A stretch of DNA of 64,000 bases, from assembly GCA_965219695.1 (NCBI GenBank), contig CBDCOJ010000032.1, positions 259,142-323,141 on the forward strand, in the 5' to 3' direction. Below are positions 1 through 64,000 of this stretch, in pieces. The notes beneath the pieces were generated by a model, which worked only from the letters and a program-made list of their open reading frames with translations, was not told where the DNA came from and did not search any database. Origin of the DNA: Candidatus Poribacteria bacterium. Lineage in GTDB: Bacteria > Poribacteria > WGA-4E > WGA-3G. Numbering within the stretch: position 1 is the first letter of the stretch; every line of letters begins with the position of its first letter. The position numbers were made by a program, and so were the translations under genes.

Positions 1-963
1 ACCGAACTGCAAGATATTGAGTGGGAACATAACGGTTTTATGAACTATGACCGCTCAGTGAAGGAATTCGGATACGATTACAACGACATCAATACCCTTG
101 ATTTTATTGCGATTGATTATCCACCCGGTACTACCGTTTCCCCCGGTGATACGATAAAGGCAGATATATACACCAGCCACTTCTCACACAAGACGATTAA
201 CGGTGCCACGCTCCACTGGCAACTGGATACCCTTGATAAAAACGGTGAACTGACACATGGGCGTATAAGCAGAAGTGTTGAAATCCCTTTTTCACAATAT
301 CAGGTAGAACAGGTGCATCAACTGGAGTTTACCATCCCGGATATTAACGCCGCAGTTGGCACATTACATGTATGGGTATCCGATGAGACAGGCGCGGTTG
401 TCGCACGCAATTACATTAATTTCGAGATATTCTTGGAAGATACCTCTGGACTCACGTCACTTTCTCATCTTCCGGGAGACATCGCCGCCAGCAAATGGGA
501 TTCAGCATCCGAAGTAACGGAACAACGTCTCACCGCGCAAGGTGCAGGATACGTTGAATATCAGATACCACTACCCGCAGACCTCAATCCTGACGAAATT
601 TCTAAGATGGAACTCGTTTTTGAGGCATCCTCATCAAATGGTGGTTCACGGCAAACGGAGCCTGAGAAATATCCCTCGGATGTTACGGTTTCTGTAAACG
701 GTACTGAGGTTGAGACTTTAACACTCCCCGATTGTCCGGCGGATGCCCGCGGCGTGCTTACCTATATCCACGAAAATCTTGGCAACTACGGTTACCTGTG
801 TCGTGTCCAATTGGATAAAGAAACGTGCTTAAACGGAAATTCTACAAAGGCAATCACCGTACGTTATGAAGTCAAAGGTAATGCCGAAAACAGAGGTGGA
901 CTTACGCTTTATGGCAACCGTCGCGGTAGATATCCCACAGTCCCACATATTCTCATTTCTTAA
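1..963 (+). CDS. Glycoside hydrolase family 2-like protein, C-terminal part (5' truncated by window)
   Basis: The frame is open from base 1 (TELQDIEWEHNGFMNYDR), resembling the end of a GH2 TIM barrel, and is followed by beta-rich domains. Confidence 0.6.
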   Translation, partial: TELQDIEWEHNGFMNYDRSVKEFGYDYNDINTLDFIAIDYPPGTTVSPGDTIKADIYTSHFSHKTINGATLHWQLDTLDKNGELTHGRISRSVEIPFSQYQVEQVHQLEFTIPDINAAVGTLHVWVSDETGAVVARNYINFEIFLEDTSGLTSLSHLPGDIAASKWDSASEVTEQRLTAQGAGYVEYQIPLPADLNPDEISKMELVFEASSSNGGSRQTEPEKYPSDVTVSVNGTEVETLTLPDCPADARGVLTYIHENLGNYGYLCRVQLDKETCLNGNSTKAITVRYEVKGNAENRGGLTLYGNRRGRYPTVPHILIS

Positions 964-979
964 TAGGAGGAATCGTTGA

Positions 980-2059
980 ATGGCAACACACCAATTTTTA
1001 TTTACGCGTTCACCCGGTTTAGAAGGTTCATGGCCCTACGTGCACGAACAGATGGTAAAACGACTTGAGGAATTAGGCGTAACACTCGTTCTCAATACGA
1101 CCAGCAAAGACCCTCTCCACGAACAGGTGGACTTGAGCGAAGTCATTGGACTCTCACATTGGGGTGGTAGTCTCACTGAGGCTTGTATAGACAACGCACC
1201 AAAACTTAAAGTTCTCGGCACAATGACAGACAACACGGGGCATGGTATCCCTTATGCGAAACTTCAAGAGCGTGGTATTCCTGTGATTGAATCCACACGG
1301 GCATGGGCACAATCTGTGGCAGAATGCGCTTTTGGACTCGCGCTGTCCTCGCTGCGGCGAACTGCACAGTGGCACATGCAGATGGCACAAGGCGAAAAAC
1401 TGTGGAATTGGAGCGACCCAATATGGGGACCGAACAAACTTCCCGTTGCACATCAGTTCTGTGATGACCCCGACTTTGTAAACGGTGATCTCGGCACAAA
1501 ACAGATCGGTGTTATCGGACTTGGACAGATTGGCAGGAAAATCGCGCAGTGGTGCCGTGCCTTTGGTGCCACCGTCATGGGATTTGACCCATTCGTTCCT
1601 GATGAACTTCTCCAAGACTGGGATGTGGAACGCGTTGATATGGACACACTTGTTGATAGGGCAGATATAGTGTTTGTCTCTGTTCCACCGACTCCATCAG
1701 CACGACACCTGCTGAATCGTGAACGTATCTATCATCTGCACAAAGGTGCATTGGTCGTTATCATTACCCGTGCACACGCTGTTGATATGGCTGCGCTGCG
1801 CGAACGGATTGTCAAAGACGAACTCGCTGGTGCGTTTGATGTTTATGACAGAGAACCTGTGCCTATTGATGATGAACTGCGGAATAGAGATAACGTTGTG
1901 CATACACCGCACATCGCAGGCAGAACAAAAGATGCTAACCTACGCGTTGCGGATATGATTGTTGACGATTTTGAACGCGTGCTTAAGGGTGAAAAACCTC
2001 TCGGTGCATTAACACCAGAGGCGATTAAGGTGAGAACGTCTGATAATCCTTATGAATAA
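980..2059 (+). CDS. D-isomer-specific 2-hydroxyacid dehydrogenase (NAD-binding)
   Basis: GVIGLGQIG Rossmann motif, DVYDREP and TPHIAG motifs; AGGAGG RBS. Confidence 0.85.
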   Translation: MATHQFLFTRSPGLEGSWPYVHEQMVKRLEELGVTLVLNTTSKDPLHEQVDLSEVIGLSHWGGSLTEACIDNAPKLKVLGTMTDNTGHGIPYAKLQERGIPVIESTRAWAQSVAECAFGLALSSLRRTAQWHMQMAQGEKLWNWSDPIWGPNKLPVAHQFCDDPDFVNGDLGTKQIGVIGLGQIGRKIAQWCRAFGATVMGFDPFVPDELLQDWDVERVDMDTLVDRADIVFVSVPPTPSARHLLNRERIYHLHKGALVVIITRAHAVDMAALRERIVKDELAGAFDVYDREPVPIDDELRNRDNVVHTPHIAGRTKDANLRVADMIVDDFERVLKGEKPLGALTPEAIKVRTSDNPYE

Positions 2060-2156
2060 GGTTGGTTAAAACACATTGTAGGGTGGAATCAACACCTTTA
2101 CATTCAGAATCTCGGATTATACGGATTTCACAGATTACGCGGATTTTTGGAGCGTT

Positions 2157-2354
2157 GTAGGTTGGGTAGAGCTCAAGCGAAACCCATAGGGATCAATACT
2201 GGTGGGATCGGTTTCCTAACCGCTCCAAACTTACGCAAGTTGGCAGTTAATAATCGGCAAGACATCTTTGTAGGAACGCTTGTAAACGCGATCATCAGCG
2301 TTGAACACACTTCTTACAAAATTGCTTTGGGACGGTTAGGAAACCGATCCTACC
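2157..2354. repeat. REP-like palindromes, including an inverted doublet (REPIN-like) at 2201-2354
   Basis: GTAGGTTGGGTAGAGC..GCGAAACCCA at 2157; GGTGGGATCGGTTTCCTAACCG at 2201 and its inverted copy ending CCGATCCTACC at 2354. Confidence 0.75.
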
Positions 2355-2469
2355 GGTGTGGGGCGTTAAGCACATCCGCTGTTGAAGGGTGGATCGGTTC
2401 AGATTAGTGGGCGCGCTCATTCTCCATCTCGCGTAGGATTTTCAAGGTGATCACAAAAGTACACACCTA

Positions 2470-3705
2470 CTACTCATACGGCGCAAGCACATCTTCCACC
2501 GAGCGCGTCCCCGAAAACCACCCAACAATCTTCCGTAACACCTCATCAAGCAGAATATCTGGACAAGACGCCCCCGCAGTCAAAACAATATCAATCGGAC
2601 TACCATCCGGATGTTCAGTTGGCAGCCAATCTTCTGTGATTTGTACCTCTTTTGTCTCAAGTTCTAAGTGACGAATCTGTTTTGGGTTGAGCAACTCCTC
2701 AGCATCACGAACAAAATATGTCGGTAGTTTATGTTCACAGAGTTCTACAAGATGGCTTGTATTAGACGAATTGTAACCGCCCACAACAACCGCAACATCG
2801 CCACCTTCCGCAATCAGCGCGAGTGTTGCGTCCTGATTCTCTTTCGTAGCATAACAGAGCGTATCCTTCGTATCAGCAAAATGTTCCGCAAGATTTTCTT
2901 CACCGTACCGCGCAATGATAGCCTGCCGCAATAAATCAGCAATGGCTTGTGTCTCCGTAGCAAGCATAGTCGTCTGGTTGACAACACCGATACGTTCAAG
3001 GTGAATATCCGGATGAAAATCTTCGGAATATCGGTCAGTAAACTTTTCAAAGAAAAAGTCTGCATCCGTTTCCCCGCGTATCACTTTTGCGAGGTCTTCA
3101 GCTTCCGCAAGATCACGAACGACAACCACGGGTGCTTCCACTTGTGCGTGAGAAAATGTGGCGCGGGTCTCCTCGTGATACCGCTTACCATGCACAACAA
3201 CGGTGTAATCTTGCTTCCCAATTTCCTGACTCCGCTTCCATACCTTTTCAACGAACGGACAGGTGGTATCGTACGACGAGAGTGTAACACCACGAGCATT
3301 GAGTTCCGCTTCAATCTCCAATGTTGTGCCGAAAGCCGGCACAATAACGACATCATCAGGTGCCAAGACATCAAACGGTAGCAATGGATTACCTGCAGTG
3401 TCAGAGAGAAATTGGACGCCGTGGTGTTTTAAATTTTCATTGACGCGAGGGTTATGAATAATTTCAGATAGTAGGAAAATTCGCTTGTCCGGATTCTCTT
3501 CAAGTGCACGATATGCTATCTCAACAGCATTTTCCACACCATAACAGAATCCAAAGTGACGAGCGATCTTAAAACGGACAGGACCAAAATCTAAAACGGA
3601 GGGGGAGAAGTCTCGCTTACGGGTGTCCATATTCCGCCGCGATGCCTTAACAGCAGAAATAATAGGACTTTCATAAAAGCGAGGTAAATTAAAGGTACGA
3701 GGCAT
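2470..3705 (-). CDS. ispH: 4-hydroxy-3-methylbut-2-enyl diphosphate reductase
   Basis: GFCYGV, IIHN, PAFG, DTTCPFV, DTLCYAT and SSNT motifs (three Fe-S cysteines). Confidence 0.95.
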   Translation of the reverse strand: MPRTFNLPRFYESPIISAVKASRRNMDTRKRDFSPSVLDFGPVRFKIARHFGFCYGVENAVEIAYRALEENPDKRIFLLSEIIHNPRVNENLKHHGVQFLSDTAGNPLLPFDVLAPDDVVIVPAFGTTLEIEAELNARGVTLSSYDTTCPFVEKVWKRSQEIGKQDYTVVVHGKRYHEETRATFSHAQVEAPVVVVRDLAEAEDLAKVIRGETDADFFFEKFTDRYSEDFHPDIHLERIGVVNQTTMLATETQAIADLLRQAIIARYGEENLAEHFADTKDTLCYATKENQDATLALIAEGGDVAVVVGGYNSSNTSHLVELCEHKLPTYFVRDAEELLNPKQIRHLELETKEVQITEDWLPTEHPDGSPIDIVLTAGASCPDILLDEVLRKIVGWFSGTRSVEDVLAPYE

Positions 3706-3729
3706 CTTTCAAAGTGTTCCATAGCAATT

Positions 3730-3864
3730 TTATGCACTCAGGACTTTTCTACCTTTTGCCCTGCGGCGCGCGAGGATTTTTCTTCCATCTCGGGTAGACA
3801 TACGTTTCCGAAATCCGAGCTTATTTTTTCGTTTACGCCTATGTGGCTGATACGTACGTTTCAT
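3730..3864 (-). CDS. rpmH: 50S ribosomal protein L34 (44 aa; not in ORF track)
   Basis: Manual translation [44 protein letters not shown]; divergent from dnaA, as is typical. Confidence 0.97.
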
Positions 3865-3938
3865 AACGCTTTTCCTCTCTATTTCTTATCCTTAAATGTC
3901 CACAAAAATTACGAGTAATATTTTTATCTTAGATAAAA

Positions 3939-3967
3939 AGGATACCCGATTTTTTACATTTTGTCAA
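3939..3967 (-). promoter_or_regulatory. Putative sigma70 promoter for rpmH-ispH
   Basis: TTGACA-17 bp-TATCCT on the minus strand. Confidence 0.5.
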
Positions 3968-4190
3968 ATTTTTCTGTATCATCACACGGAGGTAGTATCG
4001 TATCTATTGCACAAAATTGACGTTATAAATAAAAGCAAGTATTTTGGTGAATTTTGTAAAAATTGGACCTTTACCCGATAAATTGGGGGAAATTTGCTTG
4101 TTATATAATCTATACTTTTTTAATTCTAAATCTTCAAATTTTTCTCTATACAATAGGTACGATTTTTGTTCAAAATTCACTAAATTTAAC

Positions 4191-4220
4191 TTGCTATTTA
4201 AAATTGGAAAATGATATAAT
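4191..4220 (+). promoter_or_regulatory. Putative sigma70 promoter for dnaA
   Basis: TTGCTA-18 bp-TATAAT with extended -10 (TGn). Confidence 0.55.
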
Positions 4221-4318
4221 TCACGTCCGCGTTAGATATATTTTTGGTATAAATTTCATAACATTTTTAATAACATGGTTTGGACAACTGGCACTCCGTA
4301 ATAGGTAGGAACATTCTC

Positions 4319-5653
4319 ATGCAACACACTCCCGATTCACTCTGGTTAACAATACTTGAGGAACTTGACGAAACCGCCCGTGACGACATATATCTCCGTC
4401 AAGTTATCCCACATTCACTCACCGAGGAGTCTTTTATCATTGCTGTTCCTTCCGACTATACACAAGACGAAATCGAAGACAGATTTCTCAGTGACATTAA
4501 GAAGGTATTAGGCAATCAAATAAATAACGGTTGTAGGTTGAAAATTTCAGTGGATACATCTCTTGCCAAAATCCCCGAACTTAAGCAAACTGAAAATGGG
4601 GCTGAAGAAGATACCCCTGAAACTGCAAACTTGAATCCTAACTACATTTTTGAGAACTTCGTTGTTGGACAGAGCAATCGAATTTGTCATGCAACTGCAT
4701 TCGCTGCATCCGATGATCTCGGAGGAGAATATAATCCACTTTTTATATATGGCGGCGTCGGACTCGGGAAAACACATCTCCTTCATGCCATCGGCAATAG
4801 AGTACAAGATAAAGCCCCCAAACGGAAAGTGCTTTACGTCACATCAGAAACGTTTATGAACGAATTTATTGAGTCTATCATGAATCGAAATTCAGCACAA
4901 GGGTTCCGCACAAAATACAGAACAGCAGACTTGTTATTAATTGATGATATCCAATTCTTAGCGCGTAAAGAAGGAACACAAGAGGAATTTTTCAATACCT
5001 TCAACGATTTATACATGAACTCTAACCAAATCGTTATGACGAGTGACCGGTCACCGAGTATGCTTGAAAACCTTGAAGAAAGACTCAGTTCTCGTTTTGA
5101 ATGGGGCATGGTAGCAGAAATAGATAAACCCAATTATGAACTTCGCCTTTCAATTCTAAAACGAAAATGTGAAGACCAAGATTTTGAGGATATTTCCGAT
5201 GAAGTGCTAAGTTACATTGCAGAAATGGTAACCGCAAATATTCGTGAATTAGAAGGCATACTGATACGTCTCACTACACAGGCTACAATTCTTGGTGAAC
5301 GGCTTGATATTGATTTTGCACGCAGGGTGCTAAACGACACAACCCCGCTTAGCAGAAGATCGGGACAAAAAGTTATTACAGCATCAACGATACAAAAAGT
5401 TGTCGCTGATCATTTTCAATTGAGCAGCGATGACCTAACTTCGGCAAAACGGACGAAAGTTCTTGTTTTTCCACGCCAAATAGCGATGTATCTGTGTAGA
5501 GAACTTACGCAGCTTTCTCTGTTAGATATTGCCGAAGCATTTAATAGGCAGAACCATAGAACCATCACGTATGCTTACGAACAGATTGAAAAACTACTGG
5601 AAGACAAGGAAATAAAAAAACTTGTCCGACTCTTAACCGATGAATTGACATAA
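4319..5653 (+). CDS. dnaA: Chromosomal replication initiator DnaA (ATG at 4319 preferred over 4280)
   Basis: NPLFIYGGVGLGKTHL Walker A, LLLIDDIQFL, RLSSRFEWG, NIRELEG, PRQIAMYL; AGGAA RBS before 4319. Confidence 0.97.
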   Translation: MQHTPDSLWLTILEELDETARDDIYLRQVIPHSLTEESFIIAVPSDYTQDEIEDRFLSDIKKVLGNQINNGCRLKISVDTSLAKIPELKQTENGAEEDTPETANLNPNYIFENFVVGQSNRICHATAFAASDDLGGEYNPLFIYGGVGLGKTHLLHAIGNRVQDKAPKRKVLYVTSETFMNEFIESIMNRNSAQGFRTKYRTADLLLIDDIQFLARKEGTQEEFFNTFNDLYMNSNQIVMTSDRSPSMLENLEERLSSRFEWGMVAEIDKPNYELRLSILKRKCEDQDFEDISDEVLSYIAEMVTANIRELEGILIRLTTQATILGERLDIDFARRVLNDTTPLSRRSGQKVITASTIQKVVADHFQLSSDDLTSAKRTKVLVFPRQIAMYLCRELTQLSLLDIAEAFNRQNHRTITYAYEQIEKLLEDKEIKKLVRLLTDELT

Positions 5654-5699
5654 GGTTTACTCCCCTATCTGAAATCTTAGGAGATTTGTAAGCATTCCT

Positions 5700-5960
5700 C
5701 ACTGATAATAAGTTGATAATAAGTTGATAATAACCTGACAATAACTCCAAATTATTGTTGATAAATTGTTAATAACTTTACACCACAATTAGTTGAATTG
5801 ATAAATTGTTAATAATGTAAAAGTTGTTATCAAATTATTATCAGCGATTATATCAATCCCCACAAGGTTTTAGAGCAGTTATTAACATATTATCATTCCC
5901 TACTGTTACTACTAAGGTACAATTTAATTTTAATTCGTAATTTAGTACATAATATAAGAT
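5700..5960. other. Replication origin oriC (non-canonical DnaA boxes, DnaA-trios, AT-rich unwinding region)
   Basis: Lies between dnaA and recF; about 12 TTAT[CT]A..-type boxes in 11-bp phasing; CTA CTG TTA CTA CTA trios at 5900-5914 followed by AT-rich DNA. Confidence 0.85.
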
Positions 5961-6085
5961 TCGTGGAACTATATTCAAAAGACAAGATTCCATAATAAAT
6001 TCTCTGGTATACAATTTGCAATATATCTTGTTTTTAATTTTAAAGATTCTATACAATTAAATATTGAGGGAATAGTGAGGTTTAA

Positions 6086-7240
6086 ATGCACTTGGAGCGA
6101 TTATGCCTGCGGAATTTTCGGAATTATGAAGAATGTGACATCACATTTCGTTCACCAGTGACACTTGTTGTTGGAAGAAATGCGATGGGAAAAACGAGTC
6201 TTCTGGAATCGCTCTATTTTCTTTGTACGGGGGAATCACATAGATCTAATACTGCTCTTGAATTAATACGGCATACATCGGAGGGTTTTTCGGTTACGGG
6301 TTATTTTCGTAGTGATAAACGTCCCGATTCACTTATACGGCTTGAAGCAGTGAAACCTCGCCAAGGCCCATTTCGATTAAAAACAGATGGCGTATTACAA
6401 CAAAGACGTTCGGACTGGATAGGTCAGTTCAATGTTGTAGTCTTTTCACCTGAATCTTTGGATCTTGTGAAAGGATCACCTACGTCCCGCAGACGATGGC
6501 TTGACTTACTTTTATCCCAATTGAATCGAGAATATCTGGAAGAACTTCAACGTTATCGTGGAATTTTGCAACATCGGAATGCATTGTTGAAGCGATTAAG
6601 TATCGGGAAAGGATCGGTTGGCGAAATATCTGTTTGGGATGGGCTCCTTGTTGAATCGGGGGTTGCGTTGATTGGTGCAAGACATACTGCATTAGCACGG
6701 TTAAGTGGGATTGTAGAGACAACGCATCTTGCGTTGACAGGTGAGCGGGAACGACTTTTGTTACAATATGTTCCAGGAGTTGAGTGTGCCATCACAGAGT
6801 TTTCTGATATAACGAATCTTGCAGATCACTTTCGAGATGCCTTGGCAAAAGCACGACGGGATGAACTGCGGCGAGGAGTGACACTCGTCGGTCCACATCG
6901 TGATGATTTTACATTAGTTTTAGAAACGACAAATGGTGGGGAGGAAATTTTGCGTGAAACTGCACGTACCTATGCTTCTCAAGGACAGTGCCGAACAATA
7001 GCACTTGCTCTAAAACTTGCAGAGTTGGAATTTATTCGGGAAGATACCGGTGTCGCGCCACTTTTTCTGTTAGATGATGTACTGTCAGAGTTAGATGTGA
7101 AAAGGCGTGCCTACCTATTAGCGTACCTACAAGGTGTCAATGCACAGACTGTAATTACAGCCACTGACAAAGACGTGATGGGTGATGAACTGCCAGATAT
7201 CTATCTATTAGTAGTTGAGGATGGTGTAATCGTTAACTAA
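6086..7240 (+). CDS. recF: DNA replication/repair protein RecF
   Basis: NFRNY, GRNAMGKT, GPHRDD, SQGQ, LLDDVLSELD. Confidence 0.95.
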   Translation: MHLERLCLRNFRNYEECDITFRSPVTLVVGRNAMGKTSLLESLYFLCTGESHRSNTALELIRHTSEGFSVTGYFRSDKRPDSLIRLEAVKPRQGPFRLKTDGVLQQRRSDWIGQFNVVVFSPESLDLVKGSPTSRRRWLDLLLSQLNREYLEELQRYRGILQHRNALLKRLSIGKGSVGEISVWDGLLVESGVALIGARHTALARLSGIVETTHLALTGERERLLLQYVPGVECAITEFSDITNLADHFRDALAKARRDELRRGVTLVGPHRDDFTLVLETTNGGEEILRETARTYASQGQCRTIALALKLAELEFIREDTGVAPLFLLDDVLSELDVKRRAYLLAYLQGVNAQTVITATDKDVMGDELPDIYLLVVEDGVIVN

Positions 7241-7272
7241 AATTAAACGTTACATATAAAAAATGGATTTGA

Positions 7273-7851
7273 GTGGATAGAAGAATGCGTTTTAGAAAAT
7301 CGCGTAAAAATAAACGACGTCTGGTAATACGGCGTAGGACAGTTAAAGTACAAGGGGTTATAGAAACTTTTCTACGTCAAGAAGGCTGGACTGATAAACT
7401 TCATGAAAGAAAAATTTTTGATGCATGGCGATCTATTGTCGGCACACCAGTTGCCGCGCAAAGTGTTCCAGTTTCCTTATCAAATGGGGTTTTGAAGGTT
7501 GAAGTTGCACATTCACTTTATGCTACTGAGTTATCTGTGATGAAAACTCAAATTCTTTTAGAACTTGAAAAAAAACTTGAAGACCCGGATGCAGGGGGAC
7601 GTAGACCTTCTAAAAAACGTAAGGTAACTGACATCCAATTTCGTTTTAACCCGCATATTTCTAAGGAAAAAACCACTGAAAAAACTGAAAAATCGGATGG
7701 AGACGTATCTAAACGAGTTCTCAAATCTGTACCACCTGAGATAAATGATCGGATTGAGGCTGCGGTTTCGGTCGTAAATGATTCTGAATTACAGGCTTCT
7801 TTAAAGACACTTTTTTTGACGCAATGCTCTTATTCTGATACCACAGAATAA
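7273..7851 (+). CDS. DUF721/DciA-family protein (putative helicase loader)
   Basis: Position between recF and gyrB; 'IFDAWRSIVG..VAAQSVPVSL..GVLKVEV' DUF721-like pattern. Confidence 0.75.
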   Translation: MDRRMRFRKSRKNKRRLVIRRRTVKVQGVIETFLRQEGWTDKLHERKIFDAWRSIVGTPVAAQSVPVSLSNGVLKVEVAHSLYATELSVMKTQILLELEKKLEDPDAGGRRPSKKRKVTDIQFRFNPHISKEKTTEKTEKSDGDVSKRVLKSVPPEINDRIEAAVSVVNDSELQASLKTLFLTQCSYSDTTE

Positions 7852-7910
7852 GAACGAATATATCACATATAAAAATTGTAAAAAAGTTCACAAAATAGAT
7901 AAAAAATAGG

Positions 7911-7940
7911 TTGACAAAAAATAAAAAATTATGGTATAAT
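7911..7940 (+). promoter_or_regulatory. Consensus sigma70 promoter upstream of gyrB
   Basis: TTGACA-18 bp-TATAAT with TG extension. Confidence 0.7.
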
Positions 7941-8081
7941 GAATATAGAAGGTACAAATTCCTATTTGAAAATTTGACAGAATGTTACTGGCTGTGGATT
8001 GGTGTGAAAAACTTCATTAAACTAATTAATAATTATAACTTATAGTTAAAAACATATCTAAAAAATTGCTGGGATTCATGA

Positions 8082-10688
<2,607 letters not shown>

Positions 10689-10754
10689 CCCAGTATGTGT
10701 CAATGTAAAAAACGCTATTAGTAACTCAAGTTGCTACCTATTGCGAATGCTCTT

Positions 10755-10777
10755 GTAGGAGGGGTTTCTAACCCCGA
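10755..10777 (+). repeat. GTAG-type REP-like palindrome
   Basis: GTAGGAGGGGTTTCTAACCCCGA; related copies at ~19493, 25152, 60345 and 60391. Confidence 0.7.
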
Positions 10778-10822
10778 TTTATAACAGAAACTGTCAGAAA
10801 TAGTGGGAAACCATTGTCTTAT

Positions 10823-11095
10823 ATGAAGATTAATTTTTTTATTCGGTAATTTTCTATCCGTACGAGGCAGGTGTGTCCCTCTGCTGGCGAGGCGAGGAAT
10901 CATGCTGAATGCCAAAAGCGCATTCAGCCAATGGCATTCACATCCGGGGAATACCAAAAAGGTATTCATACCCGCCAAATGCCATACGCGCATTTGGCGT
11001 TGATTTGGGGGAATGCCTAAATGGCGTTCATACCGTTGATTTCTTGATTTCTTCCTAACCTCGCCAAATTACCGATTTATTTACTTAAACTTCAT
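10823..11095. mobile_element. MITE (ATGAAG...CTTCAT ends) carrying nested hairpin insertions at 10893-11051
   Basis: ~30-bp imperfect terminal inverted repeats; an uninterrupted sister copy lies at 25249-25364. Confidence 0.8.
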
Positions 11096-11137
11096 TAAAA
11101 CAATGGCTAACTGCTCACAGCGAATAAAGAGAGATAG

Positions 11138-13597
11138 ATGCAAGAAGAAAATATTATTAGCCGATCAATAGAAACCGAACTGCAGACCTCATACCTCACG
11201 TACGCGATGAGTGTAAATACGAATAGAGCAATCCCTGATGTGCGGGATGGCTTGAAACCGAGTGCACGCCGCATCATCTATGCTATGGGAGAGATTAATC
11301 TCACGAGTAGTCGCCCTTACGATAAATGTGCTGCTGTTGTTGGTGAAGTCATGAAAAACTTTCATCCGCACGGTGATGGTCCGATTTACGGCACGCTCGT
11401 AGGTCTTGCTCAAGAATTTAGCACACGTTACCCTTTAATAGATGGGCAAGGTAACTTCGGGTCTATTGACGATGATCCTGCAGGGGCAATGCGTTACACG
11501 GAGTGTAGACTTTCAAAGATTGCTGAAACATGCCTGCTGGATATTGATAAGGATACTGTTGATTTCCAGCCCAATTATAAAGAATCGTTAGAAGAACCTA
11601 CTGTCCTGCCCGGTCTTCTTCCGAACCTGCTTGTGAACGGTACTGACGGTATCGGTATAGGTTATTCAACAAAGATCCCACCACATAACCTTAACGAGGT
11701 CGTGGATACTCTCCTGCACGTGCTCGATTTTCCAGATGCCACCGTTGAGGAACTGATGGAATTTCTCCCTGGTCCAGATTTTCCCACTGCCGGAATTATC
11801 GTTGGGAAAAAAGGAATCAAAGATATGTATGCTACTGGCAAAGGGAGCATGACGATGCGGGCGAGAGTGGAAATTGAACCGATACCGCACGATAAATCTC
11901 GTGGAGACCGCGAGCAGATTGTAGTTACTGAAATTCCTTATCAGATTAAGAAAAATCTGCTGCTTCAACAGATGGTTGATCAGGTAAACAACAGTAAAAC
12001 GATTACCGGCATTTCGGATATCAGAGACGAATCTGATGAGGAGATACGTATCGTTATTGAACTTAAGCGTGGGGAAGTGCCACAAGTTGTCTTAAACCAG
12101 CTCTACAAGCACACAAAAATGCAGCATTTTTTCCCTGCAAACTTGCTTTGTCTTGTTGAAGGTCTCCCCAAAATACTAACGCTCCACGAGATTTTACACT
12201 ACTACTTGGCACATCGACGAGAAGTAATCCGTAGACGCACACAGTTTGATTTAGCACGCTGCGAAAGACGTGCCCATATTTTAGAGGGATACCGTATTGC
12301 GCTGGAGCATTTAGAGGAAGTAATTGAACTTGTGCAAACTGCAGAGACGCCGCAGGAAGCCAGGGAACAGTTGATAACACAGTATGAACTATCTGAAGAT
12401 CAAGCGAACGAGGTGCTGGGATTAACCTTAAGCCAGTTAACAGGATTAGGTCGTCAGAATATTAACGATGAATACAGTGACCTCTTGGAACGGATCGCTG
12501 AACTCAAAGCAATTCTTGATAGTGAAGACCTTGTTACCAACATCATCAGAGAAGAATTGGAAGGATTGAAGGAGGATCATGGAGACGATCGCCTCACCGA
12601 AATCGTTTCAGAGGTGAAAAGCTTTGAGATGGAAGACCTCATTGCCGATGAGGAGATGGTTGTCACACTGACACATTCCGGATATCTCAAACGGATTCCG
12701 ATGGATACATATCGAACGCAAAATCGCGGCGGGGTTGGTATTAAAGGCGGAAACCCAAAAGATGGAGATTTCTTGGAACAACTGCTTATCGCAACGGCAC
12801 ACCAATCTCTTCTCTTTTTTACCAGTCTCGGCAAGTGCTATGTGCTGAAAGTTTTTGAGATACCAGAAGGTTCACGCCAAGCAGCAGGTCGAGCAGCGGT
12901 AAATATGCTGAAACTAAGTGACTCTGAGACTATTACCGCATTCTTACCTATTCGAGAGTTTAATGAAGATCTTTATATCTTTATGGCAACGAAGTCCGGA
13001 ATTGTAAAGAAATCTCCATTGGGTGACTTTAGAAATCCTATTTCCAGTGGAATTATAGCAATTAACTTAGACCCAGACGACCAACTAATCGAAGCGCATC
13101 TTACCGATGGGAAATACGATGTTATCTTGGTTAGCCATAACGGAAATGCTATACGATTTAACGAATCGGATGTCCGCAGTATGGGGCGCCGCACGCGCGG
13201 TGTCCGTGGCATTCGCCTCGCTGAAGAAGACTTTGTTGTAGACATGGTATGTTCCGCAGATGAAAACGATTCTCTTCTCATTGTAACAGAAAACGGTTAT
13301 GGCAAACGAACAGGATTATCAGCGTATCGTTCGCAGAAGCGCGGCGGCGTAGGACTGACTGCCATTAAGCGTTCAACGCGTAATGGTGCGGTCGTTTCTG
13401 CTAAACTCGTTACGAGATCAGATGAGCTTGTTCTTATTAGTTCCACAGGGTATATTACGCGTATGCCAGTCAGCGATATCCGTTCAATTGGTCGCACAAC
13501 GCAAGGTGTCCGGCTCATGACTTTACAAGAAGACGAGACACTTGTGGATGTCGGAAAAATCTCGGAAACCGATTCTGATAGCGATATAGGAGGATAG
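11138..13597 (+). CDS. gyrA: DNA gyrase subunit A
   Basis: PDVRDGLKP, HPHGD, AMRYTE catalytic Tyr, GyrA-box QNRGGVG, C-terminal pinwheel repeats. Confidence 0.97.
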   Translation: MQEENIISRSIETELQTSYLTYAMSVNTNRAIPDVRDGLKPSARRIIYAMGEINLTSSRPYDKCAAVVGEVMKNFHPHGDGPIYGTLVGLAQEFSTRYPLIDGQGNFGSIDDDPAGAMRYTECRLSKIAETCLLDIDKDTVDFQPNYKESLEEPTVLPGLLPNLLVNGTDGIGIGYSTKIPPHNLNEVVDTLLHVLDFPDATVEELMEFLPGPDFPTAGIIVGKKGIKDMYATGKGSMTMRARVEIEPIPHDKSRGDREQIVVTEIPYQIKKNLLLQQMVDQVNNSKTITGISDIRDESDEEIRIVIELKRGEVPQVVLNQLYKHTKMQHFFPANLLCLVEGLPKILTLHEILHYYLAHRREVIRRRTQFDLARCERRAHILEGYRIALEHLEEVIELVQTAETPQEAREQLITQYELSEDQANEVLGLTLSQLTGLGRQNINDEYSDLLERIAELKAILDSEDLVTNIIREELEGLKEDHGDDRLTEIVSEVKSFEMEDLIADEEMVVTLTHSGYLKRIPMDTYRTQNRGGVGIKGGNPKDGDFLEQLLIATAHQSLLFFTSLGKCYVLKVFEIPEGSRQAAGRAAVNMLKLSDSETITAFLPIREFNEDLYIFMATKSGIVKKSPLGDFRNPISSGIIAINLDPDDQLIEAHLTDGKYDVILVSHNGNAIRFNESDVRSMGRRTRGVRGIRLAEEDFVVDMVCSADENDSLLIVTENGYGKRTGLSAYRSQKRGGVGLTAIKRSTRNGAVVSAKLVTRSDELVLISSTGYITRMPVSDIRSIGRTTQGVRLMTLQEDETLVDVGKISETDSDSDIGG

Positions 13598-13664
13598 TTG
13601 TCAGTAACAATCCTTCGTCAAGTGTGGTTACAATACTACGGAGCAGGTTTATTATTATTATTAT

Positions 13665-13835
13665 TATAGTGGATTCTACAATTAACTTTACATTATTGAG
13701 TTGTAGGAGGGAACTCCGATTCCCAACGGATAATAGGTTGAGTCGTGATTCGGAAATCACTCCCGCTGGATGCCAAACGCGCATTCAGCGGTGATTCACA
13801 GAAGAAGTGTAAACTTACTTTTCTAATTCACTATT
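13665..13835. mobile_element. MITE (TATAGT...ACTAT ends) containing an inverted REP pair and a 34-bp hairpin insertion; preceded by (TTA)6
   Basis: Imperfect TIR ATAGTGGATTCTACAATTAACTTTACA / TGTAAACTTACTTTTCTAATTCACTAT; REPs at 13703 and 13742. Confidence 0.7.
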
Positions 13836-13856
13836 AAAGCAGACAAGGAGACGATT

Positions 13857-15398
13857 ATGAAAAGCAACTTTTGGAAAATTTTTACCCTACTGAGCATAGT
13901 ATGTCTTTTCTCAGCAGGAGGGGGAACAGATGCACAAGAGTTAATCTCATCTACGACAGCAGAACAAGTGCCGTTGACAGAGGCATCTGAAAGCGAAAAA
14001 AAGATTTACACACAACTGATGTACGCAATCTATCTACAAAGTTTTGATAGAGACTTAGATGCTGTAAAACGGTTATATGATGCTTTAGTGGAACAGGCAC
14101 CTGAGTCTGCTTATGTCTGGTACAAACGCGGACAGCTTCGGTTTCATCGGTTGCAGGATGTTAAAGGTGCTAAAAATGATACGCTTGAAGCGCTCAAGCT
14201 TAACCCATCCCACGTTCCTGCAAACTGGCTGCTTGCTGAGATCTTAATGCTCCACGCATCTCATCATTCAGGTCGGAACTATATCGTAGAAGCGTTGAAA
14301 GCTGCTAAAAAAGTGACTGAACTTGATCCTAACCATTTAAGGGCACATCGAAGGGTTGCTAATTTAGCGTATGAACTCCAAGAATATGCTGCTGTGGAGA
14401 CATCTTTGAAAGCACTAACACGCGTTCTACCTTTTGAACCTGAATTTCATAGCCGACTCGGTAGACTCTATCTAATAACAAATAAGCCGCAGGAAGCTAT
14501 TGATGCTTACCAGCGCGTCATAAAAATTACGCCAAACGACCTGATAGCACTTAGAATTATAGGGCGTCTTTATCTTGAGGCAGAGAAATTGACGGAAGCA
14601 GAACAAACCTTTGAGCATATCCTTACATTAGTCCCGCAAGACGTTAATGGAAACTTAGGACTTGGCTTGGTTCTTCAGAGACTTGCTGAACAGGCACATA
14701 CGTCGAGCAATAAAGACCCGAAAAGTGAGCAGGCAGATTTGCAGACACTCATTCGAGATGCAGAAACATATCTTGGACGAGCGATTTTCTTTTCTAAGGA
14801 TTTTATCAATAACCCTCGGAACGATGTCCAACGTGCCTATTTTAAACGGATGGCGATAGATGCTCAGTATGCGTTGGCAAACGTTTATTTTCTGTATAAA
14901 AAATATGAGAAAGCCGAGGAAACTTTCGCGCAACTTCTTGCTGACAATCCGGATCACACCGGCGCTACTTATGGGATTGCTGCTGTCTATCAGACAATAG
15001 GGGCATTCGAAAAAGCGGAAACGTATTTGCGTAAAACGCTTGAAATTGAACCGGGGCATGAATATGCACTCAACGCACTCGGTTATCTCTTTGCAGAGCA
15101 AGAAAAAAATCTGGATGAAGCAGAAGCTTTGATAAAGCGGGCACTCCAAAAGTCTCCAAAAAACGGGGCATATCTTGATAGTCTTGGATGGGTCTACTTT
15201 AAACAGGGACGTATCGCTGAAGCTGTCACATTGTTGGAAAGTGCGAACCAACAGCTGCCTGACAATGCTGAGATTCTGATGCACCTCGGTGATGCTTATC
15301 TTGAAAACGGTGAACCTGAAAAAGCACGTGGTGTTTGGCAACAAGCGCAAACAATTGAACCTGATAATGATGACATACAGGAACGACTCAAACAATAG
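13857..15398 (+). CDS. Exported tetratricopeptide-repeat protein
   Basis: Signal peptide; multiple TPR units; ALNALGY / YLDSLGWVYF motifs. Confidence 0.85.
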   Translation: MKSNFWKIFTLLSIVCLFSAGGGTDAQELISSTTAEQVPLTEASESEKKIYTQLMYAIYLQSFDRDLDAVKRLYDALVEQAPESAYVWYKRGQLRFHRLQDVKGAKNDTLEALKLNPSHVPANWLLAEILMLHASHHSGRNYIVEALKAAKKVTELDPNHLRAHRRVANLAYELQEYAAVETSLKALTRVLPFEPEFHSRLGRLYLITNKPQEAIDAYQRVIKITPNDLIALRIIGRLYLEAEKLTEAEQTFEHILTLVPQDVNGNLGLGLVLQRLAEQAHTSSNKDPKSEQADLQTLIRDAETYLGRAIFFSKDFINNPRNDVQRAYFKRMAIDAQYALANVYFLYKKYEKAEETFAQLLADNPDHTGATYGIAAVYQTIGAFEKAETYLRKTLEIEPGHEYALNALGYLFAEQEKNLDEAEALIKRALQKSPKNGAYLDSLGWVYFKQGRIAEAVTLLESANQQLPDNAEILMHLGDAYLENGEPEKARGVWQQAQTIEPDNDDIQERLKQ

Positions 15399-15466
15399 TT
15401 TTTAGTAGCCAGTTATCGGTTATGCAATTGTGTTGATAACTGACTACTGATAGCTGAAGACTACTA
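15396..15466. repeat. Inverted arrays of degenerate heptamers (AGTTATC / GATAACT type)
   Basis: TAG..CAGTTATCGGTTA followed by TGATAACTGACTACTGATAGCTGAAGACTA. Confidence 0.6.
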
Positions 15467-15470
15467 AAAA

Positions 15471-17177
15471 ATGCGATATATCATCACAGTTATCTTACTG
15501 ACGCTAATTTTTTCTGCCCAGTATAGTGAGGCATTTCGCTGCGGGACACCACATCTAAAAATGGATATGGCACCCGAACTTTTAACGCCTGTGCCAACCG
15601 CACCCGGACATCCCGCAGCACCAGCACTTACCATCGGATTCCAACGAACTTTTTTTGCTATCGATTTCGAAAGAAAACAGCAGTATACAGTCAATGCAAC
15701 GCTGCGGGCAAGCGGCGCCCACTGTTACATCTTTGTTGAAGATTCGGAATGGCAAGAGAATGTCACAGCACTCACAGTTCAAACTATCCAAAGAGCGTTT
15801 GAGATAGCAACTCCAGCAGACCCACAGCGCGGGATATATGACATCTTAACGGAAGACTTTGGCGCACCACCAGATATTGATCGAAATCAGAAGGTAATTT
15901 TACTTCTTCTCAATATTCGCGATATTGACATCCACCATGCAACAGCTGGGTACTTCTTTCCGATTGATCAGCAAAGAGGTATGCTACACCATCCAACCCT
16001 CGGACCACTACATAGCAACGAAGCCGATATCCTCTATATTAATTCCGAAAAGCAACCAACGAATTCTGATGTTATGCACTCTGTTATCGCTCATGAACTC
16101 CAACACCTTATCCACTGGAAGCATTCTCCGAAGGAAGAAACGTGGATAGACGAAGGGTGTGCTGATTACGCAGCTTTTCGATGTGGTTATAACCTTTACC
16201 AACATCTTAATGCTTTTCAGAAGACACCAAACATTTCATTGACCGACTGGTCCCAGATGAGCCAGACGAACCTGCTTGCACACTACGGTGCGTCTTTTCT
16301 TTTTATGTTATACCTCCATGATCATTATGGTGGTATACAAACCATTGCGGCGCTTGTAAAAAATCCTTTAGATGGCTTTTTAGGGATTACACGTACGCTG
16401 CAGGCACGCGGGGTGTCTCACACATTCTCAGACATATTTGCAGACTGGAAAGTTACAAATTACCTCACTACGTGGAAGGTACTCGGAACTGTGGAAAAAT
16501 CTTTTCGGTACCACACGTTAGTTCCAGCGATTCAACCGCTATTTATCCATGACACCTACCCGGCTCTTGGGAAAAATAAAAAACTTGCCAATTTTGCTGC
16601 ACATGCTATTGAATGTAAAGTGACAACAGCGGATCAGGCAGGTCTAAACCTCAGTTTTTCTGCACAACGAAACACAAACGTAGACATCAAGGTTGCATAT
16701 CTATACAATACAGGGGAGATTAGTGTAGAATCGTTGCCCTTTAAAACTGCTGATGGAACTGCCGTATTGGATCTTCCTAATTTTGGGAATGGCATCCAAC
16801 GTGTGATGTTTATTCCAAGTCTACAAGTTGCTAATCAAAGTTTTTCTCAGCAATCTATAACTTACAACTATAATGCGTTTGAAGGAAGCCTCGGCACTTA
16901 TACCACACACATCCTTCCTAATCCAATTCATCCAAATTATTGGGAAGTTATTGCTGTGCCAAGCGAGGCGAAGGGCGTGCATTCACTTACATTAACGCTG
17001 ACGTACCAAAACAGGAAAATTCTTGATGCAAAACCGATGGTATATGTTAAAAATGAAGATAATTCACTTTATAGACATGCGTTCCATCTTAAACCTGAAA
17101 TCGATACAGAAGCGGTTGAGTGGAGCATCATGCGAGGGGACACTATTATTGACGAAGGGATTCTGAATGACCGATAA
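15471..17177 (+). CDS. Secreted zinc metallopeptidase (M6/M30-like)
   Basis: Signal peptide, RCGTP propeptide-like motif, HELQH zinc motif followed by WIDEG; C-terminal LPNP motif. Confidence 0.75.
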   Translation: MRYIITVILLTLIFSAQYSEAFRCGTPHLKMDMAPELLTPVPTAPGHPAAPALTIGFQRTFFAIDFERKQQYTVNATLRASGAHCYIFVEDSEWQENVTALTVQTIQRAFEIATPADPQRGIYDILTEDFGAPPDIDRNQKVILLLLNIRDIDIHHATAGYFFPIDQQRGMLHHPTLGPLHSNEADILYINSEKQPTNSDVMHSVIAHELQHLIHWKHSPKEETWIDEGCADYAAFRCGYNLYQHLNAFQKTPNISLTDWSQMSQTNLLAHYGASFLFMLYLHDHYGGIQTIAALVKNPLDGFLGITRTLQARGVSHTFSDIFADWKVTNYLTTWKVLGTVEKSFRYHTLVPAIQPLFIHDTYPALGKNKKLANFAAHAIECKVTTADQAGLNLSFSAQRNTNVDIKVAYLYNTGEISVESLPFKTADGTAVLDLPNFGNGIQRVMFIPSLQVANQSFSQQSITYNYNAFEGSLGTYTTHILPNPIHPNYWEVIAVPSEAKGVHSLTLTLTYQNRKILDAKPMVYVKNEDNSLYRHAFHLKPEIDTEAVEWSIMRGDTIIDEGILNDR

Positions 17178-17211
17178 TTGATAACCGATAAGTTATTACG
17201 AGGAGGTATAT

Positions 17212-18192
17212 ATGTCAAACACACTTTATGCAGGAACAATTGGACAAAGCATTTGGCGAAGCACCGATGTCGGTAAGACTTGGCATCGTGTCAGCAACGG
17301 TATTTTTCCAGAAGCAGACATCCGCGCAATCGTTGTACATCCAACGGATTCAAATATACTTTATGCTGGCACTGAAAAAGGTATTGTCAAAAGCATAGAT
17401 GGGAGCGATACGTGGAAACACATGCCGAGTGAGATGGATGACCGAGAAGTTTGGTCGCTTGCGATTCATCCGACTGCTCCGGATACACTTTATGCGGGAA
17501 CTTGTCCATCTGCGTTTTTCAAAACAACAGATGGTGGTGAGACATGGACGCAACTTGATGCTGAACTTGCACAAGAATGTGAAGGTATTCCCATCATCCC
17601 GCGCGTAACAACTATCATTATTGATCCAGAACACCATGAAACTGTCTATGCGGGAATTGAAATTGACGGTATGCGTTTAAGCACCGATGGTGGAAAAACT
17701 TGGGATGACCGAAGTGAAGGTTTGAGCAGCTTGGATATCCACGGGTTGACGGTGGTTCCGGGTGAGCAAAAAGCCCTTGTTGCTGCGACAAATAACGATG
17801 TCTGTATTACCACAGATATGCACAATTGGACACCTTTGAAGGTTCGCAACCATTTTCCGTGGCCCTACTGCCGCGCAGCGTTTTATTTGAACGGTGAAAA
17901 CGCTAAGGTCTTTATTGGTGCTGGTAACGGTCCTCCTGGCGACCAAGGCGGTATCTTTTATATGCGAGATACTGATGCGGCACAAGATGCGGATGCAATT
18001 CGTTGGGATCGCTCTGATATTGGGATGACTTCGAATAGCACTATTTGGTGTTTTGGCTATAATCCGAGTGTTGACGGATTGCTGATTGCCTGTAGTGTAA
18101 GTGGGCAACTTTTCTTGAGTGAGGACAATGGCGATTCATGGGCGAAATTGGCACATGAATTTGGTGAGGTGCGCGCCTTGGCGGTCGCCTAA
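17212..18192 (+). CDS. BNR/Asp-box beta-propeller protein (Ycf48/sialidase-like)
   Basis: Repeated SxDxGxTW motifs. Confidence 0.8.
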   Translation: MSNTLYAGTIGQSIWRSTDVGKTWHRVSNGIFPEADIRAIVVHPTDSNILYAGTEKGIVKSIDGSDTWKHMPSEMDDREVWSLAIHPTAPDTLYAGTCPSAFFKTTDGGETWTQLDAELAQECEGIPIIPRVTTIIIDPEHHETVYAGIEIDGMRLSTDGGKTWDDRSEGLSSLDIHGLTVVPGEQKALVAATNNDVCITTDMHNWTPLKVRNHFPWPYCRAAFYLNGENAKVFIGAGNGPPGDQGGIFYMRDTDAAQDADAIRWDRSDIGMTSNSTIWCFGYNPSVDGLLIACSVSGQLFLSEDNGDSWAKLAHEFGEVRALAVA

Positions 18193-18420
18193 CAGTGAAA
18201 AGTGCTTAACCAAGAAAGTCTCTGTGTGGTTGTTAAAAATAAGATGCTACACAGGGACTTTTCACTATAGCATCTCTTTTAGAACGCCATTGAGATGAAC
18301 AGATGTAATAAAAATAAATTGTATCTTGACTTTTTTCGGCAATTTTGATAAACTTTTGGAAATAGGTGGGTTGTGCGCTGAACTCAACGATTTGTTGGCA
18401 GACATAGGGGTTTTGCCCTC

Positions 18421-18496
18421 CGCCAAATCATGCAGAATACCATACGGGCATTCCCTTTTGGTTTGGTATTTTGCTACGCGCATTTGGCGTTAATTT
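18421..18496. mobile_element. Nested small hairpin elements
   Basis: CGCCAAAT...TACGCGCATTTGGCGTTAATTT interrupted by AATCATGCAGAATACCA...TGGTATTTTGC. Confidence 0.6.
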
Positions 18497-18573
18497 CGTC
18501 TAAGGACGCAGCACGCGCACAGATGCCCTATGACAAAAGGACAAAAGTTTAATCAAGGAGGCATATCTCTATT

Positions 18574-19341
18574 ATGCGTTTTTTTAGTTTTCTATTCATA
18601 CCTTTTCTCCTCATTTCAATCGCTGGATGTATTGGAGACGGTGAGATTAATATTGACACCCCGCCATCTTTTGGTGAAGCAAAGAAAATTGCTATCACGT
18701 CTTTCATCGCTGAAGAGGAAGAGGCACAGAAACTTGGCAAACGAATTAGCATCAATTTGGGGAACCGTTTAAAACTTATACTGAAAGACAGTGAATGGGT
18801 ATTTGACGAGTCGAATAAAGTCCAACCGGTAGCTGATGAAGTTGCTGAACTCGGATTAACACTAAATGATGTTTACGCGGATCCTGCTTTGGCAGCTAAA
18901 GTCGGGCAAGCTCTTAATGCCGACATCATTATCACCGGAATGGTAAATAATCCAAGATTGGCTCGAAAGGATAGCAATGAGCATCTCATGCGGCAGGGGA
19001 GACAGTCAGGTATTTCGGGTACATCTACCTTTATTACGACCCGACAGACAGCAAGTGTCAAAACACGGGTCAAGGTTATTGATGTAGCAACAGGCAATGT
19101 ACTCTATAACAATAAGATCCAGTCTTATCTCAAGTACTGGTTTGCCTATCAAACCCAGATGAGCAACAACGTTATTTTCAAAGAGGATATGGATATGCTC
19201 GCGGATTTAGGCATACATCTACCACGCCGTATTTCGTATATGCTTTATCCAAGTGGTATCAAGAAAGAGCCTCAAGATAAGGTTTTGTTGAAACCAGACA
19301 TTGTCCTCAAAGGCACAGGCGGAGTATTCAAATTCGATTAG
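18574..19341 (+). CDS. Lipoprotein, CsgG/TolB-N-like fold
   Basis: Lipobox IAGC; KIAITSF, AAKVGQALNADIIITG and VKVIDVATG patterns. Confidence 0.6.
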   Translation: MRFFSFLFIPFLLISIAGCIGDGEINIDTPPSFGEAKKIAITSFIAEEEEAQKLGKRISINLGNRLKLILKDSEWVFDESNKVQPVADEVAELGLTLNDVYADPALAAKVGQALNADIIITGMVNNPRLARKDSNEHLMRQGRQSGISGTSTFITTRQTASVKTRVKVIDVATGNVLYNNKIQSYLKYWFAYQTQMSNNVIFKEDMDMLADLGIHLPRRISYMLYPSGIKKEPQDKVLLKPDIVLKGTGGVFKFD

Positions 19342-19369
19342 AATTATCTTAAATGATAATTCAAAGCCA

Positions 19370-19409
19370 AAGGCGGGTTGAAGTAAAACTTCAACCCGCC
19401 TTGTTTTTT
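19370..19409 (+). terminator. Rho-independent terminator
   Basis: 15-bp perfect stem AAGGCGGGTTGAAGT/ACTTCAACCCGCCTT followed by a T-run. Confidence 0.85.
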
Positions 19410-19440
19410 ACTGAAATCTAAAACAAGTAGGCACTCCCCC

Positions 19441-19671
19441 GGTAGGTGCGGTTTCTAACCGCACCATAGGCGTCAATTTAAGAACTATTTCTTGTTGGAG
19501 GGGTTTTCAACCCCGAATTATTACCCAAAGATAGGCGCGTTTTGTAAACGCGCCGTTTATAGCGTCTGATGTCTGGGCTCGGCGCGTTTACAAAACGCGC
19601 CTACCTATATAGTCATGAATTGGAATCCTCTTCTACTCAAAAATGTCAAGTCAATTGTAAAATTCACTATA
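19441..19671. repeat. Cluster of REP-like palindromes, a REPIN doublet (19531-19606) and MITE ends
   Basis: GGTAGGTGCGGTTTCTAACCGCACC; GGCGCGTTTTGTAAACGCGCC in both orientations; GCGTCAATTTAAG and AATTCACTATA ends. Confidence 0.7.
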
Positions 19672-19680
19672 ACTGTGCTT

Positions 19681-20151
19681 CTAAGATAACGTTGGATTAG
19701 CATCTTGAAAAAAATCGTTTATCTGGCGTGTATAAGCCTGACCATGTTGCAGTAGTTGTGAAGATGCATCGTAGAGTTCGGGGGCTGGGAGTCCCTCGTA
19801 GGGATTGGCTATTTTCTGGTAACAGGCTAAGGCGTGTTCAAAGAAATTTAGTGTTTCCACATCAATTACACCACTCTCTTGAACTACACGAAAGCCTTGG
19901 TATTTTTGGTAGGGAGGTGTCTTGCCGCTAAATTCTATGATGGCGTTGTTTATGTCTACTGCTCGTTGCACGATCATCAGAAAGCAACTTTTAATATAAG
20001 AATGCGTCAGTCTGTCAGCTTTGATATATTCTTCTTTGTTTGCCGGAAGACCACTCTGCAATTGTCCAAAACATTCCTCCATATACGCCAATTTTGCCTT
20101 CACAGGATTAAACTGACGCTGCAACGTTTTCTTTTCCGAGGTTTTTGACAT
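19681..20151 (-). CDS. HepT/DUF86-like HEPN protein, probably catalytically degenerate
   Basis: IVQRAVDINNAII..PPYQKYQGFRVVQESGVID pattern; the RxxxxH motif is replaced by YQKIANPY. Confidence 0.6.
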   Translation of the reverse strand: MSKTSEKKTLQRQFNPVKAKLAYMEECFGQLQSGLPANKEEYIKADRLTHSYIKSCFLMIVQRAVDINNAIIEFSGKTPPYQKYQGFRVVQESGVIDVETLNFFEHALACYQKIANPYEGLPAPELYDASSQLLQHGQAYTRQINDFFQDANPTLS

Positions 20152-20195
20152 TGGATTCTCCTAAGGAATTATTTTTCTGTCAAATATAGTTTTAT

Positions 20196-20299
20196 TATGG
20201 TGAATTATAAAAATAATTATACACTTTCACCCCTCGGTAGGCGAGGTTTCCTAACCTCGCTGGGTGTGAAGTGTATAAATAATTCTAAAACCTACCATA
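20196..20299. mobile_element. MITE (TATGGT...ACCATA ends) enclosing one REP
   Basis: ~31-bp imperfect TIR; central GTAGGCGAGGTTTCCTAACCTCGC. Confidence 0.75.
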
Positions 20300-20537
20300 A
20301 AATTAGACGTTATTTTTAGGGAAAAGTTGTAACTGACCGCTAATTTTCTAAATTGTGAAACCAATAATTGCCTTCAAAGGCACAGCGGTGGAGCCCAAAG
20401 ACAAGCACCCTTGAACTGCCTTTAGTTTTATGACAATACTTATGCCTGATAATGCTGTCAATCAACGCAAAGAAAATAGCAGATACCCATAAAAAAGGTA
20501 CCTGCTTGTCCAAAATATGATGTTACAACGGACAGTT

Positions 20538-21566
20538 TTACTGCTTAATTGCCCCCCACGTCACTTTTTTTTTACCTTGCGGGGAGACCGATAACACATC
20601 ATCGCTGATCCAGTCTATTGTAGAATCCTGCCCATGATCGTTTGTGAGCTGCGTGATCTCCCCTGTTTTGATATGATACTTATACACATAGCACGGGGGG
20701 AAGTCAATACGTCCCCATAACAGTTTATCCATAGGCATGCCAGCCCGTGCCGTGAAAACAACAGATTTGCCGTCATCCATCCAGGCAATGCCGTAGCATC
20801 TCCAGTCTCTCGGGATGGATAGTTTTCGGAGGTTACCACTGGCGCGATCGTAAACCATATACCGAAACGCTTTGTAGATCAGTCCGTTACCGACATTGGG
20901 CACTTGCTTCCATTTTTGTTCGTCTTCTGTAAACAGAACTTGCCGACCATCCGGTGACCAACGCGGTCGTGCTCGGTAAATACGAAAGTTGTCCCGTTGC
21001 GGACCCGGATTCAGTATAAGCTCACGGGGGTTATGCCCATCCGCACCCATAATCCAAATCGTGCTACTCCGGCCAGGACTGATAGGCTCCGCAAAGAGAA
21101 TATGCCGACCATCCGGCGACCAATCGCAGGAATTTACACTCATATCCGATATGACTTTCCGCTTCCCCGTCTCAATATTCAGCACCTCTACGCTGCGTTT
21201 CTGCTTGTCATTTTCTGACCAAAGTCTATAATAAACGATAAATTGACCGTCCGGTGAAAATGAACATTGACCTCTATAGCTCCCATCTTTTTCTGTCAGC
21301 TGCCGAATGTTGGTGCCGTCTGGATCCATCAAATAAATAACCCTTCTATTCTTAAACAAAATCCGTGTGCCATCGGGAGACCAACTCCATGGGTAGGCAC
21401 CGAATAATGTGTCTTCTACGAGAAGTGTCTGGTTGCTCCCATCATCGTCCATTACGTAGACACCTTTCACATCGTTACGTTCTGAACCAAAAACGATTTT
21501 GGCATGTGCGGCGGTAGACACAAGCAATAGAACCAAACAGAACAAACAGACTTTTCGTGTATTCAT
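20538..21566 (-). CDS. Exported TolB-like (PD40) beta-propeller protein, paralog 1, with C-terminal SPQGKKKVTWGAIK motif
   Basis: Signal peptide; WSPDG repeats. Confidence 0.85.
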   Translation of the reverse strand: MNTRKVCLFCLVLLLVSTAAHAKIVFGSERNDVKGVYVMDDDGSNQTLLVEDTLFGAYPWSWSPDGTRILFKNRRVIYLMDPDGTNIRQLTEKDGSYRGQCSFSPDGQFIVYYRLWSENDKQKRSVEVLNIETGKRKVISDMSVNSCDWSPDGRHILFAEPISPGRSSTIWIMGADGHNPRELILNPGPQRDNFRIYRARPRWSPDGRQVLFTEDEQKWKQVPNVGNGLIYKAFRYMVYDRASGNLRKLSIPRDWRCYGIAWMDDGKSVVFTARAGMPMDKLLWGRIDFPPCYVYKYHIKTGEITQLTNDHGQDSTIDWISDDVLSVSPQGKKKVTWGAIKQ

Positions 21567-21591
21567 GGCGGTACTCCTTAAAAAAGAGAGT

Positions 21592-21614
21592 GGCAGGGGA
21601 ACACGTCCCCTGTC
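21592..21614 (-). terminator. Hairpin plus U-tract directly upstream of the RBS of paralog 1
   Basis: GGCAGGGGA/TCCCCTGTC stem; minus-strand T-run before AGGAG. Confidence 0.55.
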
Positions 21615-21655
21615 GGTCCAATGGGTTATGGGTTATCTGAAGATCTATTATGGCT

Positions 21656-22684
21656 TCACTTTTTCAGTTTCCCCCACGTCACTTTTTTTTTACCTTGCGG
21701 GGAGACCGATAACACATCATCGCTTATCCAATCTATTGTCTGATCCCACCCTGGATCGTTTGTCAGCTGCGTGATTTCACGGGTTTTGATATGATACTTA
21801 TAGACATAGCACGGCGGGAAATCAATAGCACCGAGTATCAGTTTACCTATAGGCATGCCAGCCCGTGCAGTGAAAACAACCGATTTGCCGTCATCCATCC
21901 AGTCAATGCCATAGCATATCCAGTCTCTCGGTATAGAGAGTTTCCGGAGGTTACCACTGGCGCGATCGTAAATCATATACCGAAACGCTTTGTAGATAAG
22001 CCCGTTGCCAACATTGGGCACCTGTTTTTGTTTCTGTTCTCTTTCTGTGAACACAACTTGCTGACCGTTCGGCGACCAACGCGGTCGTGCTCGGTAAATA
22101 CGAAAGTTGTCCCGTTGCGGACCCGGATTCAGTATAAGCTCACGGGGTTTATGTCCATCCGCACCCATTATCCAAATCGTGCTACTTCTGCCAGGACTGA
22201 TAGGCTCCGCAAAGAGAATATGCCGACCATCCGGCGACCAATCGCAGAAACTCACACTCATATCCGATATGACTTTCCGCTTCCCTGTCTCAATATTCAG
22301 CACTTCTACGCTTGATTTCTGCTTGTCATTTTCTGTCCAAAGTCTATCATAAACGATAAATTGACCGTCCGGTGAAAATGAACATTTACCGATATAGCTC
22401 CCATCGTTTTCTGTCAGTTGCCGAATGCTGGTGCCGTCTGGATCCATCAAGTAAATAACCCTTCTATTCTTAAACAGAATCCGTGTGCCATCGGGAGACC
22501 AACTCCATGGATGGGCACCGAATAATGTGTCTTTGACGAGGAGTGTCTGGTTGCTCCCATCATCGTCCATTACGTAGACACCATTCACACCGTTGCGTTC
22601 TGAGCTGAAAACGATTTTGGCATGCGCTGCGGTAGACACAAGCAATAGAACTAAACAGAGCAAACAGACTTTTCGTGTGTTCAT
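21656..22684 (-). CDS. Exported TolB-like (PD40) beta-propeller protein, paralog 2 (start at MNTRKV)
   Basis: Highly similar to 20538-21566; same C-terminal motif. Confidence 0.85.
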   Translation of the reverse strand: MNTRKVCLLCLVLLLVSTAAHAKIVFSSERNGVNGVYVMDDDGSNQTLLVKDTLFGAHPWSWSPDGTRILFKNRRVIYLMDPDGTSIRQLTENDGSYIGKCSFSPDGQFIVYDRLWTENDKQKSSVEVLNIETGKRKVISDMSVSFCDWSPDGRHILFAEPISPGRSSTIWIMGADGHKPRELILNPGPQRDNFRIYRARPRWSPNGQQVVFTEREQKQKQVPNVGNGLIYKAFRYMIYDRASGNLRKLSIPRDWICYGIDWMDDGKSVVFTARAGMPIGKLILGAIDFPPCYVYKYHIKTREITQLTNDPGWDQTIDWISDDVLSVSPQGKKKVTWGKLKK

Positions 22685-22706
22685 GGCGATACCCCTCAAA
22701 AAGTGT

Positions 22707-22729
22707 GGCAGGGGCACGTGTCCCCTGCC
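22707..22729 (-). terminator. Hairpin plus U-tract directly upstream of the RBS of paralog 2
   Basis: GGCAGGGG/CCCCTGCC stem; minus-strand TTTTT before GAGGGG. Confidence 0.55.
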
Positions 22730-22740
22730 GTCAAAATCGG

Positions 22741-23541
22741 TTATTGATTATCGTCTTCCGTAAACTCATGCGTCCACGCATTATTCTCTTCGTGCCACAC
22801 AATGCCACCCGCTTCCAGGTGAACATGCGCATTTAGCTTAATCCGTTGCCCCTCACCTATATCTCCGCCGACGGAATAATTGATCATTGAAGACCCGTAA
22901 CTACTATAGGTTCCACCCTCCTTGGGCAGTGATTTGTTGGGACGCGGGTCCTCTCTCGTCCATAGCGTTTCACCAGTATCTACGTCGAATCGCGTATGTC
23001 GGTAGAAGGAAGAGGCATATAAGTCTACCTTTGTCTTGTTACGGGCAAAGACAGATCCGTCCACGACTATATTTTGTCCGTCGTGATAGTGACGATAGAG
23101 ATCGACGGAGCCGTAGACCCCATCGCCGCGTTTATTCTTGGCTATCCCCCGGGGATATACTGTGCCGGAGATGGTTTTCGGTGCAAACACCCGGAATGTA
23201 TACGAATCGCTATCCGATACATCATCATCACCCCAGAACCAGACCTCTGCTTCTATCGTATGTTTATTGCCTTTTATGTCACCTGTGAACGTGAAACCCT
23301 GAGAGACAAAGCGCGTGCCTTTCTCATGCATCGTCCACTGGTTTACGGTCCCGTCTACAGACCATTTAACATACTGTATACCTGCATCTGTGTTCACATA
23401 AGCCGTCGCATTTGCACCACTGCCATAATCCGTATCGGCATATACATACATATACGTGATAGAGCCTGCATAACTATTGATAACAAAACACAAGCAAAGT
23501 AGCATCACAAGGGCGATGCCGATTGATTTCAATCTGAACAT
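22741..23541 (-). CDS. Exported hypothetical protein with Ig-like beta domain
   Basis: Signal peptide (..NSYA); beta-strand rich; AGGAG RBS. Confidence 0.7.
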   Translation of the reverse strand: MFRLKSIGIALVMLLCLCFVINSYAGSITYMYVYADTDYGSGANATAYVNTDAGIQYVKWSVDGTVNQWTMHEKGTRFVSQGFTFTGDIKGNKHTIEAEVWFWGDDDVSDSDSYTFRVFAPKTISGTVYPRGIAKNKRGDGVYGSVDLYRHYHDGQNIVVDGSVFARNKTKVDLYASSFYRHTRFDVDTGETLWTREDPRPNKSLPKEGGTYSSYGSSMINYSVGGDIGEGQRIKLNAHVHLEAGGIVWHEENNAWTHEFTEDDNQ

Positions 23542-23688
23542 TATATTTCTCCTTTAATATTCTGTTGACATGCTATCCAAAGCATATCGTATCAAACATT
23601 TATCAATCTCTGGATGCTATTTGCGTCCAGAGATCATTCTGATTTTGACAGACCCCAAAGGAGATGTTGGCAGGAAAAAATGAAAAGT

Positions 23689-23938
23689 CTAAGCTGCTGT
23701 CAACTCTAACCTTTCGGGCTCGCTGGTTTCCATAATTCCATAGCAGCAAATTTAAGTCTGTGCTAAAATGAAAACCAGCCCTGTCATACCTATACTATGG
23801 CATGGCTACGCGCTGATTGTGCTTTTGTGGTAATTAGCACTGTCGGCGCGCCCCCACTCGGGGGTGAACGTGCCCTGGTGCAATACACGCGTTCCGTGCA
23901 TTCCTAACACCTTAGTGTAAAGTCTACTCAACTTTACA
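23689..23938. ncRNA. Candidate structured RNA (unknown family)
   Basis: At least six stems read by eye, within a possible closing CTAAG/CTTAG pair. Confidence 0.35.
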
Positions 23939-24112
23939 AAAAATGTCCACTACTTTTTAAGTAATTTCTGACATTTTGAATATTATACCACTTTTACACT
24001 TTTTGTGTTTTTTGTGCATTTTTTGTATATTGTATGTGGGACTTACGCAATTTATGCATTTTCAAGTGTTAAAGCGTTCAAAAACAGAACGTCTCTGGGA
24101 GAAATAAGTAAA

Positions 24113-24142
24113 TTGACGCAACGGCATAATATATGATAAAAT
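24113..24142 (+). promoter_or_regulatory. Putative sigma70 promoter
   Basis: TTGACG-18 bp-TAAAAT with TG extension. Confidence 0.5.
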
Positions 24143-24164
24143 TCTAAAGAAATCATAGGGAAAA

Positions 24165-25145
24165 ATGATGAAAGCAATTACGAGAAATGGCGATGGAGGA
24201 CCAGAAGTCCTACAACTAAGCGAAGTGTCCCCACCTCAGCCGACAGAAACACAACTACTGGTCAATGTTAAGGCAACTGCTCTTAATCGTTTGGACTTAA
24301 TACAACGGCGCGGAGGTTATCCACCACCGCCAGGGGAATCTGAAATACTCGGTTTAGAAATTGCTGGCACGGTGTCAGCAATGGGAAAGGATGTTACAGG
24401 ATTTAACGAAGGTGATCAAGTATTCGGACTCGTAGGTGGCGGAGGCTATGCGGAACAAGCGGTTATAGATTATCGCATGGCGATGTTTATACCAGACGGA
24501 TGGAATTTTGAAGATGCTGCTGCCGTACCAGAGGTGTTTTTTACTGCAAATGAGAACATCTTTACATTAGGGCGACTTTCCGCGGGTGAGACTATTCTAA
24601 TTCATGCAGGTGGTAGTGGGGTTGGTACTGCAGGTATTCAGATAGCGTGTCATGCTGGTGCGCGTGTGTTTGTTACTGCAGGGACCTCCGACAAAATTGA
24701 TAACTGCCAGACGTTGGGAGCTATAACGGGTATTAACTATAAACAATCTGATTTTGTTGCTGAAATTGAAAGGTTAACAGATGGAGAAGGTGTAGATGTC
24801 GTGTTAGATTTTATTGGTGCGCCATATCTCGCGCGGAACTTGCAGATTCTCAAAACAAAAGGACGTTTATTACAAGTAGGATTGATGGGCGGTTCGACTA
24901 CAGAAATAGACTTAGGGATGATAATGCGTAAACGTCTTCAGATTATTGGATCCGTAATGCGTCCACAATCGCTTGATGAAAAAATTTCTATCACGCAGCG
25001 ATTTGTCCAACGTTGGTTGCCGGCGTTAAAGGAAGGGACACTTCAACCTGTTATTGATTCTGTATATCCTTTAGCACAGGTTCGTGAAGCACACCAATAT
25101 ATGGAAGCGAATCGAAATTTTGGAAAGATAATTTTGAAAATATAG
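24165..25145 (+). CDS. NAD(P)H-quinone oxidoreductase, PIG3 family
   Basis: ALNRLDLIQRRGGYPPPPG, GLEIAG, HAGGSGVG, NFGKIIL. Confidence 0.9.
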   Translation: MMKAITRNGDGGPEVLQLSEVSPPQPTETQLLVNVKATALNRLDLIQRRGGYPPPPGESEILGLEIAGTVSAMGKDVTGFNEGDQVFGLVGGGGYAEQAVIDYRMAMFIPDGWNFEDAAAVPEVFFTANENIFTLGRLSAGETILIHAGGSGVGTAGIQIACHAGARVFVTAGTSDKIDNCQTLGAITGINYKQSDFVAEIERLTDGEGVDVVLDFIGAPYLARNLQILKTKGRLLQVGLMGGSTTEIDLGMIMRKRLQIIGSVMRPQSLDEKISITQRFVQRWLPALKEGTLQPVIDSVYPLAQVREAHQYMEANRNFGKIILKI

Positions 25146-25151
25146 TCTCTT

Positions 25152-25433
25152 GTAGGAGGGCTTTGTAAGCCCGATTTATTCCCCCAAGGTAGGCGCGTTT
25201 TGTAAACGCGCCGTTTATAGTTTCTTATTTATGTATCGGTGCGTTTACATGAAGATTAATTTATTAATTCGGTAATTTTCTGTCCGCACGAGGTGGATTT
25301 ACTTCCCCTGCTGGCGAGGTTTCCTAACCTCGCTAAATTACCGATTTATTTTCTTAAACTTCATCAAAACGCACCTACCAGGGTGGCGAACCGCTAAATT
25401 GACAGTTATGGTGCGGTTTGAAATCGCGTCTAT
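25152..25433. mobile_element. REP cluster with a MITE (25249-25364) inserted into the loop of a REP
   Basis: GGTGCGTTTAC[ATGAAG...CTTCAT]CAAAACGCACCTACC, compared with the intact REP at 19581. Confidence 0.8.
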
Positions 25434-25556
25434 CGCAGCATATATAAGAATTACAGATTACTAAATTCACATTTTTTGAAGAAAACTAAATCGGTTTGCA
25501 ACTAAAAACTAAATCATCGCATCTCAACATTATATCGTTTTTAAGGTTTAATAATA

Positions 25557-28500
25557 ATGCTCTCAAATGAACATTGGAATAGGAGATCAGTAAATCTTAT
25601 TGTGAACGTCTTGTCGGTCACAATACAGAGATTTTTGAAAGTGTCTATCAGAATTTCAGTGCGTGCTATGTGTGTGTGCTGTCTCATTTTTGCATCGGTT
25701 CTGTTAGTTTTTAGTGTTGCTGCAATTGCTGAAGTGACGCAAGTGACCACTGCAGATGGCATTACAATAAATTTCAAACTTCCACAACTTCACGTTGCGC
25801 AAGTTAAGCCAGATACCGAATTTAAAAGTGTGGAGGCAGCTGGTGTATACCATACGGTAAGATATTCAGAGTGCGATTGGATTCGAGAACCCGGGCACCC
25901 CAAATTGCCCGTCACGCGTGTTCTGTTAGCTATTCCTTCCGATGCCCGATTAAGCAACGCGGATATTTCTGTTAATACAGGTGCTACACAAACTCGCAGC
26001 GGTGTGAAACTTCTCCAAGTCCAAGATAGAAAAGGTGTGAACCTTAATACCAGTTCCAAACTGTATCCGGCAGTCCTTGCCCGCATAGAGATGGATGGGT
26101 CCATTCGTTCCCAACGCGTCATTAGTTTGGCTTTACATCCAGTACATTATAATGCCGCAACGCGTGAACTTCGCTCTTATAGTGGTCTCACCGTTTTCAT
26201 TCCTTTTAATTCACAATTGAAAACTCGTGCGCCGGACACTGCATTCAATTCAGCATCCGCAAGTTTTAATCAGACTCTATCTCCTTTTAAACGAACTTTT
26301 ACACAGCACATTTTCAACTACTCGGACTATCGTCAGGTTTTCAATGTTGATTTGGAAAGAGCACAAGCTTTCGGGAACCGTATAGGATCGCTTCCATCTG
26401 CTCCTGCGGCACCAGGGCGTACAGATAAATCAATTCAGACCCGTTATAAACTTTATATTCATGAAACGGGTATATATAAAGTTACTGCGGCATCTCTCCG
26501 GACCGATTGGGGCATTGACCTGATAGGTGTTGATCCACGAAAAATTCGTCTCACACACGGAGACCAAGAAATTCCTATCTACGTCAGTGGAGCGGTAGAT
26601 GGCAGCTTTGACGCAAAGGATGCAATCTTTTTCTTAGCGCACAGCTCTACTGATCCCGAAAGTCCTTTTCCCAAGAATGCGTATACATTATGGAACGTAT
26701 ATTGGCTGAGTATTGCTGCTGAAGGACAACATTCTGTGCGGGTGCCGCAAATTGAAGCGAGTCCCAGCGATGCAACGGCAGTTCAAGTTCCAACCTTTCG
26801 ATCGCGCGTTGTTTTTGAGGAGGATCATCTTAGCAACAATCTTGAATTTGTTGATCCTGACACAGTCGCTGCTGGTGATAAACACGGGTGGTTTGATGCT
26901 TTAGATTTTTGGTACTGGGACGGTATCAAAAATGCAAGCGATATCGGAGAACTACGACTTGATTTTCCACTCTATGACGTTGCGAAAAGTTTTGATCCGC
27001 CACAGATACAGGTTGTTCTACAAGGTGGCACGCCTGTAATGCATGAAGTCTTGGCATCTATTAATGGTGTTCAGATTGAGCGCACAATGTGGGAAAATCA
27101 GGCACAAGTGACTCTTTCAAAGAGTCTCCGTGTTTGGAATAACCTCAAAGATGCGGCACAAGGTGAAACAAACGTTCTATCTTTAACACGTATTGACGAC
27201 ACTTTTGAAGAGGACACAACCCGTTATCCGTATCATATTTATCTCAACCGATTTTGGGTTGATTATACGCGTCTCTTTTTTGCTGTGAACGATCAACTCC
27301 GTTTTGGCACTCCCGTCAAGGCAAGCCAAGACGAGGAAAATAAAGGTGTTACACATCAGTTTCGGATTGATGCTTTCTTCGATCCACAGATTTCTGTTTT
27401 TGAAACGGATGGGAATACGCTTACGGCAAAACTTCAAGGCGTTGATGTTACGAGACGTGCAACCGATGATAACATGCGCGCGCGTCTCAGAGCATTGAGG
27501 TCTGGGGACCTCAGATCTGTACCAAATAGTACCTACACAGCAACTTTTCAGATACCGGATACCCGATCAACCAAGTTTATAGCGGTATCAAATACCGCAC
27601 TTCGCAAACCTGTTCAGATTGAAACCGTGCCACCAAGCGATTTACGAAACCCATTGAACGGTGCAGACTACCTCATCTTAACACATTCCAGATTTCGAGA
27701 GGCAGCCGAAAGATTAGCAAATTGGCGATCAACAACAGGAGGGGGTGGATACCGAACCAAAGTTGTTGATATAACCGATGTTTACAACACTTTTGGTGAT
27801 GGAAAAGTTCATCCGGTCTGGATAAAAGATTTTCTAAGATATGCATACCAAAATTGGGCTGCACCAGCACTTTCGTATGTGGTGTTCCTCGGCGATGGCA
27901 CGTTTGATTTTCGGGGTATAGATAAAAAAATATATCTTGAACCGCCAGAACTTTCAGGCTATATACCGCCTCACTATATTACAACTGATTCCTTCGGTAG
28001 AACTTCGGCAGACCATTGGTATGCTACAGTTTCGGGACACGATGAATTTGTTGATTTTTATCTCGGCAGGCTAAGCGTTGAAACTGAGGTGGAAGCTAAA
28101 GGTATTGTTGACAAGATTATCAATTATGAAGCACAACCATCTAATGGGGCATGGAGACGCCGAATTATATCTGTTGCCGATGATGAGGTGAGCAATTCGG
28201 GGGACCATATCTTTAAAAAGAGTCTCAATGAAATTGCCAAAGATCATACACGACTCGGCTACGAAACTGTTGAAATTTATCTTGAAGATATCATAGATGA
28301 AGTTGAAGCGAATCCGGAACAATTCCCTGGGAAACTTCCTCGACACGTAGCAAAAGAGAGAATTATTAATGCTTTAGGCCAAGGATCTGCCATTGCACAG
28401 TACGCAGGGCACGGTGGACGAATCGTTTGGGCACACGAATCCATCTTTGATAACGCCTCCATTGATAAAATTGAAGAGACTGGGAATCTACCTTTTATGT

Positions 28501-31500
28501 TGGTGTTGAGTTGTTATAACGGATATTTTGACAAACCAGGTGAACCGAGCATGGCGGAAAAATTGCTCCGTAAAGAGAGAGGTGGTATCATCGGAATGCT
28601 GAGTGCCACACGACTCACTTACGGCGACGGCAACGAGGATCTAAACCGAATTATCTTTGATATGCTATTCCAACGCGATATCCGACAAATCGGTCCTCTC
28701 AGTTTTGATTCTAAACTTGAATATCTCCTGACACAAGGCACATCGCAGCTTGATATTATGCTTGAATATACGCTTTTTGGTGATCCCGCGATGCAGATCG
28801 CTATGGCAGATTATGAAATCCTTCCTATAATTGAGACAAAGACGGTTAAAGCAGGCGATAAACTCAAGATCGCATCTGGGTTCATTCAAACTGCACGCTA
28901 CGATGCTGAAACGAACAAGAAGGTTTTTACACGTAATACCAATTTTGATGGAGAATTAACAGTAAAAGTTATTTTTCCCGGACAACAATCTGTTGGTGTT
29001 GATAAAACCGGTGCCCGAAGGGAGTTCTACTCCGGTGATGTGCTTGTTACAAAGACGCTACAAGTGAAGCGCGGTAGTTATCCTGAAGTTGCAATAGATG
29101 TGCCAGAAAACATTTCACCGGGCGATGCACACGTAGAATATTATGCAGAAAACGCTACCGAAATTGCTGTTGGAGGTGACGGCTTCACTGTTGAAGTGCC
29201 GAAAATACTTGACATAAAAACCCAGTTGGTTAAAACCTCAACCGGAGAGGAGGTGGTTGATATCTCTGTAAGCATCTCTGACGATGAAAACGCTGTAGCT
29301 TCTGTTGTGTTAGAGTGGCGAAATCCGGAAACACACACGTGGGAAAAGGTTCCCTTAGAACCTGTCGAAATAGATACTGAATCAGAATCTAAAGCGAGGT
29401 GGTGGAAACTTCCGGCACCTTTACCTGCTCCAACTGATGGTTCTGCTTTTCGATACGATTTTGAAGTTACGGATACTGATGGGTTTGTTGTACAGTCCGA
29501 TTATTACCGATTCTATCCGTATAAATATCCGAATCTTTCAGTGGTTTCTAAACGTAGAGAAAAAGTTGGACAGATCAGTTATAAGTTGAGCGATCCTGAA
29601 GATGCTGCACGGGGGCGTTCTTTGTTCGCTGATATTGAAGTTGTGGGGTCTACTAATCCTAACGATGATATTGTTTCTGACAACGATATGATTTCAGCAC
29701 TTGGACTCTCCGATGTTGGTATAGAAGTAGCCTTTTTTAGTGGCAATCCTGACATAGACGGAAATCGTATCGTTGATGCTGACGCTAATCTACTTGGTAA
29801 AACACAAATAAAACCAGACGACTGGGTTGTCCGAAATCCGTTGATTCAAAAGTCCAACGCTTATGCACCTGATCCGCTCAATACCAATCCTATCGCGACT
29901 GTTGCTATTCCAATATCTCTACGTAGCGGCATACACGATGTGTTTGTCTATGTCGATCCTATCTTTAGTGATAGCGATGCGGATCAACATGGAACGGTCC
30001 GAGAAAATTATGAGCAAGATAATATAGGGTATAGGCAGATTACTGTTTCTGGGAACATAATTGGGGAAGTACCCACGCGAGTTGCCAGTGTTGATGGCGG
30101 CATCCACATCGTAACACCCGCGGGTGTTGTCCAAGAAAAATCTTCATTCCTCAATGTTCTCCCGATAGTTTCAGATGCCGTTGACGCAGAGTCCGACTAC
30201 TTTATTGGCGGTACAGGAGAGGCAAGGAGTACCACATCAGAACTACCGCTTCCTATTATCGGAAGTGAACGAAAAGACAATCTAAAAACAGGAATGCTTT
30301 TTCCAGTTACATTACCAACACATTCATCCCTACTCGGTTACACACTACACTTAAACCAAACTGAATCTGATGATCTTTGGAATTCTTTTAAACTTCAAGC
30401 ACCGGTTGCGGTTGAGCTGGATTTTGATTTTACGGCACTACAACAAGAGGTAGTAAGAGAGCTTTTTGGAAGTGAGATGGATGTGTCAGACGAGATGCCT
30501 GCTATAGATGAAACCCTTAGTGCTGCCGTAGAGGTGCGAGCACGGAATATAGGCGCATATCTTTGGCTCAATACTTTAGCTAACTGGACACGGCTTGATT
30601 CTGAAATTAAAAGGCGTCCCAATGGCGACATCTATACGGCTACCCGCGCCACCCAAATCCAGAACGATAACGCCAGTGATGGTAGAATTAGAGAAGTTGT
30701 TATTTCGTCCGAGGGTGCTGAAATAGGCCACTGGATAGTCCTTTTTGAGACTGCGCGGACCTATAGATTGCTTTTTATACCTGAAGAATCTGATCAGGGA
30801 GTGCCGTTAGATAATCTTCAATTAGAAGAAATTGAGAGCGGAATTCCCATCACGTTTTTTAATAATAATTTCGGCACAACATCCCAAAACGCTCTTTCCG
30901 GGTTTACGATTGACTTTGAAGATGGAGAAACCCCTTTTCAATTCGGTGATGTGTTACGCTTCAGTGTCACGCAAATTGAAGTGCCGGGTGAACAGAGCGA
31001 CGAATTTTATACATCCTCTTTTACCAGTAGGAACAGAGGGGACGGAGCAGTCCAATATCTTGAGTTGCCACCAGAGACAACAATTCCACAAGATACTTGG
31101 CTTATCATGTTTGTTTCCGCAACGGAGTTTCAGATTGAAGGAAAAAATACCGGGGTTTTAACAAAGAATGGAGAGCCGATGTATGGCACAGTCGGTAAAC
31201 CTTTTGAACACAGTGATTATGGGTTGAATCTGCTAATAACACAGGGGCCCAGGCCCTTTACTGCAGGTGATCGGTTCTTGTTTGAAACCACTACGGTGGG
31301 AACAATTCAAGCAAAAACTTCATATTTAGGCACAGTTACTTGTCTCCGGAGTGAAGATACGATGCCTCCTGACATTCAGTTAACGATTGGTAACCAACAA
31401 CACTTTACTTCTGGTGCCTCGGTTGATGCAGCACCGCTTATCCAAGCAACGCTCACTGATGCGCGTGGTATTGATTATATCACACGTCCTGTTCAACTTG

Positions 31501-31997
31501 CATTAGGAAGATTTGGAGAATTTGAAACTATAGCCGAAACTGAATATAAACTCACACAGCATCCAGGTTCAACACAACTCATTTTGACATACAATTCTCC
31601 TGAACTTGAACCTCGCGAATACCAGCTCCGACTCACAGCGAGTGACCTTGATGGAAATGAAGGGGAGAGTGAGATTACCTTTCAGGTGCATGGCACACTT
31701 CAATTGGTAGAACCTTTGAATTACCCGAACCCGTTTACACGGGATACTACAGTGACCTGTGAGTTGACAAAACCCGCTGAGTCACTCACTGTGAAAATAT
31801 ATACCGTTACCGGCAGACTCATTAGAGAATTAAAAACTGAGGCGCCCGCTGGATTTATAAAGCTTGAGTGGGATGGTAAAAATGATGATGGCAACGAGGT
31901 TGCTAATGGGGTTTATTTTGGAAAAATAATAGTTAAAAGTGATGATGAGGATGAAGATGACCAGACGCACATTTTGAAAATGATGAAATTGAAATAG
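25557..31997 (+). CDS. Large C25 (gingipain/PorU-like) cysteine peptidase with propeptide and C-terminal FlgD-Ig/CTD-like domain (start uncertain)
   Basis: PGHPKLPV propeptide motif; GADYLIL, YVVFLGDGTFD, LGRL, YAGHG (His), SCYNGYFD (Cys), YTLFGDP; C-terminal NYPNPF..IYTVTGRLIR..WDGKN..VANGVY. Confidence 0.85.
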   Translation: MLSNEHWNRRSVNLIVNVLSVTIQRFLKVSIRISVRAMCVCCLIFASVLLVFSVAAIAEVTQVTTADGITINFKLPQLHVAQVKPDTEFKSVEAAGVYHTVRYSECDWIREPGHPKLPVTRVLLAIPSDARLSNADISVNTGATQTRSGVKLLQVQDRKGVNLNTSSKLYPAVLARIEMDGSIRSQRVISLALHPVHYNAATRELRSYSGLTVFIPFNSQLKTRAPDTAFNSASASFNQTLSPFKRTFTQHIFNYSDYRQVFNVDLERAQAFGNRIGSLPSAPAAPGRTDKSIQTRYKLYIHETGIYKVTAASLRTDWGIDLIGVDPRKIRLTHGDQEIPIYVSGAVDGSFDAKDAIFFLAHSSTDPESPFPKNAYTLWNVYWLSIAAEGQHSVRVPQIEASPSDATAVQVPTFRSRVVFEEDHLSNNLEFVDPDTVAAGDKHGWFDALDFWYWDGIKNASDIGELRLDFPLYDVAKSFDPPQIQVVLQGGTPVMHEVLASINGVQIERTMWENQAQVTLSKSLRVWNNLKDAAQGETNVLSLTRIDDTFEEDTTRYPYHIYLNRFWVDYTRLFFAVNDQLRFGTPVKASQDEENKGVTHQFRIDAFFDPQISVFETDGNTLTAKLQGVDVTRRATDDNMRARLRALRSGDLRSVPNSTYTATFQIPDTRSTKFIAVSNTALRKPVQIETVPPSDLRNPLNGADYLILTHSRFREAAERLANWRSTTGGGGYRTKVVDITDVYNTFGDGKVHPVWIKDFLRYAYQNWAAPALSYVVFLGDGTFDFRGIDKKIYLEPPELSGYIPPHYITTDSFGRTSADHWYATVSGHDEFVDFYLGRLSVETEVEAKGIVDKIINYEAQPSNGAWRRRIISVADDEVSNSGDHIFKKSLNEIAKDHTRLGYETVEIYLEDIIDEVEANPEQFPGKLPRHVAKERIINALGQGSAIAQYAGHGGRIVWAHESIFDNASIDKIEETGNLPFMLVLSCYNGYFDKPGEPSMAEKLLRKERGGIIGMLSATRLTYGDGNEDLNRIIFDMLFQRDIRQIGPLSFDSKLEYLLTQGTSQLDIMLEYTLFGDPAMQIAMADYEILPIIETKTVKAGDKLKIASGFIQTARYDAETNKKVFTRNTNFDGELTVKVIFPGQQSVGVDKTGARREFYSGDVLVTKTLQVKRGSYPEVAIDVPENISPGDAHVEYYAENATEIAVGGDGFTVEVPKILDIKTQLVKTSTGEEVVDISVSISDDENAVASVVLEWRNPETHTWEKVPLEPVEIDTESESKARWWKLPAPLPAPTDGSAFRYDFEVTDTDGFVVQSDYYRFYPYKYPNLSVVSKRREKVGQISYKLSDPEDAARGRSLFADIEVVGSTNPNDDIVSDNDMISALGLSDVGIEVAFFSGNPDIDGNRIVDADANLLGKTQIKPDDWVVRNPLIQKSNAYAPDPLNTNPIATVAIPISLRSGIHDVFVYVDPIFSDSDADQHGTVRENYEQDNIGYRQITVSGNIIGEVPTRVASVDGGIHIVTPAGVVQEKSSFLNVLPIVSDAVDAESDYFIGGTGEARSTTSELPLPIIGSERKDNLKTGMLFPVTLPTHSSLLGYTLHLNQTESDDLWNSFKLQAPVAVELDFDFTALQQEVVRELFGSEMDVSDEMPAIDETLSAAVEVRARNIGAYLWLNTLANWTRLDSEIKRRPNGDIYTATRATQIQNDNASDGRIREVVISSEGAEIGHWIVLFETARTYRLLFIPEESDQGVPLDNLQLEEIESGIPITFFNNNFGTTSQNALSGFTIDFEDGETPFQFGDVLRFSVTQIEVPGEQSDEFYTSSFTSRNRGDGAVQYLELPPETTIPQDTWLIMFVSATEFQIEGKNTGVLTKNGEPMYGTVGKPFEHSDYGLNLLITQGPRPFTAGDRFLFETTTVGTIQAKTSYLGTVTCLRSEDTMPPDIQLTIGNQQHFTSGASVDAAPLIQATLTDARGIDYITRPVQLALGRFGEFETIAETEYKLTQHPGSTQLILTYNSPELEPREYQLRLTASDLDGNEGESEITFQVHGTLQLVEPLNYPNPFTRDTTVTCELTKPAESLTVKIYTVTGRLIRELKTEAPAGFIKLEWDGKNDDGNEVANGVYFGKIIVKSDDEDEDDQTHILKMMKLK

Positions 31998-32077
31998 CCA
32001 TCGGCAGTTGGCACTCAGCAGTCGGTTTTCTGATCAAACTTTTACGAAAACTGACCGCTGATAGTCTTTTAGAAATT

Positions 32078-33082
32078 ATGAAAAAATTTATTGTTATATG
32101 CTTCTTTTTTATACACATAATACTACCTGCTGCAGCTGAACGGACGTATACAGCAGATTTTCTCACATTCGGGACAGGTGCGCGTCCGTTAGGTATGGGC
32201 AACGCCTTTACTGCTATTGCTGATGAAGCGAGCACTACCTATTACAATCCTGCTGGTATTGCACAGTTGACGCATCACGAGTTTAATTTTATGCATGCCA
32301 CGCTTGCCGATCTTGCTGCGTATGATGTCGCAAGTTACATTTATCCATTTTCCCAAAAGACAACTTTCGGTATCAGTTGGTTACGTGTTGGCGTGGATGA
32401 TATACCGATTACAGGGATTCCCGTTACCAGTAGAGCTATCGGTCCTAACAACCGTCCTTATGTTCTTGGTACCTTTAGCAATACAAGTAATGCCTTTTTA
32501 CTCAGTGGGGCGCGGCATCTCACAACTTTACCGCGAGACATTTCTGTCCATCTCGGGGCCAGTCTCAAACTGATCTATATTGCTGCATATCGTAATACCA
32601 ATGCTATCGGTGGTGGAAGCGACCTCGGTATCCTTGCGAAAACGGACGAAGATAAATCAACTGCTTTTTCTTTAGGTATCGTTGCCAGTGATTTTTTTAC
32701 AACCAAACTCTATTGGAACACACCACCAGAAAACGAGGGTGAATCGCCTCACACAGAGACGCTATTGCCGCGCTTTAAAATAGGTGTCGCCTACCACCAG
32801 AAACTTGCTATTTTTAGCAGTAAACTCACCTTGGCAGCCGATGTTGATACCCGCAACGATTATGAATTTCATACCGGTGCTGAATACATTCTCTTTGACT
32901 TATTAGCACTCCGTTGTGGATTTGATGGACGAAACGGCACGTCTCGTGCGATGTACTTCACCGCAGGTGCTGGACTCCAACTCCGATTCGTTACCGGTGC
33001 TGCATTTCATGTCGACTATGCCTATCAGCGGCAACCGGATTTAGGTATCAGCAACCGTCTTTCCCTCCGCGTTAGATTTTAG
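32078..33082 (+). CDS. PorV/PorQ-family outer-membrane beta-barrel
   Basis: FLTFGTGARPLGMGNAFTAIAD..YYNPAG motif; terminal Phe; directly follows the PorU-like gene. Confidence 0.85.
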   Translation: MKKFIVICFFFIHIILPAAAERTYTADFLTFGTGARPLGMGNAFTAIADEASTTYYNPAGIAQLTHHEFNFMHATLADLAAYDVASYIYPFSQKTTFGISWLRVGVDDIPITGIPVTSRAIGPNNRPYVLGTFSNTSNAFLLSGARHLTTLPRDISVHLGASLKLIYIAAYRNTNAIGGGSDLGILAKTDEDKSTAFSLGIVASDFFTTKLYWNTPPENEGESPHTETLLPRFKIGVAYHQKLAIFSSKLTLAADVDTRNDYEFHTGAEYILFDLLALRCGFDGRNGTSRAMYFTAGAGLQLRFVTGAAFHVDYAYQRQPDLGISNRLSLRVRF

Positions 33083-33140
33083 ATGCTAATAGAATAGCAC
33101 AGAAAAAGCGTGATATTAATTGAATCATGCTATAAAAAGC

Positions 33141-33172
33141 AAGGTAGACAATCCGAAGGTTGTCTACCTTTT
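33141..33172. terminator. Bidirectional terminator
   Basis: AAGGTAGACAATC/GGTTGTCTACCTT stem between convergent genes. Confidence 0.75.
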
Positions 33173-33192
33173 CTGAGTTGGTTGTTAGGTGT

Positions 33193-33810
33193 CTACCAAG
33201 TCGTGATATCAGCTGCTTCACTAGGAACAGATGCACGTGAGGAAGCGCTATAGAATACACCTTCGAATCTTGTGCTAATACTACCGCTTGTGACGCAAAA
33301 TTCCAGCGAAGAAAGTGGATCAAACTCTTCTTCGAATGACCCATATGCATAGGCGGTATCCGAAAAAGCTTGGGTAAAAGTAGCATCTGATGGTCCGGGA
33401 TCAGAAGTCCGCTGATGGTCAGTAGAAACTAAAGTCAGTCCTTGCTGCACCCCATGGTAGAGGTATGCAGACATCCTGTACGGTCCTAAAGCGAATCCGA
33501 TGGGATTGTATCCGACTGTCGTTGAACAACTGACATAATGAGGTTCTTCGTAGTATTGAGTTGCGCCAGAACTACTCGAACTCCATAAAATCGCCTCATC
33601 ATATATGTCATAATATCCACTATTATCAAGTCCAGGACCATCAACGTCATAAATATCTTGGTCAACCCATTCATATTCAAACGGATCATCACCATCATGA
33701 TCTGTCATGCGATACTCGTTAGCATGATCACGATTATCTGAGGCTAAGGTGAATATAGTGGCCCCAATAGCGAGGATTACAATAATCAAAATTGCAAAAA
33801 AGCGTTTCAT
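33193..33810 (-). CDS. Exported acidic hypothetical protein
   Basis: Signal peptide; start overlaps the stop of the upstream gene (ATGA). Confidence 0.7.
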   Translation of the reverse strand: MKRFFAILIIVILAIGATIFTLASDNRDHANEYRMTDHDGDDPFEYEWVDQDIYDVDGPGLDNSGYYDIYDEAILWSSSSSGATQYYEEPHYVSCSTTVGYNPIGFALGPYRMSAYLYHGVQQGLTLVSTDHQRTSDPGPSDATFTQAFSDTAYAYGSFEEEFDPLSSLEFCVTSGSISTRFEGVFYSASSRASVPSEAADITTW

Positions 33811-34544
33811 TTTTTCTCCTTTTCTAAATTTAGATATGAATATGGCTCAATGCCATCATCAAAGGTATAGACATCAAATCCAGATAGGTCTGGTAATTTG
33901 CCGCGAATGAGGCGAATATTATCGTCGGGATGGCTTTTTATTCGTCCATACTGAACTTTGGACCCATCTGTATACTTTTTGTCATCGGTTTGGATATAGA
34001 CTCTACCGCGTACCGTTGGATAAACTAAGCCATTCTCCATCGTAGCCCCATCGGATTGAATGCCTTCTTCCCAGAGTTTAATACGTACTCTCGTCATCAA
34101 TTCGTAATTAGGGCTTGTGTGTGCTTCCCATGGGGGAATTGACAAACCCTCGGGTACTTTCGGATAGGGGCCAAATCCAAAGGGCGAGATAGGCGTATCT
34201 GTAACCCTTGCATTAGAAACTGCGTCTTCGGTTGGATCCGTGTCTTTGTTTTCCACAAGAATGTCGGTCTTTTCTGTTGTATCATCTGTGGAAACCGACA
34301 TATTTTCTACGGAGCCAACCGTTTGTGTCGTGCCTACCTGTTCGGTTGCTTTATCAGTGTCCCGCGCTTCTTTAGACTGTTTCCATTGCCGTATTTGTTC
34401 GGCGGTTTCAGCTGCTTGTTGTCGGTAGGACGCAAGACTGGACTGGTACCATAAATAGCACAGGTAACACAATCCCGCTAAAACGAGTAGGAATAAGATA
34501 CTTCCACCGAGTATCCATTTAAGATTACCTGTATCGCGAGACAT
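33807..34544 (-). CDS. Membrane-anchored protein with 'SPFGFG' domain (copy 1)
   Basis: N-terminal TM helix, low-complexity linker, and a C-domain shared with 40694-41905 and 44201-44962. Confidence 0.75.
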   Translation of the reverse strand: MSRDTGNLKWILGGSILFLLVLAGLCYLCYLWYQSSLASYRQQAAETAEQIRQWKQSKEARDTDKATEQVGTTQTVGSVENMSVSTDDTTEKTDILVENKDTDPTEDAVSNARVTDTPISPFGFGPYPKVPEGLSIPPWEAHTSPNYELMTRVRIKLWEEGIQSDGATMENGLVYPTVRGRVYIQTDDKKYTDGSKVQYGRIKSHPDDNIRLIRGKLPDLSGFDVYTFDDGIEPYSYLNLEKEKK

Positions 34545-34888
34545 CTATAACCTCCGAGTGTCATACGCGTAGAAGCAGCATGTGAATTGCTGTTGTGCCT
34601 ACAATTAAAGGTTTTGTTCAAGAAATGCGATTACAGCTTACGGAAAAACCTTTCAAGTGCCCGCCGCTGCGAGTGATTGTTAAAATAATCGGGACTTACA
34701 CATTATACTTCCGCATAAGCAGACTTAGTGCTTCTTGGCTCCCTGATTCCAAAAACCAGTGATGCAGTGCATCATCCTCGATTTCCTTCTCTGAAGAAAA
34801 ATTTTTACTGCCTTCATAAATAGTGACGTAAATTTGAGGAGAATTCCGACATAAAATTAATTTTAAACCATTAAGAACATATTAAATA

Positions 34889-35375
34889 GGGCTTACGCAG
34901 TTTGAGAGATTATTGAAGGATTTGAGAGTTGATGTTTCATGTAATCATCCAGTAACCCTTTTTTGAGATTGTAAATCGTTATACCAAATTTGCGGGCAAC
35001 ACGCTGCAGATAGCCCCGTACCTGAAAACAAGACGCAATATGATTTCTTTGAGCACGCAACGCACGACATTGACATTTACCAATACCGGTTACTTGTTTG
35101 ATCTCACGATGAAGTCGTTCAATCTTCCAACGCACTTGATATTCTTGGTTGTCGCATCCAAATCTGATTGAGATAAATCGTTTGTCACAATATATTCCGT
35201 GTGCCCGTTAGAGGACACTATCTGGAACAACTTTACTTGATACCCTTTTGGAACTTTTTGATGTGCACGCGTTTTCCTTGTCGTGTTTCTGTTTGGGGCG
35301 GAGATACATATCGGACTTGTTTATGCGGTTCCACGCCATCCGTATCATTCACAAGACGATTGCGTTTCAGCGAGT
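34889..35375 (-). pseudogene. IS701-family transposase remnant (5' truncated, frameshifted)
   Basis: LKRNRLV..VKLF..EYIVTND, frameshift, then RWKIERLHREIKQVTGI..CQCR..RAQRNHI; terminal GGGCTTACGCA. Confidence 0.8.
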
Positions 35376-35411
35376 ATATCCGCATAAATTAAAATGAAAG
35401 CCGATAGCCGT

Positions 35412-36587
35412 TTATGGATAAACAAACTTCCCTAATACTTTCCCACACGATGCCCCAGTCGCATTTGGCACATTACCAAAATTCCCATGCACTGCTTCGT
35501 TGGCGAGGATAGCGAAAGCAATTGCCTCTTTTGCATCACCCGAAATTCCCTTTTCCGTCACATCAACAACTGGAATAGGATCGAATGTTTCGGCAAGACT
35601 ACTCATTATGAGAGGGTTTTGCGCGCCGCCTCCGCTGACATATAATATATTCAGTGGCGATTTTGCCTCAACAAAATGCTTATAATATCGGACGATACTT
35701 TCAACTGTCAATGTGGTAAGTGTTGCAAGTCCATCGGACTCTGAAATTCCCTGCGTTTTAATCTGTTGTATGCAAGTATCAGCAAATATTGTTCCGAACA
35801 TCTCACGTCCTGTTGTTTTGGGTGGAGATAACTCAAAAAACGGATGCGTAAGCCACGTTTCTAAAAGGTTGGGGCAAACCGTTCCTTGACGTGCCAATTC
35901 TCCATTTTCATCAAACTGTTTTGCGTTATCAGTTATTTTTTGAACGCATGCGTCTAAAACCATATTGCCGGGACCTGTATCTGATGCCTGCACCGCTTCT
36001 ATACCACAACCTGCTGGTAGCACTGTCAGATTAGCAATTCCCCCGATATTCAACAGCCCAATAGTATGCGTCGAATGGTGAAATAGCAAAAAATCGGGAT
36101 AGGCGATTAACGGTGCGCCTTCTCCACCTGCTGCGACGTCTGCCACACGAAAATCAGCAATAGTTGGGATGCCTGTCTCATGTGCTATCACAGCAGGTTC
36201 GCCAATCTGTAGTGTTGCGGGGGTTGGGGCTGAAGGCATGTGGTGAATTGTTTGCCCATGTGAGCCAATCAAATCAATTTCTCTTGGTGCTATGCCTACC
36301 TTTTCCAGCACTGCCAAAGTGCTTTCCGCAAATAGCTTGCCCAATACGAAATTCATTGTGCAAATCTCATCAACTCGTGCTGTTTCAACGTTAAAAAGGT
36401 CAAAAATCCTATCTCTAATCTCAGGTTGATACGGAATTGTCTCAAACGCTATCAGGTCTATTTCCGTAGTCAGTCCTAATCCCATAATTTCAACGATGGC
36501 AACATCTACTCCATCCGCAGATGTTCCGCTCATTAATCCTATAATTTTCTTTTTTTCTTTCTGTAGCAGATCGTAAAATGGTTTCAT
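35412..36587 (-). CDS. anmK: Anhydro-N-acetylmuramic acid kinase
   Basis: GLMSGTSADGVD, GSHGQT, DFRVADVAAGGEGAPL, NIGGIAN, DTGPGN, KTTGRE, KEAIAFA. Confidence 0.95.
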   Translation of the reverse strand: MKPFYDLLQKEKKKIIGLMSGTSADGVDVAIVEIMGLGLTTEIDLIAFETIPYQPEIRDRIFDLFNVETARVDEICTMNFVLGKLFAESTLAVLEKVGIAPREIDLIGSHGQTIHHMPSAPTPATLQIGEPAVIAHETGIPTIADFRVADVAAGGEGAPLIAYPDFLLFHHSTHTIGLLNIGGIANLTVLPAGCGIEAVQASDTGPGNMVLDACVQKITDNAKQFDENGELARQGTVCPNLLETWLTHPFFELSPPKTTGREMFGTIFADTCIQQIKTQGISESDGLATLTTLTVESIVRYYKHFVEAKSPLNILYVSGGGAQNPLIMSSLAETFDPIPVVDVTEKGISGDAKEAIAFAILANEAVHGNFGNVPNATGASCGKVLGKFVYP

Positions 36588-36867
36588 GGTTTATAGTTAT
36601 CGGTTTTTAGTTAAGATGATGTATATTAACGTGAGTTCGGTATAAGCAACTTTCGGAATCGGCAGAATATGTCTCCTAAAAACTATTGTTATTTTGTATA
36701 CTAAAATAATACCGAATTTTTAGAGTCAAATATGACTGTTTTTATCATAATAAACCTGCCGATCCCGTCATAACAAAGGATCGTAGCACATTACAAAATC
36801 CTGTCATTTTCCGATTGACTCTAAAAACTCTAAAAATCTTTTTATTTTACGACTTGTGCTAGTTACG

Positions 36868-37031
36868 TGGTAGTTTTGTTGTTTTTCACAATTGTTCATA
36901 TTCTGTAGGAGCGATCTCCGAATCGCGACCCATTGTAGTCGGGAATCGGAGTTCCCTCCCGCTGAATGCCAAACGCGCATTCAGCGTTGATTCACAGATC
37001 AGGTGTAAAGTTAATTGTAAAATCCACTATA
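36868..37031. mobile_element. MITE with inverted REP pair and 34-bp hairpin insertion (36960-36993)
   Basis: GTAGGAGCGATCTCCGAATCGCGAC at 36905; right end TGTAAAGTTAATTGTAAAATCCACTATA. Confidence 0.7.
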
Positions 37032-37105
37032 AGAAATCAAAAATCTCATTTATCATGAGAGGTGCTTAGTATTGATTATGTTTCCTAATAACTGATAACC
37101 GAAAA

Positions 37106-38275
37106 CTAATACAATAGATAAGGTTCTCGTCTTGCGCGGAATTGTTCCTCGTCAATTGCCCACGTTTCAATAATTTCATCGCATGAAGTGCCTGTTAACA
37201 GTGCTTCTCGGAGCGTTGAACTGCCCGCTAATCTATCAAAATGCGTGACTCTAAATTCAAATTCATTGGGGTGTGCATCAATTAATATCCTTAACATCCA
37301 TACCGATACTTCAATCGGTGTTACCTGCTTTGGATCGGTAATATGTATTGCAACGCCGTGACACACTTCACCTTCATATTTGGAAAACTGCGGCGTAAAC
37401 ACAATTGGGCGGAAAAGCACTCCCGGAAATTCACGATCATTCAATCGAGTTGTCCACGTCTCCTTATCTATCCACGGTGCACCGATGTATTCAAAAGGTT
37501 TCGTTGTGCCGCGTCCTTCGCTCACATTCGTGCCTTCAAATAAACATGTTCCGGGATATAGCGTGGCAGCCTCAAGCGTGGGCATATTCGGTGAAGGTGG
37601 CACCCAAGGCAGTCCTGTTTCGTCGTACCACATTTCCCGATGCCACCCTTGCATCCGAGCTACCTTAAGTGGAAAGTTAAATCCCTGTTCCGCATGAAAA
37701 AGCCTCGCAACTTCACCAATTGTCATACCGTAGCGAACAGGTATCGGAAAAGGCCCCACTAAAGATGTGTAGTCAGATTCTAACATCGGTCCCTCTATGC
37801 CGGTCCCACCAATGGGATTTGGGCGATCCACAATAATGCATTCAACGCATTTACCCGACTCCATTGTCCATTCAAGTGCTTTCATCATCTCCAGCAACGT
37901 GCCAAGGTAGGTGTAATACCGCGCCCCTACATCCTGTATGTCGTAGATGATCACATCTAAAGTTTGGAGTGCTTCAGTCCATGCAAGCGGTTTTGTTCCA
38001 TATAGGCTATAGACTTGCAGTGTTTGTGCTTCTGTGTTAGTTCGCGCTTGATTTTGGTAATAGGTTGAATCTACTATCTTTACGCCATCTTGTACTGCAC
38101 CCCACAATCCATGTTCCGGTGAAAAAAGTGCTACCAAATTGAATTCTTTTAACAATTCAATTGTGTGCGTCAAGTTTTCATCAACGCCAGTGTGATTTGT
38201 TAGCAGACCGACAGATTTTCCGTCAAGCCATTCTTGTTTTTCTGTTAGTAGGTGGGTTATACCGAGTTTTATCAT
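37106..38275 (-). CDS. namZ: Exo-beta-N-acetylmuramidase NamZ (DUF1343)
   Basis: GLLTNHTG, FSPEHG, DIQDVGARYYTY, DRPNP, PPSPNMP, SEGRGTT. Confidence 0.9.
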   Translation of the reverse strand: MIKLGITHLLTEKQEWLDGKSVGLLTNHTGVDENLTHTIELLKEFNLVALFSPEHGLWGAVQDGVKIVDSTYYQNQARTNTEAQTLQVYSLYGTKPLAWTEALQTLDVIIYDIQDVGARYYTYLGTLLEMMKALEWTMESGKCVECIIVDRPNPIGGTGIEGPMLESDYTSLVGPFPIPVRYGMTIGEVARLFHAEQGFNFPLKVARMQGWHREMWYDETGLPWVPPSPNMPTLEAATLYPGTCLFEGTNVSEGRGTTKPFEYIGAPWIDKETWTTRLNDREFPGVLFRPIVFTPQFSKYEGEVCHGVAIHITDPKQVTPIEVSVWMLRILIDAHPNEFEFRVTHFDRLAGSSTLREALLTGTSCDEIIETWAIDEEQFRARREPYLLY

Positions 38276-39333
38276 CCAAAAACTATCCTGTGGAATTCAT
38301 TCCGACATTCAATGATGCCTGTGCGTTGTGCATCCGGATGAACCCGATTTGTCAGCAAGATCGCAGCTATACCTTTTTCAAGATCAATCCGTATTGAAGT
38401 GCCAGTGAAACCGGTGTGATACATTGAACCATCAGTAAGTATATGCCACCCAATACTCCGTTGTTCGGAGGCATCATGTGGTGTTTGTGGTGTCTCCAAT
38501 GCCTTTACGCTATCAGGAGATAAAAACGTGCCGCCATCTTGGAGTAACATTTGGCAAAAAGTGATGAGGTCTCTCACATTGGAAAAAAGTCCCGCATTAC
38601 CAGAAACACCACCAAGGAAATTCGCATTTTCATCGTGGACCTCCCCGACAATAACACCTTCGCGCCAGTTATGACCGCGATAATAGTGACCGTGCTGCCC
38701 TGACTTTACCATTCTGCGTTCGAAACTATTTGAATCTTCTGTTGCTGCGCAGTTATCGTGCATCTGTGACGGTGGATTGTATAAGGTGCGGTTCATGCCG
38801 AGTGGTTTGAAGATAGCGTTATGTGCTAAACTGTCTAACGCTTCTCCTGTGATGTTAGAGATAAGTTTTCCCATAAGAATATATCCTAAGCAGCTATAGT
38901 TAACCTTTTCCCCAGGCGCAGCTTCAAGTGACATGTTCCCCAAATGTTCTATTACATCTTCAGGTGAATCTGTTTCAATGTAGAGCGGTTTCCAAGCGGG
39001 TAATCCAGAGGTATGCGCGAGCAGGTGTTGACACGTAATGCGTGGTTGTTTGAATGTGGGGAGATATGTCTGTGCGGGTTCATCTAACGACAACTTGCCA
39101 GATGCAACTAACTGCATGGTAAGTGTTCCGATGACGATAGGTTTTGTCAAGGAAGCGAGATCAAACAACGTATCATGAAACATTGGCGCATGCTTCGGTG
39201 TTATGATGCGATGTCCAAATGCTGCGTGATAGATAACCTTGTCTTTTTCAAGAATTGCGACAACGGCACCAGGGAATATCTTTTCGGTGATTTTTTGTTC
39301 AATGAGTGTGGAAATTGCGTTAGCAGTCATCAC
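38272..39333 (-). CDS. Serine hydrolase, beta-lactamase class C/AmiE-like
   Basis: SLTK (SxxK), LLAHTSGL, YSC, GEVHDEN, HTGFTG. Confidence 0.9.
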   Translation of the reverse strand: MMTANAISTLIEQKITEKIFPGAVVAILEKDKVIYHAAFGHRIITPKHAPMFHDTLFDLASLTKPIVIGTLTMQLVASGKLSLDEPAQTYLPTFKQPRITCQHLLAHTSGLPAWKPLYIETDSPEDVIEHLGNMSLEAAPGEKVNYSCLGYILMGKLISNITGEALDSLAHNAIFKPLGMNRTLYNPPSQMHDNCAATEDSNSFERRMVKSGQHGHYYRGHNWREGVIVGEVHDENANFLGGVSGNAGLFSNVRDLITFCQMLLQDGGTFLSPDSVKALETPQTPHDASEQRSIGWHILTDGSMYHTGFTGTSIRIDLEKGIAAILLTNRVHPDAQRTGIIECRNEFHRIVFG

Positions 39334-39360
39334 TCACAAGTGTATCCTATTTTTCTAAAT

Positions 39361-39539
39361 GGTGTCAATAGATTTGTTGTGAGGATTGGTTACAGAATTT
39401 GTAGGAGCGATCTCCGAATAGCGACCAAAGCCATTCGTAGTCGGGAATCGGAGTTCCCACCCGCCAAATGCCATAGGCGCATTTGGCGTTGATCCCCTCG
39501 CTGGTGAAAAGTGTCCAAATAATTTTAAAATCTACCATA
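39361..39539. mobile_element. Composite REP/MITE cluster with hairpin insertion (39462-39495)
   Basis: REP at 39401, inverted REP at 39440, CGCCAAATGCCATAGGCGCATTTGGCGTTGAT, right end TCTACCATA. Confidence 0.65.
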
Positions 39540-39550
39540 TATAGCACGCG

Positions 39551-40608
39551 TTAGGGTGAAATACCACTGATGAGTGTTCGGAGATGTCGTCCGGTTTCCA
39601 CATCCCACAGCTCGACTCCACCTAATATATTGTCACTTGCGATAGTTTTTCCGTCAGGACTGAACGCTACCATTCTTCTGACAAGATTCCGCTTATTTTT
39701 AATTAGCCGCTTATTTTCTCTTGTGAGCGTTCGGGGGAGTTGTCCGGTCTTCACATCCCACAGACGAATAGCACTGTAAACATTGGCACTTGCGATAGTC
39801 TTTCCGTCCGGACTAAACGCAATGCTCCAGACATTTGTCATTTGCTCTGTGGCGAGGGTTCGGAGTGGTTCACCTGTATCCACCTCCCATAGACGCACAG
39901 TTTTGGCATTACTTCCACTTGCGATAATCCTTCCATCTGGGCTGAACGCAACGTCCCAGACGGTTGCCGTATGTCCTGTGAGAGTTTGGAGGAGTTCTCC
40001 TGTCCGTGCATCCCACAAGCGCACAGTTTTATCACGACCGCCGCTTACGATAGTCTTTTCGTCCGGACTAAACGCAATGCTCCATATTTTTTCTGTATGT
40101 CCTGTGAATGTTCGGATAATTTTTCCTGTGTCCGCATCCAACAGATAGAGTGTTTTGTCCCAACTCCTATTTATGATTGTCTTGCCATCCGGACTAAACG
40201 CAACGCTCCTTGTCCAATTCGTAGTACCTGTAAATTTTCGGAGGTTTTGCCTGTGTGTGCATCCCACAAACGAATGGTATTGTCCTTCGTGCCACTACCT
40301 ATGAGTATATTTCCATCTGGACTAAATGCAATGGTAGCGGCAGAATCTGTAAACCCTATGAATTGCACAAGTGCATCACCTGTCTGTGCATCATAGAGCC
40401 AAATGCCCTTGGTATTTGTCATCGCGAGTCGTGTGCCATCGGGAGAATACTTTATATCATTGATAGAGCCTTTCCCAGTGTGCACTTTCACGCCATCAGG
40501 GAAATCCCCTTGCTGTGGATCGTCCTGCAGATCCTTGGCAATGCTACTGTGTGTAAATGTGAGTAGTATAAACAGGACTGTCAAAATTGAAAACAATTTG
40601 TTTTTCAT
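39551..40608 (-). pseudogene. Exported WD40-repeat protein split by a 1-nt frameshift near 40246
   Basis: Two overlapping ORFs (40171-40608, 39551-40267) join in the middle of a repeat (..LWDAHTGK | LRKFTGTTNW..); intact paralog at 42026-43135. Confidence 0.75.
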
Positions 40609-40693
40609 GGGTTAGTTTTCCTTCGCGAATTAGTTAACTCGGTGCGATTAATTTTGAAACCAGGTGGGACGCAATGCTGCTTTAGGTATACCG

Positions 40694-41905
40694 TTATCGC
40701 TGACGGAATTTATTTAATTCCAGAAGCGTTTTGTTTTCGCCTTTTTCTATTGATTCATCGTCAAACCTCGGAAAACCGAGGAATTTGTAAGGGTCTATAC
40801 CCCCATCTGGATACTCATAGACTTTTATGCCATCTGGGTACACATAAACCTTTACACCTGATACCTCAATTTCATCAGGTATTATGTCTGTGCGTTCAAA
40901 CATATGGTGAATAAGGTATAAAGAGTCCCACTTTTTACCGGTACCTGGGGCACCCATTATTAGCGAGGCATACCGTCGCCCCGCAAACTCTGGATCGTCA
41001 TCTTCAGCGTTTTTCCATTGTACGTAAAGGACACCAGGAATAGTCGGATAAATGAGACCATTACTATCAAATCCAGCACCTGTCGTCTGTGTCCCCTGTT
41101 TCCATAACTTAATACGGACTCGAACTAACAACTCATGTTCTGCTGTGGCATTATCCCAAGTCTGTACCACTTCCCTAAACGGAAAATCGGCGGGAACTTT
41201 AGGGTAAGTACCGAATCCAAAAGGAGAGACATTGAATTCAATTAGTATTTTTTTTGCTTCTTTAACGTATGATTCTGCACTCTCAATTTTCCCATATTTT
41301 TTGACCAATAATTGTAGGGTACGTATTGCCTCATCATTATCTTTAAGGTATTTTGATTGTATTCGCGCTTTACTGGCGAGGGCTTGTGGAGCGCGTTTAC
41401 TCTGTGGGTTGCGGTTCGCAAAATTATCAAAGACTTGGACAGCTTGTTCAAATTTTTGTCCTTTCTCATAACTTTTTGCCAACATCAGTTGTGAGTCATG
41501 ACTCAATTCCAGATGCGGAAATTGAGTCATGATAGTCTCAAATTGGGTTTGCGCTGTGTCATAATCTTTTTGACGATAGGCGTGCATCCCGAGACGGTAG
41601 TGTGCTTCTGCAGCTTCATCGCTTGCGGGTGCTTCAGTAACGATTGCTTCATAAGTTTTTATCCCTTGTTCGGGTTGATTCATATCCTCAATGTAGAGTT
41701 CACCCATAGCAAGTTGTGCCACGCGCGCGTCAGCAGTGCAAGGTTTTGCATCAACTATGCTTTGATAAACTTCTATCGCCCCACAATAATCCTTTGCTTC
41801 AACTAATTTTTTTGCACTGCCCATTACACCACCAGATAAACAACCGATTTGCACTACTGTTATAAGAACAAAAGTAGTAAACAGACAGAAGTGGTAAAAT
41901 TTCAT
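40694..41905 (-). CDS. TPR (CpoB/BamD-like) lipoprotein fused to 'SPFGFG' domain (copy 2)
   Basis: Lipobox QIGC; AAEAHYRLG-type TPRs; C-domain nearly identical in DNA to that of 44201-44962. Confidence 0.75.
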   Translation of the reverse strand: MKFYHFCLFTTFVLITVVQIGCLSGGVMGSAKKLVEAKDYCGAIEVYQSIVDAKPCTADARVAQLAMGELYIEDMNQPEQGIKTYEAIVTEAPASDEAAEAHYRLGMHAYRQKDYDTAQTQFETIMTQFPHLELSHDSQLMLAKSYEKGQKFEQAVQVFDNFANRNPQSKRAPQALASKARIQSKYLKDNDEAIRTLQLLVKKYGKIESAESYVKEAKKILIEFNVSPFGFGTYPKVPADFPFREVVQTWDNATAEHELLVRVRIKLWKQGTQTTGAGFDSNGLIYPTIPGVLYVQWKNAEDDDPEFAGRRYASLIMGAPGTGKKWDSLYLIHHMFERTDIIPDEIEVSGVKVYVYPDGIKVYEYPDGGIDPYKFLGFPRFDDESIEKGENKTLLELNKFRQR

Positions 41906-42025
41906 GATTCTTCTCTGTACTAATATCAAATTAATGGAATTTAACTTGTTTTCGGATGGGTAGATGGGATTTCTTAATCGTATCTACGGACTGAATCAGC
42001 ACCAGTTTCGGTTAGGTGCCCAAAC

Positions 42026-43135
42026 CTATTTGATGTGCTGTCCAGACTTCGTAGAACGTACGTATTGAAAACCTCTTATGAGTGTACGTAGGTGTTGCCC
42101 TGTCTTCACATCCCATAGATTGACTTCATTGTTACCACAAGATGCGATCGTACTGCCATCCGGACTGAATACCACCTTGAATTTGCCCACAGTACCATTA
42201 TATCGATCTCTGAATTCTCGCAGTATTTGTCCGGTGTGCACATCCCACATGGTGATAACAAAACCGTCATAACTTGCAATTGTCGATCCATCACGACTAA
42301 ACGCTACGCTCTTGATAAAAGGGTGTCTATTTTTATATTTAAGTGTTAGGAGAAGTTGTCCTGTGTTCACATTCCACAGACGGACGATATGGTCCCAACT
42401 CCCACTTGCGATTATCTTTCCATCCGGACTAAACGCCACGCTATTGACATAGTGCTCATGCCCCGATAGTGTGTGTAGGAGTTTGCCTGTGTCCGCATTC
42501 CACAGACGGAGGGTTTTGTCATAACTCCCCGCAGCGATTATTCTACCGTCCGGACTAAACACTATTTGCCTGATTTGTTTCGTATGCCCCGATAGTGTGT
42601 GTAAGAGTTTACCTGTATCCACATCCCATAGACGGATGGTACTGTCCACTACTTCATTATGCCTACTTATAATCGTGTTGCCATCTGGACTATAAGCCAC
42701 GCCCCATATCAGTAATTTCTTATCACCTTTGCGTATTCGCCCCTTTAGTGTTCGTAGGAGTTGTCCCGTGTTTGTATCCAATAGACGAATAGTGCCGTTC
42801 GGACTAGCACTTGCAAGTATATTTCTGTCCGGACAAAACGCTATGTTCCAAGCTCTATCCGTGTTCCCTGTGACTTTGACAGGTTCTTCAATTTTCTGTG
42901 TATCATAGAGCAAAATACCAAAATCCCCTGCTACCGCCAGGCGTGTACTATCGGGGGAATATTCTATATCGTAGACGTTGGCTTTCTCAGGTAGAATTTT
43001 CTCTGGCCGGACTTTCACGCCATCAGGGAAATCCCCTTGCTGTGGATCGTCCTGCAGATCCTTGGCAATGCTACTGTGTGTAAATGTGAGTAGTATAAAC
43101 AGGACTGTCAAAATTGAAAACAATCTGCGTTTCAT
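42026..43135 (-). CDS. Exported WD40-repeat protein
   Basis: Signal peptide; GH..V.FSPDG..IASGS.D..RLW repeats. Confidence 0.9.
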   Translation of the reverse strand: MKRRLFSILTVLFILLTFTHSSIAKDLQDDPQQGDFPDGVKVRPEKILPEKANVYDIEYSPDSTRLAVAGDFGILLYDTQKIEEPVKVTGNTDRAWNIAFCPDRNILASASPNGTIRLLDTNTGQLLRTLKGRIRKGDKKLLIWGVAYSPDGNTIISRHNEVVDSTIRLWDVDTGKLLHTLSGHTKQIRQIVFSPDGRIIAAGSYDKTLRLWNADTGKLLHTLSGHEHYVNSVAFSPDGKIIASGSWDHIVRLWNVNTGQLLLTLKYKNRHPFIKSVAFSRDGSTIASYDGFVITMWDVHTGQILREFRDRYNGTVGKFKVVFSPDGSTIASCGNNEVNLWDVKTGQHLRTLIRGFQYVRSTKSGQHIK

Positions 43136-43244
43136 CGGTTAGTACTCTTTGTGCTGTTCTAAACACTTATCTGTGAAGAAATATCTGGACTATAGTATAC
43201 ACGTCTGGATGATTACATGTCAAGTTTTTCTAATAAATTTGGGT

Positions 43245-43340
43245 TATAGTAAATTTGAGAGTTACTTGGACACATTATGTTGGCGAGGTTAGGCCCTCGC
43301 CAAACAGGGACGAAAATGTCTATTCTTATAATTCATTATA
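43245..43340. mobile_element. Degenerate MITE (TATAGT...ATTATA) with REP-like GGCGAGG hairpin
   Basis: Ends similar to the 13665 and 20196 elements. Confidence 0.5.
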
Positions 43341-43347
43341 AATAGCT

Positions 43348-43393
43348 AAAAACAATATACAGGTATCCGTGAGGATACCTGTATATTGTTTTT
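43348..43393 (-). terminator. Rho-independent terminator
   Basis: 21-bp perfect stem with a 4-nt loop, just past the stop at 43417. Confidence 0.85.
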
Positions 43394-43416
43394 CATAATG
43401 AAAATGTGACATATTT

Positions 43417-44190
43417 TTAATCTGACGATACTTCTACGGTATAGCTTTCCTGGTATACAGATTGATCTGACCGGTAAATATACGCAGTAATTGTATACGT
43501 GCCGGTGTACATCGTACCACTGGGGAACGTGTAAGAGAATGTTGCCTCTGTTGTCGTTCCGTCACCTGTGTCAGTTTCCATCTGTGTTCCAAGTCCTGTA
43601 TCACTGGGACTCGCTACATACCAATAGACATCAGAATAAGGAGCATCTGTCATAAGACATGCTTCGTGTGTATCTCCTGGTGCAGCGGTATACAAACCAT
43701 TAACAGATTCTAATCCAACCGAATCACACGGACAATCACAAACGGGTGGATCAGGATCAAGAGGAGGAGGTGGCATATCCGGTACATAATACGTAGCTTC
43801 CGCAGAAATGGTTCCAGCAAATAATGAATTCCCCTCAGATTTTGCATAAGCTGTGGCTGAGTTCTCTTGGTAGGGAGCTCTCAATTTTCTCCTAAGAGAA
43901 GTAGAACCATGGATATTATCCTTAGTTTCATTAATAGTAAGGTCTGGTCTGTTATTTACTGTTAGAGTTACAGTCAATTTAGCACCGCTTGCATAACCTT
44001 CAGTTGAAGCCTCAGCAGTCAAATTAACATGTAATCTGTCATTATTAATTCCGCCAGAACGCCAGCCGTTTGCTATCGCAATATAATCACCATGTTCTAC
44101 TGTAAGCGATGCAAAAATATTGCTAACTACACCAACGAAGAGGATTGCGCATGAAAAGGAAATTAGTAAAAGAACACGATTAAGTTTCAT
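43417..44190 (-). CDS. Exported hypothetical protein with Pro/Cys linker and C-terminal Ig-like domain
   Basis: Signal peptide; PPPPLDPDPPVCDCPCD linker. Confidence 0.7.
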   Translation of the reverse strand: MKLNRVLLLISFSCAILFVGVVSNIFASLTVEHGDYIAIANGWRSGGINNDRLHVNLTAEASTEGYASGAKLTVTLTVNNRPDLTINETKDNIHGSTSLRRKLRAPYQENSATAYAKSEGNSLFAGTISAEATYYVPDMPPPPLDPDPPVCDCPCDSVGLESVNGLYTAAPGDTHEACLMTDAPYSDVYWYVASPSDTGLGTQMETDTGDGTTTEATFSYTFPSGTMYTGTYTITAYIYRSDQSVYQESYTVEVSSD

Positions 44191-44200
44191 TATATTCTCC

Positions 44201-44962
44201 TTACCTCGGTAAATCGAGGAATTTGTAGGGGTCTATACCCCCATCTGGGTACTCATAAACCATTATATCTGATGCCTCATTATCATTATCTACTTCTGTG
44301 GGTTCAAACATACTGTCAATAAGGTATGAAGATTCCCATTTTTTAGCAGTAGTTGGGTCACCTATTATTAGCGAGGCATATCTTCGACCTACAAAATTTG
44401 GGTCTCCTTCTCTTTGTCCAATGGTATGCCATTTCACGTAAATCACACCAGGAATAGATGGATAAATGAGACCATTATCATCAAACATCGCACCTGTAGT
44501 ATGTGCGCCCTGTTTCCATAACTTAATACGGGCCCGGACTAATAATTCCAACTCTGGCGTGGCATTATCCCAAAGTTGTTCCTGAAACGGAAAATCAGCG
44601 GGAACTTCAGGATACGGACCAAATCCAAAGGGAGAGGTAGGCACGTCCGTAGTTAAGTCTATGTTTTTTTCAAGTGTGTCGGTTTTTTGTATTGTCTCCT
44701 CTGTGGGGACCGACATATCTTCCACAGATTCAGACCTATTTTTTACAGATTCAAAGGATTCTGTCCGTGGCACGTCTGTTTGGTTGGGTTTCTGTGCCTT
44801 TTGCGACATATCCTCTTGAAAGACAATACCATCGTTAGCCGATAACTGTTGTTGAAATGATGCTATATCGTGCTGATACCAGAAATGGCACAGCACCGCG
44901 AAAACAATCAGAAGACCGAAGCCACCGATACACCATTTATTTGTTAAGATGTCGCGAATCAT
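44201..44962 (-). CDS. Membrane-anchored protein with 'SPFGFG' domain (copy 3)
   Basis: N-terminal TM helix; homologous to 33807-34544; start overlaps the sigma factor stop. Confidence 0.75.
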   Translation of the reverse strand: MIRDILTNKWCIGGFGLLIVFAVLCHFWYQHDIASFQQQLSANDGIVFQEDMSQKAQKPNQTDVPRTESFESVKNRSESVEDMSVPTEETIQKTDTLEKNIDLTTDVPTSPFGFGPYPEVPADFPFQEQLWDNATPELELLVRARIKLWKQGAHTTGAMFDDNGLIYPSIPGVIYVKWHTIGQREGDPNFVGRRYASLIIGDPTTAKKWESSYLIDSMFEPTEVDNDNEASDIMVYEYPDGGIDPYKFLDLPR

Positions 44963-45591
44963 ATTATCCCTCTGTTTACTAAATCTGCATGTACCTCTGG
45001 ATATTCCGTTTCAAGCCAGGCTTTGAGTTTCTTTCTTGCCTTATATATCCGAACGTTAACAGCACCCGCTTTGATTCCCAACATCTCGGCAATCTCCGTG
45101 TTTTTCATTCCATCAAGGTACAACCAAAACGCTTCCTTTTCGGATGGCGGAAGTTGTTCCATCAAACTGAAAACGATTTCCATATATTCTTTGTCAATCG
45201 CTATTCGTTCTGGTCTGAGGCTTAAAGAAACACATAACTCCCCTGACTCCACCAGATTGTTAATGTTCCCAAATGCTTCTTGGAACTCGCGTCTTTCGTC
45301 CGATTTTTCAAGCTGTCTTGCCATAGTCCCGACAGCAACACGAACAAGCCACCTCGGAAAACCTTCGGGATTTCGAAGATCATCTATCTGGACCATTGCT
45401 TCAAAGAACGTTTCGTGAACAAGATCATCCAAATCTTCAGGATTTCTGATTCCTTTTATGTAGAAAAATCCGCGAAGTCTACTACCGTGTCGCAAGTAGA
45501 GGATATCCCATGCTGCTTTGATGCCAACTTGGTATGCTCGGACGAGTTCCGAATCACTCCAAGTGGAATCAGGCTCTCCCCGATTTTGCAT
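44959..45591 (-). CDS. ECF-type RNA polymerase sigma factor (start MQNRGE)
   Basis: Region 2 (DDLVHETF, FPRWLVRVA) and region 4 (LPPSEKEAF..EIAEMLGI..V..RIYKARKKL). Confidence 0.9.
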   Translation of the reverse strand: MQNRGEPDSTWSDSELVRAYQVGIKAAWDILYLRHGSRLRGFFYIKGIRNPEDLDDLVHETFFEAMVQIDDLRNPEGFPRWLVRVAVGTMARQLEKSDERREFQEAFGNINNLVESGELCVSLSLRPERIAIDKEYMEIVFSLMEQLPPSEKEAFWLYLDGMKNTEIAEMLGIKAGAVNVRIYKARKKLKAWLETEYPEVHADLVNRGII

Positions 45592-45920
45592 TGGGAGGAA
45601 TTCCTTTTCATAAGGTGATGTGCAAAAATTGGGTGAAAAGGTTAGCAGGTTTTCTCCCAATATCAAACTTACCTGCACAAAATGCTATAAATAATCATAT
45701 CTGCACAAACAATTTATAGTATCTGAAATACAATCTTTATGTCCTTATATTACTATGTGCATAAATCGGGCAAAAAGTTACCTTAAGTCTTCATTTTTCT
45801 GAAAATTCAATATTTGAACAATTCCTTCTCCTTGTTTCGTAAATACGTTCTCCATTTTTTGTGCTTGCCTCACCCGTTGAAGTTGTGCTAAACTATAGCA
45901 AAACCCGCATTGAGAAACAG

Positions 45921-46295
45921 ATGTCATCTATAACAGACCCATCTAAAATTTTAGCAGAGATATTGACAACAGAAAAACCGTGGGGACGTTTTATCCAGTA
46001 CGTTCTTAACCAACCGGTAACCGTCAAGATTTTGGAAATACATGCTGGTGAGCAGGTAAGTTATCAGTATCATCACCATCGGAGCGAACTGTGGATACCG
46101 CTTGACGAAGGTGCATGTATTCGGCTTGAGGGTGAAGTGCTACACCCCGATCTTATGGAGCCGATTTTTATTCCGCAAGGTGCGAAACATCAACTTATTG
46201 GTGAATCCAAAGATTATAGGATACTTGAAATCGCTTTCGGGCATTTTGATGAGGAAGACATTGTCCGACTTGACGATAAATATGGAAGGGTTTAA
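45921..46295 (+). CDS. Mannose-6-phosphate isomerase type II-like cupin
   Basis: KPWG, SYQYHHHRSELW, DEEDIVRLDDKYGR. Confidence 0.85.
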   Translation: MSSITDPSKILAEILTTEKPWGRFIQYVLNQPVTVKILEIHAGEQVSYQYHHHRSELWIPLDEGACIRLEGEVLHPDLMEPIFIPQGAKHQLIGESKDYRILEIAFGHFDEEDIVRLDDKYGRV

Positions 46296-46378
46296 AAGGA
46301 AGATGTGATCATTGAGTCTAAACTTGAATTTCAATAGGTTTGGAAATCTTAACCGAGTTAGCAATTGAGGAGACAACC

Positions 46379-47158
46379 ATGAATCACTTGAAACATTTTC
46401 ACTTATGGATATGTGCTGTTGTGTTGTTTAACTTTACTATGTTAGGGTTTGGACAAGGTGAGAAAGCAGAAAATCTCGTGGGACATTGGACGTTTGAGAA
46501 GGGTGTTGAATTGGAAGATATAATGGGAAACTTCGCTGATATTACCCTCATGGGGGCTGAAATTGAGAATGGACAATTGAACGTTGACCTCGGCAAATGG
46601 GCAATTGCAAGTGGCTATGATGGACCAGATATTGAAGAAAAAACGCTGGTGTCGTGGGTTATCATGGATAATCTTGACGTACAGAAAGGTTCAATATTAA
46701 CCATCGATCGCCTATCTGATCCTACATTTGACGCAATTGTTTTTGGGGAACGTCAGAATCGTCGTTGGATGGCAGGGAGCGGATGGTTTCATCGAACGAA
46801 AGACCCTGAACCCGGTTTTGAAGAAAAGAAAACAGGGGAGTTGATTATGATGGCGATTTCGTATGAAAATGATAACGGCACTGCACACGTGAAACTATAC
46901 CGAAACGGAGACAAAATCGGTGACTACACATTTGGTCAATTTGTGTCTTTTGCTAAAAACGATGCTGAGGCTATTTGGGGTAAACGCCACGGTGGTTTAG
47001 GTGGAGGTCCTGGCGATCTTGACGTTCACATTGAAGATTCACGAATCTATGCTGATGTTCTCAGTCAAGCAGAGATTAAGAAGTTGTTGCCAGACACGCT
47101 TGAAGTGGAAGCGCACGGCAAACTCACCACTACTTGGGCAAGGCTAAAAACAAGGTGA
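46379..47158 (+). CDS. Exported LamG/concanavalin-like protein with C-terminal VEAHGKLTTTWARLK motif
   Basis: Signal peptide; LVGHWTFE, LYRNG and RIY..VLSQAEI LamG-like motifs. Confidence 0.75.
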   Translation: MNHLKHFHLWICAVVLFNFTMLGFGQGEKAENLVGHWTFEKGVELEDIMGNFADITLMGAEIENGQLNVDLGKWAIASGYDGPDIEEKTLVSWVIMDNLDVQKGSILTIDRLSDPTFDAIVFGERQNRRWMAGSGWFHRTKDPEPGFEEKKTGELIMMAISYENDNGTAHVKLYRNGDKIGDYTFGQFVSFAKNDAEAIWGKRHGGLGGGPGDLDVHIEDSRIYADVLSQAEIKKLLPDTLEVEAHGKLTTTWARLKTR

Positions 47159-47190
47159 CGTGAGTTCAATAATAAAATTCAAGTATAATC

Positions 47191-47323
47191 GTAGGTTGGG
47201 TAGAGCGGTAAAAAAGCAAGTGTTACCAAGTTTTCACGGAAAGTTTGTATTTTTGTACCCATTCATATAAAAAAAGATATAGCGAAACCCAACGAATGTC
47301 ACACGCGCATTCGGCTTTGATTT
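47191..47323. repeat. Split REP-like element followed by a degenerate hairpin element
   Basis: GTAGGTTGGGTAGAGC...GCGAAACCCAAC then GAATGTCACACGCGCATTCGGCTTTGATTT. Confidence 0.55.
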
Positions 47324-47415
47324 GACAGTTCAAACTGCCCTAAAAGAGGGTGTTCATATATTTGGGATTTTCTACATGAGAAATTAGATTATTGGAGGTA
47401 ATAAAGAGCATATAA

Positions 47416-48846
47416 ATGAATTCAAAGATAAAACAGATAGAATTGGGAAGCGATTCAGGCTTGAGACTCAAAATGGTCGATTGTGCGGATACAGAGGATC
47501 AAGATGAAGATACATTGGTTGACGAGCGTTTGGAAGATATTCAAGCACTGTTCAAAGAGGAGGTGGACGCACCGCTATCTGTCTTAGAACAAAATCTGCG
47601 TGCATGGACTCGCAGCCACCTGCAAACAGAGCATATTCAGCAAGTACTTGCCCTGTCTGCCAAAGCAAGAAGCGATTTCTCTGCTTTGGTAACTGTTGGG
47701 ATTGGTGGGTCCGATTTGAGTGCCCGCGTATTCCATGAAATTGCCAATCATCCCTACCACAATTTACTATCAGCTTCTGAGCGGGGTGGTGCACCAGAGA
47801 TTTACTTTACGGGTGATACATTCGATCCAGTTCGTCTTAAAGGATTACTTGAGATGCTGAAGTCACGCAACTTGCTACGCAAAACGCTTTTTAATGTGAT
47901 TAGCAAGTCGGGAAAAACAGGCGAAACTCTCGCGACGTTAATGATTATTCGGGATAGACTTCAGCAGGAATGTGGAGAGTGGCGAAACCAGATTATTGCA
48001 ACTACTGGCTTAACTAAAAAAAGCCTCCTCTACCAATTTCATCAGGAATCTTCGTTTTACGGTATCCTCCCAGTACCGGAAGGTGTCGGTGGACGTTTTT
48101 CTGCTTTTTCACCTGTCGGTTTATTCTTTTTAGCGATGACAAGCGGGATTGGAGAGACGCCAGAGGATAGGATAAACGCTGCGATTGATGGCGTTCAATG
48201 CGCTGACAAGAACTTTCAACAGCCATACTCACATCCCAATAACACCGCATACCATCTTGCACTATGGCTTGACTCTGTTGAGGAATATTACGGTGCGGGT
48301 AGCATTGTTTTCTATAATTATGCGGACAATAGTCGTCTCGGCGAATGGTTTGTTCAATTGTATACCGAATCAATTCAGGAACGCGGCATCGGGTCTAACG
48401 TAATTGCTGCGAAAGGTCCTACGAGTAACCATTCTATTCTCAACGGTATCCTTGCAGGACCGAGGGAGAAGGCAGTTATTTTTATTCATTGGGAGGACCT
48501 CGGAGCCGACTTAACAATTCCAAGTGGAAATGATAATGGATTGGAAGCGTTTGAAGGGCTTTCAATGAACGGCAGCCAGACTGCCTCTTATCGTGGAACG
48601 GAGATGGATTTTACTGATAAGGACATTCCAAATGTCACGCTAACACTGCCCAGTCGAGATATTAGCAATGTGTGTCAATTGATGCGGACGCTAATGGATA
48701 CCGTCGCTGTAAAAGGCAAATTACAGGGACTTCATCTTACCGAAGGTATTTCGATGCTTTCAAAAGAATTAACCTACCATCAATCGGCTGTTGAGGGATA
48801 TAAACAGCGCACTGAACAAATCGCACGCGAAATGAAAAGACGTTAA
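47416..48846 (+). CDS. pgi: Glucose-6-phosphate isomerase
   Basis: VGIGGS, ISKSG.T.ET, VGGRFS, QLYTES, Q.AVE..K. Confidence 0.85.
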   Translation: MNSKIKQIELGSDSGLRLKMVDCADTEDQDEDTLVDERLEDIQALFKEEVDAPLSVLEQNLRAWTRSHLQTEHIQQVLALSAKARSDFSALVTVGIGGSDLSARVFHEIANHPYHNLLSASERGGAPEIYFTGDTFDPVRLKGLLEMLKSRNLLRKTLFNVISKSGKTGETLATLMIIRDRLQQECGEWRNQIIATTGLTKKSLLYQFHQESSFYGILPVPEGVGGRFSAFSPVGLFFLAMTSGIGETPEDRINAAIDGVQCADKNFQQPYSHPNNTAYHLALWLDSVEEYYGAGSIVFYNYADNSRLGEWFVQLYTESIQERGIGSNVIAAKGPTSNHSILNGILAGPREKAVIFIHWEDLGADLTIPSGNDNGLEAFEGLSMNGSQTASYRGTEMDFTDKDIPNVTLTLPSRDISNVCQLMRTLMDTVAVKGKLQGLHLTEGISMLSKELTYHQSAVEGYKQRTEQIAREMKRR

Positions 48847-48921
48847 CTGAGTTTAAAATCAGTTATTTGGTTGGATTTGGTCATTTGTTTTGAACGGTGT
48901 GAAATCCGATAGGGCAAATTT

Positions 48922-50814
48922 ATGAGATATGTTCATAAAGTTCTCAACAAATTATCCACACTCCGTCTCCAGAACAAGATTTTTTTCACTTATAGTCTGG
49001 TGTTTCTGCTGATGTTCGCCGTTATCTTTGGAATTGCCAGTTTTCTGATTGACCATACTTTTAGTGAGCAGCTTGACAAAGATGTGGATCAGTTGAAAAC
49101 AAAGATTTCCAATGGATATGCCTTGTTCGTTGATTCTATTCGAAACGAGGTAAAAGCGAAAGGAGAAGATAAAGATGTCCGCAATGCTTTACAGATAGCG
49201 GAAACAGGTGGTAGTAGAGACATTCCACCGGCAAATTTCGATGTTTTTGAATGCGGTAACACCGAGGGAATATTGGTGTTGAGTAAACGCGGAGATGCCC
49301 CCCGCATCGGACATAAAAATACTGAGATTGCCAATGTGAAATCAGATTCAGCTTTTAGAGAGGGGAAAGACACGATTCGCGAGCGAATCATCAAAACAGG
49401 TGAGGAACCGCAGTTGGTCGTTGAAGTTACACGATGGTTAGATTGGGGTTTTGTCACTGGAGGCAAGTCTCTCCGAAAATGGTTAGAAGGATACATGCTA
49501 AGTCAACCTGCGGAACACCCCACTTTTCTCGTTAAAAGGAAGGATCAAAAGGAGGAATGGATACCTCTAAATAACATTGCAGGAAAGACACCAACTTTAA
49601 AAGATGAATGGATACAGCAGATGCAGGCAAATCAGACAGAAGGAGAACCTATAGAAGAGTTAGTCCTCACTTTGAAAGATAACCAGCGAATAAATGAAAC
49701 AGAATCTACAGATGGTGAGTTACATACATCTACCTTTACCGTTGTTCGTGCTGACATCCTAAACACCCCTTTTGTGGAATTGATCATTGCTTACTCACAT
49801 GAAAATAGAATCCAATGGCAGAGACAAATGAGGGTGATATTATTGTTGAGTATAGGGGGCGGGGCTGTCCTGGTATATTGCAGCAGTTATCTTGTGAGCA
49901 GACGAATCACTCGACCAATTGCCCAACTTCAGGAAGGGGTAAATGAGATTGGCGCGGGCAACTTAACTTATCAGATTGCCGTTCAATCTAAGGGCGAAGT
50001 CGGCGCACTCGCTGATGGATTTAACCAAATGGCACTTGAGTTGAAGCGAAGTTTAGATGAGCATCGGGCAGCAGAAAGAATCGCCGTGTGGCGTGATGTT
50101 GCACGTCAGCTTGCCCATGAAGTTAAAAATCCTCTATTTCCAATTCGACTTTCCGTTGAGAATTTGCAAGCTGCAAAAGATCAACCGGAAGTTTTTGAGA
50201 AAATATTTGGTGAATGCACTGAGACAATTATTGAAGAAGTTGACCGTATACGTGGACTAATAGATGAGTTCCACCAATATGCACGGTTACCCGTGCCTGA
50301 CCGACACCCAGTTAATTTAAATGATATTGTAAATGCTGTTTTGAAATTGTATATGGAGTTGTCTCAAGCGCAAAGTATTAAGATTGAAAAACAGTTAAGT
50401 CCGCTTCCACCTCTTTCGTTAGACCAAGAGCAGATGGAACGGGCAGTAGGGAATCTTGTTAAAAATGCAATTGAAGCGATGCCGGACAGTGGAACGCTAA
50501 CCCTTAGAACTTTTTCTAAATCATTTGAAAAGGGCAGAAATATCTCGCTTGAAGTGAAAGATACTGGACATGGGATGTCCGAAGAGACCCAACAAAATCT
50601 TTTTGCTCCGGACTATACCACGAAGTCTTATGGGACCGGTCTCGGTATGGCAATTGTTCGCCGTATTATCACCGTTCACGGCGGTGAGATAGCAGTTGAA
50701 TCGGAAGAAAATATTGGAACAACGATACGGATAACCTTTAATGAAGCATCATACCTCACCGAGAGTCCACCAGGGCTGGTACCGCATGAAACCGAACCAA
50801 TAAATGACGTGTAA
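48922..50814 (+). CDS. HAMP-domain sensor histidine kinase (NtrY-like)
   Basis: Two TM helices, HAMP, WRDVARQLAHEVKNPL, NLVKNAIEA, GTGLG. Confidence 0.92.
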   Translation: MRYVHKVLNKLSTLRLQNKIFFTYSLVFLLMFAVIFGIASFLIDHTFSEQLDKDVDQLKTKISNGYALFVDSIRNEVKAKGEDKDVRNALQIAETGGSRDIPPANFDVFECGNTEGILVLSKRGDAPRIGHKNTEIANVKSDSAFREGKDTIRERIIKTGEEPQLVVEVTRWLDWGFVTGGKSLRKWLEGYMLSQPAEHPTFLVKRKDQKEEWIPLNNIAGKTPTLKDEWIQQMQANQTEGEPIEELVLTLKDNQRINETESTDGELHTSTFTVVRADILNTPFVELIIAYSHENRIQWQRQMRVILLLSIGGGAVLVYCSSYLVSRRITRPIAQLQEGVNEIGAGNLTYQIAVQSKGEVGALADGFNQMALELKRSLDEHRAAERIAVWRDVARQLAHEVKNPLFPIRLSVENLQAAKDQPEVFEKIFGECTETIIEEVDRIRGLIDEFHQYARLPVPDRHPVNLNDIVNAVLKLYMELSQAQSIKIEKQLSPLPPLSLDQEQMERAVGNLVKNAIEAMPDSGTLTLRTFSKSFEKGRNISLEVKDTGHGMSEETQQNLFAPDYTTKSYGTGLGMAIVRRIITVHGGEIAVESEENIGTTIRITFNEASYLTESPPGLVPHETEPINDV

Positions 50815-50867
50815 GATAGTTAGCAGATTGATAACTTATAACTACCCCGGTTTAGAGGCGAAGAGAT

Positions 50868-52247
50868 ATGAATACGATCCTTATTGTAGATGACGAAAAG
50901 AACATTCTAAAAATGCTTTCCCAAGGGCTAAGCATTAAAGGTTACAATACCTTGACTGCTGCGAGTGGAGAAGAAGCGATACAGCTTTGTACATCTGAAG
51001 ATATTGATCTTGTACTATTAGATATTATGATGGAAAACGGCATAGATGGTGTTGAAACGTTGACGAAATTACTTGAACAGCACCCGCAACTCAATGTTGT
51101 GATGATGTCGGCACAGCAAGATGTTGAAATCGCTGCTAAGACAATGGAACTTGGTGCGAGGCGTTACGTCACAAAGCCGGTGAGTATGGATAAAATTCTA
51201 TCCAATATTGAGCCGTTTTTAGAACTCTCGCGCTTAACAAAAGAAAATAAAATACTGAAATCGAAAATTGTCGTGGATGATGAAATGGTAGGTGAGAGTG
51301 ACGCCGTTTTCAAACTCCGCTCCGAGATACATCAGGTCGCTGCAAGCGATCTTGGTGTTCTTATCTCTGGTGAAAACGGGACTGGTAAGCAGCTCGTTGC
51401 CAATGCAATCCATAGACATAGCAAACGGGCTGACAATCCTTTTATCCCATTAAACTGCGCAGCCTTACCTGAAGAACTTGTTGAGAGCGAACTCTTTGGA
51501 CATGAACGCGGCGCGTTTACAGGTGCTGATTCTATGCGGCAAGGACGATTTGAACTTGCTGATGGTGGCACGCTCTTCCTTGATGAAATAGGCGATATGA
51601 CTTTGAAGGCACAGGCAAAAGTACTACGCGTGCTTGAATATGGAGAGGTTGAACGGCTCGGCAGCCAGCAGATTCGGAATGTTGATGTGCGAATTATTGC
51701 TGCAACTAACAAAGACCTCCCGCAGGAAATTGAACGGGGAGAGTTTCGAACGGACCTATATTATCGTCTCAAGATTGTGCCTATTGAGGTGCCACCGCTG
51801 CGGGAACGATTAGAAGATATTCCAATACTGGTAAAATACTTTGCAGAGCGGTTACAAATGAATATGGCTTCTGCACCGAAAACTTTTGCCTCAGAAGCGT
51901 ACCCCATTTTCCAATCTTACGGCTGGCCCGGCAACATCCGTGAATTAAAAAACATCGTTGAACGGTTACTAATTATGGTAAACAGAGAGATAATTCTGCC
52001 GACTGATGTCGCTGAAGTCTTGCCGATAGAAATGGATCAAACAGAAATATACGGCACCGCTGCTGCCTATCAATCGAATACACCACTGAGCACAATGGTA
52101 GATTCAGCTGAAGCAGAATGTATCTTGGCAGCTTTAAAAGAGAATGATTGGAACATACGGAAAACCGCTGAAGTATTAGAAGTTGAAAGAAGCAATCTTT
52201 ATAAAAAGATGAACAAATACAATATTGCTCGCCCAGATTCAGGTTAA
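50868..52247 (+). CDS. Sigma-54-dependent response regulator (NtrX/NtrC-like)
   Basis: REC domain, GENGTGK, GAFTGA, WPGNIRELKN, Fis HTH. Confidence 0.93.
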   Translation: MNTILIVDDEKNILKMLSQGLSIKGYNTLTAASGEEAIQLCTSEDIDLVLLDIMMENGIDGVETLTKLLEQHPQLNVVMMSAQQDVEIAAKTMELGARRYVTKPVSMDKILSNIEPFLELSRLTKENKILKSKIVVDDEMVGESDAVFKLRSEIHQVAASDLGVLISGENGTGKQLVANAIHRHSKRADNPFIPLNCAALPEELVESELFGHERGAFTGADSMRQGRFELADGGTLFLDEIGDMTLKAQAKVLRVLEYGEVERLGSQQIRNVDVRIIAATNKDLPQEIERGEFRTDLYYRLKIVPIEVPPLRERLEDIPILVKYFAERLQMNMASAPKTFASEAYPIFQSYGWPGNIRELKNIVERLLIMVNREIILPTDVAEVLPIEMDQTEIYGTAAAYQSNTPLSTMVDSAEAECILAALKENDWNIRKTAEVLEVERSNLYKKMNKYNIARPDSG

Positions 52248-52260
52248 ATTGCTTTAGGTC

Positions 52261-52287
52261 GTAGGGCGGACCTCTGTGCCTGCCTAC
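52261..52287 (+). repeat. GTAG REP-like palindrome
   Basis: GTAGGGCGGACCTCTGTGCCTGCCTAC. Confidence 0.55.
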
Positions 52288-52316
52288 GCTCCAAAACTGA
52301 TAGCCACAATGAAAAT

Positions 52317-52736
52317 ATGCACAAAAACAGCGGCATGACTCGTATTCAACTTCTTATATTGCTTGTAGTTGTGATTTTGATTGGCGTGCTTTCTTATCCT
52401 CCTTGGGCAGAATATAGAAAAGTCAGTCAAGCAGATGTAGACGTTGAAGTGCTCGCAATAGCAATAAAGAAATACTACAAACACACGCAGACGTATCCAA
52501 CAAGTTTGGAGCAACTTGTAACCGATCCGGGCGTGGAAGGATGGCGCGGTACATATCTAAAATCCGTCCCCAAAACCCCTTGGGGTGGGAACTATGCGCT
52601 AATACGAGAAAACTATAAAGTTGGAATTGCAAAAAATCATCCGCGTGTCCCAGCAAAATATTGCATAGGTGGGATTGCTGAAATTAGTAAAGTTTATCAC
52701 GCGAACGCTGCACAAGGCGAAAAATATTGGTGGTAA
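52317..52736 (+). CDS. Type II secretion pseudopilin GspG-like protein
   Basis: G|MTRIQLL prepilin-like leader; YPTSLEQLV..GWRGTYL..PKTPWG motif. Confidence 0.8.
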   Translation: MHKNSGMTRIQLLILLVVVILIGVLSYPPWAEYRKVSQADVDVEVLAIAIKKYYKHTQTYPTSLEQLVTDPGVEGWRGTYLKSVPKTPWGGNYALIRENYKVGIAKNHPRVPAKYCIGGIAEISKVYHANAAQGEKYWW

Positions 52737-52739
52737 TCT

Positions 52740-53555
52740 GTGATTTGGATACAAATTCTCATTTTTCTATTAGGATTAGCAATTGGCAGTTTCCTCAATG
52801 TCTGTATCTACCGTATTCCTCGCTCAGATATGTCTATTTATTCGCCGCGCCGATCCTTTTGCCCTGAATGTAATCAATCAATAAAATTTTACGACAATAT
52901 CCCACTTTTAAGTTATCTATTTTTACGGGGCAAGTGTCGGCATTGTAAAGCGAAAATATCTATCCTCTATCCGATAGTTGAACTTACTACAGCGGTACTA
53001 TTTCTCGTGATGTATTACCAATTCGGAAGAACGCTTGAGTTTGTACATGCACTCATTTTTGTGGCGGTGTTGATACCTATTTTTGTAATTGATGCGCAGC
53101 ATTACATTATTCCGAATGCTATAAGTCTCACAGGATTAGTCCTTGGGTTGGGAATTGTGTCTGCAATCGCTTATCAGCGCGATAGCATTGACTACCTACG
53201 AACAGGACTTATTGGGTTTGTAGCAGGTGGACTGGTGATATGGTTAGTTGCGTTTATTGGGAGTGCTATTATGCGGAAAAAAGCGATGGGAATGGGGGAT
53301 GTTAAACTCATGGCTATTATAGGTTTGTTTCTCGGTGTGTGGCAAGAACCCATCTGGTGGCAAAGCCTTATAATGGTGATAGCGTTGTCTGCTTTCAGTG
53401 GTGCAGTTGTTGGCACGCTGCTGATAGCAACGGGTAAGAAAGACAGGAAAAGTCCGATACCTTATGGTCCTTTTATTGCAATTGCTGCGGTGGTAGTGCT
53501 GTTGTGGGGTGATCCTCTCTGGGAGAAATACTTGCAATTGACTGGATGGAATTAA
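52740..53555 (+). CDS. pilD: Prepilin peptidase/N-methyltransferase
   Basis: GSFLNVCIYRIP, CxxC pairs, DNIP, MGMGDVKL, IPYGPF. Confidence 0.92.
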   Translation: MIWIQILIFLLGLAIGSFLNVCIYRIPRSDMSIYSPRRSFCPECNQSIKFYDNIPLLSYLFLRGKCRHCKAKISILYPIVELTTAVLFLVMYYQFGRTLEFVHALIFVAVLIPIFVIDAQHYIIPNAISLTGLVLGLGIVSAIAYQRDSIDYLRTGLIGFVAGGLVIWLVAFIGSAIMRKKAMGMGDVKLMAIIGLFLGVWQEPIWWQSLIMVIALSAFSGAVVGTLLIATGKKDRKSPIPYGPFIAIAAVVVLLWGDPLWEKYLQLTGWN

Positions 53556-53559
53556 CATG

Positions 53560-53584
53560 GTAGCAGGCACGCTCCGCGTGCCGT
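53560..53584 (+). repeat. GTAG REP-like palindrome
   Basis: GTAGCAGGCACGCTCCGCGTGCCGT. Confidence 0.5.
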
Positions 53585-53609
53585 TGCTGTAAAATGTGAA
53601 GGAGAAGAT

Positions 53610-56141
53610 ATGAACAGAAACTTTAATATTTTTTGCACAATTATCTGTTTACTGGCACTTCTTGTGAGTTATCAAATCGCACATGCCCAACAGAATCTTG
53701 CCCAGCAAGCGTTCACTATTTTTGAACAACACTGCCTCGACTGCCACGGTGAATTCGGGTCCTATGCGGATGTTCTCACGATCAAGCATGCAAATTTAAT
53801 TGAAGACAAATCAGTCCTTCCACGTCAACCCGATGCCTCCGAATTCTATCTGCGTTTACTTGGTGATACAGATAACGGTTCGCAAATGCCGTTAGGGCAA
53901 GACCCGTTAGACGACGAGGCAATCGCTACGATTCGCCGTTGGATTGAAGCAGGCGCGCCAGATTGGGAAGCAATTCCTAAGCCCAAACGCGACTTCATTA
54001 CTACCGAGGCGATGCTCAAATCCATCCATACCCATGTGACATCTCTCTCTGACTTTGACCGTTCCTTCGCGCGTTATTTTACATTGACGCATCTTTACAA
54101 TGCAGGCGCAACAGATGCAAACCTCCGTGCCTATCGGATTGCCTTATCAAAACTGATAAATAGTCTCTCTTGGGGTGCCGAGGTGATTAAACCGAAACCG
54201 ATTGACCAAGAGGAGACAATCTTTTACATTGACCTCCGAAACTATGAGTGGGACATCAAAACTGACAAGTGGTATAAAATTGAGCAAGCATATCCCTACG
54301 GTGTGCAGTTAAAGTTTGCCACATACACAACGTTATGTGAAGAGACAGACTGCGAATTGCCGTTTATCCGTGCCGATTGGTTCATCGCCACTGCTTCACT
54401 ACCGCCGCTTTACCATGAAATTCTTGACCTGCCAAAAACTGACCGAGAATTAGAAACAAAACTTGAAGTGAACATTGCTGAAAACCTTAAGAATGCCCCA
54501 GGTGTTCGCGTCTGGCGGGCAGGTTTTAGCGAATCTGGCGTATCCGTTAACAACCGCATTGTGGAACGCCATAAATCGCGGTACGGTGCATATTGGAAAT
54601 CCTACGACTTTGCGGGGAATGTGGGCAAACAGAATATTTTTACGCATCCGCTTGATTTTACGCATGATGGCGGTGAGATTATCTTCAATCTTCCCAACGG
54701 ATTGCAGGCATACTATCTCTCCACAGCCACAGGTGAACGGCTTGACGAAGCACCGATTAACATCGTCTCAGATGCGGGCGCAAGAGACCCTGTTGTTCGT
54801 AATGGACTATCGTGCATGGGCTGTCACACAGAAGGAATGAAGACGTTTGAAGATGGGATACGTAAGGTTATTGTCCAGAGTCAGAATCCATTTTATGACA
54901 AAGCACAAGCGTTGCGTCTCTATGCTGAAAAGTCAACGATGGCTCGTCTTGTCCGTGAGGATATTGCGCGGTATCGGCAAGCGATTGAAGCGGCTGGTGG
55001 TGTTTTCGGTGGTAGCGAACCGATACAGCAACTCGTTAGACAGTTTGAGGGACCGCTTGATGCTGCACACGCTGCAGCAGAGGTAGGATTAAAAACCGAT
55101 GATTTTCTGAAAAAGATTCGTGAGAATAGTACGCTGCAGAATGCAGGGTTGTTGGTGCTTGGGGTTGAGAAAGGGAGTGTTAAGCGGGATGCATGGGAGT
55201 CGGAATTTGGAAAAATGGTGTTTGCATTGAATCTTCTAAATTCTGATTCAGCTCAATTTTACAAAATTCGTGGAAAAGCGAGGTATGACAACGGACAATA
55301 TGAGGCTGCTATTGCTGATTATAATGAGGCACTTCGTATAAAACCTGATGATTTTAAAACCTACTACAATCGGGGAAGAGCAAAAGGGCAGCTGGGACAA
55401 TATGAGTCAGCTGTCTCTGACTTTAACGTGGTCATCCGCATAAAACCCGATTCAGCAAATGCCTACTTCCTTAGAGGATTTTCGAAGCAAAGTATAAAAC
55501 GGTATGATTCTGCGATAGCTGACTATGATGCTGCCCTTCGTATAAAATCGGATGATGCTGAAGCTTACAAAAATCGTGGACTTGCGAAGCACGAACTGGG
55601 TCAATATGAGTCTGCCATTTCTGATTATGATGCTGCCCTTCGTATAAAGTTGGACGATGCTGAAGTTTACTACGATCGTGGACTTGCGAAGCACAAGTTG
55701 GGTCGATATAATGCAGCCATTTCTGATTATGACGCTGCCCTTCGCATAAAGCCTGATTTTGCCCTTGCCTATAACAATCGTGGACTTGTGAAGCACGAAC
55801 TGGGTCAATATGAGTCTGCCATTTCTGATTATGATGCTGCTCTTAGCGTAAAACCAGAAGTTGTTGAAGCTTATGTCAGTAGGGGATACACTAAACTGGC
55901 TTTGGGACAGTATAAAGATGTTATTTCTGACTGTGACGCTGCTCTTCAAATAGATCCAGATTCTGCCGAAGCTTATTACAATCGTGGAATTGCCAAGCAC
56001 GAGTTAGGTAGAACGTGGGGGGCAAAAAGTGATCTACAAACTGCATTGAAATTAGCAGGTGCGGCAGGGAATCACCATCTCAAAACTTCCATTCAGCAGT
56101 TTATCCAAGAACTTGAAGCTGGAAAGAGTCCAAATAGATAA
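53610..56141 (+). CDS. Exported cytochrome c (planctomycete-type) domain plus TPR protein
   Basis: Signal peptide; CLDCH..MP..WIEAGA; second heme motif CMGCH; about 8 C-terminal TPRs. Confidence 0.85.
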   Translation: MNRNFNIFCTIICLLALLVSYQIAHAQQNLAQQAFTIFEQHCLDCHGEFGSYADVLTIKHANLIEDKSVLPRQPDASEFYLRLLGDTDNGSQMPLGQDPLDDEAIATIRRWIEAGAPDWEAIPKPKRDFITTEAMLKSIHTHVTSLSDFDRSFARYFTLTHLYNAGATDANLRAYRIALSKLINSLSWGAEVIKPKPIDQEETIFYIDLRNYEWDIKTDKWYKIEQAYPYGVQLKFATYTTLCEETDCELPFIRADWFIATASLPPLYHEILDLPKTDRELETKLEVNIAENLKNAPGVRVWRAGFSESGVSVNNRIVERHKSRYGAYWKSYDFAGNVGKQNIFTHPLDFTHDGGEIIFNLPNGLQAYYLSTATGERLDEAPINIVSDAGARDPVVRNGLSCMGCHTEGMKTFEDGIRKVIVQSQNPFYDKAQALRLYAEKSTMARLVREDIARYRQAIEAAGGVFGGSEPIQQLVRQFEGPLDAAHAAAEVGLKTDDFLKKIRENSTLQNAGLLVLGVEKGSVKRDAWESEFGKMVFALNLLNSDSAQFYKIRGKARYDNGQYEAAIADYNEALRIKPDDFKTYYNRGRAKGQLGQYESAVSDFNVVIRIKPDSANAYFLRGFSKQSIKRYDSAIADYDAALRIKSDDAEAYKNRGLAKHELGQYESAISDYDAALRIKLDDAEVYYDRGLAKHKLGRYNAAISDYDAALRIKPDFALAYNNRGLVKHELGQYESAISDYDAALSVKPEVVEAYVSRGYTKLALGQYKDVISDCDAALQIDPDSAEAYYNRGIAKHELGRTWGAKSDLQTALKLAGAAGNHHLKTSIQQFIQELEAGKSPNR

Positions 56142-56175
56142 AGATACCTTTACCATCTATAAATTGGAGAAAGCA

Positions 56176-57858
56176 ATGGATATCCCAAATCAATCCAATC
56201 CTCGAACTGAGTTAAATAGAATTTTAGAAATAATTCAAGAGATAAAGGAGAAGTCTCTTGATGGCGATTACATCTATCGTGGTGAACCTCAGTGCTATGA
56301 GAAAATCACCTCAACTCTTTATCGTAAATTAGAAGCTGTTGGATTATTACATCTTGGTGTAGAATATATCCAAAAATCAGAATTGCTGCATGCTAAAGAG
56401 TACACTGACGAAACGGAAGAACTTGAAATTTTAACTGAAATCCAACACTTCGGCGGTAAAACTAATCTAATAGATTTTACAACCGACTATCTCATTGCCT
56501 TATTTTTTGCTTGCAACGGTTCCCCTTTTAAAGATGGTAGGGTTATCTTGGAAAATAAAAACGGGGTTGTCAAAGACTGGGTTAAAGAACTTCCAAACCT
56601 ACACCCAGGAAGTCGTCCTGAGGCACAGAAGAGCGTGTTTATCCGACCTCCTGATGGCTTTATTGAACCTGATAAGAAAGTCGTAATTCCGAAATCCCTT
56701 AAACGTCCCTTGTTAGAATATCTCGAAAAAGAATATGAGATATTTGCGCAAAATATCTATCACGATCTCATTGGTTTTATTGGAGGTCAGGACATTCGTT
56801 GGGGTGTTTATGGAGAGTTGGATAAAGGAGTTGCTTATCAAAAAAGTGGAGATGAAATTAAAAACCCGGAAGAAAAAGACAAGTCTTATCAGCAGGCAAT
56901 TGAGCATTTTACCAATGCAATACAACTAATGCCAGAATTTGCGGAGGCATATATTGATCTCGGTTTTGCCTACTTTTCTAAAGGCGATCTTGATATTGCT
57001 ATTGATAACTATGATAAAGCAATAGAGTTGGATTCGCAATTGGCTCGTGCCTATAATCATCGTGGTAACGCTTACCAAGAGAGAAATGAAACTGATAGGG
57101 CAATTAAGGATCACAACCTAGCAATAGAGCTGGATCCAAATGATGCTATTTTCTATAATAATCGCGGTATTGCCTACGGTGAAAGAAGAGAGCCCAATCT
57201 TGCCATCAAAGATTTTGACAAAGCAATTGATCTCAAACCAGACTATGAGTTGGCTTATAACAATCGTGGTGCTGTCTATCGCAGCAAAGGCGAGTATGAT
57301 AAAGCTATAGAAGACTGCAACGAGGCCATACGACTGAAATCAGATTATGCTGAGCCGTATAGCAATAGAGGTAGTGCTTACCGGAACAAAGGTGAGATTG
57401 ACCTTGCCATTGAGGATTATAATAAGGCTATACAATTGAAACCGAATTTTGTTCAAGCTTATTATAATCGTGGTCTTGCTTACCATGAAAAAGGTAAATT
57501 GGATCTTGCTATCAAAGACTATAGTAAGGCGGTAGACTTGAATCCAAAACTCTTTCATCCTTATTATAATCGTGGTAATGCTTATCTCCAAAAACGCAAT
57601 TTTTATAGTGCTATTGAAGATTATAGTAAGACAATAGAATTAAATTCAGAACTTGGTGAGGCATATAATAATCGCGGTGAAGCATGGTTACATCTCAGAG
57701 AGTGGGATAAAGCTAAATCAGACCTTACAGTTGCTAAAAACACAGGGGTAGATATTGTCAAAGCGTTTCATAACGCGTATGAGAATATTTCAACATTTGA
57801 GCGGAAAAATGACTTAAAAGTGCCAGAAGACATCGCTGCAATGTTGACGCAGCCATAG
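56176..57858 (+). CDS. FRG-domain plus TPR protein (start MDIPNQ)
   Basis: YIYRGE, STLYR, QHFGGKTNLIDFT, ALFFAC; about 9 TPRs. Confidence 0.85.
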   Translation: MDIPNQSNPRTELNRILEIIQEIKEKSLDGDYIYRGEPQCYEKITSTLYRKLEAVGLLHLGVEYIQKSELLHAKEYTDETEELEILTEIQHFGGKTNLIDFTTDYLIALFFACNGSPFKDGRVILENKNGVVKDWVKELPNLHPGSRPEAQKSVFIRPPDGFIEPDKKVVIPKSLKRPLLEYLEKEYEIFAQNIYHDLIGFIGGQDIRWGVYGELDKGVAYQKSGDEIKNPEEKDKSYQQAIEHFTNAIQLMPEFAEAYIDLGFAYFSKGDLDIAIDNYDKAIELDSQLARAYNHRGNAYQERNETDRAIKDHNLAIELDPNDAIFYNNRGIAYGERREPNLAIKDFDKAIDLKPDYELAYNNRGAVYRSKGEYDKAIEDCNEAIRLKSDYAEPYSNRGSAYRNKGEIDLAIEDYNKAIQLKPNFVQAYYNRGLAYHEKGKLDLAIKDYSKAVDLNPKLFHPYYNRGNAYLQKRNFYSAIEDYSKTIELNSELGEAYNNRGEAWLHLREWDKAKSDLTVAKNTGVDIVKAFHNAYENISTFERKNDLKVPEDIAAMLTQP

Positions 57859-57891
57859 ATGTAAATTATTACAAATCATAAGGAGGATTTC

Positions 57892-58461
57892 ATGGACGTA
57901 AAAGATGCCATACTTTCAAGACGAACCATTTTCAAATTCAAACAGGAACCTGTGCCGAACGATGTAATTGAACAGATTTTCAGTTACGGAATATGGGCAC
58001 CGAATCACCATGTCACAGAACCGTGGCGGTTTACCGTCCTCGGTGAAAAAACGAAGTTGACCCTGGCACAGCGTTACCGAGAAATTAAGATGGAGGACAC
58101 ACCAGACCACGTTGATGCGGAGAATCTGGCAAAGATAGGCGAATTGGCTTACGAAAAATTCATGTCTAAGCCAACGATTATCGCTGTGTCTTGTGTCCAA
58201 GACGGAGATGAACAACGGCAACGTGAGGATTATGCCGCTGCCTGTTGTGCAATGCAGAACGTCCAACTCGCTGCCTGGGATGCAGGTGTCGGCATGCAGT
58301 GGAGCACCGGCAGAATCACGATGGAAGAAAAGACCTATCAGTTGCTTGGGATAGATTCATCGCAGGAATACATCATCGGTTTTTTCTATACCGGTTATCC
58401 TGCAGAAATAAAAGAACCGAAACGCAAACCCGCGGCTGAATTTATCCGATGGGTGGCTTAG
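57892..58461 (+). CDS. Nitroreductase family protein (YdjA-like)
   Basis: RRTI..F, WAPNHHVTEPWRF, MQN..LAAW..GVG..WSTG. Confidence 0.9.
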   Translation: MDVKDAILSRRTIFKFKQEPVPNDVIEQIFSYGIWAPNHHVTEPWRFTVLGEKTKLTLAQRYREIKMEDTPDHVDAENLAKIGELAYEKFMSKPTIIAVSCVQDGDEQRQREDYAAACCAMQNVQLAAWDAGVGMQWSTGRITMEEKTYQLLGIDSSQEYIIGFFYTGYPAEIKEPKRKPAAEFIRWVA

Positions 58462-58586
58462 TAGTTGTCAGTTATCGGTTATCAGTAAAATCGATGCGTG
58501 GCAGTTAGAAAGGTTTGTAACTGCCACAAGTTTTCCCGCTGACAATTGAAAGTGAGCGTAGCGAACGCTCTGACTACTGACAACTA
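58459..58586. repeat. Inverted heptamer arrays flanking a hairpin between convergent genes
   Basis: TAGTTGTCAGTTATCGGTTATCAG ... GTGGCAGTTA/TAACTGCCAC ... CTGACTACTGACAACTA. Confidence 0.7.
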
Positions 58587-59417
58587 TTCAAACTGATATG
58601 CTGCTTTAGCATTTTGCCAGAAGAACTTTGCCTTAACTTCATCGCCTTTCGGACTGAAGTAGTCGTTCACAATTTTTTGCACGACTTTATACTCTGCGAA
58701 CCGTTCAGATACAGGCCAGTTGCTTCCGTAGATGAGCCTATCTTCACCAAACGCCTTCCATAAAACATCTATTGTTGGCGTGTAGTAGGCAACGTCTTCA
58801 GGCGCAGGTGTTTGTCCTGTATGTTCCGCTAAACCCGATACCTTGCAGTAGACATTCGGATAGCGTGCAACTTCCTGTATCGTTGAAACCCACGCGGCAT
58901 CAGGTGGATTACCATCAACCCGAACGCCTGCGATGTGGTTAATTACAACACGCATTGTCGGTATATGTTCAACCAAGGCAGGCACGTTCCTTAACGCGTC
59001 AGGATTTATGAGGAGGTCTAAGGTCAGTTCCTTCTCTGCCAATTTCTCTATATTCTTCATGAAGTCTGTATTACCGAGTGCTTGAAGATGACCGCCACCG
59101 AGACGGATCCCTCGGAAAAGCGGATTGGCAGAAAAACGATTGAGGTTATCTTCAAAATCGGCATCGTTTGGGTTTAAATTGCCAACGAACCCAACAATAA
59201 ACGGTTCATTCGCAGCAAGGTCGAGAATCCACTGGTTGTCTTCAAGCCACCTGCTTGCCTCAACGACTACAGTTCCCGTTACACCTTCAGGCATAGCAAG
59301 TTTTTTGTAATCGTCCGGCATGACCTTTCGGTAAAGCAGATCATCATTAGGGTTCGGCCACGGCACGCCTTCTGGTCGCGTGGGATCATAAAAATGCGTA
59401 TGTGTATCAATAATCAT
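58584..59417 (-). CDS. Amidohydrolase family 2 (L-fuconolactonase-like)
   Basis: IIDTHTH, VINHIA, CKVSGL, FGEDRLIYGSNWP. Confidence 0.88.
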   Translation of the reverse strand: MIIDTHTHFYDPTRPEGVPWPNPNDDLLYRKVMPDDYKKLAMPEGVTGTVVVEASRWLEDNQWILDLAANEPFIVGFVGNLNPNDADFEDNLNRFSANPLFRGIRLGGGHLQALGNTDFMKNIEKLAEKELTLDLLINPDALRNVPALVEHIPTMRVVINHIAGVRVDGNPPDAAWVSTIQEVARYPNVYCKVSGLAEHTGQTPAPEDVAYYTPTIDVLWKAFGEDRLIYGSNWPVSERFAEYKVVQKIVNDYFSPKGDEVKAKFFWQNAKAAYQFE

Positions 59418-60281
59418 CAATCCTCTTACTCCTCTTCTAACGTTATAGGGAAACCATATCTCCGTGTTTTAACACTTCTTTTTGTCCTCCTGCTAACCTA
59501 CTTTCTATACGGATGTCCTGCTCCCGATGAGGCACAACAGCAGCGAAGAGAACTTCAGCGCGATGCTTTAAAACTCGAAATGGGACAAGAACTCAATCCG
59601 ATTGATCCGGAAGGGCATGTCGCTTTAGGAAAAATCTATCACCAGTTAGGAGAACATGAAAAGGCAATAGAATCCTTCCAAACAGCACTTTCACTGGACG
59701 ACAAACATCAGCATGCGTATAACAACTTGGGGTTGGTTTACGTTGACCTCCGTTTATTTGTTTTAGCAATAAACATGTTTCAAGCAGCACTTGAAATAGC
59801 ACCAGAAAATCCTGCCTTTTATAATAATCTTGGTTATGCTTACGACATGTCAGACAGGTTTGATGAAGCATTGGAGGCTTACCGCAACGCCTTGGATGCC
59901 GATCCAGCGTTCGTGGATACCTACTACAACCTTGGGGATGCTTATTTAAACCGAGAATCTTATCCGGAGGCTATTCAGTATTACAAAGCGGGAATAGAAC
60001 TTGATGGCGGTGATGCTACGGTCTATTTTAACCTTGGTCTGGCTTACGAAGAAACCAATGAAGTTCTCAACGCTATCCAAGCCTATGAGAAAGGTGTGTC
60101 TTTAGATGCTGATGAAATAGAGGTTTACTATCGTCTTGCGCTGGCATATCAGAAAAAGACGGATTACGTTATGATGAACCGTTATTTAGACACGTTTCTT
60201 GAAAAGGCAGAAGGTATACCTCGCTTTAAAAAACAATATCTTACTGCTAAACGGTTGCGTCAGACATCGGATAATAGGTAA
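59394..60281 (+). CDS. TPR lipoprotein (start uncertain)
   Basis: Hydrophobic stretch with lipobox LYGC; AYNNLG TPRs. Confidence 0.75.
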   Translation: MRMCINNHQSSYSSSNVIGKPYLRVLTLLFVLLLTYFLYGCPAPDEAQQQRRELQRDALKLEMGQELNPIDPEGHVALGKIYHQLGEHEKAIESFQTALSLDDKHQHAYNNLGLVYVDLRLFVLAINMFQAALEIAPENPAFYNNLGYAYDMSDRFDEALEAYRNALDADPAFVDTYYNLGDAYLNRESYPEAIQYYKAGIELDGGDATVYFNLGLAYEETNEVLNAIQAYEKGVSLDADEIEVYYRLALAYQKKTDYVMMNRYLDTFLEKAEGIPRFKKQYLTAKRLRQTSDNR

Positions 60282-60289
60282 ACCTATAA

Positions 60290-60533
60290 GTTGGATTTTG
60301 CTATCCGCTCTACCCATAGGTGTCAACTTAAGGCTATATCCATTGTTGGAGGGGTTTTCAACCCGATTTCATAGGTTGAGACCCACAATATCGGGCTTAC
60401 AAAGCCCTCCAACCAGAAAAAATCCAGTAACTTTTTCTTAAGTTGACACTATGGGTTGAACTGCAGGTGAAACCCAACATTTGCAGGCTGTAAAAGCACT
60501 ACATGTTGGGTTTCGTGCCTTAACCCAACCTAC
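60290..60533. mobile_element. MITE with GTGTCAACTTAAG TIRs (60317-60451) containing an inverted REP pair, embedded in a REP cluster
   Basis: TAGGTGTCAACTTAAG...CTTAAGTTGACACTA; flanked by TTGGG..CCCAA palindromes. Confidence 0.75.
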
Positions 60534-60550
60534 GATCTGTGATTTCTAAC

Positions 60551-62044
60551 CTAAAGAATATACCTACTCAAATCCTGATCTTTGACAATTTCTGCCAATT
60601 CACCTCTGACATAATCTGCATCAACAGAAACGCTTTTCTCCTTAAGATCGGGCGCATCAAAAAACAGATTTTCAAAAAGTTTTTCCATGATGGTGTGTAG
60701 ACGACGTGCACCAATATCTTCCACAGATTCGTTTACCTGAAACGCGAGCGCAGCGATTTCGTCAATTGCATCTTCGGTGATAGTTGCTTCTATCCCTTCT
60801 GTTTGAAGGAGTGCCGTATACTGTTTGACTAATGCGTTCTTCGGTTCTGTCAGAATAGACTGGAAGTCGCTTTTATTTAGACTTTTGAGTTCAACGCGGA
60901 TAGGAAACCTTCCCTGAAGTTCGGGGATAAGGTCTGATGGATTAGAGACATGAAAAGCACCTGCAGCGATGAATAAAATGTGGTGTGTACGCACCGATCC
61001 ATATTTTGTTGCGACTGTGCTTCCCTCAATGATGGGCAGAATATCACGTTGTACACCTTCGCGTGAAACATCGGGTCCCTGCCGAGATTCGCGCCCCGCA
61101 ATTTTGTCAATCTCATCTAAGAAAACGATCCCAGAGTTTTCAACACGTTCAATTGCATCACTGATGACAGCGTCCATGTCGATTAATTTCTCCGCTTCCT
61201 CTTGCATCAAGATTTGTCGTGCTTCGGAGACAGGCACTCGCCGTTTTTTCGTCTGATTCGGGAGAATGTTGCTGAACATATCCTTGAAGTTGATATCCAT
61301 CTCCTCAATACCACCCGGCGAAAAAATTTCAACAAACGGCATGCTTCGACTTTTCATATTGATTTCAACAGGTCTATCTTCAAATTTGCCTTTCTTCAAC
61401 TGCTGTCGTAACTTTTCACGCGTCTTGAGGTGTCGTTCTCGTTGTTCTTCTAAAGCTTCATTTTCTTCATCAGCTGTTTCAAATTCAAACGGCAATTGGA
61501 TCTCGTCTTCATCTTCGTCAATATCAATATCAATGTCTTCGTCTGTATCAAATTCATCAGTCGGTTTGCCACGAGGTTGGCTTTTTAATGCCCGTGGCAT
61601 CGGTAATAGACAGTCTAACAGACGTTCTTCTGCCAATTCTAATGCAGCTTCTTCAACAGCAGTAGTCTGTTCAGCTTTTACTTTACTGACCGAGAGTTCT
61701 GTAAGGTCACGGATCATCGATTCTACGTCGCGACCAACGTAACCAATTTCAGTATACTTTGATGCTTCAACTTTGATGAACGGGGCATCAACAAGGCGCG
61801 CGAGTCGACGTGCAATTTCTGTCTTACCGACACCGGTTGAGCCAATCATGATGATATTTTTTGGTGAAACTTCATCTTGCATATCGTCCGTAAGCATCTG
61901 CCGACGGGCTCGATTGCGCAGCGCAATCGCAACGCTCCGTTTTGCTTCAAACTGACCGATAATGTATTTATCAAGCTCTTCAACAATCTGCCGTGGGGTT
62001 AACGCATCTGTTAAGATTTTCGTTTCAACAGTCAATTTCTCCAA
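60551..62044 (-). CDS. hslU: ATP-dependent protease ATPase subunit HslU
   Basis: [45 protein letters not shown]. Confidence 0.96.
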
Positions 62045-62115
62045 TGTAACCTCCTAAAAGGTGTGGTGGGCACACTCTGCTGTGCCATAACCAAAATAAC
62101 AGAATTTTGAGCGTC

Positions 62116-62676
62116 CTATTCTTCAGTCTCAATTGATTCAATTTCAATCTGTGCGTTCGTGTAGATACAGATTTCACTCGTGATTTTTAATGCTTCAGCG
62201 ACAACTTCAGCGGCGGTTAGTTTTGAGTATTTGAGTAGTGCTCTGGAAGCGGAGAGCGCAATAGAACCACCTGAACCGATAGCGAGAATATCGTCGTCAG
62301 GGATGATGAGATCACCGTTGCCTGAAATCAGGTAGCTATCGTTTTCATTGATCGCTATCATCAAAGCGTCCGCACGCCTAAGGATGCGATCACTACGCCA
62401 ATCCCTTGCGAGTTCAACCGAAGCTTTCTGCAGGTTGCCTCGGTACTGCTCTAATTTTTTCTCTAAATTTTCATAGAGAGTAAGCGCATCTGAACCAGAA
62501 CCCGCGAACCCAATAAGCACACGATCCTGATAAATCTTGCGAATTTTGCGAGCACTATGTTTAATAGCCGTATCACCTAACGTAACTTGACCGTCTCCGC
62601 CTATAGCGATTTGCCCGTTTCGGCGGACCGCCAGTATCGTTGTTGAACGCATACTTTTCTTTTCAAGTAAGTTCAT
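62116..62676 (-). CDS. hslV: ATP-dependent protease subunit HslV
   Basis: TTILAVRR..GDGQVT, GFAG, AIGSGG, ICIYTN. Confidence 0.95.
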   Translation of the reverse strand: MNLLEKKSMRSTTILAVRRNGQIAIGGDGQVTLGDTAIKHSARKIRKIYQDRVLIGFAGSGSDALTLYENLEKKLEQYRGNLQKASVELARDWRSDRILRRADALMIAINENDSYLISGNGDLIIPDDDILAIGSGGSIALSASRALLKYSKLTAAEVVAEALKITSEICIYTNAQIEIESIETEE

Positions 62677-62771
62677 GTCTTTTCCTAACACTAATTGTTT
62701 TTTCAGCCAAAATTCTAAAGATGGTTGTGTTTAAATCCGCATGTCTAACCTGTAATTTGTCATCCGTTAAC

Positions 62772-62919
62772 TATAACTATTGTTCTGTCTACATTTATAT
62801 TATAGGTCGCGATTCGGAGATCGCTCCTACAGAAATCTTGTCTATTATAGGAGGGAACTCCGATTCCCGACTATTGCCCATAATTTTAGAATGGACTGTC
62901 CACTATTTTGCTTTATAGT
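62772..62919. repeat. REP-like pair, including an intact reference copy GTCGCGATTCGGAGATCGCTCCTAC at 62806
   Basis: Same family as 13703/13742, 36905 and 39401. Confidence 0.7.
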
Positions 62920-63608
62920 CTCCAAAAGATCAGAAAACTCAAAAACATCACTATCCCCATGAAAAGCCCACACCTTATTCCAGCTATCAATGCATGCTGC
63001 TTACGGTAAAAATAATAAGGACAGAGGATGAAAGTAAGCAAAAACGTAATCGGCATAAAGATAGGGACTGATGCGATGTTCGGTATATTTTCAACACGTA
63101 AGGCGTTCCATTGCCATAATTCTTTTCCTAATCCGTAAATAACGACACTTCCGATTGCCGCTATTAACCCGGTTATGCTTGAAGCAACGAAACGGTGTAG
63201 ACCGAACATTTGAAGTCGCTGGTAGCAGTAAACAGCTAACGTAGCGAAAAGTCCCCAAGATATTATCAACGCAATCGGTGTCGTTACATTTCCCAAAAAA
63301 TCTGGACTACGGTAGACGATAAACTGCAATTTTCTTGAAAACAACCAGTCCATCGGCAGGTATGTTGCTGTCGCTGCAGCCCCAAATAAAACACTATGGA
63401 ATAGCAGCTGAGACGATTCATCCTCTGTGATATTTCGATTAAATTGAATGAGATAGCCAAACCATCCAATTGCCAGTAGCAAGTTTGGATAAAGCCACCA
63501 AATAGCACCAATTTCTAAGTCCCTGATCGGCAGTAGAAACAGTAATAAGAACGTCAAAAATGTTGTAAAGACTACAGTAAGTACCGCTTTATCTGTTTTG
63601 ATAAACAT
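62913..63608 (-). CDS. Integral membrane hypothetical protein
   Basis: About 7 hydrophobic helices. Confidence 0.7.
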   Translation of the reverse strand: MFIKTDKAVLTVVFTTFLTFLLLFLLPIRDLEIGAIWWLYPNLLLAIGWFGYLIQFNRNITEDESSQLLFHSVLFGAAATATYLPMDWLFSRKLQFIVYRSPDFLGNVTTPIALIISWGLFATLAVYCYQRLQMFGLHRFVASSITGLIAAIGSVVIYGLGKELWQWNALRVENIPNIASVPIFMPITFLLTFILCPYYFYRKQHALIAGIRCGLFMGIVMFLSFLIFWRL

Positions 63609-63656
63609 CTTGTTCCTTTAAAGGCGCAATATGGGACGTGTAACTTTACTGAAAGT

Positions 63657-63998
63657 TTATTGAAACGTGATAACGAGTTGGCGTCCGGTAAGTTTTGCTC
63701 CTGTTGTTTTGGTACTTGCGAGGCTTCGTGGTAGGGCAACATGCCTCTTAAAACCACCAATTGTGACGATTAACTCATCACCATGTTTGGTGAGGTGAAC
63801 CTCTTGCTTGGTTAAAAACGGAAGTTGCATCGCAAGTTGATAAACATCATCAACTTTCCGAAATTGATACGGACTTTCTTCGGAAAACTTTTCTGCTGGG
63901 TCAATGTTCGGATAGAGGATGTCTCCCAATCTACGGAGTCCTGTTTCTCCAATAATTTGATCGTCAAAAAGATTTACCTTCCATATCGGCACATCCGA
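63657..63998 (-). CDS. ArsA/GET3-family ATPase, C-terminal HSP20-like part (5' truncated by window)
   Basis: LPF..K..V.L.K.GDELIVTIG.FKRHV.LP..L pattern. Confidence 0.8.
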   Translation of the reverse strand, partial: SDVPIWKVNLFDDQIIGETGLRRLGDILYPNIDPAEKFSEESPYQFRKVDDVYQLAMQLPFLTKQEVHLTKHGDELIVTIGGFKRHVALPRSLASTKTTGAKLTGRQLVITFQ

Positions 63999-64000
63999 AA

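Follow-up and report, generated by a model that had tools for sequence, protein, structure and literature searches.

A 34-nucleotide hairpin element nested in REPs, MITEs and its own relatives in a genus of Poribacteria-like sponge symbionts

The window studied here, a stretch of 64,000 nt of DNA, carries copies of a 34-nt unit (type I) made up of a 27-nt hairpin followed by the heptamer TTGATT(T/C). The unit lies in REPs, in MITEs and in a stack with its own relatives, and the family to which it belongs is restricted to a single genus of Poribacteria-like sponge symbionts. The genomes compared show directly that this family exists, how it is built, which targets it takes, in what order it nests and that it is gained or lost between species. 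The unit is very probably a mobile miniature hairpin element, non-autonomous, and ranks outside cyanobacteria among the smallest mobile DNA elements that have been seen. That a RAYT/HUH enzyme is the mover is a tentative proposal; the joint statement, a trans-mobilised miniature hairpin family with a RAYT-type HUH mover acting in trans, comes only a little short of an even chance.

Structure, copies and distribution of the unit

The type I stem comprises 10 bp and closes a loop of 7-8 nt, with TTGATT(T/C) lying 3' of the hairpin. Depending on the search, the genome that contains the window (G000) has 335-456 copies. The 16-mer formed by the 3' arm and the tail gave 221 exact matches and 456 matches with at most one mismatch, nhmmer returned 439 matches (308 near full length), and 148 copies fit a strict hairpin pattern, with a perfect 10-bp stem in 124. 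Within the window, the 16-mer was observed six times at up to three mismatches against 0.79 expected, the highest count in 100 shuffles being 3. Variation in the stem had been read as compensatory, with the structure conserved, and covariation confirmed this reading. Four stem pairs covary; 96.9% of cells are paired versus 89.6 +/- 0.4% in shuffles, the observed level being reached in 0 of 500 shuffles, and double changes occur at 3 of 11 stem pairs (13 copies, four genomes).

All copies listed in the first-pass annotation were found where it had placed them; the one at about 47293-47323 is present but degenerate, its 5' CGC being missing. The two empty sites proposed for comparison, a REP in the 62826 region and a MITE in the 25313 region, both proved correct on re-reading.

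10973..11006, + strand: intact type I unit, 34 nt, CGCCAAATGCCATACGCGCATTTGGCGTTGATTT; innermost insert of the nest, flanks CC|GG
13764..13797, + strand: type I unit with one stem mismatch and tail GTGATTC; replaces the T of ..CACTCC-T-ACAGAAG at a REP doublet end
18421..18496, + strand: old type I unit with tail TTAATTT, interrupted by an inserted degenerate hairpin starting CATGCAGAATACC
36960..36993, + strand: type I unit with perfect stem and tail TTGATTC; context ..GTTCCCTCC[element]ACAGATC, at a REP-B end
39462..39495, + strand: type I unit with tail TTGATCC, at a REP doublet end
47293..47323, + strand: degenerate copy without the 5' CGC; tail reads TTTGATTT
25310..25328, + strand: empty MITE centre, GCTGGCGAGG-T-TTCCTAAC, read from the window
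62802..62832, + strand: empty REP end, GTCGCGATTCGGAGATCGCTCC-T-ACAG; the replaced base is the T at 62828
62820-62832: empty REP for comparison, ..GATCGCTCC-T-ACAGAA, read from the window

Every other genome of the same genus that was searched (24 of 24) contains the element, at 1-280 copies (280 in G005, 97 in G011), and it is found in 0 of 16 genomes from three other families of the order. Among public records, full elements occur only in those titled Candidatus Poribacteria. The 16-mer stays at background in 301 cyanobacterial genomes, with no more than 4 matches per genome at up to one mismatch; viral contigs gave 83 single 16-mer matches, with a full hairpin at 0 of the 80 loci checked. 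Among the matches listed for palindromic repeats in the Poribacteria literature, titles and opening lines of abstracts deal with other subjects, such as CRISPR, and contain no report of these repeats.

Nesting, target sites and differences between species

The most elaborate arrangement lies in the central loop of a MITE upstream of gyrA and is composed as follows.

10823..11085, + strand: host MITE with terminal inverted repeats ATGAAGATTAAT... / ...TTAAACTTCAT
10893..11051, + strand: nested block of 159 nt that replaces a single T in the MITE central loop
10893-10945, + strand: outer element of a sister family (type II), a module of the nest
10904-10928, + strand: tail-less type-I-like hairpin (type I stem and loop) inside the outer type II element, flanked by CAT..CAATG
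10946-10972, + strand: type II core, nest module 5' of the type I unit at 10973-11006
11007-11034, + strand: type II core, nest module 3' of the same unit
11035-11042 and 11043-11051, + strand: piled-up tails GTTGATTT and CTTGATTTC at the 3' end of the nest

As DNA, the block folds at -41.9 kcal/mol (z -5.0). It had been described as about five stacked or nested copies: five hairpin modules are indeed there, but 10973-11006 is the only intact 34-nt unit among them. Likewise, the T of the MITE has been replaced by an element as proposed, but the replacer is the type II sister, of about 37 nt ([C/G]G[A/G]GGAAT[A/G]CC-loop-GG[C/T]ATTCA[C/T]A[C/T]C + GTTGATT..), and not the 34-nt unit. The centres of this one MITE family form a series of T alone (16 of 38 centres), 37, 61, 97, 159 (the window) and 198 nt, and the type I unit at 10973-11006 is part of the 62 nt gained between the 97- and 159-nt stages. 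Centres of 46, 126 and 226 nt were left out of the series, since they hold neighbouring or inverted MITE parts and not cargo. These stages demonstrate that the nesting is real, and their stepwise order requires repeated solo insertions. The image of a 'Russian doll' is thus true, but the dolls are built from at least three sister families.

Target duplication was absent at every empty/filled pair compared, which bears out the earlier statement that no multi-base duplication occurs; by the classical MITE test of terminal inverted repeats plus target-site duplication, the unit is therefore set apart by having no duplication. The insertion point lies directly 3' of a C, usually of CC (129 of 170 strict copies have CC as their left flank), and there are two modes of insertion, either clean at CC|GG or with replacement of the single T of CC-T-AC. 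The claim that the element takes the place of a single T holds for copies with TTGATTC tails, but copies with TTGATTT tails sit at CC|GG with nothing replaced. When the last base of the tail was considered together with the bases that follow, the 170 strict copies gave T+GG in 83 cases and C+AC in 61; 20 copies sit directly after the tail of another copy. Empty look-alikes, reading CC|GG with nothing between or CC-T-AC, were obtained for 69 of 107 flank pairs, and some of these pairs are false, their right flank being the head of another copy (e.g. CTCC + GGCTGAATGCCA) matched via an allowed mismatch. A reading of solo copies that start with G as footprints of excision was dropped.

The hairpin-side end of the insertions is precise and the tail-side junction variable, with 0, 1 or 2 target bases replaced; a one-base ambiguity is seen at three sites, where the 5' C or the 3' G is shared with the target. 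Single cut-and-join models with a 33-nt core, a 34-nt unit (U or U') or a 35-nt unit with a one-base overlap each failed at some junctions. Every REP family of G000 has a GTAG head, and CC-T-AC is that head as read on the complementary strand; the T at 62828 pairs with the A in GTAG. The identical position has been struck in four REP families (32/371, 28/281, 4/128 and 5/82 REP ends).

The 170 strict copies are spread over 32 left-flank contexts. Clustering was by left flank, since single linkage on either flank had chained 143 of the 170 copies into one cluster. Both main stem variants were found in one and the same REP context, and 12 copies have 30-nt flanks that are unique on both sides; many others share long identical flanks, e.g. 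..CGCTCC[element]ACAGAATATATGTAAACTTATTTACATAATTTACTATAA. Three sites of unique context hold the element in some species and lack it in others. One, in a pstA-like gene, is filled in G000, G005 and G021 and empty in five other genomes; here the element adds 11 in-frame codons, the sole confirmed in-frame case. The site at G000:C32:560167 is filled in three genomes and empty in two, and that at G000:C30:97807 is filled in three and empty in one. Furthermore, one copy of an IS-like sequence is filled and six copies in other genomes are empty. The 32 contexts, the MITE intermediates and the three filled/empty sites show that the insertions were independent events. The first-pass annotation had named a lack of polymorphism and descent from a single ancestral composite as fatal to its proposal; the census and the cross-species comparison found the opposite of both, and its picture of a minimal non-autonomous element landing in REPs, MITEs and itself is supported by the same contexts, nesting stages and polymorphic sites.

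In the window itself, comparison with the syntenic regions of G011 and G048 revealed no clean solo filled/empty difference; what was seen is differences in whole MITEs or REP doublets, an old copy that is shared, and a single partial deletion. The host MITE at 10823-11085 is missing as a whole from the orthologous site of G011, and the REP doublet around 39462-39495 is missing, with its element, from G048. At the 13764 site, G011 has the 3' part only (..AGCGTTGATTCACAGAAG) and G048 has the orthologous REP end, ..CACTCC-T-AC, followed by different DNA. The old copy at 18421-18496 is conserved in G000, G011 and G048. A joint from 13763 to 13798 in three runs, skipping exactly 34 nt (sides 18-37 nt, depth 23-102), was discounted as evidence because its depth is at or far above that of closely matching contigs (about 4-22, three runs); its probable source is REP copies elsewhere or another strain. 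The remaining joints within 10854-11057 reflect other copies.

The mover: evidence for and against

In the mechanism that we propose, the unit would be copied to new sites as a single strand, recognition being of the hairpin and not of the stem sequence. It is joined immediately 3' of a C, mostly of CC, without target duplication. Sites of the C|G or C|A type gain 34 nt; at CC-T-AC the T is replaced for a net gain of 33 nt, and each such event removes the A of the tetranucleotide that serves RAYTs as guide. The CC|G junctions of resident copies and of the two sister families take new copies in turn, giving rise to tandem arrays and nested dolls. The mover would be an HUH enzyme of the REP-associated (RAYT) kind that works on single strands, recognises the hairpin and is provided in trans.

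An HUH mover had been suggested along with the idea of a minimal element that targets repeats. The latter stands; for the former, the evidence points in both directions. Compatible with such an enzyme are the hairpin with its conserved flanking motif, the lack of target duplication and the fact that the base targeted is the A in GTAG, the guide of RAYTs. According to PMC8266576, RAYTs cleave ssDNA next to REPs, at C|T or at C|A, with GTAG as the guide; under simple cleavage at C|T the T should be retained, and the T is lost. A true RAYT is present in G000, on C30 (NF047646, 122.9 bits versus a cut-off of 80), and a class of RAYTs scoring about 200 bits was seen in G005, G011 and G048. Across 25 genomes the number of RAYT matches correlates with that of element copies (rho 0.56, p 0.004, uncorrected for kinship); no such relation to copy number holds for Y1 genes counted together (rho 0.16). 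The RAYT correlation may simply reflect REP doublets that carry the element as cargo.

The search for Y1 HUH transposases flanked by the hairpin, as the first-pass annotation had envisaged, was run on 22 Y1 loci from five genomes and found none whose own ends are made up of the element. Neither the sole IS200/IS605 copy of G000 (G000:C14) nor its sole RAYT has such a hairpin, the latter being flanked only by GTAG REPs (GTAGGTTCGGTT-type). A copy lies within about 1 kb at only 4 of the 22 loci; at loci L124 and L131 the nearby element is a passenger inserted in a GTAG REP. Two genomes, G023 and G009, have 18 and 19 copies of the 16-mer and no Y1 match. A repeat of about 1.05 kb that contains one copy encodes a 313-aa protein and has inverted-repeat ends; it was considered and is not the element's partner. 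The orientation of the copies showed no bias relative to the sign of local GC skew (103/93 versus 136/124, odds ratio 1.0, where genes give 3.1), in a test weakened by the draft assembly and by the many copies that ride in other repeats; this does not agree with the way in which IS608 targets the lagging strand.

Bases on either side of the insertion point are constrained (CC|GG in 83/170), unlike the one-sided targets of IS200/IS605, and this feature, like the one-base C/G ambiguity at three sites, the absence of strand bias and the failure to find a cognate Y1 gene, would suit a nuclease or recombinase, of host or mobile origin and neither HUH nor RAYT, whose cut at CC|GG-like sites falls 3' of the C and whose joining involves a one-base overlap. 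Such an enzyme is nevertheless somewhat unlikely, since no candidate gene was found, copy number correlates with RAYT count and the compensatory conservation of the hairpin suggests that a single strand is recognised in its folded form, as HUH enzymes typically do. Spread via an RNA copy and reverse transcription was reportedly proposed by Elhai et al. in 2008 for the Nostoc SDR elements. For the present unit we judge this route improbable: the high-copy genomes G005 (280) and G011 (97) have no RVT_1 match at E <= 1e-8, copies do not correlate with reverse-transcriptase count (rho -0.01), and orientation shows no preference with respect to neighbouring genes (107 co-oriented, 117 opposed). Against this, the hairpin-side end is precise where the tail side is sloppy (0-2 target bases lost), top-strand stem mismatches lean to G:T (33 versus 19 A:C, not significant), G000 has reverse-transcriptase matches, and an RNA-library contig spans 13752-13962, a weak indication as DNA carry-over is possible.

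Could the copies instead descend from a few ancient insertions, multiplied later with REP doublets, MITEs and other repeats or by REP conversion? The long identical flanks of many copies would be expected, as would the fact that relatives differ in the window by whole MITEs or REP doublets and not by solo units, and the RAYT correlation. As the sole explanation, however, such multiplication is contradicted by the 32 left-flank contexts and the 12 copies with both flanks unique, by solo gains at three sites of unique context and in one IS copy, by different stem variants in one REP context and by the stepwise MITE series, so that it is very improbable as the whole account; some of the copies certainly did arise in this way. 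A selected functional motif (terminator, RNA-stability hairpin or protein-binding site) rather than selfish DNA is barely credible. A G+C-rich hairpin followed by a T-rich tail does resemble an intrinsic terminator, and 165 of the 170 strict copies lie outside crude ORFs (5 inside) in a genome that is 83% coding. Yet orientation with respect to flanking genes shows no preference, contrary to what an intrinsic terminator would give, copies nest in one another and in other repeats, one is in frame inside a gene, and an Rfam search of 10500-19000 found no match at the elements.

If a RAYT does move the unit in trans, a stronger version is conceivable, in which the unit is a hyperparasite of the REP/RAYT system and uses the RAYT's hairpin-guided cleavage and joining of ssDNA to enter the GT-A-G of REPs. 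We consider this unlikely. Were it true, about 5-10% of REP ends would be disabled in each of four families, no DNA units with known homing to a defined site would be smaller than the 34-nt unit and the members of its two sister families, and such a system would for the first time have been met outside cyanobacteria, with a tractable in vitro route to the question of SDR-like mobility.

Relation to known repeats

Judging by likeness, the closest known analogue is the group of Nostoc SDR elements. Elhai et al. in 2008 reportedly described SDR1-8, small dispersed repeats of Nostoc punctiforme of 21-27 nt, which are said to nest within their own copies and to associate with heptamer repeats. Both kinds measure tens of nucleotides, lack coding capacity, form a hairpin with compensatory changes, insert precisely into other short repeats and nest in themselves (here in the MITE series and, in 20/170 copies, after another tail). 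The poribacterial unit differs in belonging to another phylum, with its 16-mer at background in the 301 cyanobacteria and SDR1-8 compared by description only; it also carries its own TTGATTY heptamer and mainly targets the GTAG head of REPs, with one base replaced at one site class. In the passages concerned with SDRs, SDR5 is stated to insert between bases 3 and 4 of HIP1 (PMC4390886), SDRs are reported as confined to Nostocaceae (PMC5861425), and no enzyme is assigned to their movement (PMC5861425, PMC3116915, PMC4390886). The movement of repeats this short has posed a problem ever since the Nostoc SDRs were described, and a second, unrelated lineage makes it testable: the target rules are clean, nesting stages survive, gains and losses can be followed at the species level, and there is a candidate enzyme class for which an in vitro assay is described in the relevant part of PMC8266576.

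With REPs and REPINs mobilised by RAYTs the unit shares a short intergenic hairpin with a conserved short motif by the stem, as these repeats are characterised in parts of PMC8266576, PMC3116915 and PMC3733652, as well as hundreds of copies, the absence of target duplication, a RAYT in the genome and a copy number that tracks RAYT count. In contrast to them, it has TTGATTY on the 3' side of its hairpin (on the opposite strand, RAATCAA on the 5' side) and not GTAG/CGTC, it forms direct tandems and nests instead of inverted doublets, no RAYT gene is flanked by the unit as its own REP, and it inserts into the GTAG of true REPs, behaving as a parasite of that system. Like IS200/IS605 and its miniature derivatives, as outlined in sections of PMC8266576, it causes no target duplication and inserts directly 3' of a short target, and a hairpin-dependent single-strand logic of this kind is plausible by analogy. 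The unit has a single hairpin where those elements have two subterminal ones, both flanks of its target are constrained, its copies showed no bias towards either replication strand (a weak test), and the ends of the only IS200/IS605 copy of G000 are unrelated to it.

REPs have already been described as preferred landing sites of another kind of mobile element, the REP-targeting insertion sequences reportedly documented by Tobes and Pareja in 2006; those are full insertion sequences with a transposase, whereas here the newcomer is a gene-less unit of 34 nt. REPs themselves can thus be parasitised. Insertions of this type also explain the poor assembly of intergenic regions in these symbiont genomes. 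The palindromic elements of Rickettsia are about 100-150 bp long. They resemble the present unit as palindromic repeats placed in frame in a protein gene (11 codons in the pstA-like gene), and differ in that only one in-frame case is seen here, among the 5/170 strict copies in crude ORFs; 'Rickettsial REPs' are mentioned in a passage of PMC3733652. Inserts of the poribacterial unit can add in-frame residues to proteins and so can mislead gene calling.

Structure of the unit and its target sites

The 34-nt unit of the window's genome (G000; a draft assembly of 5.69 Mb in 32 contigs, 93.7% complete), here termed type I, is built as C[G/A]C-NNN-AT[G/A]C, a 7-8-nt loop (mostly CAAAAGC, CATACGC or CAAACGC), G[C/T]AT-NNN-G[C/T]G and a TTGATT tail whose seventh base is T or C. 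All copies named in the first-pass annotation were found in the window, and the sequences of an empty REP (~62828; REPs are short repeats with a GTAG head) and of an empty MITE centre (25320) agree with its description. A 16-mer made up of the 3' arm and tail matches the window six times at up to three mismatches, against 0.79 expected and a maximum of three among 100 shuffles. Across G000, a strict hairpin pattern identified 148 copies, the 10-bp stem being perfect in 124, with one mismatch in 16 and two to four in 8. The 3' arm plus tail gave 456 matches at one mismatch or fewer (335 exact), and a structure-free profile search gave 439, 308 of them near full length.

Stem variants among the strict copies include CGCCAAATGC (n=66), CGCTGAATGC (n=33), CGCAGCATGC (n=13), CGCCAAATAC (n=8), CGCCGAATGC (n=6) and others, each accompanied by the complementary 3' arm. 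Of the stem cells in 104 distinct near-full rows, 96.9% are paired, compared with 89.6 +/- 0.4% after shuffling of the 3' columns; none of 500 shuffles scored as high. Four stem pairs switch pair type (CG 48/TA 34/AT 7; AT 52/GC 44; AT 86/CG 8; GC 78/AT 15), and RNAalifold returned an identical 11-pair helix for 13 copies from four genomes, with double changes at three pairs. Top-strand stem mismatches are G:T in 33 cases and A:C in 19, a difference that is not significant. An Rfam search gave no match at the elements.

Outside crude ORFs, which served as gene calls, lie 378 of the 456 matches and 165 of 170 strict copies, in a genome that is 83% coding. The left flank of the 170 strict copies is CC in 129, TT in 20 (another copy's tail) and GG in 9; the seventh tail base and the bases that follow are T+GG in 83, C+AC in 61 and C+CC in 8. 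Each main stem variant is found with either tail, so the seventh base is a property of context, not of lineage. When the 12-nt flanks were joined and searched for throughout G000, empty look-alikes were recovered for 69 of the 107 distinct flank pairs, although pairs with another copy's head on the right owe their match to the allowed mismatch and are false empties. The empty form of T-tailed copies is CC|GG or GG|GG with nothing in between (for example, AAATGTAAGAGG|GGCAATGAATTG, 51 times, and TTTAGTCC|GGTAGGGACGAT, 20-26 times); that of C-tailed copies contains one T, CC-T-AC (75, 36, 28, 19, 17 ... times), or two bases (TA, AA, AG). Replacement of a single T, noted earlier in all three cases compared, thus applies to C-tailed copies, some of which replace two bases, but not to T-tailed copies, which replace nothing. 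The proposed lack of target duplication was borne out in every empty/filled flank pair compared. All REP families in G000 have the head GTAGG, to which CC-T-AC is complementary; therefore, the unit replaces the A of GTAG. In four REP families, 32 of 371, 28 of 281, 4 of 128 and 5 of 82 ends have undergone this replacement, the last family being the one that flanks G000's gene for a RAYT, a REP-associated HUH (Y1) enzyme.

The 170 strict copies form 32 left-flank clusters (12 nt, up to two mismatches), the largest of which, at REP ends, comprises 62 copies and both main stem variants (30 + 27). In twelve copies, neither 30-nt flank recurs elsewhere in G000. Many others, which have long flanks in common, have multiplied as cargo.

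Gain and loss between species

The closest relatives used for the window were G011 and G048 (~94% identical over the gyrA stretch and less so in the rest of the window). The MITE upstream of gyrA (window 10823-11085, with a 159-nt cargo) is wholly missing at the orthologous site of G011 and is therefore itself polymorphic between species; one whole REP doublet of the window is missing in G048. An old nested copy at 18421 is common to all three genomes. At 13764, the G048 REP end looks empty but the downstream DNA is unrelated, and a deletion in G011 leaves just the 3' part of the unit. Comparison of window 13740-13800 with G011 (extracted locus L113) showed that the REP end is lost together with the 5' two-thirds of the unit (..GTGATTC|AGCGTTGATTCACAGAAG); the break falls at a short ATTC repeat, which suggests that such units decay by slippage.

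Clean filled/empty cases came from unique-context sites outside the window. At G000:C30:299188-299221 (contig 30; locus L142 1381-2145, minus strand), a pstA-like permease gene that adjoins a pstB-like gene carries the unit in frame close to its start, the best family matches at this locus being under curated cut-offs. The site is filled in G000 and its relatives G005 and G021 and empty in G052, G011, G054, G016 and G013. The rare loop CACACGC and derived flank bases common to all three filled copies argue for a single event. In G000 the protein is 254 aa long (MKR-QNQRQMRVWHLAE-LIYQS...), and its counterpart in G011, where the site is empty, is 243 aa (MKR-SV-LIYQS...), a net difference of +33 nt or 11 codons. 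A net 33-nt gain at T-replacing sites preserves the reading frame.

The site at G000:C32:560167 is filled in G000, G011 and G005 and empty in G052 and G048 (CACTCC|GTGTGCC -> CACTC[CGCC..TTGATTT]GGTGTGCC, net 34 nt), and that at G000:C30:97807 is filled in G000, G005 and G021 and empty in G011 (ACCC|AACG -> CACC[CGC..TTGATTT]GAACG). A ~1.05-kb repeat is filled in its G000 copy and empty in six copies from four other genomes. The fifth site lies within a 136-nt repeat that is wholly missing in G011, G048 and G005, the three relatives with abutting flanks. In the between-species cases the hairpin-side junction is always ..C|CGC.. and the tail side is variable; at G000:C32:560167, G000:C30:97807 and the ~1.05-kb repeat, the target shares either the first C or the final G with the unit. 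The ~1.05-kb repeat (G000:C29:350052-351285, locus L137; locus L156 1527-2468) has inverted-repeat ends and a 313-aa ORF, and G021 and G052 each hold 11 matching places; the G000 copy that bears the unit looks decayed.

Stepwise nesting in the MITE family

Thirty-eight centres of the MITE family (window 10823-11085, 25320) were recovered. Rows of 46, 126 and 226 nt (four centres) represent neighbouring or inverted MITE parts and were excluded.

Contents of the MITE centres in G000
T only (empty): 16 copies; one more centre with nothing
37-nt sister element by itself: 4 copies; CGAGGAATGCCTAAATGGCATTCACATCGTTGATTAC
60-62 nt: 9 copies; net 24 nt within the loop of the sister element, a tail-less type-I-like hairpin with flanks CAT..CAA
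96-97 nt: 2 copies; second sister element inserted in the first, separating its core from its tail
159 nt: 1 copy, only in this window; intact 34-nt unit plus another 28-nt core
198 nt: 1 copy; three cores of the sister element plus two type-I-like units, with three tails stacked at the 3' end

The series shows successive independent insertions. The 'Russian doll' at 10893-11051 is thus upheld as a stepwise nest, but one built from at least three related families and not from one. The sister unit, type II (~37 nt; window 10893-11051, G000:C2:27863 and genome-wide), reads [C/G]G[A/G]GGAAT[A/G]CC-loop-GG[C/T]ATTCA[C/T]A[C/T]C + GTTGATT... It inserts behind the core of its own kind, ahead of the tail, so that tails pile up (GTTGATTT CTTGATTT CTTGATTAC). 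The tail-less hairpin, type III (flanks CAT..CAA), inserts into other hairpins, in their 5' arm or loop (GAAT|CATG..). Rough counts in G000 are 335 for type I, 111-172 for type II, 114 for type III heads and 113 for tail-on-tail junctions. The block 10893-11051 folds at -41.9 kcal/mol (z -5.0), far better than shuffles.

Candidate movers, known analogues and spread

A hairpin-recognising single-strand HUH enzyme is a plausible, if unproven, mover. Such an enzyme would fit the conserved stem shape with its freely varying middle, the short conserved motif adjoining the stem, strand-specific insertion within REPs, the lack of duplication at insertion and a favoured target that is the RAYT guide tetranucleotide. 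RAYTs cut next to REPs in single-stranded DNA, at either C|T or C|A, with GTAG contributing to site choice (PMC8266576). The sole RAYT of G000 (C30:232865-233278; locus L096 1414-1980, minus strand) is a true RAYT (NF047646, 122.9 bits against a cut-off of 80) with GTAG REPs on both sides, GTAGGTTCGGTT..AACCGAACC and GTAGGTGCGGTT..AACCGCACC, in the classic REPtron layout. RAYT matches correlate with element copies over 25 genomes (rho 0.56, p 0.004; median copies 13, 28, 26 and 170 for 0, 1, 2 and 3 matches), though only suggestively, given that related genomes are not independent of one another and that the element rides in REP doublets. Several results count against an HUH enzyme. Element orientation does not follow the sign of the local GC skew (odds ratio 1.0, p 1; genes, 3.1), and Y1 matches as a whole do not track copy number (rho 0.16), G023 and G009 having no Y1 match yet 18 and 19 copies. 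Only 4 of 22 Y1 loci in five genomes have a unit within ~1 kb, and in the two inspected (L124, L131) it is an insert in a GTAG REP; no hairpin was found near G000's RAYT or its sole IS200/IS605 tnpA-tnpB copy. Furthermore, the T is lost at CC-T-AC sites, whereas a plain C|T cut would retain it. The IS200/IS605-type pair (G000:C14:145354-148698, locus L095) consists of a tnpA match of 133 bits and a 370-aa tnpB-like ORF, and its ends bear no relation to the hairpin family.

Movement via RNA, reportedly proposed for the spread of Nostoc SDR elements, is not favoured here: no RVT_1 match is present in G005 or G011 at E <= 1e-8, the number of reverse transcriptases is unrelated to element copies (rho -0.01), and orientation relative to genes shows no preference (107 vs 117). 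On the window's own contig, ~33 kb before the window, G000:C32:225496-226137 holds a reverse-transcriptase match of 162.5 bits with a 566-aa open frame. A 212-nt metatranscriptome contig (window 13752-13962), possibly DNA carry-over, begins 12 nt before the unit at 13764 and extends into the next gene.

The Nostoc SDR families are the closest analogue of type I: both are very small hairpin repeats with compensatory changes and precise insertion into other repeats. SDRs are also said to nest within themselves, and we know of no mover for them. SDR5 inserts into HIP1 (PMC4390886). Type I belongs to another phylum and is not by sequence a member of anything abundant in the cyanobacteria sampled; in 301 genomes from the phylum of a Microcoleus record, the 16-mer gave at most four matches per genome, even at one mismatch. 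In build the unit is like a REP, but neither a GTAG nor a CGTC tag is present, no RAYT gene is flanked by it, and its arrays are direct tandems, not inverted doublets. It shows none of the marks tested for IS200/IS605 derivatives, classical MITEs and terminators. Among the titles and abstract openings listed in literature searches on Poribacteria, none reported such repeats. The original observation is confirmed and extended, and the evidence supports reading the unit, an SDR-like miniature hairpin element, as a minimal mobile element that targets other repeats. What sets the type I family apart is its homing to the GTAG head of REPs, the preserved step-by-step nesting series and one in-frame insertion into a gene.

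In a scan of species-representative genomes, the full unit was present in 25 of the 80 loci listed, out of at least 94 matching stretches. Among these listed matches, all 25 records with the full unit are titled 'Candidatus' or 'uncultured Poribacteria', and the remainder are isolated chance 16-mers; the REPs around the unit are the same as in G000. The 16-mer, on which the relatives' copy numbers are based, occurs in all 24 other genomes of the genus that were searched (1-280 copies each, G005 having 280, G021 243 and G011 97, against 221 in G000) and is absent from 16 genomes that represent three further families of the order; its reversed control pattern gave 0 in every genome compared. Among viral contigs, none of the 80 loci checked, out of 83 single 16-mer matches, carried the 34-nt unit. 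A tandem array in G021 (C1:917915-918257) contains five 16-mer matches on one strand, the last four 34-69 nt apart. The window stretch was found in sponge metagenome runs, where contig depth at 19431-19500 and 10634-11267 reaches thousands, compared with ~5-20 for unique DNA, which marks these repeat families as very abundant community-wide.

Follow-up and report, generated by a model that had tools for sequence, protein, structure and literature searches.

What does a domain that ends three neighbouring proteins of a sponge-associated bacterium do, and why do the genes encoding it adjoin genes for small exported proteins and, at one place, a sigma factor gene? The locus lies in a 64,000-nucleotide stretch of a Candidatus Poribacteria genome (the window, to which all coordinates refer). 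The original prediction saw a repeated module of a conserved membrane anchor and a variable exported partner, under the control of an ECF sigma factor and perhaps serving surface display or host interaction, and proposed to check it by a profile and paralogue count, a structure prediction with a fold search, co-folding of the domain with its partner, and a tabulation of the downstream genes. The features of the locus are collected in Table 1.

Table 1. Features of the anchor-partner locus in the window.
Feature	Position	Strand	Remarks
Terminator-like hairpin, 11-bp stem	33141..33170	-	after pA
Partner pA, 205 aa, signal-peptide protein	33193..33810	-	ATGA overlap with A; no BLAST similarity to pC
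Anchor A, 245 aa	33807..34544	-	C-like architecture; orphan domain at 33810-34202
Second WD40 gene	39551..40608	-	two overlapping ORFs (40171-40608, 39551-40267)
Copy B	40694..41905	-	N-terminal signal, YbgF/BamD-like TPR module, orphan domain (40697-41242)
WD40 propeller protein with signal peptide, 369 aa	42026..43135	-	Pfam WD40 185 bits
Terminator-like hairpin, 20-bp stem	43348..43393	-	closes sigma-C-pC unit
Partner pC, 257 aa	43417..44190	-	signal peptide, variable head, proline-rich linker, conserved Ig-like C-terminal domain
Anchor C, 253 aa	44201..44962	-	tail/helix/acidic linker/domain; orphan domain at 44204-44650
ECF-type sigma factor, 210 aa from ATG	44959..45591	-	ORF to 45678 from GTG; stop overlaps anchor C start (ATGA)

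The C-terminal 130-180 aa of the three window proteins A, B and C can be aligned with 38 invariant columns, which include FGFG.YP.VP, EL..R.RIKLW..G, NGL.YP and D.GI.PY..L. The domain of A is 39% and 36% identical to the other two copies, and that of C is 67% identical to that of B. This similarity is greater than chance. A profile made from the three sequences picked up another 11 paralogues in this genome (E 3.9e-36 to 1.7e-9), 14 copies in total. The shared domain of the original prediction is real, and all its ORFs lie where it placed them. Anchor C alone, used as a database query, matched 191 proteins; one of them, P0053 (E 1.3e-54), comes from the window's own contig of 905,818 bases and, judged by its length of 403 aa, should be copy B. 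A search of 1.84 billion representative proteins gave 560 matches at E<=0.001, and among the 150 of these listed nearly all were about 240-270 aa long with the domain at the C-terminus. Just two family proteins longer than 443 aa were found, P0264 and P0263, although such a search is weak evidence of absence. The family was present in 35 of 41 relatives, with 2-31 matches per genome within the genus, and in 113 of the 151 Poribacteria genomes, where it was confined to three families of the phylum. Among the genomes searched, the family and its two-gene unit are restricted to Poribacteria.

The orphan domain of anchor C matched no Pfam and no NCBIfam family, and searches with predicted models gave no clear fold match among solved structures, so the domain is as unfamiliar as the original prediction had it. 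The long N-terminal helix of the full-length model dominated the matches in the structure search, and the domain alone was refolded instead. A lead from the ESM Atlas to adaptor-complex mu-homology clusters (best 0.85, low recognition (1396), 152 shared features) fell below the tool's bar and was put down to chance. The searched literature, in which most subscription journals are missing, contained no mention of 'SPFGFG' and nothing that paired Poribacteria with ECF sigma factors or a hypothetical protein family; among the titles and abstract openings listed for Poribacteria and sigma factors, none was about the anchor family. The anchor-partner two-gene unit appears to be undescribed so far.

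The usual anchor begins with about 9 aa in the cytoplasm, crosses the membrane with a single helix (consensus W..GG...LI...A.C.LWYQ) and continues through an acidic, disordered linker of some 60 aa into the domain. In the AlphaFold (AF2) model of C, a helix spans residues 9-45 (the membrane helix and its continuation), pLDDT is below 50 at residues 44-103, and the domain is mostly above 90. A and C were expected to be membrane-anchored with a similar acidic linker, and they indeed have the linker motif SVE[ND]MSV.T..T..KTD in common.

Each of these two anchors is, as predicted, tightly coupled to a gene for a signal-peptide protein: the A/pA junction is an ATGA overlap, and the 10 nt gap between C and pC contains GGAG. 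We counted as a partner any ORF of at least 60 aa that starts -30 to +60 nt from the anchor stop and has a charged and then hydrophobic N-terminus, signal peptides being called by this hydropathy rule and not by a trained predictor. By this fixed rule a partner followed 10 of the 14 copies in this genome, 30/55 in the genus and 13/27 in the distant families f2/f3, compared with 307 of 3262 (9%) long open frames of this genome treated by the same rule, an enrichment that overstates its support since related genomes are not independent. Of the copies left without a partner (4/14 here and 25/55 in the genus), some are fragments, TPR forms or tandem copies, and roughly six others look signal-bearing by eye. 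The conserved anchor with a variable exported partner is therefore a repeated module that recurs in this genome and in three families of the phylum.

The partners themselves are variable. The layout of pC was derived from an alignment of 25 homologues; it has 42 homologues, and all the names shown were 'hypothetical protein [Candidatus Poribacteria bacterium]'. Weak Pfam matches were found on two of them, GldM_2nd and CopC on one and CARDB (below cut-off) on another. For pA there was no BLAST match to any other partner and no Pfam family, consistent with the expectation that the partners are unrelated to each other. Across 10 partners no Pfam family, MucB_RseB included, exceeded its curated cut-off. 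Three anchors and seven partners gave no defence match with PADLOC; with PHROGs the same proteins gave only TPR-type matches, on B, and none on the seven partners.

The two ends of the unit evolve differently. In tandem arrays, the first 55 aa of the anchors are 80-95% identical and the domains 37-50% identical; the 5' ends of the paralogues are homogenised, and domain and partner diverge. Partner sub-families travel with anchor sub-families.

In many copies a hairpin whose sequence varies lies 10-20 nt upstream of the ribosome-binding site. When 63 leaders were folded, the mean z was only -0.78 and 13 fell below -2, and we make no claim for a leader hairpin. An Rfam search of 12 paralogue loci returned nothing relevant (a miRNA model at 34 bits vs 119, GcvB at 21.6 vs 42).

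Copy B departs from the usual form. It is 403 aa long from ATG, or 411 aa from an upstream TTG, and its N-terminal half matches TPR_6 (69.5 bits, cut-off 26.3) and YfiO (40.8 bits, cut-off 25), TPR repeats scoring above the family cut-off. Its TIGR02795 score of 88.9 bits lies just under the equivalog cut-off of 90.1, so we do not file it as YbgF itself. The cysteine at its cleavage site stands in the context VVQIGC, which does not fit what we take to be the strict lipobox pattern, so the name lipoprotein is tentative. Of the proposed TPR lipoprotein fusion flanked by WD40 genes, the TPR module and the WD40 flanks were confirmed by Pfam, and the lipoprotein part is tentative only. The gene for the 369-aa WD40 protein belongs to a conserved larger cassette, with matching gene order in L044, L048 and L050; the second WD40 gene almost repeats its N-terminus. 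In L050 the cassette order of sigma factor, anchor, partner and WD40/TPR genes is amplified in tandem. The database protein P0264 joins TPR, orphan domain and WD40 in one chain, a fusion that links the domain to an exported protein encoded beside it. By sequence, P0263 in its C-terminal half and a large membrane protein encoded after the K cassette had looked oligosaccharyltransferase-like, a guess that was dropped when no such Pfam match was found.

For one pair, the domain of C and mature pC, we obtained a co-fold score of 0.72, and the best of three controls, none of them a non-cognate family member, scored 0.00; in the calibration 58 of 80 solved complexes attained that mark, as did 2 of 110 mismatched pairs, figures that hold only roughly here with our own alignments. 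Contact agreement between runs was at least 78%, and the pLDDT of the partner at least 83. The closest predicted pairs run antiparallel (domain 52-54 with partner 96-94, domain 93-97 with partner 102-98), a contact order that, to go by the contact list, would be that of strand pairing. Part of the predicted interface (88-99, 102, 106) lies inside or beside a stretch that is inserted in B and C when compared with A. The motif conserved best, SPxGFGPYP, is not part of the interface, so the main conserved function of the domain may lie elsewhere than in partner contact. The co-folding proposed at the outset thus supports, for this pair, a contact made by a confidently predicted domain.

We propose that the domain holds its matched, diversifying exported partner at the membrane, which we consider to have about an even chance of being correct. 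The first gene would yield a single-pass inner-membrane protein with its N-terminus inside and a tail of about 9 aa, carrying in the periplasm a flexible acidic leash of about 60 aa with a 140-aa domain of so far unmatched fold at its end. From the second gene, translationally coupled to the first, would come a small Sec-exported protein of variable sequence. The domain would capture its own partner by edge-strand pairing and so tether it to the membrane; domain and partner would co-diversify, with the 5' leader and membrane anchor staying uniform. In the lineage of the C cassette, an ECF sigma gene precedes the unit, in the company of WD40 genes and of a copy that has a TPR module in place of the anchor. 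The family, its architecture, the gene pairing with its enrichment and the 5' homogenisation are observed, the fold and the contact are predicted, and stable tethering and any biological role are inferred.

A stable tether and transient binding are not distinguishable by the predicted interface, and the domain might instead be a dedicated periplasmic chaperone or hand-over adaptor that binds the new partner until it folds or is passed on, the partner ending elsewhere, as in surface display. The tight gene coupling and the predicted strand-pairing interface speak for such a helper exactly as they do for a tether, and several periplasmic chaperones hold their clients by strand pairing. However, a chaperone needs neither a 60-aa leash nor a membrane anchor, and no secretion-system genes were noted beside the 14 loci in the ORF lists alone, and we regard this alternative as unlikely. 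The two products could also be co-transcribed envelope proteins of a fast-evolving, lineage-specific family that make no specific contact, the co-fold score being a false positive of the kind given by the two mismatched pairs under a rough calibration; but three families of the phylum retain the pairing, the P0264 fusion exists and all three controls scored 0.00, which makes this explanation improbable.

The sigma factor of the window has regions 2 and 4 of the ECF type (PF04542 35.1 bits at residues 31-98, PF08281 57.8 bits at 142-189), with no region 3 family among the Pfam matches listed, and its TIGR02937 score is 80.9 bits against a cut-off of 42.9. The expected translational coupling of one cassette to an ECF sigma gene was found, an ATGA being common to sigma and C. 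At 9 of 68 loci a sigma-like ORF is present no more than 1 kb upstream, on the same strand, compared with 40 of 3210 control ORFs (1.2%), and these ORFs stand in at least four different contexts; the ECF sigma link is a recurrent but minority feature. A sigma gene overlaps one of the 14 copies in this genome and directly precedes the anchor in C and its orthologues in L044, L045, L048 and L050. The other 12 copies in the genome do not directly follow a sigma gene, F/G lie 381 nt after a sigma-fusion gene, and consensus-like promoters of the sigma-70 type precede seven copies (D, E, I, J, K, L, N). Control of the module by an ECF factor, as originally suggested, is accordingly not general.

A further explanation is that the anchor forms the membrane and sensor half of a split anti-sigma system and the partner its periplasmic ligand or modulator, as with RseB and RseA, the two together controlling the neighbouring sigma factor. 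Besides the upstream enrichment and its several contexts, two f3 genomes lend themselves to this idea: there a sigma gene is followed by a 90-94-aa ORF with HxxxCxxC and no membrane helix (zf-HC2 22.7 and 21.8 bits, cut-off 22.2) and, 27 nt on, by the anchor, an order that looks like an anti-sigma factor cut in two. ECF anti-sigma factors (ASD / zf-HC2) place a cytoplasmic domain of about 80-90 aa, often with HxxxCxxC, before the membrane helix. In anchor C, however, the helix begins as early as residue 9, Pfam and NCBIfam gave no match to zf-HC2 or RskA, and the open frame has room for at most 16 more codons (269 vs 253); zf-HC2 was likewise absent from all 120 homologues listed (139-443 aa). 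The cytoplasmic N-terminus is thus too short for an anti-sigma domain, as had been pointed out from the start. Moreover, 59 of the 68 loci have no such sigma gene, seven copies carry the sigma-70 promoters, and the sigma genes that occupy this position are no orthologues of one another: the window sigma is 26% identical to that of f3, and a second region-4-like repeat is present in the sigma factor that other genomes of the genus have here. Such non-orthologous genes fit the cassettes as sigma targets rather than sensors, and we think a signalling role very improbable. Least probable of all is that the exported protein is a toxin or bacteriocin and the tethered domain its matched periplasmic immunity protein: tandem divergent pairs, co-diversifying genes and recombination-prone conserved 5' ends are reminiscent of polymorphic toxin loci, but no toxin family, PHROGs or PADLOC defence match was found on the partners searched, all anchors share one homologous domain beside partners unrelated by BLAST, which is unlike known immunity proteins, and the partners of one group have an Ig-like domain at their end.

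Poribacteria, which have not been cultivated, are dominant symbionts of sponges. If the partner is indeed held at the membrane by the anchor, the pair would be a new protein-protein recognition module and would show in a concrete example how one end of a gene can evolve in concert and the other diversify. Tentatively, and with low confidence, we suggest a diversifying repertoire of membrane-tethered recognition units on a new fold, in which the 3' part (domain and partner) would diverge for new specificities, recombination would keep promoter, leader and anchor uniform, the copy sets (0 to about 31 per genome) would track recognition needs such as sponge host, matrix, phages or neighbours, and ECF sigma factors would switch on some subsets. 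Apart from any such role, this is a large family, found only in Poribacteria among the genomes searched, with no curated-family match and up to about 31 copies per genome; its confidently predicted domain, so far unmatched in solved structures, comes with a conserved partner gene and a predicted interface open to testing. The sigma-linked cassette is one sub-lineage of this much larger family (14 copies here, mostly sigma-less), and the recurrent non-orthologous ECF neighbours offer a handle on the targets of the very many sigma factors of these genomes.

Three known systems invite comparison. The TPR_6 and YfiO scores of copy B, above cut-off, liken its N-terminal half to YbgF/CpoB and BamD; copy B, however, ends in the orphan domain and adjoins WD40 genes, outside a tol-pal or bam context. 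The sigmaE-RseA-RseB system of E. coli comprises a sigma gene, a single-pass inner-membrane protein and a signal-peptide protein that binds its periplasmic part, and the sigma-C-pC unit matches it in gene order and in the predicted contact. It differs in that the tail of C is about 9 aa with no anti-sigma domain, C and pC have no Pfam or NCBIfam match, and 59/68 loci are sigma-less. The anchors resemble TonB and TolA in their layout, in which a short cytoplasmic tail leads into a single conserved membrane helix, a long flexible linker and, at the C-terminus, a small alpha/beta domain with predicted strand pairing to a partner. The helix consensus of the anchors does not show the SHLS-type motif of TonB and TolA.

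Three proteins encoded in the window, the membrane-anchored A and C and the TPR form B, share an orphan 'SPFGFG' domain. In an alignment of the last 130-180 residues of each, 38 columns are invariant. The open reading frames and the sharing of the domain were both confirmed. Over the domain, A is 39% and 36% identical to the other two proteins, and C is 67% identical to B. Directly 3' of each anchor gene lies a gene for an exported partner protein, pA or pC. Reading of the junction sequences agreed with the original prediction: A and pA overlap by ATGA, as do the sigma gene and C, and a gap of 10 nt separates C from pC, with GGAG ahead of pC. Terminator-like hairpins lie 3' of pC (20-bp stem) and pA (11-bp stem). 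Because the junctions overlap or are close and terminator-like hairpins follow, each anchor-partner unit looks like a short operon.

Domain proteins, partners and the split WD40 gene in the window
Feature	Position	Strand	Basis
A: anchor, domain protein	33807-34544	-	ORF reading
B: domain protein, TPR form	40694-41905	-	ORF reading
C: anchor, domain protein	44201-44962	-	ORF reading
pA: neighbour downstream of A	33193-33810	-	ORF reading
pC: neighbour downstream of C	43417-44190	-	ORF reading
WD40 gene after B, split into two overlapping ORFs (145 aa, 238 aa)	39551-40608	-	ORF list

The cassette containing C runs in the order sigma, C, pC, terminator, WD40, B (TPR plus domain), WD40; two loci in other Poribacteria genomes (L044 and L048) repeat this order, and a third (L050) shows it amplified. 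The first 42 residues of the split WD40 gene are a near-repeat of the 369-aa WD40 protein at 42026-43135, and the split gene probably reflects either a duplicate that was frameshifted or an error in the assembly. On the plus strand, genes for a 2146-aa secreted protein and then a 334-aa signal-peptide protein (25557-33082, ORF list) converge with the A-pA unit. An 80-aa minus-strand ORF (34893-35135) some 350 nt 5' of anchor A may, to judge by its resemblance to one, be a transposase fragment.

We then asked how often the domain gene is followed by such a partner, using one fixed rule: an ORF on the same strand, 60 aa or longer, whose start lies between -30 and +60 nt relative to the stop and whose N-terminal part has K/R and then a 15-residue stretch of mean hydropathy of at least 2.0. 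A partner was present for 10 of the 14 copies in this genome, compared with 307 of 3262 (9.4%) of the open frames in this genome with 220 codons or more. Partners were also found for 30/55 copies at 40 loci of the genus and 13/27 copies at 16 loci of the families f2 and f3, these loci being the best-scoring listed matches and not a random draw. In the genus set, about six further copies appeared signal-bearing by eye and failed the rule. Copies without a partner include tandem copies (F before G), TPR forms, fragments, and the paralogues H and L, neither of which has a gene close by. Fisher P values overstate the case for pairing because related genomes are not independent. The two-gene unit of an anchor and a variable partner is conserved and enriched, and the proposal of a conserved anchor with a variable exported partner holds.

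The partners themselves are diverse. None of 10 matched Pfam above the curated cut-off, and most were mutually unrelated by BLAST, three module-level links aside: pC and pN are alike in their C-terminal parts (54% identity), as are pE and pM (51%), and pG is like pN in the N-terminal part (43%). pC has 42 homologues, for which the only name shown was 'hypothetical protein [Candidatus Poribacteria bacterium]'. Its signal peptide and its C-terminal domain are conserved, and between them lie a variable head and then a proline-rich linker. Two of the homologues gave weak Ig-like Pfam matches, one to GldM_2nd and CopC, the other to CARDB with a score under the cut-off.

The domain had been described as unrecognised, and this was borne out by searches of Pfam, NCBIfam, PDB sequences and folds. 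C had no Pfam or NCBIfam match at E<=0.1, the rows for A were all far below threshold, and the matches of B were confined to its TPR half. A domain profile of the 14 paralogues found nothing at E<=1 among 177,635 distinct PDB sequences. An AlphaFold2 model of C (61 sequences) predicts a helix at 9-45, a low-confidence region at 44-103 and a domain mostly with pLDDT >90; a domain-only model from a different alignment of 38 rows (pLDDT 84.8, pTM 0.77) kept the same order of elements, that is, helix, four strands, helices, strand and helix. The best matches of the domain model were at E 0.51 (Foldseek against the PDB) and 0.85 (ESM Atlas, below the tool's own bar). Because the PDB profile, Foldseek and ESM Atlas searches gave no match, we treat the predicted fold as unmatched, although the absence of a match to a model is not proof of novelty.

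Co-folding of a single pair, the domain of C (149 aa, 38-row alignment) with residues 28-257 of pC (25-row alignment), gave a score of 0.72, whereas the best of three controls scored 0.00. Solved complexes attained this mark in 58 of 80 cases and mismatched pairs in 2 of 110, a calibration that holds only roughly because our own alignments were supplied. The runs agreed in at least 78% of contacts, with a partner pLDDT of at least 83. The predicted interface comprises one helix face (31-41) and two strands (52-58 and 88-99) of the domain, and residues 90-106 in the variable head, 60-72 and 239-245 of the partner. Its tightest contact pairs are antiparallel, which we infer to be strand pairing between the chains. 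Part of the interface (88-99, 102 and 106) lies in or beside an insertion that C and B have when compared with A. SPxGFGPYP, the motif with the highest conservation, is not part of the interface, and neither are the invariant E, R and K positions; the motif may be structural or have a second, shared function. TPR, domain and WD40 parts are naturally fused in one 702-aa database protein (P0264), which independently links the domain to an exported protein encoded alongside it.

Whether tandem or dispersed, paralogues are much more alike in their first 55 residues than in the domain. The same-genome paralogues D and E are 84% identical in the first 55 residues and 36% in the domain, and five tandem copies in another genome (G021) are 80-95% and 37-50% identical, respectively. 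Among identical residues, identical codons were used at 38/43 positions in the first 55 codons of D and E versus 12/45 in the domain, and at 46/49 versus 18/50 in two of the G021 copies, so the 5' likeness reaches synonymous sites. The untranslated leader just 5' of the anchor gene is also near-identical among several copies, across genomes as well. In the upstream regions of this genome's paralogues (for A, window 34545-34800) and at loci L015-L054, many copies have in common AACAGAC, a 6-9-bp hairpin whose sequence varies by copy, CACAACAA, GGAGGT and then ATG. Leaders of the paralogues had no Rfam match, and the folding z-scores of 63 leaders were modest (mean -0.78, 13 below -2). The 5' uniformity points to recombination or gene conversion homogenising promoter, leader and anchor, or to selection on the nucleotide sequence itself; under both readings, the diversifying portion is the 3' part, the domain plus the partner. 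The acidic 'disordered' linker of the anchors (about 75-100 in C; columns about 75-95 of alignment A3) carries a semi-conserved motif, [SP][VA]E..T.T[TA]EKP, which reads SVE[ND]MSV.T..T..KTD in A and C and could be a site of processing, modification or docking.

Thirteen of the 14 paralogues in this genome have the architecture of A and C, B being the one TPR form. C as sole query retrieved 191 database proteins, for which the only names shown were 'hypothetical protein', 'tetratricopeptide repeat protein' and 'TolA-binding protein' (a TPR form). The domain profile had 560 matches at E<=0.001 among 1.84 billion representative proteins; nearly all of the 150 listed are 240-270 aa with the domain C-terminal. 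The family occurs in 35 of 41 relatives, including 24/24 of the genus (2 to 31 matches per genome), and phylum-wide in 113 of 151 genomes (f1 82/99, f2 9/10, f3 21/26; f4 to f9 0/15 genomes searched). Among the genomes searched, the family was found only in one phylum, Poribacteria, to which the names on database hits assign this genome. Copy number is highly variable even inside one genus (g9, with a match in 40/57). In another database protein (P0263), the domain is fused to the C-terminal ~285 aa of a large membrane-protein family without a Pfam match; this tail is 44-51% identical to three ORFs in this genome (contigs C30 250615-252809, C18 10539-12929 and C28 363205-365724), one of which, itself split, sits just 3' of the K-pK unit.

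Control by an ECF sigma factor was not borne out as a general rule. Searches with a profile of this genome's own sigma sequences found a same-strand sigma-like ORF that ends no more than 1 kb upstream at 9 of 68 loci versus 40 of 3210 control ORFs; the link is therefore about tenfold enriched, yet a minority feature. Seven paralogues (D, E, I, J, K, L and N) have, by eye, near-consensus sigma-70-like promoters (TTGACA-N17-TATAAT) 120-170 nt upstream. The sigma-linked loci are C, F/G, four in the genus (L044, L045, L048 and L050) and three in f3 and f2 (L060, L062 and L069); F/G lies 381 nt behind a 1086-aa sigma-fusion gene (C12 93034-96294). A sigma profile picks out 69 sigma-like ORFs in this genome with a length of 100 aa or more; 39 exceed 500 aa and have sigma regions fused to very large C-terminal parts. 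The sigma genes at cassettes do not form a single orthologous group; the one in the window is 26% identical to an f3 sigma. Those upstream of C-type anchors at L044, L045 and L048 encode 240-259 aa versus 210 aa in the window, and appear, by eye, to have a second C-terminal region-4-like helix-turn-helix repeat absent from the window's sigma. We read this as cassettes having come under ECF sigma genes, as targets, on repeated occasions. Alternatively, the anchor could conceivably have a split anti-sigma role in f3. There, a 180-aa ECF sigma and a soluble ORF of 90-94 aa head 3-5 anchor-partner units (L060 1783-3429; L062 1773-3438). In both genomes this ORF separates sigma from the first anchor, contains HxxxCxxC, lacks a membrane helix and scores 22.7 and 21.8 bits for zf-HC2 (cut-off 22.2); at L060 it ends 27 nt before the first anchor.

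Taken together, the earlier interpretation stands for the anchor-plus-variable-partner unit and falls for general ECF control. We give even chances to the reading in which a membrane tether and its matched partner are the closest description of how the unit works, the mechanistic steps being predictions. No published account of the unit was found in the literature searched. Among the features tested, none of those that define anti-sigma factors, TonB/TolA or RseB was clearly present in the unit.
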